Shown: piece by piece, positions 1-64,000 of the stretch
Numbering within the stretch: position 1 is the first letter of the stretch
Layout: each line of letters opens with the position of its first letter
Assembly (NCBI GenBank): GCA_016719885.1
Contig: JADJYF010000008.1
Span: 162,200 to 226,199, forward strand
Direction of reading: 5' to 3'
DNA: 64,000 nt
DNA from: Pseudomonadota bacterium
GTDB lineage: Bacteria > Pseudomonadota > Gammaproteobacteria > Ga0077536
Notes under the pieces: generated by a model
The model's input: only the letters and a program-made list of their open reading frames with translations
Database searches by the model: none
What the model was told of the DNA's origin: nothing
Position numbers and translations under genes: made by a program

Positions 1-1
1 C

Positions 2-604
2 AATGCCATCATGGGCGCGGTGGCCGAGTCCTCGGCGCGCATCGACGAACTGCACAGCGCCGTCAGCCTGGTCGGCCAGGCCTCGAACGAGATCCGCGAC
101 ATCGCGGCGCAGACCAACCTGCTGGCCCTGAATGCCGCCATCGAAGCGGCGCGCGCCGGCGAACAGGGTCGCGGCTTCGCGGTGGTGGCCGACGAGGTGC
201 GCGCGCTTGCCACCCGCACCGCCGCCAGCACCGACAAGATCACCGAGATCATCGAACACATCACCGACGCCACGCGCCGCGCGCTGTCGACCATGCATTC
301 GACCCGCGAGGGCGTGACGCGCAATGCCGACGACATCCAGGTGGTGGGCGCGGCCCTCGAGCAGGTCACGCGCGCCAGCCACGACATCCTGCAGTTGGCG
401 GAAGGCAATGCGCGCGCGATGCAGGAACAGGCCAGTTCCGCCTCGGAACTCGGCACCGCGGTCGAACACATCAATGCCCTGGCCGACGGCAACAGCCGCG
501 CTTTCGAGCACCTGGGCCTGACCTCGGAAACGGTCGATGGCACCGCCAGCGAACTGACCGCGCTGGTCGCGCACTACGCCATGAGCGAGCCGCGCGCGGC
601 CTGA
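2..604 (+). CDS. Methyl-accepting chemotaxis protein, C-terminal signalling domain (5' part lies upstream of window)
   Basis: Frame open to window edge; canonical MCP hairpin-tip motif [34 protein letters not shown]. Confidence 0.9.
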
Positions 605-651
605 GTCTCGATGCACCATGACGGCCGCCCACGGCGCGCCGTCGCGGACAC

Positions 652-1035
652 CTACTTTGCGTCGATTTCGGCCAGCACCTTGCGCGCGATGCGGAACGAG
701 GTGACGCCAGCCGGCACCCCGCAGTACATCGCCACCTGGTGCAGCACCGCCTTCAGTTCGTCGCGCGACAGGCCGTTGTTGAGGGCGCCACGGAAGTGCA
801 GTTCGAATTCCTCGGACCGTCCAAGCGCGGCCAGCATGCCGAGATTGAGAATGCTGCGGGTCTTGGGCGGCAGGGTGTCGTCACCCCAGATGAAGCCCCA
901 GGTGTAGTCGGTCACGACCTTCTCCTGGAACTCGCGATTGAAATCGTCGAGGCCGGCCATGGCGCGCTCCACGTATTCCTCGCCCAATACCGCCTTGCGC
1001 ATCTTGAGGCCGGCTTCGAATTGACTGTCGCTCAT
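652..1035 (-). CDS. Carboxymuconolactone decarboxylase (CMD/AhpD-like) family protein
   Basis: 127 aa; CMD-family layout (KTRSILNLGMLAALGR...ELHFRGALNNGLSRDELKAVLHQVAMYCGVPAG). Confidence 0.75.
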   Translation of the reverse strand: MSDSQFEAGLKMRKAVLGEEYVERAMAGLDDFNREFQEKVVTDYTWGFIWGDDTLPPKTRSILNLGMLAALGRSEEFELHFRGALNNGLSRDELKAVLHQVAMYCGVPAGVTSFRIARKVLAEIDAK

Positions 1036-1282
1036 GCTGATTCTCCTGCTGGGTGTCTGCCTGGGTGCTGCGCCGACGGCGCCCCGCGATTATGCACGCC
1101 GCTTTCACGGCGGTTCTCGAAGCGCATCGGATCGTGAAACTGTGAATCGACCCCCAGTCCTTGCCGCGGGCGACGAACCAAGCGGAATTACCATGTCGAA
1201 ACGACACGCCTGGGCACGCGCCGCATCGCGGCAGCGTCACGCGATGCCCGACGGTCGTTGCATTACGAAGGACGAGGTTTGT

Positions 1283-1780
1283 ATGACACATGATGAAAGC
1301 CGATTCGACACGGACGCCGACTCCACGCCGGTCGAGGTCGAGGCCGATCCCGCCGCCCTGCCCTGTCCCGGTCGTCGCGCCATGCTGGGATGCGCGCTCG
1401 CCTTGAGCGTCACGCAGTTGCTCGGCATCAGCGAGGCCGAAGCGGCCACCGGCCAATGGACCTCGGCTGGCGCGCCGTCCGGCTTTGCGCTCGGCAAGCC
1501 CAAGCTGCTCAAGTTGGCGAGCGGTCGCGCGCCGGTCTTCATCACCAAGCTGTCGGCCACCAGCTTCCGGGCCCTGTACGCGGTGTGCACCCACGAGGTG
1601 CATACGGTGGATGTCGCGCCCGGCCACACCAACTACGCGTTCCGCTGCCCCAAGCACGGCGCCAAGTTCGACAAGACCGGCAAGGTGTTGGCCAACCAGA
1701 AGGCCAAGCGCGCGCTGGTCAAGCTGCCGGTCAAGATAGTCAAGAACAAGGTGATGGTGAACGTCGCCGGCTTCGTGTGA
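1283..1780 (+). CDS. Small Rieske [2Fe-2S] domain protein with Tat-like signal
   Basis: Rieske boxes CTHEVH and CPKHGAKF; N-terminal GRRAMLGCALAL twin-Arg-like signal. ATG 1283 chosen because the upstream part of ORF 1034.. is low-complexity. Confidence 0.65.
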   Translation: MTHDESRFDTDADSTPVEVEADPAALPCPGRRAMLGCALALSVTQLLGISEAEAATGQWTSAGAPSGFALGKPKLLKLASGRAPVFITKLSATSFRALYAVCTHEVHTVDVAPGHTNYAFRCPKHGAKFDKTGKVLANQKAKRALVKLPVKIVKNKVMVNVAGFV

Positions 1781-1854
1781 GCCGCCCGGCGGCTGGGTTC
1801 GCGCCCCGAGTTCGATGTTAGGATGCCGGCAGTCCTGGCTGCCGGAGAAACCCG

Positions 1855-2622
1855 ATGATCGATCTCTACTACTGGCCGACGCCCAATGGCTGGAAAGTCA
1901 GCATCATGCTCGAGGAGTGCGGGCTCGAGTACAACACCATCGCCGTCGATATCGGCGGCGGTGATCAGTTCAAGCCGGAATTCCTGCGCATCTGCCCCAA
2001 CAACCGCATGCCCGCCATCGTCGACCATGCGCCGGCGGGCGGCGGCAAAGCGCTGGCGCTGTTCGAGTCCGGCGCCATCGTCGAATACCTGGCGGACAAG
2101 GCGGGACGCCTGCTCGGCGCACCCGGCAGCGCCGACCGTTACCGCGTGCTGCAATGGGTGTACTGGCAGATGGCCAATCTCGGCCCGATGATGGGCAACG
2201 CCAATCACTTCAAGAACTACGCCAAGAATCTCACCAGCGACGCGGCCCAGCTCGAATACGGCATCAAGCGCTTCAGCGGTGAAGTCGATCGGCTGTGCGG
2301 CGTGATGGACGCCGAACTCGGCGCCCACCGCTACCTCGCTGGCGATGAATACAGCATCGCCGACATCATGAGCTGGCCATGGGCCTGCCTGTTGGAGCGC
2401 CTGATCGATCCCGGCGTCAATGACAAGTTTCCCCATCTGAAACGCTGGGTGGACGAAGTCGGCGCGCGGCCGGCGGTACAGAAGGGCCGCAATCTCTACA
2501 AGGAATGGGCGGAGCGTCCGCTCACCGAAGAGCAGGAGCAGAAGCGGCGCGCGCTGCTGTTCAACCAGACCAACGACAAGGTGCGCGCGGCGCGCGAAGC
2601 GGCGGCCAAGGCCGCGCGCTGA
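1855..2622 (+). CDS. yfcG: Nu-class glutathione S-transferase (YfcG-like disulfide reductase) with ~40-aa charged C-terminal tail
   Basis: N-terminus MIDLYYWPTPNGWKVSIMLEE...FKPEFLRICPNNRMPAIVDH...ALFESGAI closely parallels E. coli YfcG as I remember it. Confidence 0.75.
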   Translation: MIDLYYWPTPNGWKVSIMLEECGLEYNTIAVDIGGGDQFKPEFLRICPNNRMPAIVDHAPAGGGKALALFESGAIVEYLADKAGRLLGAPGSADRYRVLQWVYWQMANLGPMMGNANHFKNYAKNLTSDAAQLEYGIKRFSGEVDRLCGVMDAELGAHRYLAGDEYSIADIMSWPWACLLERLIDPGVNDKFPHLKRWVDEVGARPAVQKGRNLYKEWAERPLTEEQEQKRRALLFNQTNDKVRAAREAAAKAAR

Positions 2623-2631
2623 CGGCCGGGC

Positions 2632-3591
2632 TCAGAACAGCTCCACGCCGCCGACCTCGCGCTGCTCGCAGAGCGGCGCCTGGTTGGCGACCTGGATGCG
2701 ATTGCGGCCCTCGTGCTTGGCCTGGTAGAGCGCCTGGTCGGCGATATCCACCAGGTCGGGGGCAAGCTGGCCCGCGCCGGCACGGGCGTAGCCGATGCTG
2801 ACCGTGATATTGCCCACCACCGGAAATTGATAGGCCGCGACCGCCTCGCGAAAGCGCTCGAGGGCGATACGCGCGCCCGCTTCGTCGGTGCGCATCAAGA
2901 CCAGGAACTCCTCGCCGCCGAAGCGGAACAGGCGATCGTTGAAGCGGAACGATTTCTCCATCACCCGCGCGAAGCGCAGCAACACTTCGTCACCCAACAG
3001 GTGACCGTAGTTGTCGTTGACACGCTTGAAATGATCGATGTCGAGGATCGCCAGCCATAGTTCATGGCCGAGCTGTTCGGCCGCGCCGCTGGCGAGCTGC
3101 AGGAAAGTCTGGGTGAAAGCCTGGCGATTCAAAAGGCCCGTCAGCTGGTCGCGTTCGCGCGCTTCGATGAGCCGCAGCTGGTTACCGAACAAATCCGCGA
3201 GATGCATGATCTGCATGCGCAACAGCGGATCGGGCGTGGGTGAGTCCAACACCAGCAGCCGCCGCGGTGCGCTGTGGCCCGGGATCGGCAGCACGATACG
3301 CGCGGCATCCGCCGCGCTGGCCGGCAACATCACCGGCCCATCGCTGGCCAGGGCCTGCTCGACACCGCGCAGATCGGGCGCCGAACGGTGTGCGATGCCG
3401 AGTTCCACATCGAACAGGCGCACCACCGGCCCATCCTCGTCACCACCCTTGTAATAGGATTCCAGCAGCATGGCCTTGGCGGCCCAGCCACTTTGATCCA
3501 GCACCTCGATCAGCGCCCGTGCCAGGGATTGGCTGTCGAGCTGACTGGTGAGGCTCAGGGTGATGTGCTGGAGGACGCTTAGTTCGTGCAT
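2632..3591 (-). CDS. Diguanylate cyclase (GGDEF domain) with N-terminal sensory (GAF-like) region
   Basis: GGEEF active-site motif (RFGGEEFLVLM); DHFKRVNDNYGHLLGD upstream of it. Confidence 0.9.
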   Translation of the reverse strand: MHELSVLQHITLSLTSQLDSQSLARALIEVLDQSGWAAKAMLLESYYKGGDEDGPVVRLFDVELGIAHRSAPDLRGVEQALASDGPVMLPASAADAARIVLPIPGHSAPRRLLVLDSPTPDPLLRMQIMHLADLFGNQLRLIEARERDQLTGLLNRQAFTQTFLQLASGAAEQLGHELWLAILDIDHFKRVNDNYGHLLGDEVLLRFARVMEKSFRFNDRLFRFGGEEFLVLMRTDEAGARIALERFREAVAAYQFPVVGNITVSIGYARAGAGQLAPDLVDIADQALYQAKHEGRNRIQVANQAPLCEQREVGGVELF

Positions 3592-3734
3592 GGTCGAGGA
3601 TGGACTCCGAGCATGTTTGCGGCGCGTCCGGCCTGAACTTTAAGGCCATGACCGCGGGCAGCGGCGATGCGAGAATGGCGGCGGGCCCGCCCACGCCGCG
3701 GGCATCTCGGTACAGGAACGAAGAGGAGGTTTTC

Positions 3735-4502
3735 ATGGGGCGCCTGGACAACAAGGTCTGCATCATCACCGGCGCCGCCGGCGGCCAGGGCGAGGTTGCG
3801 GTGGAATTGTTCGCGCGCGAAGGCGCGCGCATCCTGGCCTCGGATCTCGCGCCGCAGGCCAGCGCGCGCATTGCAAAGGTCGCGGCCGAGCACCCGGGGC
3901 GGGTGCACTACGTGGCGGGTGACGTCACGCACGGCGCCGACCTCGACGCCATCGTGGCGGGCGCGGTCGAGCGCTTCGGTCGCATCGACGTGCTGTTCAA
4001 CAACCACGGCGTGATGGTCGGCAGTCCCTTCCTCGACACCACCGAGGCGCAGCTCGACCAGGTGCTTTCGATCAACGTGCGCGCCTCCTTCCTGCTCGCG
4101 CAGCGCGTCGCGCGCCAGATGGTGGCGCAGGGCGGCGGCGGTTCCATCATCCACAACGCCTCCATCGGCGGCGTGGTCGGCTTCCCCGACATGGCGGCCT
4201 ATGGCGCCTCCAAGGCCGGTGTCGCGCAGTTGGCGCGCTCGATGGCCAACGATCTGCGCGCCTGGGGCATACGCGTCAACGCGGTGGCGCCGGGCGGTAT
4301 CGACACGCCGATGCCGCGCAAGTACGTAGAAAAATTTTCCGACCGTGAAGGGGTGTGGAAAGCCATGGAACAGGCCCATCTCACCGGCCGCCTGGGACGT
4401 CCCGAGGAAGTGATCTACCTGGTGCTGTTCCTGGCCTCCGACGAGGCCTCGTTCATGAACGGCGCGGTGGTCGCGGTCGACGGCGGCTACTCGGCGGTGT
4501 GA
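3735..4502 (+). CDS. Short-chain dehydrogenase/reductase (SDR)
   Basis: TGAAGGQG cofactor motif, YGASK catalytic YxxxK; AAGAGGAGG Shine-Dalgarno just upstream of ATG 3735. Confidence 0.9.
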   Translation: MGRLDNKVCIITGAAGGQGEVAVELFAREGARILASDLAPQASARIAKVAAEHPGRVHYVAGDVTHGADLDAIVAGAVERFGRIDVLFNNHGVMVGSPFLDTTEAQLDQVLSINVRASFLLAQRVARQMVAQGGGGSIIHNASIGGVVGFPDMAAYGASKAGVAQLARSMANDLRAWGIRVNAVAPGGIDTPMPRKYVEKFSDREGVWKAMEQAHLTGRLGRPEEVIYLVLFLASDEASFMNGAVVAVDGGYSAV

Positions 4503-4533
4503 GCAGGCGACGCTCCCGACGCAGGCCACGCGC

Positions 4534-6390
4534 ATGGTAAGCACGGCCCCCGCCACGCTGTTCGAGCGTCTGCACGCCGAGCTGTGCGGCCTGCGCGCGG
4601 CGGCGCGCGCCTACGCCGCCCAGCATTCCGCTGCCATCGCGGCCGCCGGGCCGGACTACCGCGACAGTGCCACCAACCTGCTGCATTACCTGAGCCTGCG
4701 TCAGCATGACCTGCGACCGTTGCAGGACGCGCTGGTGGATCTCGGCCTGTCGTCGCTGGGACGCAGCGAAGCCCACGTCATGGCGGCGCTCGAGGCGCTG
4801 TTGGGCGCCCTTGAGCGTCTCGGCCAATGGCCGGCCGCCGCCGCGCCGGACGAACCGTCGACGCTCAACCATGCGCGCGGTCGGCAGCTGCTCGACACTC
4901 ACACCGCGGCCCTGCTCGGCGCGGCGCCGGCCGAGCGCGCGGTGCGCATCATGGTCACCATGCCGGGCGCGGCGGCCGACGACGCAACACTCATTCCGGC
5001 GCTGCTGGCGGCCGGCATGGACATCATGCGCATCAACGCCGCGCACGATGAGCCGGCGGCGTGGCAAGCCATGGTCGCGCGCCTGCGCGCGGCCGAGCGG
5101 GACAGCGGCCGACGCTGCAAGGTGCAGCTCGACCTGGCCGGCCCCAAGCTGCGCACCGGCGCCCTGTACGGTACGCAGCGCGTGGCGCGCTTCGGACCGC
5201 TGCGCGATGAATGCGGCGCGGTACTGCGGCCGGCCATGGTGTGGCTGACCGCCGCCGACGCCCCGGCGCCGCCGCCGCAAGCCGTCGACTGCGTGCTGCC
5301 GGTAAGCGGTGACGTGCTGCGCGACGCCGCCGGCGGCGATGCGCTGGAGATCCAGGACTGCCGCTGGCGCCATCGCAAGGTGCGGCTGGTCGCGGCCCAC
5401 GCCGGCGGTTGGCTGGCGCAGGCCGTCAAGCGCATCTACGTCGAAGACGGTGCGGCGGTGCGCCTGCGCCGTCGCGGGCGCTTCATCGCCCATGGCGTGT
5501 TGCGCGGCCTGGTCACCGCCGAGCGCGCGCTGCGGCTCGAGGTCGGCGACACGCTGGTGGTGTGTCGCGACGAAACGGCCGGCCGCGCCGCCGAATTTTC
5601 CGCCGACGGCGCCATCACGCGCGCGGCGCGCATAGGCAGCACGCTCGGCGCGGCATTCGACGACATTGCGCCCGGTCATCGCATCCTGTTCGACGACGGC
5701 AAGCTGGCCGGCGAAGTGCTGGCCAACAGCGGCGAAGAGCTCGAAGTGCGCATCACCCACACGCCGCCCGGCGGCGCGCGCCTGCGCAGCGACAAGGGCA
5801 TCAACCTGCCGGACAGTCGCCTGCGCCTTGCCAGCCTGTCGCCCGCCGATCTCGAGCACCTCGATTTCGCCGTCGCCCACTGCGACATGGTCGGGCTGTC
5901 ATTCGTGCGCGGCGCGGAGGATGTGCTGCTGCTGGAAGACGAACTCACGCGCCGCGATGGTCAGCACCTCGGCGTGGTGTTGAAAATAGAAACGCGCCAG
6001 GGCTTCGAGGCCCTGCCCGACATCCTGCTCGCGTCACTGCGCTCGCCGCCGGTCGGCATCATGATCGCGCGCGGCGACCTCGCCGCCGAAATCGGTTTCG
6101 AACGGCTGGCCGAAGTGCAGGAAGAGATCCTGTGGCTGTGCGAAGCCGCCCACGTGCCGGTGATCTGGGCGACCCAGGTGCTGGAGACGCTGGCCAAGAG
6201 CGGTTACCCGTCGCGCGCCGAAGTCACCGATGCGGCGATGGGCGTGCGCGCCGAGTGCGTGATGCTGAACAAGGGTCCCTACATGGTCGAGGCGGTGACG
6301 TTCCTGGATGGCGTATTGCGTCGCATGCAGAGCCATCAGCACAAGAAGCGCGCGATGCTGCGCCGGCTGGCCGTGGCCGGCGCGCAATGA
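4534..6390 (+). CDS. Pyruvate kinase family protein (barrel domain, N-terminal extension, no obvious C-terminal allosteric domain)
   Basis: PK motifs GPKLRTG, KIETRQG, MIARGDLAAEIG, ATQVLETL. Protein ends shortly after the barrel. Confidence 0.75.
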   Translation: MVSTAPATLFERLHAELCGLRAAARAYAAQHSAAIAAAGPDYRDSATNLLHYLSLRQHDLRPLQDALVDLGLSSLGRSEAHVMAALEALLGALERLGQWPAAAAPDEPSTLNHARGRQLLDTHTAALLGAAPAERAVRIMVTMPGAAADDATLIPALLAAGMDIMRINAAHDEPAAWQAMVARLRAAERDSGRRCKVQLDLAGPKLRTGALYGTQRVARFGPLRDECGAVLRPAMVWLTAADAPAPPPQAVDCVLPVSGDVLRDAAGGDALEIQDCRWRHRKVRLVAAHAGGWLAQAVKRIYVEDGAAVRLRRRGRFIAHGVLRGLVTAERALRLEVGDTLVVCRDETAGRAAEFSADGAITRAARIGSTLGAAFDDIAPGHRILFDDGKLAGEVLANSGEELEVRITHTPPGGARLRSDKGINLPDSRLRLASLSPADLEHLDFAVAHCDMVGLSFVRGAEDVLLLEDELTRRDGQHLGVVLKIETRQGFEALPDILLASLRSPPVGIMIARGDLAAEIGFERLAEVQEEILWLCEAAHVPVIWATQVLETLAKSGYPSRAEVTDAAMGVRAECVMLNKGPYMVEAVTFLDGVLRRMQSHQHKKRAMLRRLAVAGAQ

Positions 6391-6402
6391 CGCACGTCCG
6401 AC

Positions 6403-6951
6403 TCAGAACTGCGGTTTGACGTCGGCGCTGCGGTAGCGCTCGAGACCGTCCAGCACTTCGCGCTTGGCCGCGTCGGGGCCTTCCCAGCCGCGCACCTTCA
6501 CCCACTTGCCGACTTCGAGATCCTTGTAGTGCTCGAAGAAGTGCTGGATCTGCAGCAGCCGCTCGGGCTGCAGATCCTCGGGGCACTGCCAGTGCTTGTA
6601 GATCGGCAGGATGCGATCGATGGGCACCGCCAGCAGCTTGGCGTCGCCGCCCGCTTCGTCGTCCATCATCAGCACACCTATCGGTCGGCAGCGAATCACG
6701 GCGCCGGTGGTGACCGCGAAGGGTGTCACCACCAGCACGTCCACCGGGTCGCCGTCGTCGGCGATGGTGTGCGGGATGTAGCCGTAGTTGCATGGGTAGT
6801 GCATGGCGGTCAGCATGAAGCGGTCGACGAACAGGGCGCCGGTGGCCTTGTCCACTTCGTACTTGACCGGGTCGGCATTCATCGGGATTTCGATGATGAC
6901 GTTGAATTCCTCGGGCGGCATGCGCCCGGAGTCGACGCGATCGAGATTCAT
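6403..6951 (-). CDS. ppa: Inorganic pyrophosphatase
   Basis: FNVIIEIP...KYEVDK...DRF...[11 protein letters not shown]...DGDPVDVLV family-I PPase motifs; start at MNLDRV (6951). Confidence 0.93.
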
Positions 6952-7019
6952 GGAAGACTCATTCCTCAGGCAGGCAAAGAATACGGGGCGCCATTCTACG
7001 CGCCCCGCGGGGCGCGCGT

Positions 7020-10556
<3,537 letters not shown>

Positions 10557-10728
10557 GTCGTCGTGCTGTCCTGGCGCGCGCAGCGCGTGAATGTGGGCCG
10601 GTCGCGCGCCCTCCCATGGGCGGCGCGCGGCAAGTGTCGGGCGTAGAGCGGGCAACGGCAAGTGTACAATCGTCAGATTGCCCGCTCGACTCCATTGCCC
10701 ACGACCTCGAGGCCGTTGCCAGTCGCCC

Positions 10729-11568
10729 ATGACATCTCCCTCACTACCAGCCCGGGCCGCGCCTGACACGAGCCGGGGCCCACGCCTGGTCGGCATGGCG
10801 CTGGCCGTGCTGTGGACCGGCGTGGCCATCGCCGCACACGGCACCGCGCTGGCGCTGCCGACCTTGTTGGCGGCGGGCGGCGGCGTGGCGTGGCTGGCGT
10901 GGCTGGCACACCGGCAGTCGCGCGCCGTCGCGGCGCACGCAGCCAGCCCCGGCTGCGCGAGCGCCACCGCCCTGCTCGAGGCGATGCTGGCCAACGATCT
11001 CGACGCGGTGCTGGCGCAAGGCGCGGCCTTGCTCGGCGCAAGCCGCGTGTGGCTGCGCGTCGACGCGCCGCTCGTGGCACAAACCCTGGATTGGCCGCCG
11101 TCGCCGCAGGCCGCCGCGCCCGCCTGGTGGCGCGATGCACTCGCCGAGCAGCCAGTGTGGGTGTGCGATACCGGACCACTCGCGTGCGTGGTGCAACTGC
11201 GCCATCGCGACGTCGCCTTCGGCGTACTGGCTTTTGAACGGGACGCCGCGGCGCAGGCCTTTTCGACTGGCGATACGCAGGCGGCCAGCGCCGTGGCGAT
11301 GCTCATGACGCACCTGTTGCTGAGCCGTCATCTCGAGGCGCGCCTCGATGAACTCGGTGAACAGCAGGCGCGCGAACGGCGCATGTTCCTGTCGCGCCTG
11401 AGTCACAAGCTGCGCACGCCCATGACCGCCATCCTCGGCTTCGCGCAGATCCTGGCGCTGGACGACGGTCTCGAAGGCGAACACCGCGAGTTCGTGCGGG
11501 AAATCGAAGCCGCCGGTCAGAGCCTGCTCGACATGCTCAACGAATTGGTCGGCGTGACGCGCGATTAG
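10729..11568 (+). CDS. Membrane protein with GAF-like region and HisKA dimerisation/phosphoacceptor domain but no ATPase domain (truncated or stand-alone)
   Basis: Two N-terminal hydrophobic segments; H-box FLSRLSHKLRTPMTAILGF; stop about 60 aa after the His, no N/G boxes. Confidence 0.6.
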   Translation: MTSPSLPARAAPDTSRGPRLVGMALAVLWTGVAIAAHGTALALPTLLAAGGGVAWLAWLAHRQSRAVAAHAASPGCASATALLEAMLANDLDAVLAQGAALLGASRVWLRVDAPLVAQTLDWPPSPQAAAPAWWRDALAEQPVWVCDTGPLACVVQLRHRDVAFGVLAFERDAAAQAFSTGDTQAASAVAMLMTHLLLSRHLEARLDELGEQQARERRMFLSRLSHKLRTPMTAILGFAQILALDDGLEGEHREFVREIEAAGQSLLDMLNELVGVTRD

Positions 11569-11594
11569 ACCGCGGCTGCGCGTGGCGCCAGGCG

Positions 11595-12614
11595 TCAGCC
11601 GCCGAGCAAGGCCACCGCGATCTCGGCCTTGCGTTCGATGATTTGCTTGTAGCCGGCCAGGTCGAAATCCCGCGCGCTACCCATGGCCCCCACCAGGTAG
11701 CGCTTGTACACGCCCTGTCGAATCGCCGCGAGCCGCCATTGTTGAAACGCGCGGTAGTAGTCGATGTGCTCGAGATCGAAACCCGTCAGCTCGGCATAGC
11801 GCGCCACCAGCACCTCGCGCGGGCTGAAGCCGCCGGCGGTGGTGGGCATGCTGTCCTCGGCGTCGCCGCGACGCTCCTCGGGCGCCATCCAGGTGTTGAG
11901 CAGGTAGCCGAGATCGGCCAGCGGATCGCCCAACGTGCACAGCTCCCAATCCAGCACCGCCTGGATGCGGCCGCCGGCGACGATGAAATTGCCGAGGCGA
12001 TAATCGCCATGCACGATGCTGGCGCCGACCTGGATGGGCATGCGCTCGCCGAGCAGGCGCAGCGCGTCTTCCATGGCCGGCACCGGCTCGGTGCGGGTCG
12101 CCTGCCACTGCTGGGTCCAGCGCTTGAGCTGCCGCGCGATGTAGTTTTCCTTGCGGCCGAGATCGCCCAGGCCCACCGCGTCCGGGTCGAGCTTGTGCAA
12201 GCGCGCCAGCACTTCGGCGACGTCGGTGCTGAGTGCGATGCGCTCGGCGGCCGGGATATGCGCCGCCGCTTCGTCGTCATGCGGCACCATGCCTTCGACG
12301 AAGTCCATGATGAAGAACGGCGCACCGTTGACCGCGCTGTCCTGACACAGGCCATGGGTCCTCGCCACCGGTACACCACTGCCGGCGAGGGCATGCACCA
12401 CGCGATATTCACGCCCCATGTCGTGCGCGCTTTCGAGCACATGACCGAGCGGCGGGCGGCGCAGCACGTAGCAGCGCCCGGCGGCGTCGCGCGCACTGTA
12501 GGTGAGATTGGAATGACCGCCGGCAATCAACACGTACTCCACCGGCGGCGTGAGCGCCGGCACATGCGCGGCCAGCCACGCGGTGACGTTCACCGCGTCG
12601 ATACCTTCAGTCAT
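11595..12614 (-). CDS. Phosphotransferase (APH/choline-kinase fold) family protein, ACAD10/11-kinase-domain-like
   Basis: HGDYRLGN Brenner motif, DWE; GGHSNLTY near N-terminus; start at MTEGIDAV (12614). The longer track ORF upstream is antisense to the ACAD gene. Confidence 0.85.
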   Translation of the reverse strand: MTEGIDAVNVTAWLAAHVPALTPPVEYVLIAGGHSNLTYSARDAAGRCYVLRRPPLGHVLESAHDMGREYRVVHALAGSGVPVARTHGLCQDSAVNGAPFFIMDFVEGMVPHDDEAAAHIPAAERIALSTDVAEVLARLHKLDPDAVGLGDLGRKENYIARQLKRWTQQWQATRTEPVPAMEDALRLLGERMPIQVGASIVHGDYRLGNFIVAGGRIQAVLDWELCTLGDPLADLGYLLNTWMAPEERRGDAEDSMPTTAGGFSPREVLVARYAELTGFDLEHIDYYRAFQQWRLAAIRQGVYKRYLVGAMGSARDFDLAGYKQIIERKAEIAVALLGG

Positions 12615-12725
12615 GACGTTCCCCTGGCTTGACGAGCCGGCATGATAACGCGCGTCGCGGCCGTCGGGTTCGCGCGCGCCATTCCCGTATACTCGGGCTT
12701 CGCCTATCGCCAATGGACTGCCTGC

Positions 12726-13883
12726 ATGAACGCGCCCTCCCCCTTGCTTGCGCAGGCCCAAGACCTGCGCCACTTGCTGATCGAGGCCGGCGCGAGCATC
12801 GAGCAGGAACGCCGTCTCAGCGCCGAGGTGCGCGCGGCGCTGTCCGCCATGGGCGCCTTCCATCTGCAGCTCGCACAGGAATACGGCGGCGCGGGCGCCG
12901 ATCCGCAAACCTACCTCGATGTCATTGAAGAACTGTCGCGCGGCGATGCCTCGAGCGGCTGGTGCGCGATGGTCGCCTCCGAATCGAGCGCGTGCATGAA
13001 CGCGTGGCTGGCGCCGGAAGTGATCCGTGCCATGCTCGGCACGGCGCCCTTGGCGGCGGTCTCGTTGACAGCGGTCGGCAAGGGCCGCGCGGTGATCGAT
13101 GGCGACGGCCTCCGCGTCAGCGGTCGCTGGCGTTTCACCAGCGGCTGTCGACACGCCGAGTGGCTGGGCGCGCTGTGCATGGTGCATGACGGCGACACGC
13201 CACGCCAGCTGGCCAACGGCGCACCGGACGCGCGCCTGGTGTTCGTGCCGAGCAGCGCCGCCACGCTGCTGGACACCTGGCATACCAGCGGTCTCAAGGG
13301 CACCGCCAGCGATGATTTCGAATTGCACGACGTGCCGGTGCCCGCCGCGCATGGCTTTGCCCTGCGCGATGCGCCGCGCGACGGCCAGCCGGCGTGGCGC
13401 ATTCCGCTCGGCCTGCGCCTGGCCATGAGCAAGGCGGCCGCGGTGTGCGGCATGGCGCGTGGCGCCATGGACGCGGCGCTGCCGCTGCTCGATCGCACGC
13501 CGTTCGCCGGCGCGCGGCCGGCCCGCGAAGAGCCGCGCGTGCAAGCCGGACTTGCCGAGGCCGAGGGCGCCATCGAAGCGGCGCGCGCCTACCTGCGACA
13601 GGAAGTGGCGCGTTGCTGGCACGCGGTCCGCGCCGGCCACGCGCTGACACTGGACGACGTCGCCCGCACGCGTCTTGCCATCGTCCATGCCGCGCGCGCG
13701 GCGCTGACGGCGGTCAATACCCTGCAGGAACTCGTCGGCACCGCCGGCGTGTTCACGCCACGCTTCGACCGCGCGGTACGCGACCTCCAGGTCGCCCGCC
13801 ATCACCTGCAGCTGCAGGCCCATGTCATGGAGGACATCGGCCGCGTGATGCTGGGGCAGGCGCCGCTGAACCCGTTGTTCTAG
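12726..13883 (+). CDS. Acyl-CoA dehydrogenase family protein
   Basis: ACAD-fold layout (WCAMVASES..., TSGLKGTASDDFELHDVPVP...); start at MNAPSPLL (12726). Confidence 0.75.
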   Translation: MNAPSPLLAQAQDLRHLLIEAGASIEQERRLSAEVRAALSAMGAFHLQLAQEYGGAGADPQTYLDVIEELSRGDASSGWCAMVASESSACMNAWLAPEVIRAMLGTAPLAAVSLTAVGKGRAVIDGDGLRVSGRWRFTSGCRHAEWLGALCMVHDGDTPRQLANGAPDARLVFVPSSAATLLDTWHTSGLKGTASDDFELHDVPVPAAHGFALRDAPRDGQPAWRIPLGLRLAMSKAAAVCGMARGAMDAALPLLDRTPFAGARPAREEPRVQAGLAEAEGAIEAARAYLRQEVARCWHAVRAGHALTLDDVARTRLAIVHAARAALTAVNTLQELVGTAGVFTPRFDRAVRDLQVARHHLQLQAHVMEDIGRVMLGQAPLNPLF

Positions 13884-13910
13884 GGCGCCTCGGAGGCTCG
13901 ACAGGGTCCC

Positions 13911-13996
13911 TTGTGGGTCAGACTTCAGTCTGACGTTCAGACAGGTGACACGAGCGTGGCAGCGCTTTGGTTGTCAGACTGAAGTCTGACCCACAA
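13911..13996. repeat. Inverted pair of REP-A palindromic elements (TTGTGGGTCAGACTTCAGTCTGAC ... GTCAGACTGAAGTCTGACCCACAA)
   Basis: Read directly; each unit contains an 8-bp-stem hairpin. The pair sits between two same-strand (+) genes, the ACAD and the MCE-cluster permease. Confidence 0.9.
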
Positions 13997-14073
13997 CGCC
14001 GCACACGATGTTTACCCAGGTGGCGCTCTATAATCGCGCCACCCGCCCTGGGCGCGACACGAACATTTTGTCC

Positions 14074-15213
14074 ATGAATTTCGACGATCTCCCCCCGGAC
14101 TGGCGCGACCGACTCGCGATCGACGGCAGCGCCGCCGAGCCCGGCCTGTGGCTGCGCGGCGCCTGGGAGTTGCGTGACGGCGTGCCGCGCTACGCGAGCA
14201 TCGCGCCGCAGATGGCGCAGGCGCGCCGCATCCATCTCGGCGCGCGCGAGCTCGAGCGTTGGGATTCGAGCGCGGTGAATTTCCTCGCCGCCGTGATCCG
14301 CGATGCGCGCGCGCGCAATGTCGAGGTCGATCAAAGCGCGCTGCCCGACGGCTTACGCCGCATGCTGGCGCTGGCCTTCGCGGTGGCGCCGCCGCCGCCG
14401 CGCGCCACGCCGCCGGCGCCGGGCATGCTCGCCGGCGTCGGGCTGGGCGTGATACGCGCCTGGCGCGACTGGCCGGCGATGATCGAGTTCGGCGGCGAGA
14501 TCATCCTGTCGCTGGGCCGCTTCGTCACCGGCCGGGCACGCTACCGGCGCGGCGATTTTGCCTATCTCATCGAAGAAGTCGGGCCGCGCGCGCTGCCCAT
14601 CGTGTCGCTGATCAGTTTCCTGGTCGGCACCATCCTCGCCTACATGGGCGCGGTGCAGTTGGCGCTGTTCGGCGCCAGCATCTACATCGCCGACCTGGTC
14701 GGCATCGGCGTGGTGCGCGAAGTGGCGGCGCTCATGACCGGCATCATCCTCGCCGGTCGCACCGGCGCCGCCTATGCCGCCCAGATCGGCACCATGCAGG
14801 TCAACGAAGAGATCGACGCCTTGCGCACGCTCGGCGTATCGCCCATCGATTACCTGGTGCTGCCGCGCATGCTGGCGCTGATCTGCATGGTGCCGCTGTT
14901 GACGCTCTATGCCGGCATCGTCGGCATCCTGGCCGGCATGACCATCGCGGTGCTGGTGTTCGATGTCGGCATCTACGAGTACTACAACGAAACGCTGTCG
15001 GCCTTGGAGCTCAAGCATTTCGCCGTCGGCCTGGTGAAGGGCACGGTGTACGGCGCGCTGGTCGCCTTCGCCGGCTGCCTGCGTGGCATGCAGTGCGGAC
15101 GCAGCGCGCAGGCGGTCGGTGAATCGACCACCTCGGCGGTGGTGCTCGGCATCCTGCTCATCACCATCTCGGCCTCGGTGCTGACCATCGTGTTCCAGAA
15201 GCTCGGCATCTGA
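14074..15213 (+). CDS. MlaE/YrbE-family ABC permease with ~120-aa N-terminal cytoplasmic extension
   Basis: C-terminal 260 aa multi-TM MlaE-like (GPRALPIVSLISFLVGTILAY...EEIDALRTLG); first gene of the MCE cluster. Confidence 0.85.
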   Translation: MNFDDLPPDWRDRLAIDGSAAEPGLWLRGAWELRDGVPRYASIAPQMAQARRIHLGARELERWDSSAVNFLAAVIRDARARNVEVDQSALPDGLRRMLALAFAVAPPPPRATPPAPGMLAGVGLGVIRAWRDWPAMIEFGGEIILSLGRFVTGRARYRRGDFAYLIEEVGPRALPIVSLISFLVGTILAYMGAVQLALFGASIYIADLVGIGVVREVAALMTGIILAGRTGAAYAAQIGTMQVNEEIDALRTLGVSPIDYLVLPRMLALICMVPLLTLYAGIVGILAGMTIAVLVFDVGIYEYYNETLSALELKHFAVGLVKGTVYGALVAFAGCLRGMQCGRSAQAVGESTTSAVVLGILLITISASVLTIVFQKLGI

Positions 15214-15214
15214 C

Positions 15215-15967
15215 ATGAGCGCCGCCACGCCGCACATCGAGATCCGCGACCTGACCATGGCCTATGGCGATTACGTCATCCAGCACGATCTCAATTTCAC
15301 CATCAATCGTGGCGACATCTTTGTGATCATGGGCGGCAGCGGTTGCGGCAAGAGCACGCTGCTGCGCCAGATGATAGGCTTGGTGCGTCCCGCCAAGGGC
15401 ACGGTGCTGTACGATGGCGAGGACTATTGGGCCGCGAGTCCGCAGCAACAGGTGCGGCGTCAACGCGGCTTCGGCATCCTGTTCCAGGCTGGCGCGTTGT
15501 GGAGTTCACTGACCCTGGCCGAGAATGTCGCGCTGCCGCTGCAGGAATTCACCACGCTGGCGCCGGACCTGATAAATGAAATCGTGTCATTGAAGTTGTC
15601 GCTGGTGGGGCTTGGGGGTTTCGAGCAGTTCTATCCTTCCGAGATCTCGGGCGGCATGAAGAAGCGCGCGGGCCTGGCACGCGCCATGGCGCTCGATCCC
15701 GAGATCCTGTTCTTCGACGAGCCCTCGGCCGGACTCGATCCCTTGAGTTCACGGCGTCTGGACGATCTGATCCTCGAATTGCGCGACAGCCTGGGCGCGA
15801 CGGTGGTGCTGGTCACCCATGAACTGCCGAGCATATTCGCGATTGCCAACAACTCGGTGTTCCTCGATGCCGACACGCGCACCATGATTGCCTATGGCGA
15901 CCCGCGCGAGCTGGCCGAACACGGCGTCGACAAGGTACGCAGCTTTCTCAAGCGGGGCGAGACATGA
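15215..15967 (+). CDS. ABC transporter ATP-binding protein (MlaF-like)
   Basis: Walker A GGSGCGKST, signature ISGGMKKRAGLA, Walker B ILFFDEP. Confidence 0.92.
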   Translation: MSAATPHIEIRDLTMAYGDYVIQHDLNFTINRGDIFVIMGGSGCGKSTLLRQMIGLVRPAKGTVLYDGEDYWAASPQQQVRRQRGFGILFQAGALWSSLTLAENVALPLQEFTTLAPDLINEIVSLKLSLVGLGGFEQFYPSEISGGMKKRAGLARAMALDPEILFFDEPSAGLDPLSSRRLDDLILELRDSLGATVVLVTHELPSIFAIANNSVFLDADTRTMIAYGDPRELAEHGVDKVRSFLKRGET

Positions 15968-17025
15968 GCAAACAGGCCAATCCCAAGCTGGTGGGCGCCT
16001 TCGTGCTGGGCGCGGTGAGCCTTTTGGTGATGGCCGTGGTGTTACTCGCCGACGGCGGCTTCTGGCGCGATCGCCCGACCTACATCATGTATTTCGAAGG
16101 CTCGACCACCGGCCTGCAGGTCGGCTCGCTGGTGGTGTTCCGCGGCGTGAAAATAGGTACCGTGCAAAGCATCGGCCTGTCGGTCGACGAGCAGAACCTC
16201 AATTTCCTGGTGCCGGTCGTGATCCGCACCGACGAATACGCGCTGAAGAACCTGGAAGGCGACAACGTGGCCTTGACCGATCTGACGGAGAACAACGATC
16301 TGATCAAGCGCGGCCTGCGCGCGCGTCTCAAAACCTGGAGTTTCCTGACCGGCCAGCTCTATATCGATCTCGATTTCTATCCCGACAAGCTCGCCACCTA
16401 TCACGGCAAGGACAATGGCTCGCGCGAGATCCCGACCTTGCCGACCGAGGTCGAGGAACTCACCAACAAGCTCGACAAGCTCAACGTCGAGAAGCTGGTG
16501 GACGACATCTCGACCATCTCGGCATCGGTGCGCAAGCTGGTGTCCTCGCCGGCTGCCGGCCATGCACTGGAAAACCTCGACACCACGCTCGATCACCTCG
16601 CGTCCCTGACCGCGCAGCTCGACAAGCGCACCAATACCGTGGCGGAAGACGTGCGCACGGTCATGAACGAAGCGGCCGATACCCTGCGCAGCACGCGCGT
16701 GGCGCTGGAAGAAAGCGCCGCGACGCTCAAGGCCGGACGCCAGACCCTCGCCAATATCGATGCCGGCGCCGCCAACATCGCCGCCCTGACGCGCGCCGAT
16801 GCCGGCCCGGTGCTGGCCCTTACCCGCGCCAGCGAGGAGCTGGCCGCCACCGCGCGCAGCCTGCGCGCCATGTCGGGCGAGGATTCGCTGACCACCACGC
16901 GCCTCAACGCGGTGCTGAAGGAAACCAGCGCCGCCGCGCGCGCCCTGCGCGTGCTGGCCGAAGCCATCGAAACCCAGCCGGAATCCTTGTTGAGCGGACG
17001 GCGCAGAGAAGGATCAGCGCAATGA
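15964..17025 (+). CDS. MCE (MlaD/PqiB-type) substrate-binding protein
   Basis: N-terminal TM anchor then MCE domain (LQVGSLVVFRGVKIGTVQSI) and long helical C-terminus; ATGA overlap with upstream gene. Confidence 0.85.
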   Translation: MSKQANPKLVGAFVLGAVSLLVMAVVLLADGGFWRDRPTYIMYFEGSTTGLQVGSLVVFRGVKIGTVQSIGLSVDEQNLNFLVPVVIRTDEYALKNLEGDNVALTDLTENNDLIKRGLRARLKTWSFLTGQLYIDLDFYPDKLATYHGKDNGSREIPTLPTEVEELTNKLDKLNVEKLVDDISTISASVRKLVSSPAAGHALENLDTTLDHLASLTAQLDKRTNTVAEDVRTVMNEAADTLRSTRVALEESAATLKAGRQTLANIDAGAANIAALTRADAGPVLALTRASEELAATARSLRAMSGEDSLTTTRLNAVLKETSAAARALRVLAEAIETQPESLLSGRRREGSAQ

Positions 17026-17624
17026 TTGCAGCCACCCTGTCGCGATACGCCGGCTTGGCGCTGCTGGCTTCAATGCTGGCGCTGGTCGGCTGCGCCCACA
17101 CGCCGACGCCCCACTACTACGTGCTCGCCGGCGCCAACCCCACGGACACGGAAACCGTGAGTGACGGCCCGGCCGTCGGTCTCGGTCCCATCGCCTTGCC
17201 CGACTATCTCGACCGCCCGCAAATCGTCACGCGCGCCAACGACTCACGCCTGGTGCTCTCCAACGAACACCGCTGGGCCGAACCGCTGGCGGCGTCGCTG
17301 GGACGCGCCCTGCTCGCGGAGCTGGAACACGCCGCGCCCGGTCACAACATCGCGCTGCATCCGTGGCGCGCGTCGCTGGCCATCACGCGCCAGGTGCGGG
17401 TCGACATCACGCGCTTCGATCGCGATGCCGGCGGCAGCTTCCACCTTGGCGCGCACTGGAGCGTGAGCACACCCGGCAGCGACCAGGCCACGCCGACGCG
17501 ACACAGTGACATCGAGGTGCCGGTCAACGGCAAGGACGACGATTACGATGCGCTGCTCAGCGCCGCCAACGCGGCGGTCGCGCAATTGGCCAGCGCCATC
17601 GCCAGCCAGTTACAGGCGCCGTAG
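17022..17624 (+). CDS. PqiC/YmbA-like (DUF330) ABC-transport auxiliary lipoprotein
   Basis: Lipobox LALVGC, HYYVL motif typical of this family; 4-nt overlap with MCE gene. Confidence 0.75.
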   Translation: MIAATLSRYAGLALLASMLALVGCAHTPTPHYYVLAGANPTDTETVSDGPAVGLGPIALPDYLDRPQIVTRANDSRLVLSNEHRWAEPLAASLGRALLAELEHAAPGHNIALHPWRASLAITRQVRVDITRFDRDAGGSFHLGAHWSVSTPGSDQATPTRHSDIEVPVNGKDDDYDALLSAANAAVAQLASAIASQLQAP

Positions 17625-17652
17625 TGCGCTACACCATGCAAGGGGAGTCATC

Positions 17653-18255
17653 ATGCTGAAGGTTTATCACGCACCGCGCACCCGTTCGATTCGCATCCTG
17701 TGGCTGCTGGAAGAGCTCGCTCTGCCCTATGAGATCGAAACGGTGACGTTCACGCCCAAGCCCATGCCCTTCGGCCAGAGCGCGCCCTTCGGCAAGGTGC
17801 CGGCGCTGACCGACGGCGACATGACCATGTTCGAATCCGGCGCGATGGTCGAATACATCCTCGAACGTTACGGCAACGGACGCCTCGCGCCGCCGGTCGG
17901 CCATGCCGAGCGACCGGCCTACCTGCAGTGGCTGCATTTCGCCGAGAGCACCGCCTTCGCACCGGTGTCGGTGGTGGTGTGGATGAAGCTCTACCGCCAG
18001 GATGCCGAACAAAATGCGGCGCTCATCGCCGACGCCCAAACGCGCGCCGCGGTCGCCTTCGAATTCCTGGAAAAGCACATGGGCGACTCGGAATTCCTGT
18101 TGCCCAGCGGCTTCTCGGCCGCCGACATCATGATGGGCTTCACGCTCAATGCCGCACGCGCCTTCGGCATCATCGACGAACGCTTCGCCAAGCTCGACGC
18201 CTACAGCAAACGCCTGGCCGCACGGCCGGCGCTGGTGAAGGCGTCGGCGTTGTAA
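17653..18255 (+). CDS. Glutathione S-transferase
   Basis: MLKVYHAPRTRSIRILWLLEEL...GKVPAL...FESGAMVEY thioredoxin-fold N-domain plus helical C-domain. Confidence 0.85.
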   Translation: MLKVYHAPRTRSIRILWLLEELALPYEIETVTFTPKPMPFGQSAPFGKVPALTDGDMTMFESGAMVEYILERYGNGRLAPPVGHAERPAYLQWLHFAESTAFAPVSVVVWMKLYRQDAEQNAALIADAQTRAAVAFEFLEKHMGDSEFLLPSGFSAADIMMGFTLNAARAFGIIDERFAKLDAYSKRLAARPALVKASAL

Positions 18256-18297
18256 CCGCAAACGAGTTCGGCGCACCCGTCGGGGCGCGCCGCGAAT

Positions 18298-18362
18298 GTC
18301 GGACTGAAGTCCGACCCACAATTCGGATGCTTCGAAATTTGTGGGTCAGACTTCAGTCTGAC
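18298..18362. repeat. Inverted pair of REP-A elements (GTCGGACTGAAGTCCGACCCACAA ... TTGTGGGTCAGACTTCAGTCTGAC)
   Basis: Read directly; between convergent GST and SRPBCC genes. Confidence 0.9.
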
Positions 18363-18370
18363 TTTCCACC

Positions 18371-18835
18371 TCAATACGGCGTTTCGCCGACCTTGCGGCC
18401 GAGCGCATGGGCCTTCTCGATATTGCCCAGGAACAATTCGTAGAAATCGCGCAGCGCGGCATCCATCTGCTCCTGGGGCAGGCCATGTTCGGTGTAATGC
18501 CCTTCCCAACGCACCCGGGTGTGGCCGGCGTCGATGGTCGAGAGATTGACCACCGCCACGTAATCGCGCATCGGCAGGGGGTAGTTCTCGACGATGGAGT
18601 AGACGATGACATGCGGCGCGCAGGCCACGTCGAGGCGCTCAATGATCTGTCCTTCGATCTGCATCTCGGGCTTGAACACCGCGAAACGGCGCGAGCCGAT
18701 GCTGTTGCCCTCGCAACGGAACTCGGTGAGATTGCCGGGCGGATGCAATTTGTCGAGCGCTCCGAAATCCGCCAGCCAGTCCCAGACATAGGCGTGCGGA
18801 GCGTTGACGGTGCGATCGAGGACGGCGATGGGCAT
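18371..18835 (-). CDS. SRPBCC (polyketide cyclase/START-like) family protein
   Basis: 154 aa; start MPIAVLDRTVNAPHAYVWDWLADFG typical of the family. Confidence 0.65.
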   Translation of the reverse strand: MPIAVLDRTVNAPHAYVWDWLADFGALDKLHPPGNLTEFRCEGNSIGSRRFAVFKPEMQIEGQIIERLDVACAPHVIVYSIVENYPLPMRDYVAVVNLSTIDAGHTRVRWEGHYTEHGLPQEQMDAALRDFYELFLGNIEKAHALGRKVGETPY

Positions 18836-19003
18836 GGAAAATCTCCCTGGGCTTGATGAGGTGATGCGAAATCGGCTGGCACCGTAACGCAAGCACGCGC
18901 CGTTGGCGAGCCGCGCGCCTCGAAGCTGCGCGCCGCTGGCGCGGCGCGCGCGCGATCGCTACTTTTGTCGGGTAACCCACACCACAACGCCAGGGGAATC
19001 ACC

Positions 19004-19702
19004 ATGCACACGCGCGTCGACGAAATCGCCAACGGCATCTACCGCCTGTCCACCTTCATCGCCGACGTGCCGCCGGCCGGCTTCACCTTCAATCAATACC
19101 TCGTCGCCGCCGAGCAGCCGCTGCTGTTCCACTGCGGTGGGCGTCAACTGTTCCCGCTGGTGTCGGCCGCGGCCGCGCGCGTGGTGCCGCTCGATCGGCT
19201 GCGCTGGATCTCATTCGGTCACGTCGAATCCGATGAATGCGGCTCCATGAACCAATGGCTGGCGGCCGCGCCGCGGGCCGAGGTCGTGCATGGCGCGATT
19301 GCCTGCATGGTGTCGCTGAACGATCTCGCCGACCGCCCGCCGCGCGCGCTGGCCAACGGCGAAGTGCTGGACCTTGGTGGCAAACGCGTGCGCTACATCG
19401 ACACGCCACATGTGCCCCACGCCTGGGAGTCCGGCCTGATGTTCGAGGAAACGACCGGCACGCTGTTCACCGGCGACCTGTTCACGCAGCTCGGCGACGG
19501 TCCGGCGGTCGGCGCCGACAGCATCGCCGCCGCCGCCATCGCCGCCGAGGAAGGCTTCCAGGCCACCGCCATCACGCCCACCACCGCGTCGACCATACGC
19601 GCGCTGCAAGATCTCAACCCCGCCACGCTGGCGGTCATGCATGGCGCCTGCTTCAATGGCGACTGCAAGGCGGAAATCGAAGCGCTGGCGGCCTATTACG
19701 AA

Positions 19703-19732
<30 letters not shown>
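19004..19732 (+). CDS. MBL-fold metallo-hydrolase / di-iron ODP-like protein
   Basis: IYRLSTF...FNQYLV...HVESDECG...DTPHVPH...TGDLF pattern of metallo-beta-lactamase fold. Confidence 0.6.
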
Positions 19733-22204
<2,472 letters not shown>

Positions 22205-22260
22205 TCAACGCGGCTGCGAACTCATTTGCCCGAGGGGGCGATGCGCTGCTGGGCGGCATG

Positions 22261-22286
22261 AATGTGCGAATGCATTCGCACCTACA
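22261..22286. repeat. REP-B palindromic element (AATGTGCGAATGCATTCGCACCTACA)
   Basis: Read directly; overlaps the stop codon of the AMP-ligase gene. Confidence 0.85.
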
Positions 22287-23833
22287 CGAAGCGCTCGCGC
22301 GCCATTTGGCGCAGCAGCTTCTTTTCGACCTTGCCAAGAAAATTCTCGGGCATGGCGTCCAGCGTCACGACGTGTTCCGGCACCTTGTAGGGCGCGAGCG
22401 CGGTCGCGCAGTGCGCGCGCAACTGCGCGGCGTCGGTGGCGGCGCCGGGAGCCGCCACCACGAACGCCACGATCGCCTCTTCGCGCATGTCGTCAGGAAT
22501 GCCGACCACCGCCGCCTCGCGCACGCTGGCGTGAGCGAGCAGCACGCGTTCGACTTCCGCCGCCGCGACATTGAAACCCGAGCGCTTGATCATGTCCTTC
22601 TCGCGCTCGAGGAAATAGAAATAACCATCCTCGTCGAGTTGACCGACATCGCCGGTATGCAGCCAACCGTCGCGCAACAGCTCGGCGCTGGCCTCGGGGT
22701 CTTCGAAATAGCCTTGCGTCAGGCCATGACGCGACTGGCATTGCAGCAGCAATTGTCCGGGCTCGCCGCACGCGACGTCGCGGCCCTCATCGTCGACGAG
22801 GCGCAGCTGGTAGCCGGGAAACGGCAGGCCGGCGCTGCCCGGCTTCCACAGCGCGTCGATGGGCGAGGCGATGCAAATGCCCATGCCTTCGGTCAGACCT
22901 ACGTCGTTCGAGATCGAGCGGCAAGGCGAACTGGGCGCGATACACCGCGTGCCGCGCGTCGTAAGGACTCGGCGGCTGGTTGAGCAGCATCTTAACGTGC
23001 GTGGCATTCATCGCCGCCATGGTGATGCGGGCTTCGACCAGGGTTTGCGCAAACGTCGAAGCAGAGAACTTCGGCGCCATGACCATGGTCGCGCCGCGCA
23101 GGATCAACGGCCCGAGCAGGGCCAGGCCGCCATTGATGTGATAGAGCGGGAAGTAATGCAGCAGCCGCTCGAAACGCGTGTAGGCAAAGGCGTTGGCTAT
23201 CCCCAGGGACGAGAACATCTCGTTGCCGTGGGTGAACATCACGCCCTTGGGCCTGGCCGTGGTGCCCGAGGTGTACATCAGCATCGACAGGTCGTCGACC
23301 GACGGGAACGGCAGCGACAGTTCACTGGACTGGTTGGACAACCAGCCATTCACATCCACGGTGCTGGCGTCCATGCGTCCCGGCTCCAGCAGCAACACCT
23401 CGCGCACGCTGGCGACGCCGGCCGCGATGGCGCGCAGGCGCTCGGCGCAGGCCAGGTCGGTGATGGCCAGCACCGCGCCGCTGGCCTCGAGCTGGTAGCG
23501 GATCTCGTCGTCGACATACAGGCTGCTGCAGGTCACGAACACCGCGCCGATGCGCTGCACGGCAAAGCGCACGACCAGGTATTCCGGACAATTGGGCAGG
23601 AACGCCAGCACCCGTTGGCCGTGCGTGATGCCGTGTGCCAGCAAGCCGTTTGCAACGCGCCGCACCGCGTCGGCAAAGGCCGCATGGGTGATGGTCAACT
23701 CACCGTATTCGACGAACGGATGGTGCGGCCGCAGCGCGGCATTGCTCTCGATGGCGCGCAGCAGGGTGCGCTGGCCGACGGTGTCATGAGGACGCATGGC
23801 GTTGCCCGGCAGGTGAGATTTCATTCCTCGCAC
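22282..23833 (-). pseudogene. AMP-dependent synthetase/ligase (acyl-CoA synthetase), reading frame broken near 22895-22915
   Basis: N-part ORF 22787..23833 carries MYTSGTTARPKGV. C-part ORF 22282..23007 carries GLTEG, GWLHTGDVG, EREKDMIKRSGFNV, KVPE...LGKVEKKLL. The two parts are in different frames, and the FxxRFG segment usually found before YGxTE appears missing. Confidence 0.7.
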
Positions 23834-23857
23834 ACGTCAGCCGGACAGTGGCGCCAT

Positions 23858-23900
23858 TGTGGGTCAGGCTTCACCAAGTGCGAATGTGGGTCGTCACCTG
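23858..23900. repeat. Degenerate REP-A/REP-B remnant (TTGTGGGTCAGGCTTCA..GTGCGAATGTGGGTCGTCACCTGAC)
   Basis: Partial matches to both repeat consensus sequences read directly. Confidence 0.5.
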
Positions 23901-25633
23901 ACAAGGCGCCCAGCGCCAGGCTGGCAGTCATTCTGCGGCAAGGCAAACACGAGCAGCGCGCTGCCGAAGGTGACGTGTTTGGGCTCTCCGACCACGGTCG
24001 CCGCCACGCCGCCCGTACCGCTGCCGATGGCAACGTACTGGCGGCCGTCGATGCGGTAGGTGATGGGCTGACTGCGTATGCCCGAACCGGTCTGGAACTT
24101 CCACAGCACCTTGCCGCTGTCCTCGTCCAGCGCCAGCGCATAGCCCTGCTGGTTGCCGGTGAAGATCACGCCGCCGGCGGTGGCGAGCGCGCCGCCGATC
24201 ATCGGGTGCTGGTCCCGATAACGCCATTTGATCTTGCCGCTCGCCGGGTCGATGGCGGTCAGGTGGCCGTAGGCCTTGCCGAGCGTCGCGAAGGAGTCGC
24301 CGAGCGAGCCGCCGAAATTCGGATCGCCGGGATGCATGCCGGCTTCTTCCTTGGCCAGCGACATGCAGCTCTCGATGACCGGCACGTAGAGATGCTTCGT
24401 GGTCGGGCTGTAGGCATAGGTGGTCGAGCCATTGTTGCCGCCAATCGGGCCCGGGCACACCATTTCTTTCAAACCATCCACGGTCGGCACGAATTTCGGA
24501 TCGACCGTCGGGCGGCCGTTGGCATCGAGGCCCTTCGACCAGTTCAGGTTTTCGATGTACTGGGTGCCGCGCAGGAACTTGCCGGTGGCGGCATCGAGCA
24601 GGTACACGTAGCCGTTGCGATTGGCCTGGGTCACGGCGCGCAGCTTCTTGCCGTCCTGTTCGACGTCGACCAGCATCACGCCGTTGGTGGCATCGTAGTC
24701 CCACACGTCGTGGGGCGTGGCCTGGAAATGCCAACGGATCTCGCCGCTGTCGGCGTCGAGCGCCAGCACCGAATCGCTGTAGAGATTGTCACCCTTGCGC
24801 GCATCGCCGTTGAACAGCGGCGCCGGATTGCCGGTCGACCAGTAGAGCGTATTGCTCGCGCCGTCGTAGGCGCCGGTCATCCACGCCGGCGCACCGCCGC
24901 CCTTCCAGCTTTCACCGGCCCAGCTCTCGACATTCTTCTCGCCCGCCGCCGGCACGGTGTAACGCCGCCAGCGCTCCTTGCCGGTCTCGAGATCGTAGGC
25001 CGCGATGAAACCGCGCGTCGCGAATTCACCGCCGCCGTTGCCGACGACCAGCATGTCCTTCACCACCAGCGGCGCGCTGGTGGCGCTGAAGCCGAGCTTG
25101 TAGTCCGCCATCGCGACGTTCCACAACACTTTGCCGGTGGTGCGCTCGAGCGCCACGAGGTGCGCGTCGAGCGTGGCCATGAAGATCTTGTTGCCGGCGA
25201 TCGCGACGCCGCGATTGGCCGGTCCGCAGCACAGGCGCAGGTCGCCGGGCATTTGATGTTCGTAATGCCATTTGACGTCGCCGCTGACGGCGTCGAGCCC
25301 GTAGAGATTGTTGTGCGCGGCGGTGAAGAACAGCATGCCGTCGGCCACCACCGGCGAGCCGGCCACCTGGCCCTGAACGCCGGTCTGGAACATCCACACC
25401 GGCGCCAGCTTCGCGACGTTGTCGCGCTTGATGTCGGCCAGCGGGCTGTAGCGCCAGTTGGCATAGCTGCCGCCATAGGTCAGCCAGTCGGCGCCCGCGT
25501 CGACGCTGGTATTGCCGGCCGCGAGGCGCGCCTGCGTCACCGGCGGCGGGTCGGCGGCCAGCGTGACAGCGGCGTTCAGGAGCGCGGCGGTGGTGACGAC
25601 ACGGCGAAGCGTGACGCGCAGACTTTCGATCAT
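23894..25633 (-). CDS. PQQ-dependent alcohol dehydrogenase (methanol/ethanol family), lanthanide-type active-site signature
   Basis: Signal peptide; DWLTYGG..RYSPL; vicinal CCGP disulfide motif; W-repeat propeller blades; PHDVWDYDA (D-Y-D). Confidence 0.88.
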   Translation of the reverse strand: MIESLRVTLRRVVTTAALLNAAVTLAADPPPVTQARLAAGNTSVDAGADWLTYGGSYANWRYSPLADIKRDNVAKLAPVWMFQTGVQGQVAGSPVVADGMLFFTAAHNNLYGLDAVSGDVKWHYEHQMPGDLRLCCGPANRGVAIAGNKIFMATLDAHLVALERTTGKVLWNVAMADYKLGFSATSAPLVVKDMLVVGNGGGEFATRGFIAAYDLETGKERWRRYTVPAAGEKNVESWAGESWKGGGAPAWMTGAYDGASNTLYWSTGNPAPLFNGDARKGDNLYSDSVLALDADSGEIRWHFQATPHDVWDYDATNGVMLVDVEQDGKKLRAVTQANRNGYVYLLDAATGKFLRGTQYIENLNWSKGLDANGRPTVDPKFVPTVDGLKEMVCPGPIGGNNGSTTYAYSPTTKHLYVPVIESCMSLAKEEAGMHPGDPNFGGSLGDSFATLGKAYGHLTAIDPASGKIKWRYRDQHPMIGGALATAGGVIFTGNQQGYALALDEDSGKVLWKFQTGSGIRSQPITYRIDGRQYVAIGSGTGGVAATVVGEPKHVTFGSALLVFALPQNDCQPGAGRLVR

Positions 25634-25909
25634 GGCTGGCCATCCGGAAATAAAAGGAGTCGGCAGTGTGCCAGCGACCTCGGCCGCTGCGAAGGGTTTG
25701 ACGTCACCTCACCTTCAAGGTGGGAAGCGCGGGCCGCGGCGAAGTGCGACGACGCGCCGATCTGCGGTATGGTGGCCGGGCGCGGACAACCGCGTCGCGC
25801 GCTTGTGGTCGCCACGAACGGGCTGGGTCAATGCGTTACGCAGCCCGACGCCGGCATCGATTGCGCAACCGTGGGCGCCGCTGTCATCGCAATCCGGAGA
25901 AAAAACGCC

Positions 25910-26386
25910 ATGAACAAAGCTTCCATCATCGTCGTCGTCGGCCTCGCCGGCCTGCTCAGTGCCTGTGGCCAGGGCGACAGCGCGCCCAAGACCAATGCCG
26001 CCGCGCCGGCACCGGCCGCCACACCGGCCGAACCGGCCACGCCCACCACCCCGCCGGTAGCCGCGGAACCCGTGGCCGGCACGCCCACCCCGGCGGCGCC
26101 CGGCGCGGTCGCCGACGCGGCGCCGGCCGGCGACGAAGCGGGCAAGGGCGTGTACAACAAGACCTGCGCGCTGTGCCATGCCGCCGGTGTGGCGGGCGCG
26201 CCCATGCCGGGCAACAAGGAACAGTGGGCGCCGCGCATCGCGCAGGGCAAGGACACCCTCTACAAGCACGCGCTGGAAGGCTACACCGGGCAGGCCGGCA
26301 TGATGCCGCCGCGTGGCGGCAACACCGCGCTGACCGACGACGAGGTCAAGGCCGCGGTCGATTACATGGTCGGCAAGTCGAGCTGA
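25910..26386 (+). CDS. Lipoprotein c-type cytochrome (c5-like) with Ala/Pro-rich tether
   Basis: Lipobox LLSAC; ~70-aa A/P/T linker; haem motif CALCH; distal Met region GMMPPRGG. Confidence 0.85.
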   Translation: MNKASIIVVVGLAGLLSACGQGDSAPKTNAAAPAPAATPAEPATPTTPPVAAEPVAGTPTPAAPGAVADAAPAGDEAGKGVYNKTCALCHAAGVAGAPMPGNKEQWAPRIAQGKDTLYKHALEGYTGQAGMMPPRGGNTALTDDEVKAAVDYMVGKSS

Positions 26387-26563
26387 AAGCGGCCCGCGGC
26401 TGCTTGAGGTCTGTCGAAATCCGCAGTTCAATCGGGCGTGCGTGCCGCGGCGTGACATTCACGCGCGCCCGGCACGCATGTCCGCTTGGTGCCGGAGCGA
26501 CGGGCTCGGGCGCGAGCCCAGGCGCTCGCGATTCATCCGGCCAGCCTGTAACCAAAGGCTGCC

Positions 26564-27136
26564 ATGGAACGAACCATGGACAATGAATCGGCCCATCCCC
26601 AGGAACAGCGACTGCGCGCGCAACTGCTCGCCGGACTGGCCGGCGATGGCGCCGCCTACCATGGATTTCTGAAGGACATGACCGCGCACCTGCGCGCCTA
26701 TTTCCGGCGCCGGCTCAACGGGCTGCCGGACGAAGTCGAAGACCTGCTGCAGGAGACCTTGCTGGCCCTGCACAACCAAAGACACACCTACGATGCCGCG
26801 CAGCCCTTGACCGCCTGGGTGCACGCCATCGCCAAGTACAAGCTCATCGACATGCTGCGCCGCCGCTCCCATCGCGAACAACTGCACGAGCCGCTGGATG
26901 AGCACGGCGAACTTTTCGCCAACGCCGACCTGGACGCGGCCGAGGCGCGCCGCGACCTCGCCTTGTATCTCGATCGGCTGCCGCGCCAGCAGCGGCTGCC
27001 CATCATCCACATGAAGCTCAAGGGTCTGTCGGTGGCCGAGGCGGCGGCCGCCACCGGCATGTCGGAATCGGCGGTCAAGGTCGGCGTACATCGCGGCCTG
27101 AAAGCACTGGCCGCCCTGTTCGGAGCGCAAACGTGA
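26564..27136 (+). CDS. ECF-type RNA polymerase sigma factor
   Basis: Region-2 (DLLQETLLALHNQRHTYD...WVHAIAKYKLID) and region-4 HTH (LSVAEAAAATGMSESAVKVGVHRG). Confidence 0.88.
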   Translation: MERTMDNESAHPQEQRLRAQLLAGLAGDGAAYHGFLKDMTAHLRAYFRRRLNGLPDEVEDLLQETLLALHNQRHTYDAAQPLTAWVHAIAKYKLIDMLRRRSHREQLHEPLDEHGELFANADLDAAEARRDLALYLDRLPRQQRLPIIHMKLKGLSVAEAAAATGMSESAVKVGVHRGLKALAALFGAQT

Positions 27137-27774
27137 AAACCGACGAACTGGTGAACATGCTGGCGAGCGGCAACGTCGGCGTCGAGCCCCACGCGGTCGA
27201 ACGCCGCTTCGTGCTGGGCCTGGGGCTGGGCAGCGCCGCCAGCGTGGCGCTGATGGTGGCGACCCTCGGCGTGCGGCCCGACCTGCTCGAAGCCACGCGC
27301 CTGCCGATGTTCTGGTTCAAATGCCTGTTCGCCGCCAGCCTGGCGCTGGCGAGCCTGGTGATGGTCGCGCGCCTGTCGCGGCCGGGCATGCCCTTAGGCC
27401 GCGCGCCGACGGCCACGCTGAGTCCCTTGCTGGTGGTGTGGTTGCTGGGCGCGTTGACGCTGCTCGTCGCCGCGCCCGAGCAACGCGTGGCGCTGCTGTT
27501 CGGCGCCACCTGGACGGTCTGTCCGCTGCTCATCGCGATGCTTGCCCTGCCCTTGCTGGCCGGCGCGTTGTGGGCGGTGTCGGGGCTCGCGCCGGTCAAC
27601 CTGCGCCTGGCCGGCGCCGCCAGTGGTCTACTGGCCGGCGCGCTGGCGACGCTGGTCTATTGCGTGCACTGCCCGGAGATGGCGCCGCCTTTCATCGCCG
27701 TGTGGTACGCGCTCGGCATCGCCATGCCGACAGTGCTGGGCGTGGTAATCGGGCCGCGCGTGCTGCGTTGGTGA
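27133..27774 (+). CDS. nrsF: NrsF-family (DUF1109) membrane anti-sigma factor
   Basis: GTG start overlapping sigma stop; MKTDELVNMLASG N-terminus followed by six hydrophobic segments, as in NrsF proteins. Confidence 0.7.
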   Translation: MKTDELVNMLASGNVGVEPHAVERRFVLGLGLGSAASVALMVATLGVRPDLLEATRLPMFWFKCLFAASLALASLVMVARLSRPGMPLGRAPTATLSPLLVVWLLGALTLLVAAPEQRVALLFGATWTVCPLLIAMLALPLLAGALWAVSGLAPVNLRLAGAASGLLAGALATLVYCVHCPEMAPPFIAVWYALGIAMPTVLGVVIGPRVLRW

Positions 27775-27837
27775 TGGCATGCCTGCGAATTCTTTCACGA
27801 TGTCAGACGAACCACAGCCGTCACCCCCCCGCCCGGG

Positions 27838-27895
27838 GGTGGGTCAGGCTTCAGCCTGACACCGCGACTGATGTGCGAATGAATTCGCACCTACA
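27838..27895. repeat. REP-A (27838-27860) followed by REP-B (27871-27895)
   Basis: GTGGGTCAGGCTTCAGCCTGAC and ATGTGCGAATGAATTCGCACCTACA read directly. Confidence 0.9.
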
Positions 27896-27919
27896 GGCCG
27901 GCGCATCGATGCAACGCTC

Positions 27920-28210
27920 CTACTTCGCGAACTGCACCTCGTAGTTGACATGCGTCGGCGGTGTGCCCTGCGGGGTCTTGCTCACGATCTCGTAGGAGTT
28001 GTAGCCATGGTGGGTGCGGTAGAACTCGATCTCCTTGCGCGCCCGTTCGTCGGTCGTCTGGCCGGCCAGGCTGCCTGCCACTTCTATCTTGAAAGAGAAA
28101 CGATCGGGATTGGCGGCGAGATTGGCCGGCGGCGGACCATCGCCCACCTGCGCGCAGCCCGCCACCATGCCGAGCACCAAGAGCGCCACGCCCATCCATC
28201 TGCCAGCCAT
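27920..28210 (-). CDS. Small lipoprotein of unknown function, immediately downstream of nosL
   Basis: 96 aa; lipobox MVAGC; GAGGAA SD before ATG 28210; same strand as the nos genes. Confidence 0.55.
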   Translation of the reverse strand: MAGRWMGVALLVLGMVAGCAQVGDGPPPANLAANPDRFSFKIEVAGSLAGQTTDERARKEIEFYRTHHGYNSYEIVSKTPQGTPPTHVNYEVQFAK

Positions 28211-28271
28211 GCCTGATTCCTCGATTCGTTGAGCTTGCGCGCCAGCATAAGCCAATTCGCGCAAGCGCGGA

Positions 28272-28787
28272 TTACATGTGGGTATCGTGCAGGGCGCCGC
28301 CGTCCAGCACCGCCATGTCGGCGGTGATGCCGCTGAAGGGATAGACCTTGCCACCGAATTCGCCGGCGAATTTCTCGGCGTCGCCCTGGCGGGCGAAGGA
28401 CGCGATGGTCGGTCCCATGGAACCGCGGCGCTTGCTGCCCACCACGTAGAAGGCCTGCTTGGCGTCTATCCAGTGGCCCTTGGGTTCATCCCAGTCGGCC
28501 GCGCCCATGTCCTGCACGTAGAGCGCGCGCACGGCACGCACCTGCTCGGGATTGAGATACAGGTGGAACATCTCGACCGTGTCGCAGAAGAAGTCCGGCG
28601 CATCCTGGCCGGCGTACTGCATCTGCGCCTTGGGGCCGGGGAAATCGGCGAGCAACATGCCGTCCAGCGCGCAGCTGGTGCCGGCCTCGGTGTCGACCGC
28701 CGCCTGGGTGCTCGACGGCGTCGACTCGCCGCAGGCGCCGAGCGCAAGCGCGGCCAGCAGCAGGCCGTGACGGGCGAACTTGTTCAT
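28272..28787 (-). CDS. nosL: NosL copper-chaperone lipoprotein
   Basis: Lipobox LALGAC; position after nosY; 4-nt overlap with nosY stop. Confidence 0.8.
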   Translation of the reverse strand: MNKFARHGLLLAALALGACGESTPSSTQAAVDTEAGTSCALDGMLLADFPGPKAQMQYAGQDAPDFFCDTVEMFHLYLNPEQVRAVRALYVQDMGAADWDEPKGHWIDAKQAFYVVGSKRRGSMGPTIASFARQGDAEKFAGEFGGKVYPFSGITADMAVLDGGALHDTHM

Positions 28788-29614
28788 CGACGAAACCTCC
28801 ACGCGGCAATACTCAAGGGCAGCACGCTCCACGCCAGCAGCACCGCGCACAACAAGCCAGGATGGGCGAGCTGGCGCGGAAACACCGTGGCCAGGCCGTA
28901 CAGCGCGCCGACTTCATCGAGACTGGCGATGTTCAGCACGCGGAACACGTCGGCCGGATTGAGCAGCAACAGCCACGCGAACCAGTCGCCGCCCGTACCG
29001 CCGCTGCCCACCACCAGCACGCCCAGCAGGATCAAATCGAACATCAGCACGAAGAAGAACCACAGCGCGATGGCGAGCCCCGAGGCGCGCGTGCGATCGC
29101 TGGCGAACACCGACACGCTGACGGCCAGGCTCAGGAATGCGAGTCCCAGCAGCACCGAGCTCGCCATGAACAGGCCGAAGTGGGCAAGGCCGTTGAGATC
29201 GAGATGGCTGGCCAACACCACCGCCACCAGGCCGAAACCCGCCACCGTCGAAAACGCCAGCGCGGCGGCGAGGCCGAGATACTTGCCGAGCAACAGTTCG
29301 AAGCGCGTGATCGGCATCGACAGCAAGAGGTCGAGTGAACCGCGCTCACGCTCGCCGACGATGGCATCGAAACCCAGCACCAGCGCGATGAGCGGGATGA
29401 GATAGATGACCAGGCTGACCAGGCTCGCGATGGTGAATTCCATCGATCGAAAGCCGACCATGCCCTGCTGCGCGCCGCCGAAATAGGCGATGACCAGCGC
29501 AAACACCGTGAACACCAGCGCGATGGCCAGCACCCACAGGCTGCGGATGCGATCCCAGAATTCCTTGCCGGCGATGGTCGCCACCTGGCGACGTTGCAAT
29601 TGCAGAATGCTCAT
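28784..29614 (-). CDS. nosY: NosY ABC-2 type permease
   Basis: 276 aa, six hydrophobic segments; MSILQLQRRQVATIAGKEFWDRIRS N-terminus; ATGA overlap with nosF. Confidence 0.85.
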   Translation of the reverse strand: MSILQLQRRQVATIAGKEFWDRIRSLWVLAIALVFTVFALVIAYFGGAQQGMVGFRSMEFTIASLVSLVIYLIPLIALVLGFDAIVGERERGSLDLLLSMPITRFELLLGKYLGLAAALAFSTVAGFGLVAVVLASHLDLNGLAHFGLFMASSVLLGLAFLSLAVSVSVFASDRTRASGLAIALWFFFVLMFDLILLGVLVVGSGGTGGDWFAWLLLLNPADVFRVLNIASLDEVGALYGLATVFPRQLAHPGLLCAVLLAWSVLPLSIAAWRFRR

Positions 29615-30573
29615 GACGACAGTCCGAAAAAAAGATCTTCCAGCGACGCTTCCCTGACCTGGAAGTCGCGCAAACGCGCGGCCAGGCCGCCTACGGCTTG
29701 CAGCACGGCGAGCTTGTGCTGGCGCGCACAGGCGATGCGCAAGCCGGCGCCGACCTCGTGCACCGTGGCCGGCAAGGACGCCAGCGCCGCGCGCAGCGCC
29801 GGTACGACGGCGGCCTCGCAGTCGATGTCGAACCACAGCGGCAAATCCGCCTGGCCGCGCAATTCGCCGAGCGCGCCGACCGCACGCACGCGACCGGCGG
29901 CGATGATCGCGAGGCGGTCCACACGCTGCTGGATCTCGGCGAGGATGTGCGAGGTCAGCACGATGGTCACGCCGTCGGCGCGGAGTTCGGCGAGGATCGC
30001 GTAGAACTCGCGTATGCCGTCCGGATCGAGACCATTGGTCGGCTCGTCGAGGAACAACAGACGCGGTTGGCCCAGCAGCGCCTGGGCAAAGCCCAGCCGC
30101 TGACGCATGCCCTTGGAATATTCGCGGATGCGGCGCGTGGCGGCGGCGCCGAGTCCGACCCGCTCCAGCAGCGCGCGATGCCCGGACGGGCCGATGCCCT
30201 TAAGCCTGGCAAAGAAGTGCAAGGTCTCGAGCGCGTTCAAGTTGTCGTAGAACACCACGTTCTCCGGCAGGTAGCCGATGCGACGTCGCACTTCGCGGAA
30301 GTCGACACCGTCCACCGCCACGCCGTCGATGCGAATCGTGCCGCTGCTCGGCGCGATCAAACCCATCATCATCTTGAACAGGGTCGACTTGCCGGCGCCG
30401 TTGTGGCCGATGAGGCCGAACACTTCGCCGGGCACGATATCGAGCGTGACGCCGTCCAGCGCGTGCACCGCGCCGTAATGTTTGCTGGCGTCGCGCACCT
30501 CGACCAGCGCGCGCGGCACGGCGCGGTCAGCGGCTGCCGGGGTAGGTTCTGCCAAGCCAGTCTCTCCAGTCAC
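29611..30573 (-). CDS. nosF: NosF ABC ATPase
   Basis: Walker A GHNGAGKST, signature YSKGMRQRLGFA, Walker B LLFLDEP. The annotated start overlaps nosD by 47 nt, so the true start may be later. Confidence 0.88.
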   Translation of the reverse strand: MTGETGLAEPTPAAADRAVPRALVEVRDASKHYGAVHALDGVTLDIVPGEVFGLIGHNGAGKSTLFKMMMGLIAPSSGTIRIDGVAVDGVDFREVRRRIGYLPENVVFYDNLNALETLHFFARLKGIGPSGHRALLERVGLGAAATRRIREYSKGMRQRLGFAQALLGQPRLLFLDEPTNGLDPDGIREFYAILAELRADGVTIVLTSHILAEIQQRVDRLAIIAAGRVRAVGALGELRGQADLPLWFDIDCEAAVVPALRAALASLPATVHEVGAGLRIACARQHKLAVLQAVGGLAARLRDFQVREASLEDLFFGLSS

Positions 30574-31816
30574 GGTGGTTCGGTTGCATGCGCGGATGGG
30601 CGTCGACCACGCTCGGTGCGCGCAGGATCGGAAACTGTCGGCCGACCAGGCGCAAGGTCTGGATGGCGGGACTCGCCAGTAGCAGCTGCACGGTCGGGTA
30701 GCGCCAGCTCAAACGATCGACCAGGTCGTTGGCCTCGTAGGGCACGTCGCCGCGGCCGTCGCCATCGCGATCCCAGCCGAGATAATTGCTCCAGAAATTG
30801 CCGAGTTTGCCGCCCCATGGCTCATCGCGCGCGCCGACATAACGCACCTGGTCGCGATTGGCGATGAAGTCGTTGCCCTCGACGGTGTTGTTCTTCGAGC
30901 CCGCCCACAGCCGCACGCCGATCAGGTTGTCGACCACCAGGTTGTGGCGCAGGGTGTTGTACTCGGCGTCGTAGACGAACAGGCCTTGCACGTTGCCGGC
31001 GACGACGTTGTTCTCCACCACCGCGTCCTGGATGGTGCGCAGCATGATGCCATGGTCGGAATTGGCCCACGCGCGGTTGTTGCGCACCACCTGGTCACGC
31101 ACCTCCATCAGGGCCAGCCCGCCGCGGTTCATCCAGCTGTCGTTGCCTTCCCACAGGTTACGGTAGGAATTCATGTAGTGGGTGCCGTAGCGGCTGTGAT
31201 GCAGGCGATTGTTCTGGAACAGCGCGTCGTGCGACACATCGACATAGATGGCGTCGCGCACGAACGAGATGTGATTGCCGATGATGCGCGCATGCTGGGC
31301 ATTGTAGAGCTGGATGCCGTTGCCGCGTTGTGAACTGCGGTAGTCGCGCTTGCCGGTGATGTTGTTGTTTTCGATGGTGGCGTGGTCGGCCTTTTCTATC
31401 CACAGGCCGAACAGGTTGTAGCTCAACACGCAGTCGCGCACCGTGGCGTGATGGGCGCCGGGCTTCAAGTAGATGCCGGCGTTCTGCTCGCGCAGGCTGT
31501 CGCCGGAATCGCGCACGTCGAGACCTTCGAGCGTGACGTGCTCGGCGAACACGGCGATGGTATTGCCCTTGAGACCACCGTCGATGACCGGGCGACCGAT
31601 GCCGCGCAGCGTGAGGGGCTTGCCGAGCTCGAGATTCTCGCGGTAGTGACCGCGCGCGATCTCGAGCGTGTCGCCGGCCGCCGCCGCGTCGATGGCGCTT
31701 TGTATGGCGCTGCCCGGCGCGACCTGCCAGGTGCGCGCCGCGCTGGCAACGCTCACCAGCATCAGGCAGCCGGCGGCCAGAGCGCGCCCGCGCCCGCGGA
31801 CCACCATCACCGGCAC
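30527..31816 (-). CDS. nosD: NosD periplasmic beta-helix (copper-binding) protein
   Basis: Signal peptide; repeated N-x-I/V-x-G-N parallel beta-helix turns; position between nosR and nosF. Confidence 0.88.
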   Translation of the reverse strand: MPVMVVRGRGRALAAGCLMLVSVASAARTWQVAPGSAIQSAIDAAAAGDTLEIARGHYRENLELGKPLTLRGIGRPVIDGGLKGNTIAVFAEHVTLEGLDVRDSGDSLREQNAGIYLKPGAHHATVRDCVLSYNLFGLWIEKADHATIENNNITGKRDYRSSQRGNGIQLYNAQHARIIGNHISFVRDAIYVDVSHDALFQNNRLHHSRYGTHYMNSYRNLWEGNDSWMNRGGLALMEVRDQVVRNNRAWANSDHGIMLRTIQDAVVENNVVAGNVQGLFVYDAEYNTLRHNLVVDNLIGVRLWAGSKNNTVEGNDFIANRDQVRYVGARDEPWGGKLGNFWSNYLGWDRDGDGRGDVPYEANDLVDRLSWRYPTVQLLLASPAIQTLRLVGRQFPILRAPSVVDAHPRMQPNHRDWRDWLGRTYPGSR

Positions 31817-31823
31817 GCGTGGT

Positions 31824-34442
31824 TCATAGCGACAGGATGCCCATCGCCTTCAACACCAGGAACAGGCTGGCGCCGATCAGGAGGTTCTTGAAACCGACAT
31901 AGCACAGCATGTCCATGATGCTCGCCACGCGGTAATGGCGCTGCCACCACGGTCCGTCCTTCACGTAACGCTTGCCACCGAGACGCACCATCACTTCGAA
32001 CACGCTCCAGGTGAACCACCAGGCCATCACCACCACCGCCTCGATACGACCGGCGGCCGCCAGCACCCATACCAGGGTCGCGCCCACCGCCAGCGCGAAG
32101 CCGGCTGCCTGCAGCGTGCGCTGCGCCTGGAAGCCCGTGCGGCTCCACGGCCACAGGTGATCGATGAGTTCATTCCACAGCCATTGCATCACACCCGCCG
32201 GCACCGCGTAAGGCGGCGTGACCGGATCGGTGGGCAGACGCGGATCGACCGTGCTGCGCGGCGCGTGGCCGCGCGCGACCGGCGCCTCGTAGGGTACGGA
32301 CTTGATCGGTATGTAATAGCCGTCGGCGCCTATCGGCGTGAGTTCCAGGCCGGCCTTGGTGCGGCGCTTACGCTCGTGCACCAAGGGCGGACAGGTGCCC
32401 GCGTCGGTATAGAGAATCATGCAGTCCAGGCAATGCAGGCATTCGCGATGATCGATGCGCCCGTCGCTGTCGATGGCCAGCGAGCCGCAGCCCTTGGCGC
32501 AGGCATGGCAGCTCGCGCATTCCTGCTTGCGCTTCAAGCCGTACCAGCGAAACGTCGACGGCATGGCGAGCGCCGCGCCCAGCGGGCACAGGTATTTGCA
32601 GAACGGCCGCTCGATGAATATCGACAGGCCGAGCAGCACCGCCACGAACAGGGTGTAGGGCCAGCTGCGGTTGAACATGCCGACCAGGAAAGTGGTCTTG
32701 AACGGCTCGATCTCGGCCAGAGTCTCGGCCAGCGACATGGAGAACATCGACACCGTCAGCAGCGCGAAGAATATCCCGTACTTCACCCATTTCAGACGAT
32801 TGTGCCAGCGCATCGGCAAATGGCCCTGCCAGCGCCCGAGGCCGAGCTTGCCACTGACTTTATAGATGAGTTCCGACATCGAGCCGAACGGGCACAGCCA
32901 GCCGCAGAACAAGCCGCGGCCCCAGATGAACACCGTGACGATGATGAAGATCCAGAAAATGAAAATGAACGGGTCGCTTAAGAACAGCTCCCAGGTCCAC
33001 TTGAACAGCAGCGAGTGAAACCAGGTCAGCACCTGGGTGATGGACGGCTGCGCGAGCAGGCCGAAGCCGACCGCGCCTATGCTGATGAGCCAGGCCGCGT
33101 ACTTGAAGCCGTTGACCGGCCACTTGTTGTGGTGGGTGGAACGGCGCGTGAGCTTGTCGCGCAACGCATACACCACCGCCACCATCACCAGCAGCGCCGT
33201 GAAGGCGACGATTTCGACGATGCGCGATTTCCAGATCTTGAGCCAGGTCGGATCGGGCAGCAGGATGCGCGGCCGGCCGTCTTGCAGGGTCGCGGCGGGC
33301 AACCAGTACTCGGCGGTGAAATTGGCGAAGCTGCGCGCGCCGCTTTCGCGATCGACGCGATTGCCGAGAAACACCAGCTGCCAGGGATAGGCGGGCGAGA
33401 AAGCCTTGGAGCGCACGATGAACACCGCCGACTCGTCGAAGCGCGGTGCACCGGCGGCGGCTACGCCGTAGAGATTGAGATAATCGGTATCGCGAAACGT
33501 GAAGGCATCGCTGCCCTGGCGCACCTGCACGCGATCATAGATGCCGCCACGCACGAAGCCCGAACCCTTGAACGATTCCTGGCCGGCGGTGCGGATCACG
33601 AACAGCGCGGTCTCGTCGTCCTTGAGCCGCGCCATGAGCGCCTTGTAACCCGCCTCGCCGAGAACCGCGCGGCCGATGTCCGGCTGGTTGAGACAGCCGA
33701 ACCACAACTCGATGAAGGGCGTCGGGCCCGCCGGCAGGCCGACCGCTTCGGGCGCCACCACCAACTGCCGCACGCTGCCCTCGGCGACCAGGCTTGCCCA
33801 ATCGAGATTGCGCGCGCGGTCGATGTACCGCGGCGGCTCGCGCACGGTCGGCGCGAGAATGCCGACCTGGCGCGCCACCGCCTGCGCCGAGGCCATCATC
33901 ACCTGGTTCTCGGCGATGACGGTGACGGTGGCGCCGGAGATCGCGTCGAGGCCGACATGGCCGTTGTCATCGCTGACGCCACCGACCTGGATGTCGTCGC
34001 CGACGTGCTTGCCGAGATACTGATCGAGGAACTTGGTGAGCGCACCCTCCGGAATGCCGAGCAGGAGGATGGGCTCGGAATGCTTCAAGACCTTGGTGCC
34101 GACGAAGCGGCCGCCCTTGTCCAGGCCAATCAGAGTGACCACCGGCTTGCCCGAATAGGCCGGCGTATCGGTGACGTCGGTCGACAGCACGACGTAGCCC
34201 AGCAGCGCCGGCTTGCCGTCCTGTTCGCCATAGGCTTCGACGTAGGGCGGGTTGCCCTTGCGCTCGGAAAAACTCATGGCGCCGGGAAATACCTCGGCGC
34301 AGGGCGCGTAATCGCAGAGCTTGGGCGAGCTGTGCAGTTCTTCCGGCAGCTTGGCGTCGTAGGCGTTGGCGAGCGCCAGCGGCGACGCGCACACCAGGAG
34401 CAGCGCCAGCCAGCAGCGAACCAGGGTGAAAGAAGGCGTCAT
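31824..34442 (-). CDS. nosR: NosR membrane flavo-FeS protein, with an unusually long C-terminal membrane extension
   Basis: Signal/FMN-bind region; CPFG-type motifs GWLCPFGSMSE and CKYLCPLGAAL; ferredoxin clusters CASCHACAKGC and CLHCLDC; GGAGG SD before ATG 34442; ~190 aa follow the last Cys cluster. Confidence 0.88.
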   Translation of the reverse strand: MTPSFTLVRCWLALLLVCASPLALANAYDAKLPEELHSSPKLCDYAPCAEVFPGAMSFSERKGNPPYVEAYGEQDGKPALLGYVVLSTDVTDTPAYSGKPVVTLIGLDKGGRFVGTKVLKHSEPILLLGIPEGALTKFLDQYLGKHVGDDIQVGGVSDDNGHVGLDAISGATVTVIAENQVMMASAQAVARQVGILAPTVREPPRYIDRARNLDWASLVAEGSVRQLVVAPEAVGLPAGPTPFIELWFGCLNQPDIGRAVLGEAGYKALMARLKDDETALFVIRTAGQESFKGSGFVRGGIYDRVQVRQGSDAFTFRDTDYLNLYGVAAAGAPRFDESAVFIVRSKAFSPAYPWQLVFLGNRVDRESGARSFANFTAEYWLPAATLQDGRPRILLPDPTWLKIWKSRIVEIVAFTALLVMVAVVYALRDKLTRRSTHHNKWPVNGFKYAAWLISIGAVGFGLLAQPSITQVLTWFHSLLFKWTWELFLSDPFIFIFWIFIIVTVFIWGRGLFCGWLCPFGSMSELIYKVSGKLGLGRWQGHLPMRWHNRLKWVKYGIFFALLTVSMFSMSLAETLAEIEPFKTTFLVGMFNRSWPYTLFVAVLLGLSIFIERPFCKYLCPLGAALAMPSTFRWYGLKRKQECASCHACAKGCGSLAIDSDGRIDHRECLHCLDCMILYTDAGTCPPLVHERKRRTKAGLELTPIGADGYYIPIKSVPYEAPVARGHAPRSTVDPRLPTDPVTPPYAVPAGVMQWLWNELIDHLWPWSRTGFQAQRTLQAAGFALAVGATLVWVLAAAGRIEAVVVMAWWFTWSVFEVMVRLGGKRYVKDGPWWQRHYRVASIMDMLCYVGFKNLLIGASLFLVLKAMGILSL

Positions 34443-34566
34443 GGCCTTACCTCCAGACATCTTCATGGAGCAGGCGTGTTGCGGCCCGGGCGGTGAGTCA
34501 ATTCCGATCCCGAACACCGACGCCACGCGATCCCCGTGTCATCCTGTGCGGGTTGGGTGAAGTATA

Positions 34567-34595
34567 GAGCTGGTCTCACAATGTGAGACCAGCTC
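34567..34595 (-). terminator. 13-bp-stem hairpin between nosZ and nosR (GAGCTGGTCTCAC-AAT-GTGAGACCAGCTC)
   Basis: Perfect inverted repeat read directly; no clear U-tract. Confidence 0.5.
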
Positions 34596-34603
34596 CATGC
34601 AGC

Positions 34604-34632
34604 CTGGCCCCGTCGCCAAGCGACGGGGCCAG
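34604..34632 (-). terminator. 12-bp-stem GC-rich hairpin 9 nt downstream of the nosZ stop (CTGGCCCCGTCG-CCAAG-CGACGGGGCCAG)
   Basis: Perfect inverted repeat read directly; no clear U-tract. Confidence 0.5.
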
Positions 34633-34640
34633 GGCGTTGG

Positions 34641-36608
34641 TCAGGCCTCGACCAGCATGCGGCCGCGCATTTCCAGGTGCAACGCATGGCAGAAATGCGT
34701 GCAGTAGTACCAGTACACACCGGCTTTCTCGACGGTGAAGGTGACCGACGCGGTCTCCTGGGGATTCACCACGAAATTGATGTTGTGTTTCGGCAATGCG
34801 AAGCCATGGGACAGATCCTCGACCTTGTCGAGGTTGGTAAGGATGACGGTCACCTCGTCGCCCACTTTCACCTTGAACTCGCGAGGCGTGAAGGTCGGCG
34901 CCTGGGAGGCAATGCGCACCGTCACCTTCTTGCCGTCGCGCGTCACGCCGGTGTCCTTCGCGTCCTTCACCGCCAGCGGGAAGTCGTCGATGTTGTAGAC
35001 CTGCTTGGGCTGCAGCAGCTCGCGCTTGAAGATGATGAAGTCATGGGGTTCCGGACGCACCGGGTGATCCGACACCAGCACCATCTTGTCGCCGGAGATA
35101 TCGATCAACTGCTCGTTCTCGGGATGCATGGGGCCGACCGGCAGGTAACGGTCCTTGGAGAACTTGCAGCCCACCGCCAGCCACTTGCCGTCGGCGGCCA
35201 TGGTCTCGGACTGCGAGGCGTTGATGTGGCCCGGCTGGTACTGCACGTCGACGCGGTCAATCACGTATTGCGACTTGTTGTCGCCGCCATGGAACTTGAT
35301 CGCCGCATCGACATTCCATTTCACCACCTGGCTGTCGAGGAACAGGGTGGTATAGGCGTTGCCGCGCCCGTCGAAAGCGGTGTGCAAGGGCCCGAGACCC
35401 AGTTCCACTTCGGCGACGATGGACTTGTCGAGGCTGTCGAGCTTGCCGTCGAACCAGTCCAGCACCTTGGCCAGTTCGATCACCGTGGCGGTGGGCGAGA
35501 GCTTGCCGGCGCAGATGAAGTACTTGCCGTCCGGCGAGGCATTCACGCCGTGGGGATTCTTCGGCACCGACACGCGGCCGACCAGCGCGGTCTTGGGATC
35601 GGCATTGGCTGCCAGCGTGCCGTCCACCACCGGTACCTTGGAGTCGCCGATGGTGGTGAACTTGCCGTCCTTGACCGCCTGCTCGATGCGCGCGACATGG
35701 AAGAACAGGCAGCCGTCACGCTCGGCGGACATCATGTCCTCGTAGTGCGCGCCGCCTTCGGTGTTGTACTGGTTGGTGGCGGCCAGCTTGCCGTCGTAGG
35801 AACTCGCGGTGAGATCGCAGTTGCCGTCGATCAGCACCTGCCAGCGCACGTCCATGGTTTCGGCGTCTACGCAGGTGAACAGCGAACGGTACTTGTCGGT
35901 GGCCTCGAGGTCCTGGCCGTCATTGGCCTGGGGAATGGCGAACTCGGCGCCGCAGAACACGCGCGTGGTGTAGTTGATGGCCGGGTCCACCGGGTCGCGC
36001 TTGTCGGGAAAGATGCCGTGAAAACCCTGGATATTGGGCAGCTCGGTGATCTTGTCACAGATGAAGTAGTCGAGCCGGATGCGCGCGATACGGCTGTTGA
36101 TCTTGTCGTTGATCCAGGCGTAGCGGCCGTCGTAATTGCCGTCCTTGTAGGACGCATGCACGTGGTGGGTGTCGCCGACCGTGTAACGCAGGTGACCATC
36201 GGGCTTGGTGCCCATGATCTTCTTCGACTCGTTGGTGATGCCCCAGCCGATGAGAGCGTCGGGCGTGAAGCACGGCACGCGCAGGATCTCGCGGCCGGAC
36301 GGCAGCCCCAGCACGCGCAGGTCGCCGGTGTGGCCACCGCTCCACAGGCCGTAATAGGTGTCGAGTTCGCCGGGCTTGAGATGGGTGGCGGCGGCCGGGT
36401 CAGCGGTCGGCGCGGCCGCCGCGGCGGGTGCCGGTGCGGCTGCGCTGGCGGCGGGCGCCGCGGCGGGGGCGGCGGCCTCCTGCTTGGAACAGGCGGCCAT
36501 GCCCAAGGCCATACCGGTGCCGGCCACACCGGCGGCGGCGGCGGTATTCAGGAAGCGACGACGATTGACGTCCAATTGGTCGCCCGGTTCATGCCCCTTG
36601 TTCTTCAT
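34641..36608 (-). CDS. nosZ: Nitrous-oxide reductase (clade-I, Tat-dependent)
   Basis: Tat motif NRRRFL; PGELDTYYGLWSGGH; CuZ His ligands GDTHHVH; CuA motif CTHFCHALHLEM; AGGAG SD before ATG 36608. Confidence 0.95.
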   Translation of the reverse strand: MKNKGHEPGDQLDVNRRRFLNTAAAAGVAGTGMALGMAACSKQEAAAPAAAPAASAAAPAPAAAAAPTADPAAATHLKPGELDTYYGLWSGGHTGDLRVLGLPSGREILRVPCFTPDALIGWGITNESKKIMGTKPDGHLRYTVGDTHHVHASYKDGNYDGRYAWINDKINSRIARIRLDYFICDKITELPNIQGFHGIFPDKRDPVDPAINYTTRVFCGAEFAIPQANDGQDLEATDKYRSLFTCVDAETMDVRWQVLIDGNCDLTASSYDGKLAATNQYNTEGGAHYEDMMSAERDGCLFFHVARIEQAVKDGKFTTIGDSKVPVVDGTLAANADPKTALVGRVSVPKNPHGVNASPDGKYFICAGKLSPTATVIELAKVLDWFDGKLDSLDKSIVAEVELGLGPLHTAFDGRGNAYTTLFLDSQVVKWNVDAAIKFHGGDNKSQYVIDRVDVQYQPGHINASQSETMAADGKWLAVGCKFSKDRYLPVGPMHPENEQLIDISGDKMVLVSDHPVRPEPHDFIIFKRELLQPKQVYNIDDFPLAVKDAKDTGVTRDGKKVTVRIASQAPTFTPREFKVKVGDEVTVILTNLDKVEDLSHGFALPKHNINFVVNPQETASVTFTVEKAGVYWYYCTHFCHALHLEMRGRMLVEA

Positions 36609-36765
36609 CTTTTTTACTCCTCTTGCGTCGCGGAGTGCGCCGCGGTCCGAGACGGCGTCGCACAGAATTGGGACGATGCATGCCGGGGTGTCTGTCGCTC
36701 CCCGCGGCTCGTCACTGCGACATTTTGTCGCAGCAGTAATGTCGGCCGCGAGACCTGAAATCGCA

Positions 36766-36779
36766 TTGATCGATATCAA
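36766..36779. promoter_or_regulatory. Perfect FNR/DNR/NnrR-type box TTGAT-CGAT-ATCAA in the nosZ / nosX divergent region
   Basis: Exact palindrome read directly, centred ~164 nt from the nosZ ATG and ~166 nt from the nosX ATG. Confidence 0.7.
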
Positions 36780-36937
36780 AGCCCTATCCACAAAAATTTT
36801 GAGGATTAATTCCAGTTCCTCGAAATTCAAACCACGAAAATCTCATGGGCTGGGTAGCGAATCGGCGCGGGCGTGGGCATGGCGTGGACCGCGCGGGACA
36901 ATGGCGCGGCCGGCAGGGGCCTGTAACGAGATTGAAG

Positions 36938-37948
36938 ATGTCGAGAGCGATGTTGGTGAGACTGGTGTCGCTGGCGTGGCTGGCGCTTGCGATGGCCCAG
37001 GCGGCGACGGCCGATGCGCTGCGTCTGCGCGGCGAGACCATGGGCACCACCTGGCAGGTGAGCGTGGTCACGGCGACGCCGGCGGCGAGCGATCTCAGGC
37101 GGCGTATCGACGCACTGCTCGAACGCATCAACGGGCAGATGTCGACCTACCGGCCGCAGTCCGAGCTGTCGCTTTTGAATGCCAACCCGAGTCGCGACTG
37201 GCTGCCGGTGTCGGGCGAGCTCTTTACCGTGTTGCAGGCGGCGCGACAGGTCAGCATCGCCACCGATGGCGCCTTCGACATCACGGTCGGGCCGTTGGTG
37301 AACCTGTGGGGTTTCGGTGCGCAGGCTCGCGTTGATGCGCCGCCCTCAACGGGCGCCTTGCGCGACACCCAAGCCCGCGTCGGCTACCGGCAGCTTGAAC
37401 TGGCGGACGCGCCGCCGCGGCTACGCAAGGCGCGCGGCGACGTCTATCTCGACCTGTCGGCCATCGCCAAGGGTTACGCGGTCGACCAGGTCGCTGAACT
37501 GCTCGAGCGCGCCGGCATCACGGACTACCTGGTCGACATCGGTGGTGAGGTGCGCGCCCGCGGTCATAACGCCGAGGGCCGGCCGTGGCAGGTGGGCGTG
37601 GCGCTACCGCGCGCCGATGTCGACCGTATCGAGCGAGTGCTGCCCCTTACCGATACCGCGCTCGCCACCTCGGGCGATTACCGCAACTTTTTCGAATACC
37701 AGGGCCGTCGCTACTCCCACGAAATCGACCCCGCGAGCGGCCAGCCGGTCAGCAACGACGTGGCCTCGGTGAGCGTGCTGCACGCCTCGTGCATGCTGGC
37801 CGATGCCTATGCGACGGCTTTCATGGTGCTGGGCGCCGAGCGCGCGCTCGCCGTCGCCGCCCGGCACAAGCTCGAAGTGCTGTTCCTGCTGCGCGATGGC
37901 GAGGGATTTCGCGCCCGCGCCAGCGCCGGTTTTCCGGCGCGACGCTGA
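36938..37948 (+). CDS. nosX: ApbE-family FAD:protein FMN transferase (NosX)
   Basis: Signal peptide MSRAMLVRLVSLAWLALAMAQA; ApbE motifs AKGYAVDQV, TSGDY, HEIDPASG; adjacent to the nos cluster. Confidence 0.85.
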   Translation: MSRAMLVRLVSLAWLALAMAQAATADALRLRGETMGTTWQVSVVTATPAASDLRRRIDALLERINGQMSTYRPQSELSLLNANPSRDWLPVSGELFTVLQAARQVSIATDGAFDITVGPLVNLWGFGAQARVDAPPSTGALRDTQARVGYRQLELADAPPRLRKARGDVYLDLSAIAKGYAVDQVAELLERAGITDYLVDIGGEVRARGHNAEGRPWQVGVALPRADVDRIERVLPLTDTALATSGDYRNFFEYQGRRYSHEIDPASGQPVSNDVASVSVLHASCMLADAYATAFMVLGAERALAVAARHKLEVLFLLRDGEGFRARASAGFPARR

Positions 37949-37992
37949 ACTTGGCGCAGGCCCGCACGGCAAGGTCGGGCCTGCGGCAGGTG

Positions 37993-38652
37993 TTAGCCCT
38001 CGGTGCGCCGCCTGCGCGCGTACACCAGACCCAGCAGGGCTGCGCCCGTCAACCCCAGGCTGGTCGGTTCGGGAACCGCCGTACCATTGACTTCGAACGT
38101 CACTTCGGAAATGCCCAGGCAATTGCATGAGTCGAGGTTGGAGAACGAATTGATATGGAAGCGGACATAACGCGCGTTCGTATCGTTCAGATCCAATACG
38201 GAGACGGGAACGTCCGCATTGGGGTCATCGATAGTCGCCATGGCGAAGGAACCTACCAGCGTATCGACGCTGAAATCCGCGACCATGGACGTAAAGACGT
38301 CCATCGAAGTGATACCACGGTAGCTGCCATTGAACAGGCCGATGGCATTGACCAGGTAGGAGCCACCGAGATCGAAATCGATGTCGCCGGGTGCGCTTAA
38401 ACCGAAGTACTGCCCACCGCAGTTATTGCAGCCCGCGCTCGGGTTGCCCGCGACATAGGCGGAGAAGTCGGTGACCCCGGATACAAACGGTGTCACGTTC
38501 GACTGGTTCATCATGTTGTCCTGCGGGAACCCGCCGAAGGGATCCGCACCGAAGGAATTGTTGACGATGGCAGTGGGGCTCAGGATCACGCCAGCGCTGG
38601 CGACGCCGGAAAAAGCTACCGCGAACAACGCGCTCAAGAATCGACTTTTCAT
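37993..38652 (-). CDS. Secreted PEP-CTERM-anchored protein (discoidin/F5-8-C-like body)
   Basis: Signal peptide; C-terminal VPEPTSLGLTGAALLGLVYARRRR sorting signal. Confidence 0.8.
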   Translation of the reverse strand: MKSRFLSALFAVAFSGVASAGVILSPTAIVNNSFGADPFGGFPQDNMMNQSNVTPFVSGVTDFSAYVAGNPSAGCNNCGGQYFGLSAPGDIDFDLGGSYLVNAIGLFNGSYRGITSMDVFTSMVADFSVDTLVGSFAMATIDDPNADVPVSVLDLNDTNARYVRFHINSFSNLDSCNCLGISEVTFEVNGTAVPEPTSLGLTGAALLGLVYARRRRTEG

Positions 38653-38953
38653 CTGCTGGGCTCCTTGCACTCAGGTTGGATGGTTGCATGTCTCGCAGCA
38701 GGATGCTCTGCGAGCGATGCAACGACCGAGCAAGGAACATGCCCGAAAAAATCTGCCACGCGAATTCAGGCGCTTACCGAGCGTCGGGACGTACCAGCCG
38801 TCACCGTGCTCGCCGCCGTGTAAATTTCTCAAGACAATTACACCACCCCGATGGTGTGGGTTTTCTGAGTTTCTTTACAGACCAGGGGCATCATGGCGAC
38901 CGGTTTGATGGCCTCCCGCCAGCCTCGAAAGGCGGCGACCCGCCTCCAGACCG

Positions 38954-39976
38954 TCAACCGGAAGCCGCGAAGAAGCGATCGAAGTACAGCTGTTCGGACG
39001 GCAAGCCCTTGGCGCTCAGCAGGCGGCTGACCGTTTCGCACATCGGCGGCGCGCCACACAGGTAGGCGTCGAGGTCGCGCGCGTTGTCGACCGCGTGCTG
39101 CACGGCGCGCGTGACGGTGCCGCTCGCGCCGCTCCATGCATCGCCGTCCTCGAGACCATCGAGGGTCGGCACGAAATCGAGTTTCACCCCCATCCCTGCG
39201 CGCAGTTCGTCGAGGTAGGGCAGGTCCTGTGGACGCCGCGCACCATAGAAAAGCGAAAAACTGCGCGGATCCTGGCGCTCGGCGGCGTCGCGCAGCATGG
39301 CCATGATCGGCGCGATACCGGAGCCTATCGCGCACAGCAACACCGGGCGCGTGCCGGCGCGCAGATAGCTCGCGCCGAACGGACCGCGCACCGCGATGGC
39401 CTGGCCGGCCTGCATGCGCTCGAGACCGCCGGAGAACGCGCCGCCCTCGATGCGCTTCATGACGAAACTCAGGCGTCGCGCCGACGACGGCGGTGAGGCC
39501 ATCGAGTAGCTGCGCCACACGGTGCCGTCGGCGCCGTCGAGACCGAGTTCGACGAATTGCCCGGCGTAGAATTCGAGCGGCGCCGGCAAGGCGACGTCGA
39601 GCTGCCACAGTTCGGGTGTGAGCTGCGTGACCGCCGCCACTTCGGCGTCGAAACGGCCGGGCGTCAACAACGGTAAGGCCCGCGCATCGGGCAGACGATG
39701 ATCGCGGATCAAGACGTCGCTCAAGGGACGCGCCCGGCACAACAGCGCCCAACCGGCGTCCTGTTCGTTCTCCGGCAGGGCGTAGGCGGTCACCTCGCCG
39801 AGATCGACCTCGCCGTCCTCCACCAGGTATTTGCAGGTCGAACAGCGGCCGTGGCGGCAGCCATAGGAAAGCTCGATACCGTGGCGCAGCGCGCCATCCA
39901 AAATCGTCTCGTGCTCGCCGCAGTTGAAGGTCTGGCCGCCGGGCGCGAGCTCGACGACGTATTCCACATCACTCAT
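38954..39976 (-). CDS. Monooxygenase NADH:ferredoxin-type reductase component ([2Fe-2S] + FAD/NAD domains)
   Basis: Plant-type cluster CRHGRCSTC...C; RSYSMAS FAD motif; GSGIAP NAD motif. Confidence 0.9.
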   Translation of the reverse strand: MSDVEYVVELAPGGQTFNCGEHETILDGALRHGIELSYGCRHGRCSTCKYLVEDGEVDLGEVTAYALPENEQDAGWALLCRARPLSDVLIRDHRLPDARALPLLTPGRFDAEVAAVTQLTPELWQLDVALPAPLEFYAGQFVELGLDGADGTVWRSYSMASPPSSARRLSFVMKRIEGGAFSGGLERMQAGQAIAVRGPFGASYLRAGTRPVLLCAIGSGIAPIMAMLRDAAERQDPRSFSLFYGARRPQDLPYLDELRAGMGVKLDFVPTLDGLEDGDAWSGASGTVTRAVQHAVDNARDLDAYLCGAPPMCETVSRLLSAKGLPSEQLYFDRFFAASG

Positions 39977-40004
39977 GAAAGTTGCAACCGACTGGGGCGG
40001 GCGT

Positions 40005-40319
40005 TCAGGGCTCGCGATGGATCTGCGTGACGTCGCTGGTCAGGATGAAGCGGTCCGGCTCGGTCATCACGCGTCCGACATAGGTGGACATGATGACCAG
40101 CCACTGCGACATGCTGAGCTCGGTGCCGAGCTCCTCGGCGACGGCCTTCAAATCGACCTCGATGCGGCCGGTCGGCGAGGTGATCTTCCAGAACGTGCCG
40201 TGATCGGCCACCTGGAGGGAAGGATCGTCGCGCTCCAGTACGTCGAGCGTGGCCTGCGCCTCGGGCGAGCCCTGCATGAGCACCAGCGACACATCGATGC
40301 GACCGCTGACCGCGTTCAT
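40005..40319 (-). CDS. MmoB/DmpM-family monooxygenase coupling (effector) protein
   Basis: 104 aa; size, position between hydroxylase beta and reductase, and family-like sequence. Confidence 0.75.
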   Translation of the reverse strand: MNAVSGRIDVSLVLMQGSPEAQATLDVLERDDPSLQVADHGTFWKITSPTGRIEVDLKAVAEELGTELSMSQWLVIMSTYVGRVMTEPDRFILTSDVTQIHREP

Positions 40320-41401
40320 GCCTGGCCGTCCAGTCGGCTCGCGAAGCCGAGTTCACGGATGATGGCGGCGCAGGCGGCACGCGCCGCGTCGCGGGAGGCG
40401 GCGAAACTCAGCGCGGGCTGCGGCGCGGCCTCGAACACCGGCGCCAACGCCACGACCGCGGCGTCGGCGCGCGCGCTCCAGTCGTCGAGCCAGCCCTGCA
40501 CCACGCCGCGATTATGCGCGGCATGGGCGCTGCCCTCGGCCGTGATCATGCGCACGAAGGCCTGGCTCGCCGCCAGGTTGCGGCGTCGATCGCGCTCGGC
40601 CGTCATGACGATATGCGGGGCGACGGCGTCGTCGTTGTGCATGGCGCCACGGCGGACGAGATCGCTGACCGCCACCTGTTGCAGCAGCGGGCCGACCACC
40701 AGGTTCAAACCCACCAGCAGCTCCGCCCAGTCAGTGGTGGCCATGATCTCCTCGGCCAGCTTGCGCGCCGGCTGGTAGGCCGGCGCGTTCATCCACTGCT
40801 GTTTACCGAGCGCGTCATCGACCGCCGCGTTGACGTTCTCGAGCTCGACCAGGTACACGACCACGTCCTGCGCGTGGCGCAGGTGATCGAAACTCTGGAA
40901 GCACAACAAATTGCCGAGCGTGTCGGACAAGGCCTCGCGCTGCGCCGGCGCCAGCGAACGGAAAATGGCGTATTCGAAGAACGACCACGCGCGGTAATGA
41001 CCGCACAGCATGTTCTTCACCCAGCCGGCCGACAGCATCGCGAGCGTGCCGTCCAGCGCCGCGTCCTCGGTCATGCGCGCGATGGAGGTTTCCTGCTGTT
41101 CCTGGTGACGCACATAGGTGCGCTGCCATTGCTGGGCCGGATCGCGGAACGCGTACCAGTTGTCGTGCCGGAGCTGCGTCGATGCCTGGTCCCACAGGGT
41201 GCGGCCGTCGGGCCGCAGCACGTACCACTCGGTGTCGTCGAGATTGGCGCCGACCTTGTCGAAGCCCCACGCGTCGGGCTGCTGATGCACCGTCAGCGCT
41301 TCGTACTCGGTCAAGCGCCGCGCGGCGGGCTTGATGAAGGTGAATTCGCGCGCCAGCTTGCCGGCGGCGCTGGCGGTGGTGTTGGCGTTGCTCGTGCTCA
41401 T
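40316..41401 (-). CDS. Soluble di-iron monooxygenase hydroxylase beta (small) subunit
   Basis: 361 aa; ATGA overlap with alpha stop; RRLTEYEALTVHQQP..., FRDP..WQRTYV blocks as in PrmC/ThmB-like subunits. Confidence 0.8.
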   Translation of the reverse strand: MSTSNANTTASAAGKLAREFTFIKPAARRLTEYEALTVHQQPDAWGFDKVGANLDDTEWYVLRPDGRTLWDQASTQLRHDNWYAFRDPAQQWQRTYVRHQEQQETSIARMTEDAALDGTLAMLSAGWVKNMLCGHYRAWSFFEYAIFRSLAPAQREALSDTLGNLLCFQSFDHLRHAQDVVVYLVELENVNAAVDDALGKQQWMNAPAYQPARKLAEEIMATTDWAELLVGLNLVVGPLLQQVAVSDLVRRGAMHNDDAVAPHIVMTAERDRRRNLAASQAFVRMITAEGSAHAAHNRGVVQGWLDDWSARADAAVVALAPVFEAAPQPALSFAASRDAARAACAAIIRELGFASRLDGQA

Positions 41402-42939
41402 TGCAGCACCACCACCGGCCCTTGCGAGGGCATGTCCTTCACCGGATCGCTGATGCAGAACTGCTGGCGGCGGATGTCGTCCAGCGTCCAGCGCCTGTCG
41501 GCATGCAGATGGGGCTGCGCCAGCAGGGTCTTGCCGTCGTTGCGGACGAGACCGCATTTCTCGATGAATTCGGCCAGCGAATAGCCATCGAAATGTTCGT
41601 CCCAGGTACGGCTTTGCGCATAGCGATGGGGCTCGAAAGCGAACGTGCGCTCACAGCCGTCGGAGCAGAACGCGTGCTTGCGTCCGCCGAAATCCTTGAT
41701 GCGCGCGGTGCTGATGTCGGGGCGCGGAAACACGCACGGCATGTGACACACGCGGCACAGCGGCGGCATGCTCGCGAACAGCGACAAGGGGATCTGGCCG
41801 TTGGCCGGATCGCTCATCTCGGCATAGGCCTCCCAGAACTTGCCGTAGCGGTCGTACCAGCCGGGATACTTCAATTCGAACCAGTCGAAGTCGCGCGCGT
41901 TCAGGGGATCGATGCGGATGAACTGCATCGGCCAGGTGGCGGCCAGCATCATCATGGCGGTGTGGCCCACCCACTTCACGCGCTCCTTGGCTTCCGCCCA
42001 GCCGCGCGGCAGCGCAACGCCGAAAGGTTCCAGGCGCTCGATATAACCGCCGCCCCAGTCGTTGCCCACCCACTCGGTCCAGGCTTCGAGGTAGGAGCCG
42101 CCGCGGTTTTCCTGGAAGTAGTCGTAGACCGCCGACACGAAGGTGTCGAGGAAGGTATGTTGCCGCCAGAACGCCGCGTCGAAATCACGCTGCAGCCGCG
42201 GCAGGTTGTCCGGCACCGAGGCAATCGCCGCCAGTGTCGAATAGCCATTGGCCATGTGCCGCGCCTCGTCCGACTGCACCGACAGGAAGGTGGTGGGCGT
42301 GGCCTGGTCGCCGTTGGCGGCCGCCACTTCCGTCAGGGTCACGAACAAGGGATTGGTATAGGCGGTTTCGGCCACCACCTGCAGGTTCAGGGCGCCTTCT
42401 ATCGGGTTGCCAGCGAAGAAACCGTCGAAGGCCGCGCGGCTCGCGCGCATCAGGAAATTGGTGTTGCGCAGCTTGAAACCGCGCTCGAAGCCTTCGGCGT
42501 CAACCGCGTGCTTGGCGAGATAGCGCACCAGGTGCGCTTCCTGGTTCACATGCCGCACTTCGTCGATCATCTGCGCGAGATAGCCCTGGCGGAGTTCCGC
42601 GTTGTCGACCGCGTCGACCAATTGGCCGGTGCACTTCATGGCCGCGTATTCCGCGTAGCAGGTCAGCGGCAGGGCAATCTTCAACACTTCGGTCCAGCGC
42701 TCGGAGGCCTTGGCCGGCATCTTGGCGCGCGCCATCACGTCGCTCATGGCGCCGTACTGGCGGTCGTCCTTGTCACGCTCCATGGAGCAGTAATCGCGCA
42801 CCAGGTGTCGGAAAGGATCGCTGGTCTTTGTAGGAATCTTGTACGGCATGTCGTAGCGCGATGCCGGTGCTTGGTAGGAAGCCTGCCAGTCGAAGTCCTT
42901 GACGCGGTCGTGGGCCTTGACGAAATCAGCGCTCTTCAT
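41398..42939 (-). CDS. Soluble di-iron monooxygenase hydroxylase alpha (large) subunit, PrmA/ThmA-like
   Basis: Di-iron ligand motifs QMIDEVRH and VQSDEARH; VVAETAYTNPLFV; FDWFELKYPGWYDRYGKFWE; Cys-rich C-terminal CRVCHMPC...FCSDGCERTF. Confidence 0.9.
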   Translation of the reverse strand: MKSADFVKAHDRVKDFDWQASYQAPASRYDMPYKIPTKTSDPFRHLVRDYCSMERDKDDRQYGAMSDVMARAKMPAKASERWTEVLKIALPLTCYAEYAAMKCTGQLVDAVDNAELRQGYLAQMIDEVRHVNQEAHLVRYLAKHAVDAEGFERGFKLRNTNFLMRASRAAFDGFFAGNPIEGALNLQVVAETAYTNPLFVTLTEVAAANGDQATPTTFLSVQSDEARHMANGYSTLAAIASVPDNLPRLQRDFDAAFWRQHTFLDTFVSAVYDYFQENRGGSYLEAWTEWVGNDWGGGYIERLEPFGVALPRGWAEAKERVKWVGHTAMMMLAATWPMQFIRIDPLNARDFDWFELKYPGWYDRYGKFWEAYAEMSDPANGQIPLSLFASMPPLCRVCHMPCVFPRPDISTARIKDFGGRKHAFCSDGCERTFAFEPHRYAQSRTWDEHFDGYSLAEFIEKCGLVRNDGKTLLAQPHLHADRRWTLDDIRRQQFCISDPVKDMPSQGPVVVLQ

Positions 42940-43041
42940 GTCTTCCTCCCCAGGAAATGATTACCGCGAAATGTGTAGGGCAAAGGTAACCGACCGGCGC
43001 TCCGCCGCCCAGCGTTTTTCCGTGCTGCATTGCGGCCCCCT

Positions 43042-43941
43042 TTATTCCCGCTTGGCCTCCATGGCGCGGATCAGCGCGCGCGCTTCGTCACCCTCGGGAA
43101 TCGGACGCCCCGAGTCGCGCCATTCGACCGCCGCCTTGAAACCTTCGCTCTGCGCATAGCGGCGGAACCACAGGCCTTCCGGGTTGTGGCGGGTGATACC
43201 GTCGAACACCGTGGCCAGGCTCTGGCTCTGCTCGAGGCCCATGGTGAGCAGCATCTGGTTGACCACCAGCTTGTGCATGGCGAGATGGCCGGCCGGCACG
43301 CCCGCGATACGCATCGCGAGCCGCAGCGTGGCGCTTTCGAGCTCGGCGGCCGGCACCGCGAGATTGGCCAGTCCCCAGGCCTCGGCGCGGCGTCCGTCGA
43401 TGGTGTCGCCGGTGAACATCATCTGCTTGGCGCGCGCGGCGCCGACGCGATAGGCCCACATGGCGGTGGTCGGGCAACCCCACACCCGCGTCGGCATGTA
43501 GCCGATGCGCGCGTCCTCGGCCATCACCAACAGGTCGCAGCACAGGGCGATGTCGCTGCCGCCCGCCACCGCGTGGCCATGCACCTTGGCGATGGTCGGC
43601 TTGGGACTCTTCCACAGCGTCATGAAGTCGTCGGTGTTGCGCTTCATGTAGCCGTAGTCCTGCATCGGGTCCCAGGGATGGGCTTCCTGCTTGCACGGAT
43701 GCTCGCCCGCGCTCTCACCGAACAGTTCGAGGTCATAGCCACCGCAGAAACCCTTGCCCGCGCCTTCCACCACGATCACGTGCACCGCCTCGACGCCGTT
43801 GGCCCATTCGACCGCCTGGCGAATTTCGCGCGGGGTGTGGTCGTTGATGGCGTTGTAGCGCTCGGGACGGTTCAGGAGCAGGCGCGCGATGCGCGGCTGT
43901 TGCGGGTCCTGGGCGATACGCAGGGTACTGAGTTCGAGCAT
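43042..43941 (-). CDS. Enoyl-CoA hydratase/isomerase (crotonase) family protein
   Basis: [12 protein letters not shown] and [10 protein letters not shown] oxyanion-hole regions; AGGAGG SD before ATG 43941. The rest of the 779-aa track ORF is antisense shadow. Confidence 0.85.
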
Positions 43942-43968
43942 GGGAGGCCTCCTGGATAGGTGAAGGAT

Positions 43969-44047
43969 TGTAGGTGCGAATTCATTCGCACATTCAAGCC
44001 AAGGCCGTGCCGCGGTGATCGGCATGAATGTCAGGCTGAAGCCTGAC
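43969..44047. repeat. REP-B (43969-43993, inverted) and REP-A core (44030-44047, inverted)
   Basis: TGTAGGTGCGAATTCATTCGCACAT and GTCAGGCTGAAGCCTGAC read directly. Confidence 0.9.
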
Positions 44048-44157
44048 ATTTGATGGGTCGAACGAGTTCGCGAGTACAGGGCCCAGCCTTTATCATGCCG
44101 CCACCGCCGCCGCGACCCGCGCGGCCCCGGCGTGACACGAATCCAGCGGAGCAAACC

Positions 44158-45315
44158 ATGAAACTCGAAGGTATACGCGTGCTCGACCTGTCGCTCTTCC
44201 TGCCCGGCCCGGTGCTGACGCAGATGATGGCCGACCACGGCGCGGAAGTGATCAAGCTCGAACCCATCGGCGGCGGCGAACCGAACCGCGAGATCGGCCC
44301 CAAGCGCGACGGCATGACGGTCTATTTCGCCAACACCCACCGCAACAAGAAAAGCATCCAGCTGAATCTCAAGACCGAGCAAGGGCGCGCCATCGCGCTG
44401 GACCTCGCCGCCCGTTGCGACGTCATGATCGAAGCATTCAGGCCCGGCGTCGCCGCGCGTCTCGGCGTCGGCTACGAGGCGGTGCGCGCACGTAATCCCG
44501 GCATCGTCTATTGCTCGATGTCGGCCTGGGGCCAGGACGGCCCGTACGTGCACCGGCCCGCGCACGACTTGACCTGCGAAGCCATCGCCGGCGTGCTCAG
44601 CATCAACCTCGGCCCCGATCGCCGCCCCGCCATTCCGGGCGTGGCCGGCGCCGACATGTTGTCGTCGATGATGAGTTTGTCGGCGATCCTGATGGCGCTG
44701 TTGCGTCGCAAGGACACCGGTCAAGGCGACTACATCGACGTTGCCATGGCCGACAGTCTCATCGCCGCGCTCGCCAACAACTTCGGCACCACCTTCGCCA
44801 ACAAACAACCGCCGGACCTCGGCAGCGAACGCGCGCTCGGCGGCTACGCGATGTACGGCATCTACGAAACCAGCGACGGGCGTCACGTGGTGCTGGGCGG
44901 CTCGGAATACCATTTCGCCGAGGCGGTGCTGAACAAGCTCGGTCGCCCCGATCTGCTCGATGCCTGCAAGACCCCGCCCGGCCCCGGCCAGAACCCCGCC
45001 AAGGAGTTCCTGCGCGAGACCTTCCGCAGCCACACCATGGCGCACTGGGAAAAGGAATTCGCCAACGTCGACGCCGCGTTTGCCGGCGTGAAGAACCTGC
45101 GCGAGGCCTGCGACGACGTACAGATCCGCCATCGCCAGATGATCGTCGAGGACGAGCGCGGCTGGGAACACGTCGGCCTGCCGATGAAGTTCAAGCACGA
45201 ACCGGGGCAATTGAAATTCCAATTCGCCAAGCTCGGTGAACACACCGAACAAGTGCTGGAAAGTCTCGGGCATGACGGCGCGGCGCGGGCGGCATTGAAG
45301 GCGGCGGGGGTCTAG
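44158..45315 (+). CDS. Family III CoA-transferase (CaiB/BaiF)
   Basis: [18 protein letters not shown]...[12 protein letters not shown]...VMIEAFRPG family hallmarks. Confidence 0.88.
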
Positions 45316-45343
45316 GCCTGAGGAATTCGTCAGGCGTAGTGTT

Positions 45344-45425
45344 TGCGAATTCAGTCTGACCCACAATGAATAGCGCGGCAAGGCGCTGGTATTGGCGATC
45401 GAATGTGCGAATGAATTCGCACCCA
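45344..45425. repeat. Chimeric REP remnant (45344-45366) and REP-B (45402-45425)
   Basis: TGCGAATTCAGTCTGACCCACAA and AATGTGCGAATGAATTCGCACCCA read directly. Confidence 0.85.
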
Positions 45426-45447
45426 GCGACTACGATCGGGAACACCC

Positions 45448-46142
45448 ATGAGCCGCATGCGCTTCGGTGCCTTCATCCCACCCCACCACCCGCCGACCCA
45501 TTACAACCCGACCTACGCCTTGCAGCGCGATGTCGAAATCGTGCAGCTGTTGGACAGCATCGGCCCTCAGCCGACTACAGCATCCCAAGTGGCGGCGGGG
45601 CGGTGAACTCACCGGGCCACGTCAAGCGCCACCCGCCGCGCGCGGGCGACCCGCGACCGCTCGCGGGTCGGTCTGATCTCGCCGATACGCGCGAGCAGGC
45701 GCTGGCCGACGTGCGGCACGGCATCCGCGAGTTCTGCGACTACCTGCAACACACCGCCGCCGCGCCGCAGATGCAGGTCACCGGTAGCACCATCGATGAA
45801 TACATAGCGTGGGCGCTGGGCACCGGCTCAACGGTGATCGGCACCTGGCAGGATGCCATCGCGCACATCGAGAACCTGCTGGCGCAGTCCAACGGCGGCT
45901 TCGGCTGTTATCTCCTGTTCGATCACAACTGGGCGCCGTTCGCCGCCAAGAAACGTCACTACGAGATCTTCGGCGATTTCGTCATCCCGCACTTCAAGGG
46001 CACCCATCGCCGCATGCAAGACAGTGAGGCGGCGCTGCGCGCGGTGCGCGATCCGCTGGCGGCCGAGCAGTTGCAGGCGATTGCCGCGTTCCGCGCGCGG
46101 CACGAGGCCCAAAACGCGAAGAAGACCGGGAAAGACGGCTAG
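45448..46142 (+). pseudogene. Luciferase-like monooxygenase (LLM) remnant with large internal deletion
   Basis: ATG 45448 opens MSRMRFGAFIPPHHPPTHYNPTYALQRDVEIVQLLDSIG (typical LLM N-terminus), then hits a stop. A different frame from ~45680 encodes a typical LLM C-terminus (TREQALADVRHGIREFCDY...VIGTWQDAIAHIENLLAQSNGGFGCYLLF). The ~180-aa TIM-barrel core is absent. Confidence 0.7.
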
Positions 46143-46939
46143 GTCATCGCCCCGCAAGCGTCGCGACGGCGGCGGCGCATGAAGGCGGCGGCCGCCAGCG
46201 CGCTGCCGAGCAGCGGCAAGGCACCCGGCACCGGCACGCTGGTCAAGGTTGAAATCTGCGGCGCGGTATCGATGTGCACGCGGTCGACCTGCATGCTGCC
46301 GACGCCGGTCTGGGTGGGGCCGCTGCCATCACCGATCACCAGCAGTTGCTGGGTGCCGCTCAGGAACGCCTGGCCGCTGTAGGCCAACACCCCATCGATG
46401 GCGTAGCTGACCATGCCGTTCTTGAGCAGGACTTCCATGCGATGAAAACCATCGCTGAGATCCATGGGCAGGAACCCGTTCGCCGCCACGTTACCGGGTT
46501 CGGCATGGAGATAGGAAACGCCAAAGCTGGTCGGCAGGTTGTAGGCACCGGCGGGATTGAAAGTCAGGGAGCCGGCGTAGCCGCTGCCATCGTGAACATA
46601 CAGCGACCAGTCTTCGCTGTTGGCGCCGAGCTTCATGCTGATATCGATGTAGGTGCCCACCGACGAAGAACCGAACACCCAGCCTGGGTTGTGACCGATG
46701 GCCGTGCCGTTGCCGAACCACAGTCCGCGCGACGGGGAGGTTGCCATGTTGAGCACTCCACCACTGACCGCGAACGAAGTCTCGGTGAAGCGCACGCGCG
46801 TCCACGGCGAGATATTGGTGGTGCCGAAACTCGCCGTCATGTTGACCGACATTTCGTCTTCGATGATGAGCGCGTGGCTGGATGGGCTGTGCGCGAAAGA
46901 AATGACAGCAGCGAGCAGGAAAGCGGCCGGGCGGAACAC
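46139..46939 (-). CDS. Secreted protein with PEP-CTERM-like (VPVP) C-terminal sorting signal
   Basis: Signal peptide MFRPAAFLLAAVISFAHS; C-terminal VPVPGALPLLGSALAAAAFMRRRRR. Confidence 0.7.
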   Translation of the reverse strand: MFRPAAFLLAAVISFAHSPSSHALIIEDEMSVNMTASFGTTNISPWTRVRFTETSFAVSGGVLNMATSPSRGLWFGNGTAIGHNPGWVFGSSSVGTYIDISMKLGANSEDWSLYVHDGSGYAGSLTFNPAGAYNLPTSFGVSYLHAEPGNVAANGFLPMDLSDGFHRMEVLLKNGMVSYAIDGVLAYSGQAFLSGTQQLLVIGDGSGPTQTGVGSMQVDRVHIDTAPQISTLTSVPVPGALPLLGSALAAAAFMRRRRRDACGAMT

Positions 46940-47093
46940 GTTTTCAACCTCCGAGGTTCAGGAATGCGTGATTGATGACGGCGGCGTGCGCGTCGATCGT
47001 GAAGGCGATTATAAATAGATGGCTGCGGTGGCAGGCCGACGTGACGATTGTTAACAGCGTCGCGGCAGCCAACCGCCCGAGCACGAATGTCGA

Positions 47094-48041
47094 TCAGTGT
47101 GCGGCGCCCGGATGATCCAGATCCGGTCGCCCATGCGGATCGACATGCGTCATCACGTTCAACACCCGGTGACGACGCATCACGCGATCGCGCGCTTCCA
47201 CGGCGATGTCATGCCCCGCTTCGACGGTGATGCCGCTGTCGATTTCGATGTGCGCGTCGACCACTACCATGTCGCCCATCTTGCGTGTGCGCAGATCGTG
47301 CACGCCGTTGACGCCCGGCGTTTCGAGCAGGGTTTGGCGTATGGCCTCGACTTCTCGTTCATCGACCGCGCGGTCCATGAGATCGTGCAGCGCGTCCCAG
47401 CCGAAGCCCCAGCCCATCTTGGCGATCAGGAAGCCGACGATCAGCGCCGCGATGGGGTCGAGTATCGTGTAGCCGGCGAGGTTGCCGGCAATGCCGAAGC
47501 CGACCACCAGCGACGAGGCCGCATCGGAACGCGCATGCCAGGCATTGGCCACCAGCATGCTCGACTTGACGCGCTTGGCCACCGCCAGCATGTAGCGGAA
47601 CAAGCCTTCCTTGGCCACCAGCGCGGCCGCCGCCACCCACAGCGCGACGGCGTGCACCGATGGCACCGACTCCGGCGCCTGCAGCTTGTGCACCGCTGAC
47701 AGCAGCATGCCGATGCCGACCACCAGCAGCAGCACACCCAGCACCAGCGAGGCGGCGTTCTCGAAACGCTGGTGGCCGTAGGGATGATCGAGGTCGGCGC
47801 CCTTGCGGCTGTGATGACTCGCGACCAGCACCACGAAGTCCGCCACCAGGTCCGACAGCGAATGGATGCCGTCGGCAATCAGGCCCTGGGACTTGGCGAG
47901 CACGCCCACCACCACCTGCACCGTGGCCAGCACCACGTTGACCGCCACGCTGACCCAGGTGCTGCGCAGCGCCGCGGCGCCGCGTTCATCGGCGCTGATC
48001 TGCGTGTCTTCCGGATCGTGGGCGAGGTCGGTGTATTTCAT
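47094..48041 (-). CDS. Cation diffusion facilitator (CDF) family metal efflux transporter
   Basis: HSLSDLVAD and H..D motifs in TM2/TM5; six TM segments plus cytoplasmic C-domain. Confidence 0.88.
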   Translation of the reverse strand: MKYTDLAHDPEDTQISADERGAAALRSTWVSVAVNVVLATVQVVVGVLAKSQGLIADGIHSLSDLVADFVVLVASHHSRKGADLDHPYGHQRFENAASLVLGVLLLVVGIGMLLSAVHKLQAPESVPSVHAVALWVAAAALVAKEGLFRYMLAVAKRVKSSMLVANAWHARSDAASSLVVGFGIAGNLAGYTILDPIAALIVGFLIAKMGWGFGWDALHDLMDRAVDEREVEAIRQTLLETPGVNGVHDLRTRKMGDMVVVDAHIEIDSGITVEAGHDIAVEARDRVMRRHRVLNVMTHVDPHGRPDLDHPGAAH

Positions 48042-48076
48042 GGCGGGCGCGGCAGCTCGGTGCCGAGTTTAATGCA

Positions 48077-48613
48077 TCAGGTGCGCAGCGGCGCGCGGGT
48101 CTCGAGTTCGAGCATGACCAGTGGGATCTCGCGCGTGGTACGGGCCTGGTACTCGACTTGCACCGCTTGCTCGGCCGTCACGCGCCGCCACCAGCGCGCG
48201 CGTTCCTCGCCAGCCAACGGGCGCGCCACGGCGCGAGTGCGGAACGCACCGATTTCGACTTCGCAGTCCGGCGCCGCGAGCAGGTTCAAATACCAGACCG
48301 GATGCTGCGGCAGCCCGCCCTTGGACGCGACGATCACTATCTCGTCGCCGTGCCGGTAGTACTGCAGGATGGAATTCAACTTGCGCCCGGATTTGCGGCC
48401 GAGGTGGTGCAGCAGCAGGCACCGTACCGGACCGCCGGGCACGCCGATGACAATCGGGTCCCAAAGATGGGCCGCCTCCGGGTCACGCGCATAGAGGGCG
48501 TGATGGGCGGCGATTTCACGCCGCACGGCGTCCGGCAGCCGGGCCGCGCCGCTCTCGATTCGATGTTGGTCTGCGCTCACGGCGGGTCCTCGAATGACGG
48601 CTGGATGGTGCAA
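48077..48613 (-). CDS. DUF385 / deazaflavin-dependent nitroreductase-family protein
   Basis: HLGRKSGRKLNSILQYYRHGDEIVIVASKGG...HPVWYLNL...R.IP split-barrel family pattern. Confidence 0.7.
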   Translation of the reverse strand: MHHPAVIRGPAVSADQHRIESGAARLPDAVRREIAAHHALYARDPEAAHLWDPIVIGVPGGPVRCLLLHHLGRKSGRKLNSILQYYRHGDEIVIVASKGGLPQHPVWYLNLLAAPDCEVEIGAFRTRAVARPLAGEERARWWRRVTAEQAVQVEYQARTTREIPLVMLELETRAPLRT

Positions 48614-48682
48614 TGCCGGGCCATGCTACCACTCACCTTCCGTGGCATTGCCAGGGCGTCGGCGCTTGGCCATCATCCGGGC

Positions 48683-49714
48683 ATGAACACTCATCATGGT
48701 CGCGCCCGTCGCCTGGGCCTCATGCTGTGGCCGGCGCCCGGTCTCGGCGCCGGCTTCGAACGCGGCCGCTGGGCCGCGAGCCACGGCTACGACGACCTGT
48801 GGCTGGCCGACGCCGAAGGTCTCGAAGATCCGCTGACCTTGGCGGCGGCCCTGGGCGTGACCTGCGACAAGGTGCGCCTCGCGACCGGCATCGTTCCGGT
48901 GTTCAACCGCCCGCCGGCCCTGCTCGCGACCGCGGTGGTGGCGGCCGAGGCGCGCGCGCCGGGACGCCTGGTGCTGGGTCTCGGCGCCTCGACACCGAAC
49001 ATGATTGAACGCTGGTACGGCCTGCCCTACGCCAAGCCGCTGACCCGCGTGCGTGAGACCATCGCCCTGCTGCGCCAGATCCTGAACGGCGAGAAGACCG
49101 CCTTCGATGGCGCAACGCTGCGCAGTCACGGTTTTCAATTGAAATCGCTGCCCACGCAGCCGGTGCCGATCGTGCTCGGCGCCATCGGCGGCAAGATGCT
49201 GGAACTCGCCGGTGAAGTGGCCGACGGCGTGCTGCTCAACGATTTCACACCACCGGACCGTCTCGCCTACGCGCTGGAACGTCTCGATGTCGGCGCCAAG
49301 CGTGGCGGTCGGCGCGTGGAAGATCTCGAGATCATCAAGCGTCGCGCGCTGTACCTGACCGACGATGCCGCCGGCGGCATGGAATATTTCCGCCAGCACC
49401 TCGCGTTCTACGCGTCCGCCGCGCAATACCAGAACGTCATGATTGAACTCGGCTACGGCCACGCCGTCGAGGAAGCGCGCGCCGGCTATGCGACACGCGA
49501 TCGGCGCCGCATCACCGCCGCCATCAGCGACGACATCGTCGAGCGCATCTTCAGCTTCGGCAACGAGGCGCGTTGCCGCGCGTTGGTGGCGGCCGACTAC
49601 GCGGCCGGCGTCGATACCGTCATCATCAGTCCCCAGGGCGGCACCATGGAGAGCTTCGCGCGCGGCGCCGAGGCCTTCCTGCCATCGGTGTTCGACCGCC
49701 ACGCGCGCGCGTGA
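48683..49714 (+). CDS. LLM-class (luciferase-like) flavin/F420-dependent oxidoreductase
   Basis: LGLMLWP...GYDDLWLADAEG...RLATGIVPVFNRPP...LGLGAS TIM-barrel LLM pattern; start at MNTHHG (48683). Confidence 0.8.
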   Translation: MNTHHGRARRLGLMLWPAPGLGAGFERGRWAASHGYDDLWLADAEGLEDPLTLAAALGVTCDKVRLATGIVPVFNRPPALLATAVVAAEARAPGRLVLGLGASTPNMIERWYGLPYAKPLTRVRETIALLRQILNGEKTAFDGATLRSHGFQLKSLPTQPVPIVLGAIGGKMLELAGEVADGVLLNDFTPPDRLAYALERLDVGAKRGGRRVEDLEIIKRRALYLTDDAAGGMEYFRQHLAFYASAAQYQNVMIELGYGHAVEEARAGYATRDRRRITAAISDDIVERIFSFGNEARCRALVAADYAAGVDTVIISPQGGTMESFARGAEAFLPSVFDRHARA

Positions 49715-49718
49715 TGCC

Positions 49719-50624
49719 TCACGCCGATTTCGGCGAGGGATAGGCGTTGCGCGGATTGGGCTTGTCGTCCGCCGTGCCCTGCGAGTAATCGCCGAACAGG
49801 CGATCGCGCTCGGCGACCGCCGCCGGCACGCCGGCCTTCTCCGCGTAGTCGATGAACGCCAGCGCCTCGGGTGTATTGCGCATCAGGCCATCGAGCACTG
49901 AGCCCAACAGCTGCGTCGAGCGCAGGCCCATGTTCTCGTAGGCCTGGTTGACCACCAGCTTCATGGCGGCGAGCTGCGACAGCGGTATCGACGTCAGCTC
50001 GCGCGCGAGCTTGTAGGCCTCGCCTTCCAGTTGCTCGAAGGGCACGGCGCGATTGACCAAGCCACATTGCACCGCCTCGGTGCCCGACAGCGGCCGCCCG
50101 GTCAGCGCCAGTTCCTTGGCCTTGGCGAGGCCCAGGCGGTGCACCCACATGCCGGCGTGATGACAGCCCCACATGCGCGAATACGGCGTGCCGATGCGCG
50201 CGTCCTCGCTCATCAGCACGATGTCCGCGCACAAAGCCATTTCACTGCCACCGCCCAGCGCCCAACCGTGCACCATGGCGATGACGGGCTTGGGGCTGTG
50301 CCACAGGCTCATGAATTTCGGCACCCAGCCGGTGACCGGTGAACAGGTGGCGATGAAATCCTTGCCGGCGTCCCAGGCGCCGCCGGTATTGATGGTGTCG
50401 TCCCAGTGATGGAAGCCGCCGCTGAAATTGAAGCCCGCGCAGAACGCACGGCCGGCGCCGCGCAGCACGATGACCTTGACCTTGGCATCGCGCACCGCGC
50501 ATGCCACCGCCGCCTCGAGTTCATCGGTCATGGGCGGCACGATGGTGTTCAGGTCGTCGGGCCGGTTCAAGGTGATGGTCGCAATCGCGTCTTCGACGCC
50601 GTAGACCAGGGTTTGGTAGGACAT
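49719..50624 (-). CDS. Enoyl-CoA hydratase/isomerase (crotonase) family protein, paralogue of 43042..43941
   Basis: RGAGRAFCAGFN and HGWALGGGSE; collinear similarity to the other crotonase including the insertion before the xxLWxSPKP block. Confidence 0.85.
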   Translation of the reverse strand: MSYQTLVYGVEDAIATITLNRPDDLNTIVPPMTDELEAAVACAVRDAKVKVIVLRGAGRAFCAGFNFSGGFHHWDDTINTGGAWDAGKDFIATCSPVTGWVPKFMSLWHSPKPVIAMVHGWALGGGSEMALCADIVLMSEDARIGTPYSRMWGCHHAGMWVHRLGLAKAKELALTGRPLSGTEAVQCGLVNRAVPFEQLEGEAYKLARELTSIPLSQLAAMKLVVNQAYENMGLRSTQLLGSVLDGLMRNTPEALAFIDYAEKAGVPAAVAERDRLFGDYSQGTADDKPNPRNAYPSPKSA

Positions 50625-50762
50625 GGTCGGCACTCCCCGTGCGGGCGATGGGTAATCAGTGGGGCGATTATAAAGACCGGCACGCGACAACGACGACTTG
50701 CGTACGCCCATCGCGGCGTCGTTCAAGCTAGACTGCGCCCATCCAAATCACCGCGTGAACCC

Positions 50763-51365
50763 ATGACCCTGCTGCTGATCCGCCACGGTGAAACCGAACT
50801 CAACGCTGGACGCGTCGTCCAGTTTCCCGACACGCCGCTCGGCGCCAACGGCATAGAGCAGGCACTGCGTCTCGGCCGCCATCTCGGCACGCGCAACATC
50901 GGCCTGGTGCTTTCCAGTGATTACCGGCGCGCGCGCATGACCGCCGCCAGCGTGGTGGCACACACCGGCGCGCCCATGCTCGAGCATGCCAGCCTGCGTG
51001 AACGGAATTTCGGGGATTTTCGCGGCTCGGCCTATGCCGAGCACGGCGTCGACATCATGGCGCCCGACTTCGTGCCGCCCAATGGCGAAGGCTGGGCGGC
51101 GTTCCATGCGCGCGTCGATCAGGCCTGGCAGCTGATCCAGGACCACGCGGCCAAGGTCGAAGGTGATCTCGCGGTGGTGACCCATGGCCTGGTGCTGCGC
51201 TCGTTGATCGAACGCAAGCTCACGCTCGGCGACTGCGTACTGACGCCGGATCTCGTGGTGCACAACACCTCGGTGACGCTGGTCGAGCGCGGCGCGCCGT
51301 GGCGCCTGCGCGAACTCGCCTCCATCGCCCACCTCGACGATGCGCAGGCGGGCGGCATCGCCTGA
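50763..51365 (+). CDS. Histidine phosphatase (phosphoglycerate mutase) family protein
   Basis: LIRHGETELN catalytic RHG motif; SSDYRRA. Confidence 0.85.
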   Translation: MTLLLIRHGETELNAGRVVQFPDTPLGANGIEQALRLGRHLGTRNIGLVLSSDYRRARMTAASVVAHTGAPMLEHASLRERNFGDFRGSAYAEHGVDIMAPDFVPPNGEGWAAFHARVDQAWQLIQDHAAKVEGDLAVVTHGLVLRSLIERKLTLGDCVLTPDLVVHNTSVTLVERGAPWRLRELASIAHLDDAQAGGIA

Positions 51366-51368
51366 ACC

Positions 51369-52067
51369 TCAGGCGGAGCGACGACGCAGCAGGCCGAGCC
51401 CACCCAGCGCCGAGCCGAACAGCCACAGCGCGGTCGGCACCGGCACCGTGGCCGGCGCGGCAAAGAAGCTGACGCGCATCTCGTTCTGCGGCTGGGCCAG
51501 GATCGAGCCCGTACCGAATACGATGAGGGCGAGGTGCCCGTTGCTGAACGACAGCGACGAGAACTCGCCGAGCGGCGCGCTGGCGACCGCCGAGTAGTAG
51601 CCGCCGCTGAACACGCCCGGATCGTTGCTGGTGACGGTGCGCGACATCTCGCCGCTCATGACCTGCGGCGCGGAGCCGTCGATGGAGACCACGCCGTCGA
51701 GCGTCGCGAGCGTCGCGCTCTCGCCGAATTCGCTGAACACCAGGTTGCCGAAAAAGCCGTTGACCGCACCGCTCAAATGGCCGCCGTTGGCAGCGCTGAT
51801 GGTGAATGACGGCAGCTCGAACTCGGCGAAGTCGAGACTGTCGGTCACCGCCAGCTGCACGCTGCCCGGCACCGCCCACGACACGCTCACCAGGCCGCCC
51901 GCGCCGCCCAGGTCGACACTCGGCGCGCCGAAGACAGTCGAGTCGTCGAAGTCCAGCACGAAGCTGCCGTAGTCGATGGTCTGGGCCGCCGCCGACAGGC
52001 TCGCCACCCATCCCATCACACCCAACATTGCGCCTTTGAAATTCACTGCTGTGCTCCTTGGAAACAT
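51369..52067 (-). CDS. Secreted protein with PEP-CTERM-like (VPVP) C-terminal sorting signal
   Basis: Signal peptide; C-terminal VPVPTALWLFGSALGGLGLLRRRSA. Confidence 0.7.
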   Translation of the reverse strand: MFPRSTAVNFKGAMLGVMGWVASLSAAAQTIDYGSFVLDFDDSTVFGAPSVDLGGAGGLVSVSWAVPGSVQLAVTDSLDFAEFELPSFTISAANGGHLSGAVNGFFGNLVFSEFGESATLATLDGVVSIDGSAPQVMSGEMSRTVTSNDPGVFSGGYYSAVASAPLGEFSSLSFSNGHLALIVFGTGSILAQPQNEMRVSFFAAPATVPVPTALWLFGSALGGLGLLRRRSA

Positions 52068-52257
52068 TGCGTCACAAACGAAAGCCTGTGCGCTGTTGGA
52101 GTGGAGCTTAGTGAGGCGTCGGCAACGGCGGTCGACCGCGGTTCGCAGTTTTCAGCGCCGCGACAATGCTTGACGATTGCTGCCGGCTTTGTGTGACGGG
52201 CGCACGCTTTGGGTGGCTGATGCCGCGGCTGCTGTCGGCAATGGTATGTGCATTTGA

Positions 52258-52464
52258 ATGTCAGGCTGAAGCCTGACCCACAGGACCCGTGCCTTCTTGG
52301 TTGTGGGTCAGGCTTCAGCCTGACATTCAGGGCACATGCCTCTTGGTTGTGGGTCAGGCTTCAGCCTGACATTCAGGGCACATGCCTCTTGGTTGTGGGT
52401 CAGGCTTCAGCCTGACATTCAGGGCACATGCCTCTTGTTGTGGGTCAGGCTTCAGCCTGACATT
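52258..52464. repeat. REP-A array: one inverted copy, then four tandem 46-bp units (TGTGGGTCAGGCTTCAGCCTGACATTCAGGGCACATGCCTCTTGGT)
   Basis: Unit starts at 52302, 52348, 52394 and 52439 (last unit partial; third unit 45 bp). Inverted copy at 52260-52282. Confidence 0.92.
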
Positions 52465-52501
52465 GGGTCGCGAACAAATCCCTGCGCCAAAGGCACAAGG
52501 A

Positions 52502-53365
52502 TCAACTCGCGCTGCGCTTCACCCCGCCGCCATGCAGGGCATGGCTGCCGTCCTGCATCGCCTGCAAGGCCGCCGGTCGGCGCACGGTGGCGCGCCGACC
52601 GCAGGGGATCTGGTACTCGGTGTTGCCGGTGTAATAGCCCAGCATGTCGAGGAACTCGGGCGTCATGGCGGCCGCCACTTGCGGCCACAGCGCGGCGTTC
52701 CAGTTGATCTGCGGACGCAGCCAGCGCACCACGTAATAACCGAAAAGCGCGGCGCGCTGGCTGTCGGCGGAATGGTTGGCGCCGGTCTGGTGCCACAAAC
52801 GCCCGTCCATCACCAGCATGCTGCCGGCCGGCGCTTCGATGGCGACGGTTTCCACCGCTTCGCCACGTCGCGGACCGCGCCCCATGCGATGGGAGCCCGG
52901 CACGTAACAGGTGCCGCCGTTCTCGGCGGTGAAATCATCGAGCAGCCAGCCGACGTTGCAGGCCAGCGCCGGGCCCGCCCACGGCGAGTCGACATAACCC
53001 TGGTCGGCGTGCAGCAGCATGCGTTGACTGCCGGGCGCGGTGATATTGGCGCTGAAGTTCGAGATGAGAAAGGAATCACCGAGACTGTGGCGCACGAAAT
53101 CCAGCGCCGGCGCACGCTGCACGAGGTCGATGAACAGCGGGTCGAGATTGAACAGCTGGAACACGCGGCGATTGCGCTCGTCGCAGTCGAAGGCGTAGCC
53201 GCGCGTCGGCACCTCGTCTTCTTCGCTGGCGAGCGCCGCGGCCTCGAGCCGCGCGCGCACGTCCCGCACTTCGTCGCGGGACAGGGCGTCGGCGAGCAAT
53301 GCCAGCCCATGCTCGTCGAGTTGGGCCAGTGCTTCGTCGACATGACGGCAAGCGGTGATGGACAT
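52502..53365 (-). CDS. Phytanoyl-CoA dioxygenase (PhyH) family Fe(II)/2-oxoglutarate oxygenase
   Basis: HADQGY (HxD) and distal LWHQTG His; start MSITAC (53365). Confidence 0.75.
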   Translation of the reverse strand: MSITACRHVDEALAQLDEHGLALLADALSRDEVRDVRARLEAAALASEEDEVPTRGYAFDCDERNRRVFQLFNLDPLFIDLVQRAPALDFVRHSLGDSFLISNFSANITAPGSQRMLLHADQGYVDSPWAGPALACNVGWLLDDFTAENGGTCYVPGSHRMGRGPRRGEAVETVAIEAPAGSMLVMDGRLWHQTGANHSADSQRAALFGYYVVRWLRPQINWNAALWPQVAAAMTPEFLDMLGYYTGNTEYQIPCGRRATVRRPAALQAMQDGSHALHGGGVKRSAS

Positions 53366-53534
53366 ACGGGGCCTCGCAACGGTGACAGGCAATGCCTCGC
53401 AACTTAAGTGATGGTCGCCGTGGCGCATACCCCCGAAGGTGGGGCCGCGCCACGCGCGGCGACAAAGCGGCTTGCCACCGGCCGGCCGCTGCCGTCACCC
53501 TATGCGGCCCCTCACTCGATACAGGAGAACCAAC

Positions 53535-54575
53535 ATGGCCGAAGTGAATCGCCAGTGGCTGCTGCGCGCGCGGCCGAGCGGACATCTGCGCATGGACGAT
53601 TTCGAATATCGCGAAGTGCCCATGCCCAGCGCGCCGCTCGCGCCGGGGGAAATGCGCGTGCGCAACGTGGTGTTCCTGTGCGCGCCGACCATGCGCAATT
53701 GGATGGACCCGCCCGGCAACAGCTTCTACCCGTCCATCCCGCTCGGCCAGCCGATATTCGCGCCGGCGGTGGGCCGCGTGGTCGAAAGCAACAACCCGGA
53801 TTTCAAACCCGGCGATCGCGTGTTCGCGTTTTCGAGCTGGCAGGACTACACCACGGTCGGCGGCTCGACCGTGCGCGCGCCGAGCAAGTTGGTGGACGGC
53901 ATCAGCTTCATCGATGCCATCGGCCGCTACGGCCTGAATCCCATCACTGCCTACTTCGGTTTGCTCGATGTCGGCGCGGCCAAGGCCGGCGAAACCCTGG
54001 TGGTGTCGGGCGCGGCCGGCTCGACCGGTTCGACCGCCGCCCAGATCGGCAAGATCAAGGGCATGACCGTGATCGGCATCGCCGGCGGCGCGGAAAAGTG
54101 CGCGTGGCTCAAGAACGACTGCGGCCTCGACGGCGTCATCGACTACAAGTCGGAGAACGTCGAAGCGCGCCTCGCGGCGCTGTGCCCGAAAGGCATCGAC
54201 GTGTTCTACGACAACGTCGGCGGCGACATCCTGCAGGCGGCCGTCAACAACATGGCGCCGTTGGGACGCATCGTGCTGTGCGGCCAGATCTCGAGCTACG
54301 ACAGCAATGCCCAGGCCGAGGGCCCACGCAACATGATGCGCCTCATCTACGGCAGCATACGCATGCAGGGCTTCCTGTGCGGCAACTACGTGGCGCGCTT
54401 CGGCGAGGCGGTGACGGATCTGAAGGCCTGGTCGGCGGCCGGCCGCATAGTCTATCGCGAAGATCTCTACCAGGGCTTCGACAAGCTGCCCCGAGCCTTC
54501 GCCACGCTGTTCAGCGGCACCAACCAGGGCACGCTGCTGGTGGCGGTCGACGACAGCGCCGCCGACACGCGCTGA
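53535..54575 (+). CDS. NADP-dependent medium-chain (MDR) ene-reductase, YncB/PTGR-like
   Basis: AGGAGA SD; VSGAAGSTGS cofactor loop; layout like alkenal/one oxidoreductases. Confidence 0.8.
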   Translation: MAEVNRQWLLRARPSGHLRMDDFEYREVPMPSAPLAPGEMRVRNVVFLCAPTMRNWMDPPGNSFYPSIPLGQPIFAPAVGRVVESNNPDFKPGDRVFAFSSWQDYTTVGGSTVRAPSKLVDGISFIDAIGRYGLNPITAYFGLLDVGAAKAGETLVVSGAAGSTGSTAAQIGKIKGMTVIGIAGGAEKCAWLKNDCGLDGVIDYKSENVEARLAALCPKGIDVFYDNVGGDILQAAVNNMAPLGRIVLCGQISSYDSNAQAEGPRNMMRLIYGSIRMQGFLCGNYVARFGEAVTDLKAWSAAGRIVYREDLYQGFDKLPRAFATLFSGTNQGTLLVAVDDSAADTR

Positions 54576-54674
54576 GCACGGCCGGAGGCGTGATGCGGTG
54601 CGCGGTTTCGATGCGCTATTCTGCGGCTAGCGCGGCGCGCCGCGGCGCCGCCCCCCATCGCACGAGGTGAGTTC

Positions 54675-55706
54675 ATGCCAGTCAGCGATCACGCGCTAGT
54701 CGAAGCCTGGAAATCGGTACTCACGCTGTGCGAGGTAAGGGCCGGCGACAACATCACGCTGCTCACCGGCAGCCACACCCATGCCCAGACCCTGCGCACC
54801 GCCATCGCCGCGGTGCGCGCGCTCGGCGCGATACCGACCTGCATCGCTCTCGAACCTTTGAACGCGGACAAGTCCCTGAGCCGCGATCCGCTCGCCTACC
54901 TCGGCACCACGCCCCTGACCGGCAATCGCGCCGCCATGGCCGCCTGCCTTGCCAGCAGCCTCGTGATCGATCTCATGCTCTTGCTGTTCTCGCCGGAGCA
55001 GCAGCAGATCCTGGAATCGGGCACGCGCATCCTGCTGGCGGTCGAACCGCCGGAAGTGTTGCTGCGCCTGTTGCCGACGCTCGAAGACCGCGCGCGGGTC
55101 AACGCCGCGGCCGTGCATCTCGCCAGCGCGCGCACCATGCACGTGACGTCCGCGGCCGGCACCGATGTCATGTTCCGCCTCGGGCAATACCCGGTCATCA
55201 AGGAATACGGTTTCGTCGACGAGCCGGGGCGCTGGGATCACTGGCCGAGCGGCTTCCTGTTCACCTGGCCCAACGAAGGCGCGTCCGACGGCACCATCGT
55301 GCTCGACCAGGGCGACATCCTGCTGCCGCAGAAACGCTACCTGTCGGCGCCCGTCACGCTCACCGTCAAGCACGGCTACGTGACCGACATCGCCGGCGGC
55401 CTCGAGGCTGACCTCTTCAACGAGTACATGCAGAGTTTCAACGACCCGGAAGGCTATGCGCTGTCCCATGTCGGCTGGGGTCTGCAGCATCGCGCCAAGT
55501 GGTCGACCCTGAGCCTCTACGATCGTGAACAGACCATCGCCATGGACGCGCGCGCCTTCGCCGGCAATTTCCTGTTCTCGCTCGGCCCCAATACCGAGGT
55601 GGGCGGCACGCGCAATACCGCCTGCCATATCGACATCCCGCTGCGCGGCTGCACCGTCAAACTCGATGAGCGGGTGGTGGTGCGGGCCGGTGCACTGGTG
55701 GAATGA
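54675..55706 (+). CDS. NicX-like 2,5-dihydroxypyridine 5,6-dioxygenase family (M29 aminopeptidase-T fold) protein
   Basis: Blocks [67 protein letters not shown] match my memory of Pseudomonas putida NicX. Confidence 0.65.
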
Positions 55707-55716
55707 GATCCTGATC

Positions 55717-56187
55717 ATGACGACATCACTCAAGGTCAACGGCAAAGCGGTCAGCATCGACGCGGTAGGCGAGATGCCACTCTTGTGGGTGCTGCGCGAA
55801 CAGCTCGGCCTGACCGGCACCAAGTACGGCTGCGGCATCGGCGCCTGCGGCGCCTGCACCGTGCATCTCGACGGCACCGCCATGCGCGCCTGCCAGGTGC
55901 CGTTGGAAATGACCGCCGGCAAGGAGGTGCTGACCATCGAAGGCTACGGCGCCGACGGCCTGCACCTGCTGCAGAAAGCCTGGATAACCCACCAGGTGCC
56001 GCAATGCGGCTACTGCCAGTCGGGCATGATCATGGCGGCGGCGGACCTGTTGAAACGCAATCCCGCGCCGAGCGACGCCGACATCCGCCAGGCCATCACC
56101 AACCTGTGCCGTTGCGGCACCTACGAGCGCATCATCGCCGCGATCCTCGACGCCGCCAGCCAGATGCGCAACGGTCAGAGCGCATGA
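55717..56187 (+). CDS. [2Fe-2S]-binding small subunit of a molybdenum hydroxylase (IorA/NicA-like)
   Basis: Cluster motifs [10 protein letters not shown] and CGYCQSG...CRCGTY. Confidence 0.92.
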
Positions 56188-58424
56188 GCGCCGCGCCCAT
56201 GTTGACGCGCCGCGCGCTGTTGAAGGCAAGCCTGCTCGGCGCGGGCGCGGTGGGCTTCGGTGTGAGCGGGCTCGGCGCCGTCGCGGCCGGTGGCGAGGCG
56301 GAAGTCACGTCGTGGATAGTCATTCGCGCCGACGGCCGCGTGGTGATCCGCATTCCGCAATCGGAGCTCGGCCAGGGCGTCACCACCAGCCTCGCGCAGC
56401 TCATCGCCGAGGAAATGGACCTCGCCTGGGGCGAATTCGATACCGAGTATTTCGACGCGCAGATCAACCGCGAGCGGCACAATGTCTACGTGCACACCGC
56501 GACCTTGAACAGCTGGTCGTCGGACCTGCTGTTCGAACCTATGCGTCTTGCCGGCGCGCAGGTGAAACGCATGCTGCTGACGGCGGCGGCCGCGAAGTTG
56601 AAGGTTGAGGTCGAGGCGCTAGTCATCGAAGGCGCGCGCATCCGGCACGGCGCGAGCGGCCGCAGCCTCGGCTTTGCCGAAGTGGCGAAGGCGGCGGCCG
56701 CCTTGCCGGTGCCGCCGGCGGCCAGCCTCGAGCTCAAAGACCGCGGGCAATGGAAACTCATCGGCCAGTCGCTGCCGCGCCTCGATGCCGAGGCCAAGGC
56801 CACCGGCGCGGCTCAATTCGGCATCGATGTCAGCTTGCCGGGCATGAAATACGCCGCCGTGCGCCAGTCGCCGGTGTTCGGCGGCCGTCTGCGCGGCTTC
56901 GATGCGAGCAAGGTGATGGCCATGCCGGGCGTCATCAAGGTGGTCGCAATCAAGGCCGGACCGTCGGGCTACACCGTGCCCGATACGCTGTGGGACATCA
57001 TCGACTGGCAGATGGACGACGCAGTGGCGGTGATCGCCGACAGCTGGTGGCTGGCCGAGCAAGCCTTGCGCGCCTTGCCCATCAGCTGGGACGAGGGCGC
57101 CAACGCCAAGGTCGACAGCGCCGCCATCGCCACCGCGCTGGACGCGGCCTTGAAGCAGCCGGGCACGGTGATGCGCGGCGAAGGCGATGTCGACGCGGCA
57201 CTCGCCACGGCCGCCAGGACCATCGCGGCCGAGTATCGCTATCCCTACATGGAACATGCGCCGCTCGAGCCCATGAACGCGACGGCGCTGGTCACCGCGC
57301 AAGGCGTGGAAGCATGGGCGCCCAGCCAATATGCCGACGAGGCGCTGCGCATCGCCGCCTACGCCGCGCAGCGCCCCTTGAAGGACGTCAAGCTGCATTT
57401 GACCTTGAGCGGCGGCGGTTTTGGCCGGCGCCTGTCCAACGACTACGTGAGCCAGGCGGTACAGGTCGCGGCGCAATTGCCGAACGTACCGGTCAAGCTC
57501 ATCGCCTCGCGCGAGGAAACCACGCGGCGCGGTTACTACGCACCGGTGGCGGCGGCGCGCATGCGCGGCGGACTCGATGCAGAGGGGCGCGTCGTCGCGT
57601 GGCACAGCCATGTCGCTTTCGGTCGCGCGCCGCTGCAGCCCTACGGCATGTCGCGCATCCCGTTCGCCATCGACCATGTGCGCTGCGAATACTCGAGCAT
57701 CGACACGCCGCCACCGTTCGGCTGGATGCGCGGCGTGGCCCATACCCAGGGCCTGTGGATGAACCTCGGCTTCCTCGGCGAACTGGCGGAAGCGGCCGGC
57801 AAGAGCAGCATCGAGATGCAGTTCGCGCTGCTCGACGAGTCACGCCTGTCGCGCCAACGCAGCGATTACGACGACGCGCTGGCGCGCATCAGGCGCCAGA
57901 AGTCGCTGCTCGAAACGGTGGTGAAGCTCGCCGGCGGCGCGCGCCTCGATGCGCCGGGCAAGGGGCGTGGCATCGCGGTCACGGACATGAGCTACGTGCC
58001 CGGCTATCACTCCTCGTGCGTGGCCATGGCCATGGACGTCGCCCTCGATGCTGAAGGCCGGCTGCGCGTCGAGCGCGTGATCGCGGTGGTCGATGTCGGG
58101 CTCGCCATCAATCCGCGCAACGTCGAGGCACAGGTGCAGGGCGGCATCGCCTTCGGCCTGTCGAATGCGATGTATGGCCAGATCACCCTGCGTGACGGTC
58201 GCGTCGAACAAGGCAACTTCAACGACTACCCGGTCATGAAGATGATGGCCATGCCGCGCGTCGAGGTGCACATCCAGCCGTCCAGCGGCCGGCCCAGTGG
58301 CATCGGCGAGGAAGCGGTGCCGGTGGCGGTGGCGGCGCTGGTCGACGCGGTGTACGCAGCGGGCGGACCGCGCGTGCGTTCGCTGCCGCTGGCCGCGCAC
58401 AAGCTCACGCCGCGCAAGGCTTAG
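56184..58424 (+). CDS. Molybdopterin-binding large subunit of a molybdenum hydroxylase (IorB / isoquinoline 1-oxidoreductase beta-like)
   Basis: ATGA overlap with small subunit; Tat-like [15 protein letters not shown]; [18 protein letters not shown] and aldehyde-oxidase/XDH-type blocks. Confidence 0.88.
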
Positions 58425-58434
58425 CGCGCTGCCC

Positions 58435-58941
58435 ATGAACGCGCCCGATGTGATGCGCGTCGGCGCCGCCGACAGCGCGCTGGGCCTGGCGCTGCGCGCG
58501 GTGTTTGCGCTCCATGGCCTGGCTGTTGAATGGCTGGCCGACGGCGGCGAGATCCCCGGCAGCTACTGGGGCGAATGCGAAGCGGGCTTGGTGAAATCGA
58601 CGCTCTACGTGCGCGCCGACACACCGGTGCATTCGGCCCTGCACGAAGGTTGCCATTACGTCTGCGCCGACGACGAACGCCGCGCCAACCTGCACACCGA
58701 TGCCGGCGGCAGCGACACCGAGGAATGCGCGGTGTGTTACCTGTCCATCGTGCTGGCGGCGGAGCTGCCGGGATTCGGCCAGTCACGCATGCTGACCGAC
58801 ATGGACGCCTGGGGTTATTCATTCCGGCTCGGCAGCGCCGCGCGTTGGCTGGTCGAAGATGCCGAAGATGCGCGCGCGTGGCTGCTCGCCCATGCATTGC
58901 CGACCGCACTCGATCCCGAATACGACAGGACACGCCCATGA
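58435..58941 (+). CDS. Hypothetical 168-aa protein with HExxH motif
   Basis: Protein-like composition; HEGCH at 58642-58656; 10-nt gap after the Mo subunit and ATGA overlap with the amidase. Confidence 0.6.
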   Translation: MNAPDVMRVGAADSALGLALRAVFALHGLAVEWLADGGEIPGSYWGECEAGLVKSTLYVRADTPVHSALHEGCHYVCADDERRANLHTDAGGSDTEECAVCYLSIVLAAELPGFGQSRMLTDMDAWGYSFRLGSAARWLVEDAEDARAWLLAHALPTALDPEYDRTRP

Positions 58942-60957
58942 GCGAAGATTTCGAACACGGCATTCGCGAAGCGAGCATCGCCGAGCTGCGTGCGGCGCTC
59001 GCCGCCGGCCGCTTGAGCGCAACGGCGCTGGTGTGTCGTTACCTCAACCGCATCGCGCATTACGATCATCACGGCATTCGCTTGAACGCCGTGCCGATTC
59101 TGAACCCGCAACTGTTTGCCGAGGCGCGCGCCGCCGACGAACGACGCCGCAAGGGCGAAACGCGCGGGCCGCTGGACGGCATTCCCTATCTCGCCAAGGC
59201 CAGCTACGCAGTCAAGGGGCTGCCGCTCACCAGCGGTTCGCCGGCCTTCGAACATCTCATCGCGCGCGAAGATGCCTTTGTCATCGCCGAGCTGCGCGCG
59301 GCCGGCGCCATACTCATGGGTCTGACCACCATGCCGCCGATGGCGGCGGGAGGCATGCAACGCGGCTTGTTCGGGCGCGCGGAAAGTCCGTATAACGCAG
59401 CCTTCCTCACCGCCGCCTTCGCCTCCGGTTCCTCCAACGGCTCGGGCAGCGGCCTCGCGGCGGGCTTCGCCGCCTTCGCGCTCGCCGAAGAGACCTGGTC
59501 GTCGGGTCGCGCGCCCGCCACCAACAACGGCCTGGTCGCCTACACGCCGTCGCGCGGCATGATCTCCATGCGCGGCAATTGGCCCTTGATTCCGACCATG
59601 GACGTGGTGGTGCCCTACGCGCGCAGCGTGGCCTGCCTGCTCGACGTGTTGAACGTGGTGGTGAAGGACGACCCTGTCGCACGCGGTGATTTCTGGCGTG
59701 CGCAAACCGCCGTGCAGCTGCCCGCCGCGTCGGCGTTGCGCCCCGCCGACTACAGCGCACTCGGCGATGCCGGGGCCCTGCGTGGCAAACGGATCGGCGT
59801 GCCGCGCATGTACATCAACCGCGACGCCGCGAGCACGCGCCCCATCGCCACGCGCGCCTCGGTCATAGCCTGCTGGCAGGCGGCGGCACGCGCCCTGACG
59901 GCGGCCGGCGCGGAAGTCTTGGAAGTCGACTTCCCCTTGGTTTCGAACTACGAAAAAGACCGGCCCGGCGCCATGACCATGGTCGAGCGTGGACTGGCGC
60001 CCGCCGAGTTCGCGCATGCCGAGGGCTTCGACGCGATCGTGTTTGCGTGGGACGATTTCCTGGCCGCCAATGCCGACCCGCATCTCGCGAACCTTGCCGA
60101 CGTGGCGCCGGATCTCATCATTCCGCGCCTGCCAGGCGCCGAGCGCGATCGCTACGAGGGCATTCCCAATTTCGGCGACTACGCCAACGCCGCCAAGGCC
60201 GGCGTCACGCCGCACAACGACATCCCGCATCTTGCCGCGGGACTGCGCGGCCTCGAACAAACGCGCAAGCAGGATTTGGAAGCGTGGCTCGATGCCGAGG
60301 GTCTGGACATGCTGGTGTTTCCGGCGGTGGCCGACATCGCGCCGGCCGATGCCGACTACAACCGGCGCGCGGCCGACATCGCGTGGCGCAACGGCACCTG
60401 GGTGGCCAACGGCAACCAGGCCATCCGCCATTTCGGCGTGCCGACCGTGACCGTGCCGATGGGCATGCTCGCCGACATCCACATGCCCATCGGTCTGACC
60501 TTCGCCGGACGCGCCTACGACGATGCACGGCTGCTCGCCGCCGCGTTTGCCTTCGAACAGTGCACGCGACAACGTCGCGCCGCACCACGCACGCCGCCGC
60601 TCGCCGATGACGGCGCCTTGCCGGCCGCGCGCGTGCCAGGCATGCAGGCCTTGCCTGCGCTCGAGCTGGGCGCCGGGATCTCCGGATGTCGATGGCGACG
60701 GCATGGTGACCCTGACGATATCCGGCAAAGTGAGCAGCAGCGCGCCGCTCGCAAAGCTGGCGCTGTGGGTCAATGGCACGCCGCAGCTGCTGCGCCAGGA
60801 GGGCGCTGGGTTTCGCGCCGAAGTACGGCTGCCCTTCGACACCCATTACGCCCTGCACAGCCGCTGGCGCGGCCCCTATGGATCGGTCATCACGGCGCTC
60901 GCGGAAGACCACCACGGCGGCGCGGCGGGCGCTTACGTGGTGGTGGGAGGCGTGTAG
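58938..60957 (+). CDS. Amidase-signature family amidase; the C-terminal ~90 aa are only readable after a frame change near 60640-60685
   Basis: AS signature ASGSSNGSGSGLAAG. Core is readable in frame 0 to ~60660, after which frame 0 becomes Arg-rich junk running through REP elements to 61118. Frame +1 encodes a protein-like tail (SPDVDGDGMVTLTISGKV...VVVGGV, stop 60957). Confidence 0.75.
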
Positions 60958-60992
60958 ATTCCTGTCGCGATGCCGGCAATGAACGCGGCGAT

Positions 60993-61175
60993 GTCAGGCT
61001 GAAGCCTGACCCACAGGGAACTCAGGCGGCCGGGCATTCTTGTGGACCAGGCTTCAGCATGACCCACAGAAAGGTCGGGAGGCAGGGCTATTTCATTGTG
61101 GGTCAGGCTTCAGCATGACCCACAGAAAGGTCGGGAGGCAGGGCATTTCATTGTGGGTCAGGCTTCAGCCTGACA
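60993..61175. repeat. REP-A array: one inverted copy, then three direct copies at 55-56-bp spacing; the first two carry a full 28-bp palindrome variant
   Basis: Copies at 60993-61015 (inverted), 61041-61068, 61097-61124 and 61152-61175. The intervening GAAAGGTCGGGAGGCAGGGC(T)ATTTCAT is repeated. Confidence 0.92.
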
Positions 61176-61210
61176 TGCTTTCACAGCCCGTGTGCCCGAT
61201 AGCCCCTCGA

Positions 61211-61235
61211 ATGTGCGAATGAATTCGCACACCCA
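61211..61235. repeat. REP-B element (ATGTGCGAATGAATTCGCACACCCA)
   Basis: Read directly. Confidence 0.85.
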
Positions 61236-61237
61236 GG

Positions 61238-62254
61238 TCAAGCGCGCAGCCGGGCTACAACCTCCGCTTCGCGAGCGAAATCCCACGAGACATTCCAGGT
61301 CGGATCGTTCATGGGCGTCGCCACGCGATCCAGGCCCTGGGCCATGAACCATTCGTAGGTCTGGGCATGGCCCGCGGCGAAATCGAAGCGCGACTCGAAG
61401 CCCAGCAGGCGACGCGCCTTGTCCGCGCTCACCACCGCGTGCAGCGACTTCTGGAAGCGATGATTGAAGGGCAGCGGCGCTTCGAGCGCGGCGGTGATGG
61501 CGTCCGGCAGCATCACGATGTCGGCTTCGACGCCCATGATGCCGGCGATGGTCTCGACGAAATAGCGCGAGGTCACCGAGTCGGCGCAGATGTTGAACAC
61601 TTCGCCGTGCGCCGCCGGCGTGCTCGCGGCGAGGTGCAGGGCGCGCGCGAGGTCCTCGACGTGCCCATAGGGAAAGCACACCAAGCCATCGTGCGGCAGC
61701 AGCACCGGCAGACCCCGGCCGAGGCGTTGGAACATCGCCATCTCGCCGTCGGGAATATTGTTGTGCGGACCGTAGACCGCCGCCGGGCGCACCACGGTAT
61801 AGGCGAAGCCGCTGCGTGCGCGACGCTCGGCCAGCAGCGCTTCGACCGCCGCCTTGTGGCCGCCATACTTGCTCGGGCGTGAGCGCGTGGTGGGCAGACT
61901 TTCGGTCCACGGCAAGGAGCCATGGCCCATGCGGTAGGCGGCGATGGAACTGACGAACAGGTAGACGCCGCACTGGCCGTCGAGCATATCGATGAGCGCC
62001 GCGATGTCCTCGAGCGGCGCGACCTGCGCCGAGGCGCTGACATCGTAGACCGCGTCCCATTGGCGGGCGCGCAGCGCGCGCGCCATGGCATCACGGTCCT
62101 TGCGATCGGCGATGAGCTGCTCGACGCCGGCCGGCGCGGCGTTGGCGCCGCGGTTCAGCACAGTCACGTCATGGCCGGCCGCGAGCAGATGCTGGACCAG
62201 CTGGCGGCCGATGAACGCGGTGCCGCCCAGGAACAGGCTGCGAGTTGCACCCAT
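61238..62254 (-). CDS. NAD-dependent epimerase/dehydratase (extended SDR) family protein
   Basis: GGTAFIGRQL Rossmann motif at N-terminus; GGAGG-like SD before ATG 62254. Confidence 0.85.
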   Translation of the reverse strand: MGATRSLFLGGTAFIGRQLVQHLLAAGHDVTVLNRGANAAPAGVEQLIADRKDRDAMARALRARQWDAVYDVSASAQVAPLEDIAALIDMLDGQCGVYLFVSSIAAYRMGHGSLPWTESLPTTRSRPSKYGGHKAAVEALLAERRARSGFAYTVVRPAAVYGPHNNIPDGEMAMFQRLGRGLPVLLPHDGLVCFPYGHVEDLARALHLAASTPAAHGEVFNICADSVTSRYFVETIAGIMGVEADIVMLPDAITAALEAPLPFNHRFQKSLHAVVSADKARRLLGFESRFDFAAGHAQTYEWFMAQGLDRVATPMNDPTWNVSWDFAREAEVVARLRA

Positions 62255-62369
62255 GCTGCTTCCTCCCCTCGACTCGCGACAGTGTACCGACAGCCCGCGC
62301 GCCGCCACCACTCACCGATAGGGCAATGCTCGCTACACTGTCGGCCTCCATCGAACACGCGAGGCCGGC

Positions 62370-63185
62370 ATGATCAATCTGCACTATGTCGAACGCGGAC
62401 AGGGCCCGGTGCTGCTGTTCGTGCACGGTTGGTCGCAAAGCACGCGCTGCTTCGAAAAGCAGTTGGCGGATCTCAGCGATCGCTATCGCGTGATGGCGGT
62501 CGACATGCGCGGCCACGGTGAATCGCCCAAGCCCAGCCATGGCTACCGCGTGGCGCGCCTCGCCCAGGACCTGCACGAGTTCCTGCTCCAGCACGATCTG
62601 CGCGAGGTGGCGCTGGCCGGCCATTCCATGGGCGCCTCGATCATCTGGAGCTATGTCGAACAGTTCGGCGCCGAGCGCCTGGCCAAGCTCATCTTCATCG
62701 ACCAGGCGCCGCTGGTGACCAACGGCATGGGACTCACTGGCGAGGCGCTGGCGGCGGCGGGCTGCGCCTTCACACCGACCTCGCTGTACGAGATTGCCCA
62801 CGGCATCGCGACCAACAGGGAAGCGAGCCTGGCCGGCCTGCGCAGCGCGTTCTTCAGCAGCGCGGTCGGCGACGACGATTTCAGTATGGCGGTGAGCGAG
62901 AGCCTGAAAGTACCGGCGGCCTGTGCGGCACGCCTGCTGATCGATCACGCCTCGCAGGACTGGCGCGACGTGATCACGGAGGTCATCCCGGGCCTGGGCT
63001 TGCCGACCCTGGTATTCGGCGGCGAGCTCGCCACCATCTTTCCGCCGCAGTCGGCGGCGTGGATAGCCTCACGCATCCCGGGCGCGCGCCTGTCGATCTT
63101 CGGCCGCGAGGAAGGCGGCAGTCACTTCATGTTCTGGGAGAACCCGGCGAAGTTCAACGCCGTGCTGCGCGACTTCCTCGGTTGA
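62370..63185 (+). CDS. Alpha/beta hydrolase
   Basis: HGW oxyanion region, nucleophile elbow GHSMG, C-terminal His region GGSHFMFWENP. Confidence 0.88.
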   Translation: MINLHYVERGQGPVLLFVHGWSQSTRCFEKQLADLSDRYRVMAVDMRGHGESPKPSHGYRVARLAQDLHEFLLQHDLREVALAGHSMGASIIWSYVEQFGAERLAKLIFIDQAPLVTNGMGLTGEALAAAGCAFTPTSLYEIAHGIATNREASLAGLRSAFFSSAVGDDDFSMAVSESLKVPAACAARLLIDHASQDWRDVITEVIPGLGLPTLVFGGELATIFPPQSAAWIASRIPGARLSIFGREEGGSHFMFWENPAKFNAVLRDFLG

Positions 63186-63191
63186 AGCAGC

Positions 63192-64000
63192 CTACAAGCC
63201 CATCTGCCTGACGGCCAGGTCGCGCATGATCTCGGCCGAGCCGCCGCCGATGGTCATGACCTTGGTCTCGCGGTAGATGCGCTCCACCGGGTTGCCGCGC
63301 AGGTAGCCGGCGCCGCCGAAGATCTGCATCGCTTCGTTGGCGCAGAATTCCAGCGCCGTCGAGCAGAAGAACTTGGCCTTGCTGATCTCGGCCACCGGCG
63401 CCTCGCCCTCGTTGATGTTCCAGCAGATCTGGTTGATCAAGGCGTCCATGGCGTCGATGCGCGAACTCATCTCGGCGAGCTTGTGGCGAATGACCTGGTG
63501 CTTGATGAGCGGCTTGCCGAAGGTCTTGCGCTGCTGGCCATAGGCGATGCTTTCATCCAGGCAGCGTCGCGCCATGCCGAGCATCTGCGCGCACATGAAC
63601 AGGCGCTCGAAATTGAAATTGTTCAACACCGAAAGAAAGCCGCGATTCTCCTCGCCCATGAGATTGGCGGCCGGCACGCGGCATTCGTCGAAATAGAGAG
63701 TGGCGGTGTCCGACGCCCACCAGCCCATCTTGCGCTCGATGGCGGTGCGCGAGAAACCGGGCATGCCGGCCTCGACGAAGAACAGCGAGATGCCGGCGCC
63801 GCCTTCGTCGCCGGTGCGCGCGGCGATGGCGAAGTAGCTGGCGTTCATGCCGCCGGTGATGAAAGTCTTGGAGCCGTTCAAGACATACTCGTCGCCCTCG
63901 CGGCGCGCGCGGGTCTGCATGCTGGCGACGTCCGAACCGCCGCCGGGTTCGGTGATGCCGAGCGCACCGCCCTTCACGCCCGACAGGATCTCGGGCAGCG
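63192..64000 (-). CDS. Acyl-CoA dehydrogenase (C-terminal two-thirds; 5' end beyond window)
   Basis: ITEPGGGSD, GSKTFITGG, GGAGYLRGNPVERIYRETKVMTIGGGSAEI typical ACAD blocks; frame open to window end. Confidence 0.9.
   Translation of the reverse strand, partial: LPEILSGVKGGALGITEPGGGSDVASMQTRARREGDEYVLNGSKTFITGGMNASYFAIAARTGDEGGAGISLFFVEAGMPGFSRTAIERKMGWWASDTATLYFDECRVPAANLMGEENRGFLSVLNNFNFERLFMCAQMLGMARRCLDESIAYGQQRKTFGKPLIKHQVIRHKLAEMSSRIDAMDALINQICWNINEGEAPVAEISKAKFFCSTALEFCANEAMQIFGGAGYLRGNPVERIYRETKVMTIGGGSAEIMRDLAVRQMGL

Follow-up and report, generated by a model that had tools for sequence, protein, structure and literature searches.

The stretch of DNA analysed (64,000 nt, referred to as the window) carries on its minus strand genes for a crotonase, the alpha and beta subunits of a soluble di-iron monooxygenase (SDIMO) hydroxylase, an MmoB-type coupling protein and a reductase, in this order. 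The last four most probably (probability of about 0.75) form an intact, transcribed group 6 (propane-1-monooxygenase-like) SDIMO operon of an uncultured wastewater gammaproteobacterium, whose clade matches "subgroup A" of that group and whose upstream crotonase is incidental. The system is viewed as an ordinary, though uncharacterised, member of a known family because its gene order is normal for group 6 and the crotonase is lineage-specific.

Gene organization and protein signatures

The features of the locus are listed in Table 1. All partners expected of a SDIMO were recognized by domain matches, namely the homologous beta subunit, the MmoB/DmpM effector and a reductase combining [2Fe-2S] and FAD domains. 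The latter resembles BenC and MmoC, with an amino terminal plant-type [2Fe-2S] domain followed by the FAD and then the NAD domain. The initial annotation described overlapping stop and start codons in the operon. ATGA overlaps are found at the alpha/beta and beta/coupling protein junctions only; the genes for the coupling protein and the reductase lie 28 nt apart. Note that the longest ORF listed for beta (413 aa) is over-extended or in the wrong frame, as is a frame of 135 aa.

Table 1. Features of the SDIMO locus and its immediate surroundings (window coordinates)
Feature	Position	Strand	Length and signature
Crotonase / enoyl-CoA hydratase family	43941..43042	minus	299 aa; ECH_1, NCBIfam PRK08272 subfamily
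Crotonase-alpha spacer	43041..42940	minus	102 nt
SDIMO hydroxylase alpha	42939..41398	minus	513 aa; PF02332, E 3e-47
SDIMO hydroxylase beta	41401..40316	minus	361 aa; PF02332, E 7e-54
MmoB/DmpM-type coupling (effector) protein	40319..40005	minus	104 aa; MmoB_DmpM, PF02406, E 1.8e-14
NADH:acceptor reductase	39976..38954	minus	340 aa; Fer2 (PF00111) + FAD_binding_6 (PF00970) + NAD_binding_1 (PF00175)
Family III CoA-transferase, divergent	44050..45315	plus	PF02515, E 4e-99
Terminator-like hairpin, weak candidate	38840..38857	minus	~100 nt past the reductase stop codon

The alpha subunit has MmoX as its best relative of solved structure (E 6e-113, full length). It features both E...EXXH motifs of the SDIMO superfamily and the peptide blocks VVAETAYTNPLFV, FDWFELKYPGWY and CRVCHMPC...FCSDGC quoted in the initial annotation. 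The six di-iron ligands are all present: E97 (E114 in MmoX), E127 and H130 (E144 and H147), E191 (E209), E225 and H228 (E243 and H246). The conserved threonine is T195, aligned to MmoX T213. The Cys-rich tail had been taken as a mark of groups 5 and 6, a view that does not hold: its four-Cys motif (C395, C398, C425 and C429) is kept in 88 of 91 aligned SDIMO alpha subunits of many types, including phenol, ethene, THF and Smo enzymes. MmoX lacks the motif in the same alignment.

The absence of several partners near the operon was correctly noted. The tblastn searches gave no match to GroEL, a gamma subunit, an NDMA-type alcohol dehydrogenase or an aldehyde dehydrogenase anywhere in the 64-kb window. 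The operon neither contains a gamma homologue nor has space for one, and no Rieske ferredoxin or sigma-54 regulator is found near it, nor any two-component regulator adjoining it. The position of the crotonase gene on the same strand and the divergent family III CoA-transferase are likewise as described earlier. The CoA-transferase probably starts at the ATG at 44150 rather than at the TTG at 44050. Its nearest solved or curated relatives are formyl-CoA, succinate-hydroxymethylglutarate and succinate-glutarate CoA-transferases, all under family cut-offs. Two REP-like palindromes (copies at 43973 and 45404) flank the gene. The hairpin downstream of the reductase gene is a candidate terminator only, since terminator-like sites in the region are no more numerous than in shuffled sequence.

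Probable assignment to group 6

Group 6 is the closest group for all four components. The alpha subunit is 57-58% identical to the group 6 enzymes of M. dioxanotrophicus PH-06, NBB4, Rhodococcus ZPP and ELW1, while its identity amounts to 45% with EtnC (group 4), 38-40% with SmoX/MmoX (group 3) and 33-36% with Prm/Thm (group 5). The beta subunit shows 40-41% identity to group 6 and 25-35% to other groups. Coupling protein and reductase are 40-43% and 43-45% identical, respectively, to their group 6 counterparts, and their identity to the other groups likewise lies at 25-35%. The alpha subunit is thus not PrmA/ThmA-like, as first proposed.

The gene order, which had been considered non-canonical, is exactly that of group 6: four genes, with the reductase last and without gamma. 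The order alpha-beta-coupling-reductase is reported for the group (PMC11825192 sec. 3.6; PMC11057499 Fig. 2 legend), and the annotated PH-06 and NBB4 clusters code for alpha, beta, MmoB and reductase. It is shared by SmoABCD of Rhodococcus aetherivorans BCP1, PH-06 and the plasmid-encoded enzyme of Mycolicibacterium chubuense NBB4, all without gamma. Among the relatives fetched, nearly all complete operons whose alpha is at least 55% identical have this organization; they span Gammaproteobacteria, Binatia/Deltaproteobacteria, Myxococcota, Chloroflexota, Dormiibacterota and Actinomycetota. Relatives with the order beta-coupling-alpha-reductase occur only where alpha identity is at most 53%. Comparison of the alpha subunit with the SDIMO groups and the synteny of related operons therefore place it with a group of the same order, and the idea of an unusual arrangement is essentially refuted.

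Other groups were considered and rejected. Group 5 (PrmABCD, MimABCD, ThmADBC) also has four components without gamma, and ThmA has the four-Cys motif. The initial annotation rightly noted that the reductase gene is second in its clusters: in the records of Methylocella and of R. ruber YYL the order is alpha, reductase, beta, coupling, unlike the window where the reductase is last. Group 5 clusters usually include a GroEL-like chaperonin. The 33-36% alpha identity lies below the group 5 cut-off of roughly 40% (PMC11825192). Group 3 (sMMO MmoXYBZDC, BMO, Smo) has in common with the window the fold, the ligands and an operon start of alpha, beta and coupling protein. However, its members have a gamma subunit, and sMMO and BMO also MmoD, both missing here, whereas the four-Cys motif absent from MmoX is kept; the 38-40% alpha identity compares with about 50% required for membership. 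The alkene monooxygenases of group 4 (EtnABCD) and ZmoABCD of group 7 have four components and no gamma like the window operon, but were discarded on gene order, which is beta, coupling, alpha, reductase (PMC11825192 sec. 3.7; verified in JS614 for group 4), whereas alpha is first in the window.

In a neighbour-joining tree the window alpha forms a clade with L001-L012 and L061 (bootstrap 100) that is composed solely of gammaproteobacterial metagenome-assembled genomes (MAGs). L013-L017 form a sister gammaproteobacterial clade (bootstrap 95). The enclosing clade (bootstrap 98) comprises Gammaproteobacteria, Binatia, Chloroflexota and some Actinomycetota, and is joined to the characterised group 6 enzymes at a bootstrap of 28 in this tree, which includes no group 7 reference. 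The nearest relatives of the window alpha (73-96% identity) are all from gammaproteobacterial or Pseudomonadota MAGs. Group 6 "subgroup A" consists of uncharacterised alpha subunits, mostly from Pseudomonadota MAGs (Yang, Kertesz and Coleman 2025, PMC11825192). The window clade matches it by description and taxonomy.

The characterised group 6 enzymes (propane-1-monooxygenases), none of which lies in the window clade, have the same di-iron ligands and four-Cys motif as the window alpha, but their hosts are Mycobacterium or Rhodococcus rather than a gammaproteobacterium. The window operon also differs from its actinobacterial counterparts by lacking the adjoining GroEL, alcohol/aldehyde dehydrogenase and two-component regulator genes. 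GroEL and alcohol/aldehyde dehydrogenases encoded downstream are typical of actinobacterial group 6 members and not strictly defining. Among the loci compared, GroEL was found only in the characterised actinobacterial group 6 clade and in group 3 and 5 reference loci; the Pfam lists of contigs related to the window agree.

The crotonase, the spacer and transcription

It could be envisaged, as the initial annotation implied, that crotonase, SDIMO and divergent CoA-transferase build a single catabolic module, in which the monooxygenase product would be converted to a CoA ester and handed to the crotonase, the substrate being unlike the classical gaseous alkanes. This organization is unlikely. 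It would account for the short distance between crotonase and alpha genes on the same strand and for a spacer in which neither a terminator nor a sigma-70 consensus was found. The arrangement is kept in L001, L003, L095 and L096, and an independent case is provided by L075, a distant actinobacterial operon where a 60% identical PRK08272 crotonase follows alpha, beta and coupling protein. Furthermore, other operons of the gammaproteobacterial clade repeatedly have genes of acyl-CoA metabolism nearby (thiolase, CoA-transferases, acyl-CoA dehydrogenase). However, the crotonase is next to the SDIMO only in those four loci. Among 80 metagenome loci with 77-92% identical crotonase orthologues, SDIMO alpha is present in the two closest only; downstream sequence extends for 1.5 kb or more in 42 of them, and 41 of these have no SDIMO gene. 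The closest alpha beyond the immediate lineage (L002, 92% identical) is preceded by a thiolase-like gene in place of the crotonase, all the relatives with ~80% identical alpha are devoid of crotonase, and the neighbouring genes vary from locus to locus.

Two elements stand out in the 102-nt spacer: a Shine-Dalgarno sequence, GGGAGGAAG, and, at 42990..42981, the block GTTACCTTTG, which is invariant in the alignment of the five closest loci. The proximal part of the spacer is recognizable in L002 even though that locus has no crotonase, which also speaks against a single module. The operon's own regulatory region is probably located within the spacer. The RNA data bear on the same point. In two biofilm runs (X29 and X30) contigs span the crotonase-alpha junction and read-through co-transcription is therefore possible. 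Conversely, in four runs alpha has a far higher RNA depth than the crotonase; in study P9 the depth reaches 4-12 on alpha and ~0-1 on the crotonase while the two genes have similar coverage in the DNA run of that study, although Logan RNA contigs may contain DNA and their depth reflects expression poorly. The crotonase is thus a neighbour confined to the lineage of the window and probably not an obligate partner. Its functional link to the SDIMO is weak, and it appears to be a conserved housekeeping-type gene adjoining the operon rather than a defining part of the system.

Contigs matching alpha were found in eight RNA runs from four studies (wastewater and biofilm metatranscriptomes), with no mismatch in five runs, few in one and 97-98% identity in two biofilm runs; contigs identical to the window cover alpha. 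These matches, together with intact reading frames, the preservation of every metal ligand and dN/dS values of 0.03-0.26 over the four genes (0.03-0.18 for alpha), which reveal purifying selection, make it highly improbable that the operon represents a horizontally acquired cassette, silent or decaying and devoid of current function. The variable genomic context among relatives does suggest mobility, and the lack of a dedicated regulator, chaperonin and downstream dehydrogenases nearby would fit such a cassette.

Putative reaction and substrate range

By similarity to its family, NADH would deliver electrons to the reductase, where they would pass through FAD and the [2Fe-2S] cluster and then reach the carboxylate-bridged di-iron centre of alpha within an (alpha-beta)2 hydroxylase. 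Gating of O2 activation and substrate access is the predicted role of the MmoB-type effector, and one oxygen atom would be incorporated in a small hydrophobic substrate. Under physiological conditions the best candidate substrates would be short-chain (C2-C6) alkanes or alkenes, to be converted to alcohols or epoxides. This putative assignment rests on analogy with enzymes that are only 57% identical. The product may then be funnelled into short-chain acyl-CoA metabolism.

A more speculative and rather doubtful proposal is that the gammaproteobacterial clade represents a functionally distinct, chaperonin-independent branch of group 6. Its substrate would not be a gaseous alkane and the product would enter short-chain acyl-CoA metabolism via the neighbouring crotonase, CoA-transferase, thiolase or acyl-CoA dehydrogenase. 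If correct, this would be the first group 6 SDIMO to fold natively in a proteobacterial host and, therefore, an easy candidate for heterologous expression.

A physiological role other than alkane hydroxylation, such as alkene epoxidation or the oxidation of ketones or ethers (acetone, cyclic ethers) known for some SDIMOs, is also unlikely. Different neighbours of related operons hint at it. L061, of the same clade, adjoins genes for a flavin (FMO/BVMO-like) monooxygenase and a hydrolase. P0006, also of this clade, adjoins the gene for a MimR_N-containing sigma-54 activator, and L002 a MetE-like gene of the Pfam family of the epoxyalkane:CoM transferase found beside etnABCD. Neighbours of these types are all missing from the window. 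Among characterised group 6 enzymes, that of PH-06 oxidises 1,4-dioxane and THF (PMC11825192 sec. 3.6), but these enzymes use mainly propane and butane (PMC11825192; PMC11057499). The substrate pocket offers arguments in both directions. At the gate position, equivalent to MmoX L110, the window alpha has Thr where the characterised group 6 enzymes have Val and MmoX has Leu, while the rest of the pocket is almost identical to the group 6 references. A further difference is found at the position of MmoX F188, occupied by Ala in the window and by Val in the characterised group 6 enzymes.

Components of the operon

The operon is a genuine, intact and transcribed four-component SDIMO of group-6 type from an uncultured wastewater gammaproteobacterium. 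Its genes (see table), the crotonase gene upstream and the divergent family III CoA-transferase gene found 5' of the latter are those of the initial annotation with small corrections, and all peptide blocks quoted there are found in alpha. ATGA overlaps join alpha to beta and beta to the coupling protein gene. The overlapping stop and start codons reported previously do not extend to the coupling protein/reductase junction, which is a 28-nt gap. A 413-aa beta ORF and a 135-aa frame from a mechanical listing of longest ORFs were discarded as over-extended or in the wrong frame. The CoA-transferase likely starts at the ATG at 44150 because its Pfam match begins at residue 39 of the TTG-started ORF. 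The G+C content of the whole window is ~66%.

Features of the SDIMO operon and of its surroundings (window positions)
Feature	Position	Strand	Size and assignment
Second crotonase paralogue	49719-50726	-	PRK12478 type, 463 bits
F420/LLM-class luciferase-like oxidoreductase	48158-49714
Crotonase-family protein	43941..43042	-	299 aa; ECH_1; NCBIfam PRK08272 subfamily, 414 bits
Spacer, crotonase to alpha	43041..42940	-	102 nt
Alpha	42939..41398	-	513 aa; Phenol_Hydrox
Beta	41401..40316	-	361 aa; Phenol_Hydrox
Coupling protein	40319..40005	-	104 aa; MmoB_DmpM
Reductase	39976..38954	-	340 aa; Fer2 + FAD_binding_6 + NAD_binding_1
PEP-CTERM ORF	37993-38670	-	225 aa
ApbE/NosX	36845-37948	+	nos cluster
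NosZ	36830-34641	-	nos cluster
NosR-like Fer4_5 protein	34526-31824	-	nos cluster
NosD	31816-30527	-	nos cluster
ABC ATPase and ABC-2 permease	within 28784-37948		nos cluster
REP-like copies	22263-22282, 27872-27891, 43973-43992, 45404-45423, 61212-61231		GGTGCGAATTCATTCGCACA

The best solved-structure match to alpha is MmoX (full length, E 6e-113), with whose counterparts the di-iron ligands E97, E127, H130, E191, E225 and H228 and the active-site threonine T195 align. The family and all ligands are unambiguous at the sequence level. The reductase (FAD, [2Fe-2S]) would take electrons from NADH and hand them to the di-iron hydroxylase, with the effector protein as the gate. All four genes display dN/dS values of 0.03-0.26 against three relatives, which corresponds to purifying selection.

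Two perfect palindromes in the divergent region between the crotonase and CoA-transferase genes were considered as operators and rejected, being parts of a dispersed REP-like repeat. Its palindrome GGTGCGAATTCATTCGCACA has five copies in the window versus 0.01 expected, and in three of them it is followed by a second palindrome, GTCAGGCTGAAGCCTGAC. Two inverted copies bracket the CoA-transferase gene. Note that depth spikes to 500-800x at 43925-44038 in DNA and RNA runs alike and that one RNA contig links 43994 to 45373, skipping the CoA-transferase.

Group 6 membership and gene order

Alpha was compared by tblastn with a plasmid collection. It is 57-58% identical to the alphas of the M. dioxanotrophicus PH-06 plasmid, M. 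chubuense NBB4 pMYCCH.01, the Rhodococcus sp. ZPP plasmid and Mycobacterium sp. ELW1, all counted as group-6 hosts (PMC11057499, PMC11825192), versus 45% for EtnC of Nocardioides JS614, 40% for SmoX of ZPP and 33-36% for Thm/Prm-type proteins. Beta, coupling protein and reductase rank the groups in the same way (40-45% to group 6 versus 25-35% to the others). The pocket residues of alpha agree with the group-6 references at all but two positions: at the "gate", MmoX L110, the window's clade has Thr, and Ala stands at the position of MmoX F188, whereas the references carry Val at both. The Cys-rich tail, put forward earlier as a mark of groups 5 and 6, has no such value, its four-Cys motif occurring across all groups in 88 of 91 aligned alphas; only MmoX, one group-5 sequence and XamoA lack it.

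In a neighbor-joining tree of alpha (Kimura distances, 497 trimmed columns, 100 bootstraps) the window sequence groups with L001-L012 and L061, loci of Gammaproteobacteria or Pseudomonadota MAGs including Panacagrimonas (bootstrap 100). This clade joins a second gammaproteobacterial one (L013-L017; bootstrap 95), and both lie within a larger clade with Binatia, Myxococcota, Chloroflexota and some Actinomycetota (bootstrap 98). The characterised group-6 enzymes form their own clade (bootstrap 100), which is united with the larger clade at a bootstrap of 28. Compared by description rather than by accession, this picture matches the published group-6 subgroups: subgroup A comprises predominantly Pseudomonadota MAGs and no characterised enzymes, and subgroup B comprises Binataceae, Chloroflexi and Deltaproteobacteria sequences (PMC11825192).

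A MAG labelled Gammaproteobacteria bacterium SJ420 is the nearest genome (alpha 96%, upstream region collinear). This MAG has a second group-6-like operon (contig JADLGE010000016.1, 8777-14007; alpha 65%) with a divergent AraC-family regulator, and the window's genome probably also holds a paralogous SDIMO operon.

The annotated clusters of PH-06 and NBB4 have the order alpha, beta, MmoB/DmpM, reductase, followed by alcohol dehydrogenase and/or GroEL, and the order of BCP1 smoABCD is likewise alpha, beta, coupling, reductase according to the paper on that cluster. The order is alpha, reductase, beta, coupling in group 5 (records of Methylocella tundrae and R. ruber YYL) and beta, coupling, alpha, reductase in group 4, while group 3 has a gamma subunit. 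A synteny survey of one genome per species yielded 79 loci. Among complete operons with an alpha at least 55% identical to that of the window, almost all are ordered alpha-beta-coupling-reductase; their hosts belong to Gammaproteobacteria, Binatia/Deltaproteobacteria, Myxococcota, Chloroflexota, Dormiibacterota and Actinomycetota. Where beta-coupling-alpha-reductase occurs, alpha identity is 53% or less. By identity, alpha falls with a group of the same gene order, essentially the outcome that the initial annotation had named as refuting its reading, and the arrangement that it took for non-canonical is therefore the rule for the lineage and canonical for group 6.

Some relatives are arranged otherwise. 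A proteobacterial set (L054, L056, L057, L058, L066; alpha 53%), some of whose members bear implausible "Enterobacteriaceae" MAG labels, has the group 4/7-like order beta, coupling, alpha, reductase and may be group 7 or a deep group-4 branch. In a sub-lineage with 81% identical alpha (L004, L005 and L089/L090, the latter two being contigs encoding P0004, 9001-13965), the alpha, beta and coupling genes lead into two Band_7 genes and have no adjoining reductase, and 3-oxoacid CoA-transferase subunits are divergent upstream.

The crotonase neighbor and transcription of the operon

The presence of a crotonase gene beside the SDIMO, singled out in the initial annotation, is real but specific to one lineage. 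From the SDIMO side, L001 and L003 are the only loci with a close orthologue (84-94%) upstream of alpha, and in L002 (alpha 92%) a thiolase-like gene occupies its place. Neighbors in ~80% relatives vary and include 3-oxoacid CoA-transferase subunits, a thiolase/TetR/acyl-CoA dehydrogenase set, AraC with a MimR_N sigma-54 activator or, in another such relative, a family III CoA-transferase, a citrate-synthase-like protein and an FMO/BVMO-like monooxygenase. Starting from the crotonase, scanning metagenomes gave 80 loci with orthologues 77-92% identical, of which only the two closest (92% and 90%) have an SDIMO alpha; no SDIMO gene was found in 41 of the 42 loci having at least 1.5 kb of downstream sequence. 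Crotonase matches of 26-34% near other operons were discounted as conserved synteny because enoyl-CoA hydratase paralogues abound in those genomes. The crotonase is therefore widespread and highly conserved, and has the operon for a neighbor in the immediate lineage of the window alone. A functional link between the two is kept alive, at low probability, by L075, an actinobacterial genome whose alpha-beta-coupling genes precede a 60% identical member of the crotonase's own subfamily, and by the acyl-CoA metabolism genes that recur around operons of the window's clade. This recurrence would fit the ordinary route from alkane through alcohol, acid and acyl-CoA to beta-oxidation.

The operon sequence is detected in wastewater and activated-sludge metagenomes and in metatranscriptomes. 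Alpha is matched by contigs from eight RNA runs, five with no mismatch, one with a few and two, from biofilm, at 97-98%. Word depth in four RNA runs of one study (P9) is ~4-12 on alpha and ~0-1 on the crotonase body, while the DNA run of this study has ~3 on both; the contrast, being absent from DNA, argues for transcription of alpha independent of the crotonase. Contigs of the two biofilm runs, from the 97-98% identical variants, span the crotonase-alpha junction and reflect either read-through as well or DNA in those libraries. The block GTTACCTTTG in the spacer is invariant across the five closest loci in the alignment, and the proximal part of the spacer is still recognisable in L002, which has no crotonase there, consistent with a putative regulatory region belonging to the operon.

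RNA contig ends cluster at 42946-42964, ~24 nt 5' of the alpha ATG, in five runs. They were rejected as a transcription start: DNA contigs of runs X13 and X4 break at the same place (42956-42973) and the cluster is therefore unreadable as a 5' end. A sigma-70 consensus scan of the spacer found no promoter, and a terminator scan found none in the spacer, with a count in the region no higher than in shuffled sequence. A by-eye reading of GTTACCTTTG as a sigma-54 -24/-12 element was dismissed for its wrong spacing (GG-N8-GC versus N10).

With a gene order that is usual for group 6 and a crotonase link restricted to a single lineage, the operon is not a genomic oddity; it is an uncharacterised addition to the known group-6 family.

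The window also codes for a second crotonase paralogue, 41% identical to the one beside the SDIMO and adjoined by a luciferase-like oxidoreductase. Just downstream of the L002 operon is a MetE-like gene (Meth_synt_2; 14161-15192, minus strand). In Nocardioides JS614 a gene from its Pfam family, annotated as cobalamin-independent methionine-synthase-II-like, directly precedes etnABCD, and the shared family hints at epoxide handling in the L002 relative. In the contigs encoding P0006 (L093/L094, 4072-7911; alpha 79%), a MimR_N-domain sigma-54 activator and an AraC regulator precede the operon, and a transposase after the reductase suggests mobility of the cassette.

Accessory genes, substrate and downstream region

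The initial annotation noted no GroEL, gamma subunit, alcohol dehydrogenase or sigma-54 regulator by the operon, and this is borne out: tblastn of the 64-kb window gave no match to actinobacterial GroEL, NDMA-type alcohol dehydrogenase, aldehyde dehydrogenase or the Smo gamma subunit, and no sigma-54 activator was found in the scanned rest of the window. GroEL is confined to loci of the characterised actinobacterial group-6 clade and to group-3/5 reference loci, in agreement with the Pfam lists of related contigs.

Characterised group-6 SDIMOs oxidise propane, butane, chlorinated alkanes and 1,4-dioxane. To our knowledge they are few and all actinobacterial, and we know of no characterised member of the proteobacterial branch; a literature search found no paper that characterises a group-6 enzyme from Gammaproteobacteria. 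The substrate would best be predicted to be a short-chain alkane or alkene. The modest interest of the operon lies in its membership in this unexplored GroEL-less branch, as a member with intact genes that are subject to purifying selection and are transcribed in communities of wastewater and biofilms. Having no dedicated GroEL, it may be easier than its actinobacterial relatives to express in Pseudomonas or E. coli, which, if true, would help biocatalysis as well as the understanding of how hydrocarbons or micropollutants are turned over in treatment plants.

The PEP-CTERM ORF, ApbE/NosX and the nos gene cluster downstream of the reductase are unrelated to the operon. In this nitrous-oxide reductase cluster (28784-37948) NosZ precedes the NosR-like gene, which differs from the textbook nosRZDFYL order. 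The PEP-CTERM ORF, whose C-terminus bears a weak sorting signal, occupies the 1-kb gap from reductase to ApbE and is covered by RNA contigs. Its segment is missing from the related metagenome locus L096, where ApbE abuts the reductase.

Follow-up and report, generated by a model that had tools for sequence, protein, structure and literature searches.

A conserved nicX–molybdenum hydroxylase gene triad in a mosaic gene cluster

The described systems closest to this locus are the NicX, Hpo and NdpE dioxygenases of the maleamate pathway (Pseudomonas putida KT2440 NicX, PDB 7CN3), the hydroxylases NdhAB, VppA and Ndp subunits S and L (Agrobacterium tumefaciens S33, Shinella HZN7 and Sphingobium), the 3-hydroxypyridine cluster 3hpd of Ensifer adhaerens HP1 (HpdA1A2A3A4 with hpdDBCE), and the amidases AguY and Tse8 (Pseudomonas aeruginosa). 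NdhAB is a Tat-exported two-subunit enzyme with a separate pseudoazurin (PMC7688666). The Ensifer cluster, whose role is proven, contains only a Mo hydroxylase and maleamate genes (bioRxiv 10.1101/2020.01.08.898148). Characterised members of the AguY/Tse8 family hydrolyse N-carbamoylputrescine (PMC12283126). The locus described here lies in a 64-kb window, which is the whole stretch of DNA that was analysed, and has the following features:

52248-52482, strand not assigned: array of five REP-like palindromic repeats, period ~46 nt
52502-53428, minus strand: divergent PhyH gene (Pfam PhyH, E=1.6e-26)
53535-54575, plus strand: MDR gene, 346 aa
54675-55706, plus strand: NicX-type dioxygenase gene, 343 aa
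55717-56187, plus strand: [2Fe-2S] subunit gene, 156 aa
56184-58424, plus strand: Mo (molybdopterin) subunit gene, 746 aa
58435-58941, plus strand: HExxH gene, 168 aa
58938-60957, plus strand: amidase gene, broken by a 1-nt insertion near 60684
60987-61195, strand not assigned: second array, made up of these REP-like palindromes too, immediately 3' of the true amidase stop
62370-63185, plus strand: alpha/beta hydrolase gene

The six plus-strand genes of the initial annotation were present with the coordinates and spacing it gave, except for the reading frame of the amidase, and the divergent PhyH gene and the downstream alpha/beta hydrolase gene were also located. From the MDR gene to the amidase gene, the intergenic distances are 99, 10, -4 (ATGA), 10 and -4 (ATGA) nt, and the genes may be co-transcribed. 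This tight spacing had been read as the sign of a six-gene functional unit. However, comparison with related loci showed that the cluster is a mosaic, in which only the genes for NicX, the [2Fe-2S] subunit and the Mo subunit behave as a unit.

The product of 54675-55706 matched P. putida NicX (7CN3) without gaps over residues 1-342 (E=3.8e-120), and the two proteins are of equal length. Comparison with the functional residues of NicX (PMC7910607) showed that H265, S302, H318, D320, E177, H189 and E308 are all kept in the alignment, among them the four Fe ligands and the substrate contacts Glu177 and His189 of the KT2440 enzyme. Furthermore, homologues of this protein carry the precomputed Pfam label PF26233:NicX. 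The original assignment to the NicX family was thus right: the protein is a full-length, true NicX-type Fe(II) 2,5-dihydroxypyridine 5,6-dioxygenase and does not belong with the M29 aminopeptidases.

The [2Fe-2S] subunit contains the Pfam domains Fer2 and Fer2_2 and shares 56-57% identity with the small subunits of the Sphingobium and Shinella nicotine dehydrogenases. The Mo subunit contains MoCoBD_1, MoCoBD_2 and Ald_Xan_dh_C, and its best annotated matches were nicotine dehydrogenase subunit L (46.5% identity) and NdhA (42-43%). The Tat signal proposed for this subunit was recovered as the N-terminal twin-arginine motif TRRALLK. The closest annotated relative of the hydroxylase is therefore the periplasmic, FAD-less nicotine dehydrogenase NdhAB; the earlier label "IorAB-like" describes the architecture correctly, but "NdhAB-like" is more precise. 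Like NdhAB, VppA and Ndp S and L, the enzyme consists of [2Fe-2S] and Mo subunits, has the Tat signal on the large subunit, and has neither an FAD subunit nor a cytochrome c domain (PMC7688666). The missing cytochrome c, which had been counted as a novelty, is shared with NdhAB and is not one. The hydroxylase differs from these enzymes in that no pseudoazurin gene or other nicotine-pathway gene adjoins it, and in that it belongs to a separate, NicX-linked group.

Among 80 NicX loci on genome contigs, the seven closest (73-92% NicX identity) all had the order NicX-FeS-Mo, and none of them had nicD, nicF or nicE within 5 kb of NicX. In contrast, at least one of these three genes flanked NicX in 71 of the other 73 loci, and all three did so in 52. 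The triad NicX proteins formed one clade in 60 of 60 neighbour-joining bootstraps, and throughout this clade, the window included, the Mo hydroxylase follows NicX in place of nicD, nicF or nicE. The same order was found in every metagenome locus with a Mo subunit at least 62% identical and upstream sequence present, and the genes flanking the triads make up at least two different settings. This conserved linkage supports the proposal that NicX works together with the two-subunit hydroxylase encoded next to it. The triad is a conserved module, uncharacterised in the open-access literature, whose products probably first hydroxylate a simple pyridine ring and then open it.

The local absence of canonical NicC, NicD, NicF and NicE was also borne out: no homologue of NicC/HspB, NicD, NicF, NicE, a cytochrome c or an FAD subunit was present anywhere in the 64-kb window. 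A complete degradation pathway in the window organism is accordingly putative.

Given the best annotated matches, the hydroxylase might be a nicotine dehydrogenase orthologue, or act on another 3-substituted pyridine alkaloid, with NicX ending a dispersed hybrid (VPP-type) pathway. A 60%-identical relative (L093) indeed lacks NicX and has genes for an amine oxidase and an FAD monooxygenase as its neighbours, a nicotine-like context. However, hydroxylases within the NicX-linked group are 54-85% identical to each other and only 42-48% identical to nicotine dehydrogenases, and homologues of Hno, Pno, Ald and HspB/NdpD were found neither within 10 kb of any triad nor in the window. We regard this explanation as unlikely, also because a complete cluster from a cultured relative, Sphingosinicella xenopeptidilytica, has no HspB-type enzyme.

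That cluster reads nicE-nicD-nicX-nicF-FeS-Mo, with a Mo subunit 61% identical to that of the window. In a second cultured relative, a Ruegeria sp., the same kind of hydroxylase (54%) lies within 3 kb of NicX, together with nicE, nicD and nicF. Both clusters lack a decarboxylase as well as any flavin monooxygenase of the NicC/HspB type. A hydroxylase accompanied by the full maleamate pathway but by no such monooxygenase indicates direct formation of 2,5-dihydroxypyridine, and the comparison points to 3-hydroxypyridine as the simplest precursor. The pathway logic matches that of 3hpd, in which a Mo hydroxylase yields 2,5-dihydroxypyridine for the maleamate pathway, likewise with no flavin monooxygenase or decarboxylase step (bioRxiv 10.1101/2020.01.08.898148). 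The two systems differ in that HpdA is built from four components, one of them a separate SRPBCC subunit, as opposed to two in the window enzyme, and in that the maleamate genes are missing from the window, although the Sphingosinicella and Ruegeria versions have them.

The usual home of NicX is a nic cluster, and hydroxylation of a 3-substituted pyridine beside the ring nitrogen would be the same chemistry as that of a nicotinate 6-hydroxylase. The enzyme could then be a functional analogue of NicAB, with the 6-hydroxynicotinate monooxygenase NicC encoded elsewhere. This is very unlikely, since no NicC homologue was found near any triad or in the Sphingosinicella and Ruegeria clusters, and NicB-like proteins are only 24-27% identical to the Mo subunit.

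We therefore favour, with moderate confidence, a functional unit of nicX and the two NdhAB-type hydroxylase genes that acts on a 3-substituted pyridine. The Tat system would export the large Mo subunit to the periplasm with the [2Fe-2S] subunit carried along, and the enzyme would hydroxylate its substrate there at the carbon beside the ring nitrogen, with water as the oxygen donor. A soluble acceptor, with its gene outside the window, would take up the electrons; no pseudoazurin or cytochrome c gene was found in the 64-kb window. With 3-hydroxypyridine, the most economical substrate, one step would give 2,5-dihydroxypyridine, which cytoplasmic NicX would cleave between C5 and C6 to N-formylmaleamate. 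The deformylase, maleamate amidase and maleate isomerase are not encoded in the window and would have to come from other parts of the genome.

The initial annotation had instead joined all six genes into one new N-heterocycle pathway, with ene-reductase, HExxH protein and amidase taking the place of NicE, NicD and NicF. The ATGA overlaps and close spacing fit such a pathway, as do the lack of canonical nicD, nicF and nicE in the window and all triad loci and the presence of the amidase in the three closest lineages (window/L109, L007 and L001/L096). However, in the syntenic relative L003, which lacks NicX, FeS, Mo and amidase genes, an 86% identical MDR orthologue is followed directly by the HExxH gene and then by epimerase, hydrolase and ACAD genes, indicating that MDR and HExxH are host-chromosome genes. 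In L008/L087, MDR-NicX-FeS-Mo-HExxH is present but the amidase is missing. Furthermore, the homologues of the HExxH protein, over 7,800 in number, are spread across unrelated contexts, and the amidase belongs to a family whose characterised substrate is N-carbamoylputrescine, with plasmid-borne homologues that share its C-terminal extension and do not adjoin NicX. We consider a six-gene pathway quite improbable. In the favoured reading, the triad was inserted into a pre-existing MDR-HExxH operon in the window lineage, and the amidase, whose link to the pathway is putative, joined downstream later.

By their sequence relationships and distribution, the MDR, HExxH and alpha/beta hydrolase genes are backbone genes, neighbours rather than pathway parts. 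The MDR protein resembles NADPH-dependent enone reductases (Pfam ADH_N_2 and ADH_zinc_N) and scored 286 bits against the CurA model, under the cut-off of 440. The HExxH protein had no match in Pfam, NCBIfam or the PDB, and its AF2 model (pLDDT 91.9) had no structural neighbour in the PDB. The alpha/beta hydrolase was rejected as a NicD-type deformylase: it shares no more than 21-26% identity with the hydrolases of NicD type encoded in the Sphingosinicella and Ruegeria clusters, and NdpF and Shinella NicD-like queries gave no tblastn match at E<1e-4. It is present in triad-free L003 and absent from triad-bearing L008. The PhyH gene, encoding a PhyH-family Fe(II)/2-oxoglutarate oxygenase that may or may not be linked to the module, is absent from L003 and the remaining triad contexts and accompanies the triad in L007, L008/L087 and L109.

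The amidase is a lineage-specific addition, an amidase-signature enzyme of the AguY/Tse8 family. It scored 850.6 bits against NCBIfam PRK06565 (cut-off 575), and Tse8 (6TE4) aligned along the full catalytic domain of the window protein (E=8.5e-202) with the K/S/S catalytic positions kept. Unlike AguY, a non-canonical N-carbamoylputrescine amidohydrolase, it has no aguA neighbour, and it carries a frameshift and, at its C-terminus, an additional domain of about 90-100 aa. The single continuous frame to 60957 reported earlier does not exist: the frame opened at 58938 runs to 61118 (726 aa), and the protein-like C-terminus ending at 60957 lies in a different frame. A 98%-identical MAG contig with an intact 672-aa amidase served as the reference and revealed one extra G near 60684, which breaks the frame. 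The tail of the 726-aa frame crosses the second REP-like array and is thus non-coding.

Six co-directional genes, which the initial annotation had assembled into a candidate new N-heterocycle pathway resembling the nic and pic logic, were recovered by both the ORF listing and translation, with one further gene on either side:

52502-53428, - strand: PhyH gene, divergent (Pfam)
53535-54575, + strand: MDR, an enone-reductase-like gene (ORF listing; Pfam ADH_N_2, ADH_zinc_N)
54675-55706, + strand: NicX-like 343-aa protein (ORF listing; PDB sequence search)
55717-56187, + strand: [2Fe-2S] protein, FeS subunit (Pfam Fer2, Fer2_2)
56184-58424, + strand: 746-aa molybdopterin protein, Mo subunit (Pfam MoCoBD_1, MoCoBD_2, Ald_Xan_dh_C)
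58435-58941, + strand: 168-aa HExxH protein (ORF listing)
58938 (start) to 60957 (end of the protein-like C-terminus), + strand: amidase (Pfam Amidase)
62370-63185, + strand: alpha/beta hydrolase (Pfam Abhydrolase_1)

The spacing is as compact as described, with gaps of 99, 10, -4, 10 and -4 nt in gene order from MDR to the amidase. The promoter scan gave no promoter-like sites, and the terminator scan gave fewer terminator-like sites than shuffled sequence. The amidase had been placed up to about 60957, and a protein-like C-terminus indeed ends there, but it lies in a different frame from the one opened at 58938, which stops at 61118. When the window was aligned with L109 (GCA_016703575.1), a MAG contig of 98% identity, it proved to have one extra G near 60684. 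The L109 amidase is an intact 672-aa gene with an end equivalent to window position 60957, and the false tail of the 726-aa window frame crosses an array of REP-like palindromes. L109 carries its own 1-nt deletion in nicX, at position ~8539 (equivalent to window position 54722), which breaks that gene. These reciprocal single-base indels look like assembly or sequencing errors, not real pseudogenes. A programmed frameshift or a real pseudogene event in the amidase is unlikely, since L109 keeps the amidase whole yet has a 1-nt nicX deletion.

The NicX-like protein had no match in local Pfam or NCBIfam scans, even at E<=10, and its identity was settled by a PDB sequence search and precomputed PF26233 matches. 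The protein aligned without gaps with the sequence of the Pseudomonas putida NicX crystal structure (7CN3; E=3.8e-120, residues 1-342 on 1-342). The ligand, substrate-contact and gate residues of NicX have been reported (PMC7910607). The Fe(II) ligands His265, Ser302, His318 and Asp320 and the substrate contacts Glu177 and His189 were kept throughout, in the window protein as in each of the 88 homologues aligned with it, and Glu308 was also kept in the window protein. At the Leu104-His105 gate, Leu104 was kept and position 105 was Phe. Of the 88 aligned sequences, 87 have this Phe, the annotated NdpE among them; the exception was P. putida NicX itself, for which an H105F variant was reported to be active (PMC7910607). 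The full-length homology to NicX and the conserved Fe ligands refute a grouping with true M29 aminopeptidases. The 343-aa protein is thus NicX-type and is predicted to cleave 2,5-dihydroxypyridine with Fe(II), yielding N-formylmaleamate.

We compared NicX loci using one genome per species, which gave 80 loci. The seven closest (73-92% NicX identity) all belonged to MAGs of uncultured Gammaproteobacteria or Pseudomonadota, and in all seven NicX was followed by FeS and Mo genes whose products were 63-92% identical to the window proteins. The other NicX loci carried at least one of the maleamate pathway genes nicD (deformylase), nicF (isochorismatase-type amidase) and nicE (maleate isomerase) in 71 of 73 cases and all three in 52, usually in the order nicD-nicX-nicF, whereas no homologue of the three lay within 5 kb of the NicX-FeS-Mo triad in any of the seven triad loci. 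The triad NicX proteins formed one clade in 60 of 60 neighbor-joining bootstraps. In a metagenome scan, the triad was present at every locus with a Mo subunit at least 62% identical and upstream sequence present. It occurred in at least two flanking contexts, a His-phosphatase/MDR backbone and an IcmF-ECH-Zn-ADH context with CoxD/CoxE-like genes. One triad locus (L011) has CoxE- and CoxD-like maturation genes directly after the Mo gene (13769-15941, - strand), and in another (L009) an FmdA/AmdA-type formamidase gene (16533-17729, - strand) follows the Mo gene at a distance of 2.8 kb. Against plasmids, megablast of the cluster matched nothing beyond short stretches of NicX or FeS, at 70-75%.

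Comparison of related loci separated the triad from its neighbors. The syntenic relative L003 has the order cation-efflux, luciferase, His-phosphatase, MDR, HExxH, epimerase, hydrolase and ACAD; its MDR is 86% identical, its HExxH gene starts 9 nt past the MDR stop, and NicX, FeS, Mo and the amidase are all absent. L008/L087 has MDR-NicX-FeS-Mo-HExxH-epimerase without the amidase, and the full window arrangement was found at L007, L001/L096 and L109. HExxH homologues in Thiolinea and other bacteria adjoin unrelated genes. From this pattern of gene presence and absence, MDR, HExxH, epimerase, hydrolase and ACAD are chromosomal backbone, NicX-FeS-Mo is an inserted module, and the amidase is a later, lineage-specific addition. 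The proposed six-gene pathway therefore shrinks to its NicX, FeS and Mo members, which do go together; MDR and HExxH adjoin each other without the triad in L003, and the amidase is missing from L008/L087. Genes packed this closely, even with stop and start codons that overlap, thus need not share a function: here a catabolic module was inserted cleanly into an unrelated operon. A 232-aa protein gene without family match (51369-52067, - strand) adjoins the PhyH oxygenase gene (52502-53428); the pair was present in the triad-bearing L007, L008/L087 and L109 and absent from the triad-less L003, so it may have come in together with the NicX module or have some connection with it.

The hydroxylase consists of a small subunit with Fer2 and Fer2_2 domains and a large subunit with MoCoBD_1, MoCoBD_2 and Ald_Xan_dh_C; Pfam gave no further domains, with neither an FAD subunit nor a cytochrome c domain. 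The large subunit has a twin-arginine motif (TRRALLK, residues 9-15) ahead of a hydrophobic stretch, and RR motifs are also present in its orthologues from Sphingosinicella, Ruegeria and L093, a locus without NicX in a nicotine-like context that encodes a 60% relative of the Mo subunit. The best solved relative of the window's large subunit was only the membrane aldehyde dehydrogenase of Gluconobacter (E=4.5e-52). In tblastn searches of annotated plasmids, the large subunit was 46.5% identical to nicotine dehydrogenase subunit L of Sphingobium and 42-43% to NdhA of Shinella pShin-05, with the following group at 37%; for the small subunit, identity with the corresponding partners in these nicotine dehydrogenases was 56-57%. 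NicB-like proteins of canonical nic clusters were only 24-27% identical to the Mo subunit. The homology search with the Mo subunit showed a continuum from 99% to ~54% identity, and then the nicotine dehydrogenases at 45-47%; identities were 42-47% to nicotine dehydrogenases versus 54-85% inside the NicX-linked group. The earlier label "IorAB-like" holds for the two-subunit FeS/Mo architecture; the name "isoquinoline 1-oxidoreductase beta subunit" on homologues is an automatic JGI label.

NdhAB is a periplasmic, Tat-exported, two-subunit enzyme without FAD, and its pseudoazurin is encoded separately (PMC7688666). The window enzyme shares the [2Fe-2S] small subunit, the Mo large subunit and the twin-arginine signal on the latter; unlike in NdhAB, no pseudoazurin gene adjoins it, and the 64-kb window contained no homologue of the Shinella azurin/pseudoazurin or of the Sphingosinicella cytochrome c. 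The absence of cytochrome c from the hydroxylase, listed initially as a peculiarity, was borne out but has a precedent in NdhAB (PMC7688666), because that enzyme is likewise two-subunit and FAD-less with a separate pseudoazurin. HpdA of the Ensifer 3hpd cluster is built from four components, one of them a separate SRPBCC subunit, as opposed to the two subunit genes here (bioRxiv 10.1101/2020.01.08.898148). The Ensifer 3-hydroxypyridine cluster, which is proven, is nevertheless alike in logic, its Mo hydroxylase feeding straight into the maleamate pathway (bioRxiv 10.1101/2020.01.08.898148). None of the open-access papers searched describes an NdhAB-type two-component hydroxylase wired to NicX. 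The module is best seen not as a categorically new system but as a known dioxygenase paired with a hydroxylase from a known family, of which it represents an uncharacterised branch; the arrangement is unusually reduced.

Known maleamate clusters (nic/hpo/ndp/vpp) contain NicD, NicF, NicE and NicC-type genes, whereas the window lacks all four. As the initial annotation had stated for three of them, the 64-kb window contained no match at E<1e-4 to the N-formylmaleamate deformylase NicD/Nfo/NdpF, no homologue of the isochorismatase-type maleamate amidase NicF/Ami/NdpG and no match to the decarboxylating flavin monooxygenase NicC/HspB/NdpD; a homologue of the maleate isomerase NicE/Iso/NdpH was also absent. 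The downstream alpha/beta hydrolase (62370-63185) was rejected as NicD, as it showed no NdpF- or Shinella NicD-like similarity at E<1e-4 and occurs in a NicX-less relative. As the 64-kb window holds neither these genes nor an acceptor like those of Shinella or Sphingosinicella, both the lower pathway and the electron acceptor must either lie outside it or take another form.

Two cultured relatives carry the missing genes. Sphingosinicella xenopeptidilytica has a 61% Mo orthologue in the order nicE-nicD-nicX-nicF-FeS-Mo, and Ruegeria sp. Ofav3-42 has a 54% Mo orthologue no more than 3 kb from NicX; a luciferase-like monooxygenase gene separates the two, and nicE, nicD and nicF lie downstream. 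Both clusters lack a decarboxylase as well as any flavin monooxygenase of the NicC/HspB type. Bacterial breakdown of nicotinate, nicotine, picolinate and hydroxypyridines converges on 2,5-dihydroxypyridine. Because Mo hydroxylases of the NdhAB-type family attack the carbon beside the ring nitrogen, we infer that 3-hydroxypyridine is the simplest substrate giving 2,5-dihydroxypyridine in one step, and the FeS-Mo hydroxylase would carry out this conversion. The NicX-less, nicotine-like setting of the 60% relative L093 speaks against this substrate. To our knowledge, the four-component HpdA is the only genetically defined enzyme that forms 2,5-dihydroxypyridine from 3-hydroxypyridine. A two-subunit, Tat-exported NdhAB-type hydroxylase with NicX, kin to HpdA at the superfamily level only, would be a second solution. 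It would also assign a function to a protein group whose present names go no further than "xanthine dehydrogenase family" or "isoquinoline 1-oxidoreductase." This proposal is directly testable, because both cultured strains carry the hydroxylase and the complete maleamate pathway.

The triad-bearing lineages could instead have truly lost the NicD/NicF/NicE route, with, for example, the amidase-signature amidase cutting N-formylmaleamate to maleate and formamide and MDR saturating the double bond. Release of formamide would be consistent with the FmdA-type formamidase gene close to the L009 triad, and with an enone reductase saturating the double bond no maleate isomerase would be needed. The presence and absence data argue against the amidase and MDR having taken over the lower pathway, and we consider this scenario improbable. 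If true, then together with a new two-component 3-hydroxypyridine 6-hydroxylase it would mean that 2,5-dihydroxypyridine has a second lower pathway, one not homologous to the first.

The amidase matched NCBIfam PRK06565 over residues 9-556 (850.6 bits, cut-off 575) and aligned with Tse8 of Pseudomonas aeruginosa across the whole catalytic domain (E=8.5e-202), with AKASY, GSSNGSG and ETWSSGR of the Lys/cis-Ser/Ser triad on the same Tse8 motifs. The Tse8/PRK06565 family includes AguY, a non-canonical N-carbamoylputrescine amidohydrolase defined by an adjacent agmatine deiminase gene, aguA (PMC12283126). Unlike AguY, the window amidase has no aguA next door, and its neighbors are the HExxH protein and the epimerase. 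It also has an additional C-terminal domain of ~90-100 aa (60697-60957), absent from Tse8 and AguY and without Pfam match. Plasmids of Shinella, Sinorhizobium and Roseateles encode homologues with the same extension, in gene contexts that were uninformative.

The HExxH protein had no Pfam, NCBIfam or PDB sequence match. It has at least 7,870 homologues, and none of the best 120 listed bears a functional name. His66, His70, Glu71, His74, Cys77, Glu96, Glu97 and Cys101 are invariant in the family, giving the pattern H-x3-HE-x2-H-x2-C ... EE-x3-C. The AlphaFold model (pLDDT 91.9) gave no structural neighbor in a Foldseek search against the PDB (best E=1.3). The family is very large, highly conserved and uncharacterised, with a putative metal-binding role. 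The Pfam, NCBIfam, PDB sequence and Foldseek searches gave no support for a role as the deformylase.

A REP-like palindrome, TGTGGGTCAGGCTTCAGCCTGACAT, forms intergenic tandem arrays of 4-5 copies at 52248-52482 and 60987-61195, which flank the PhyH-to-amidase block; L109, the MAG contig of 98% identity, has an array of about twice the length. Single copies lie at four intergenic sites (near 13917-13990, 18345, 27843 and 44030), and the window holds 22 matches versus 0 expected. Given these four other sites, we rejected the arrays as boundaries of a mobile block.

Elsewhere in the window, a four-gene soluble diiron monooxygenase cluster (38954-42960, - strand) encodes alpha and beta subunits, a coupling protein (MmoB/DmpM) and a reductase (FAD/[2Fe-2S]). 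Among solved structures, the alpha subunit comes nearest to the methane monooxygenase MmoX (E about 1e-113). This enzyme class includes a 2-hydroxypyridine 5-monooxygenase that makes 2,5-dihydroxypyridine; a role in feeding NicX was considered but set aside, as the cluster lies ~10-12 kb off across unrelated genes and its nearest structure is MmoX. A nitrous oxide reductase cluster (nosZ, nosR, nosD, nosF, nosL and ApbE; 28272-37948) indicates that the host is a denitrifier. Upstream of the nos cluster are a PQQ-dependent dehydrogenase gene (23894-25708) and an ECF sigma/NrsF anti-sigma pair (26552-27774).
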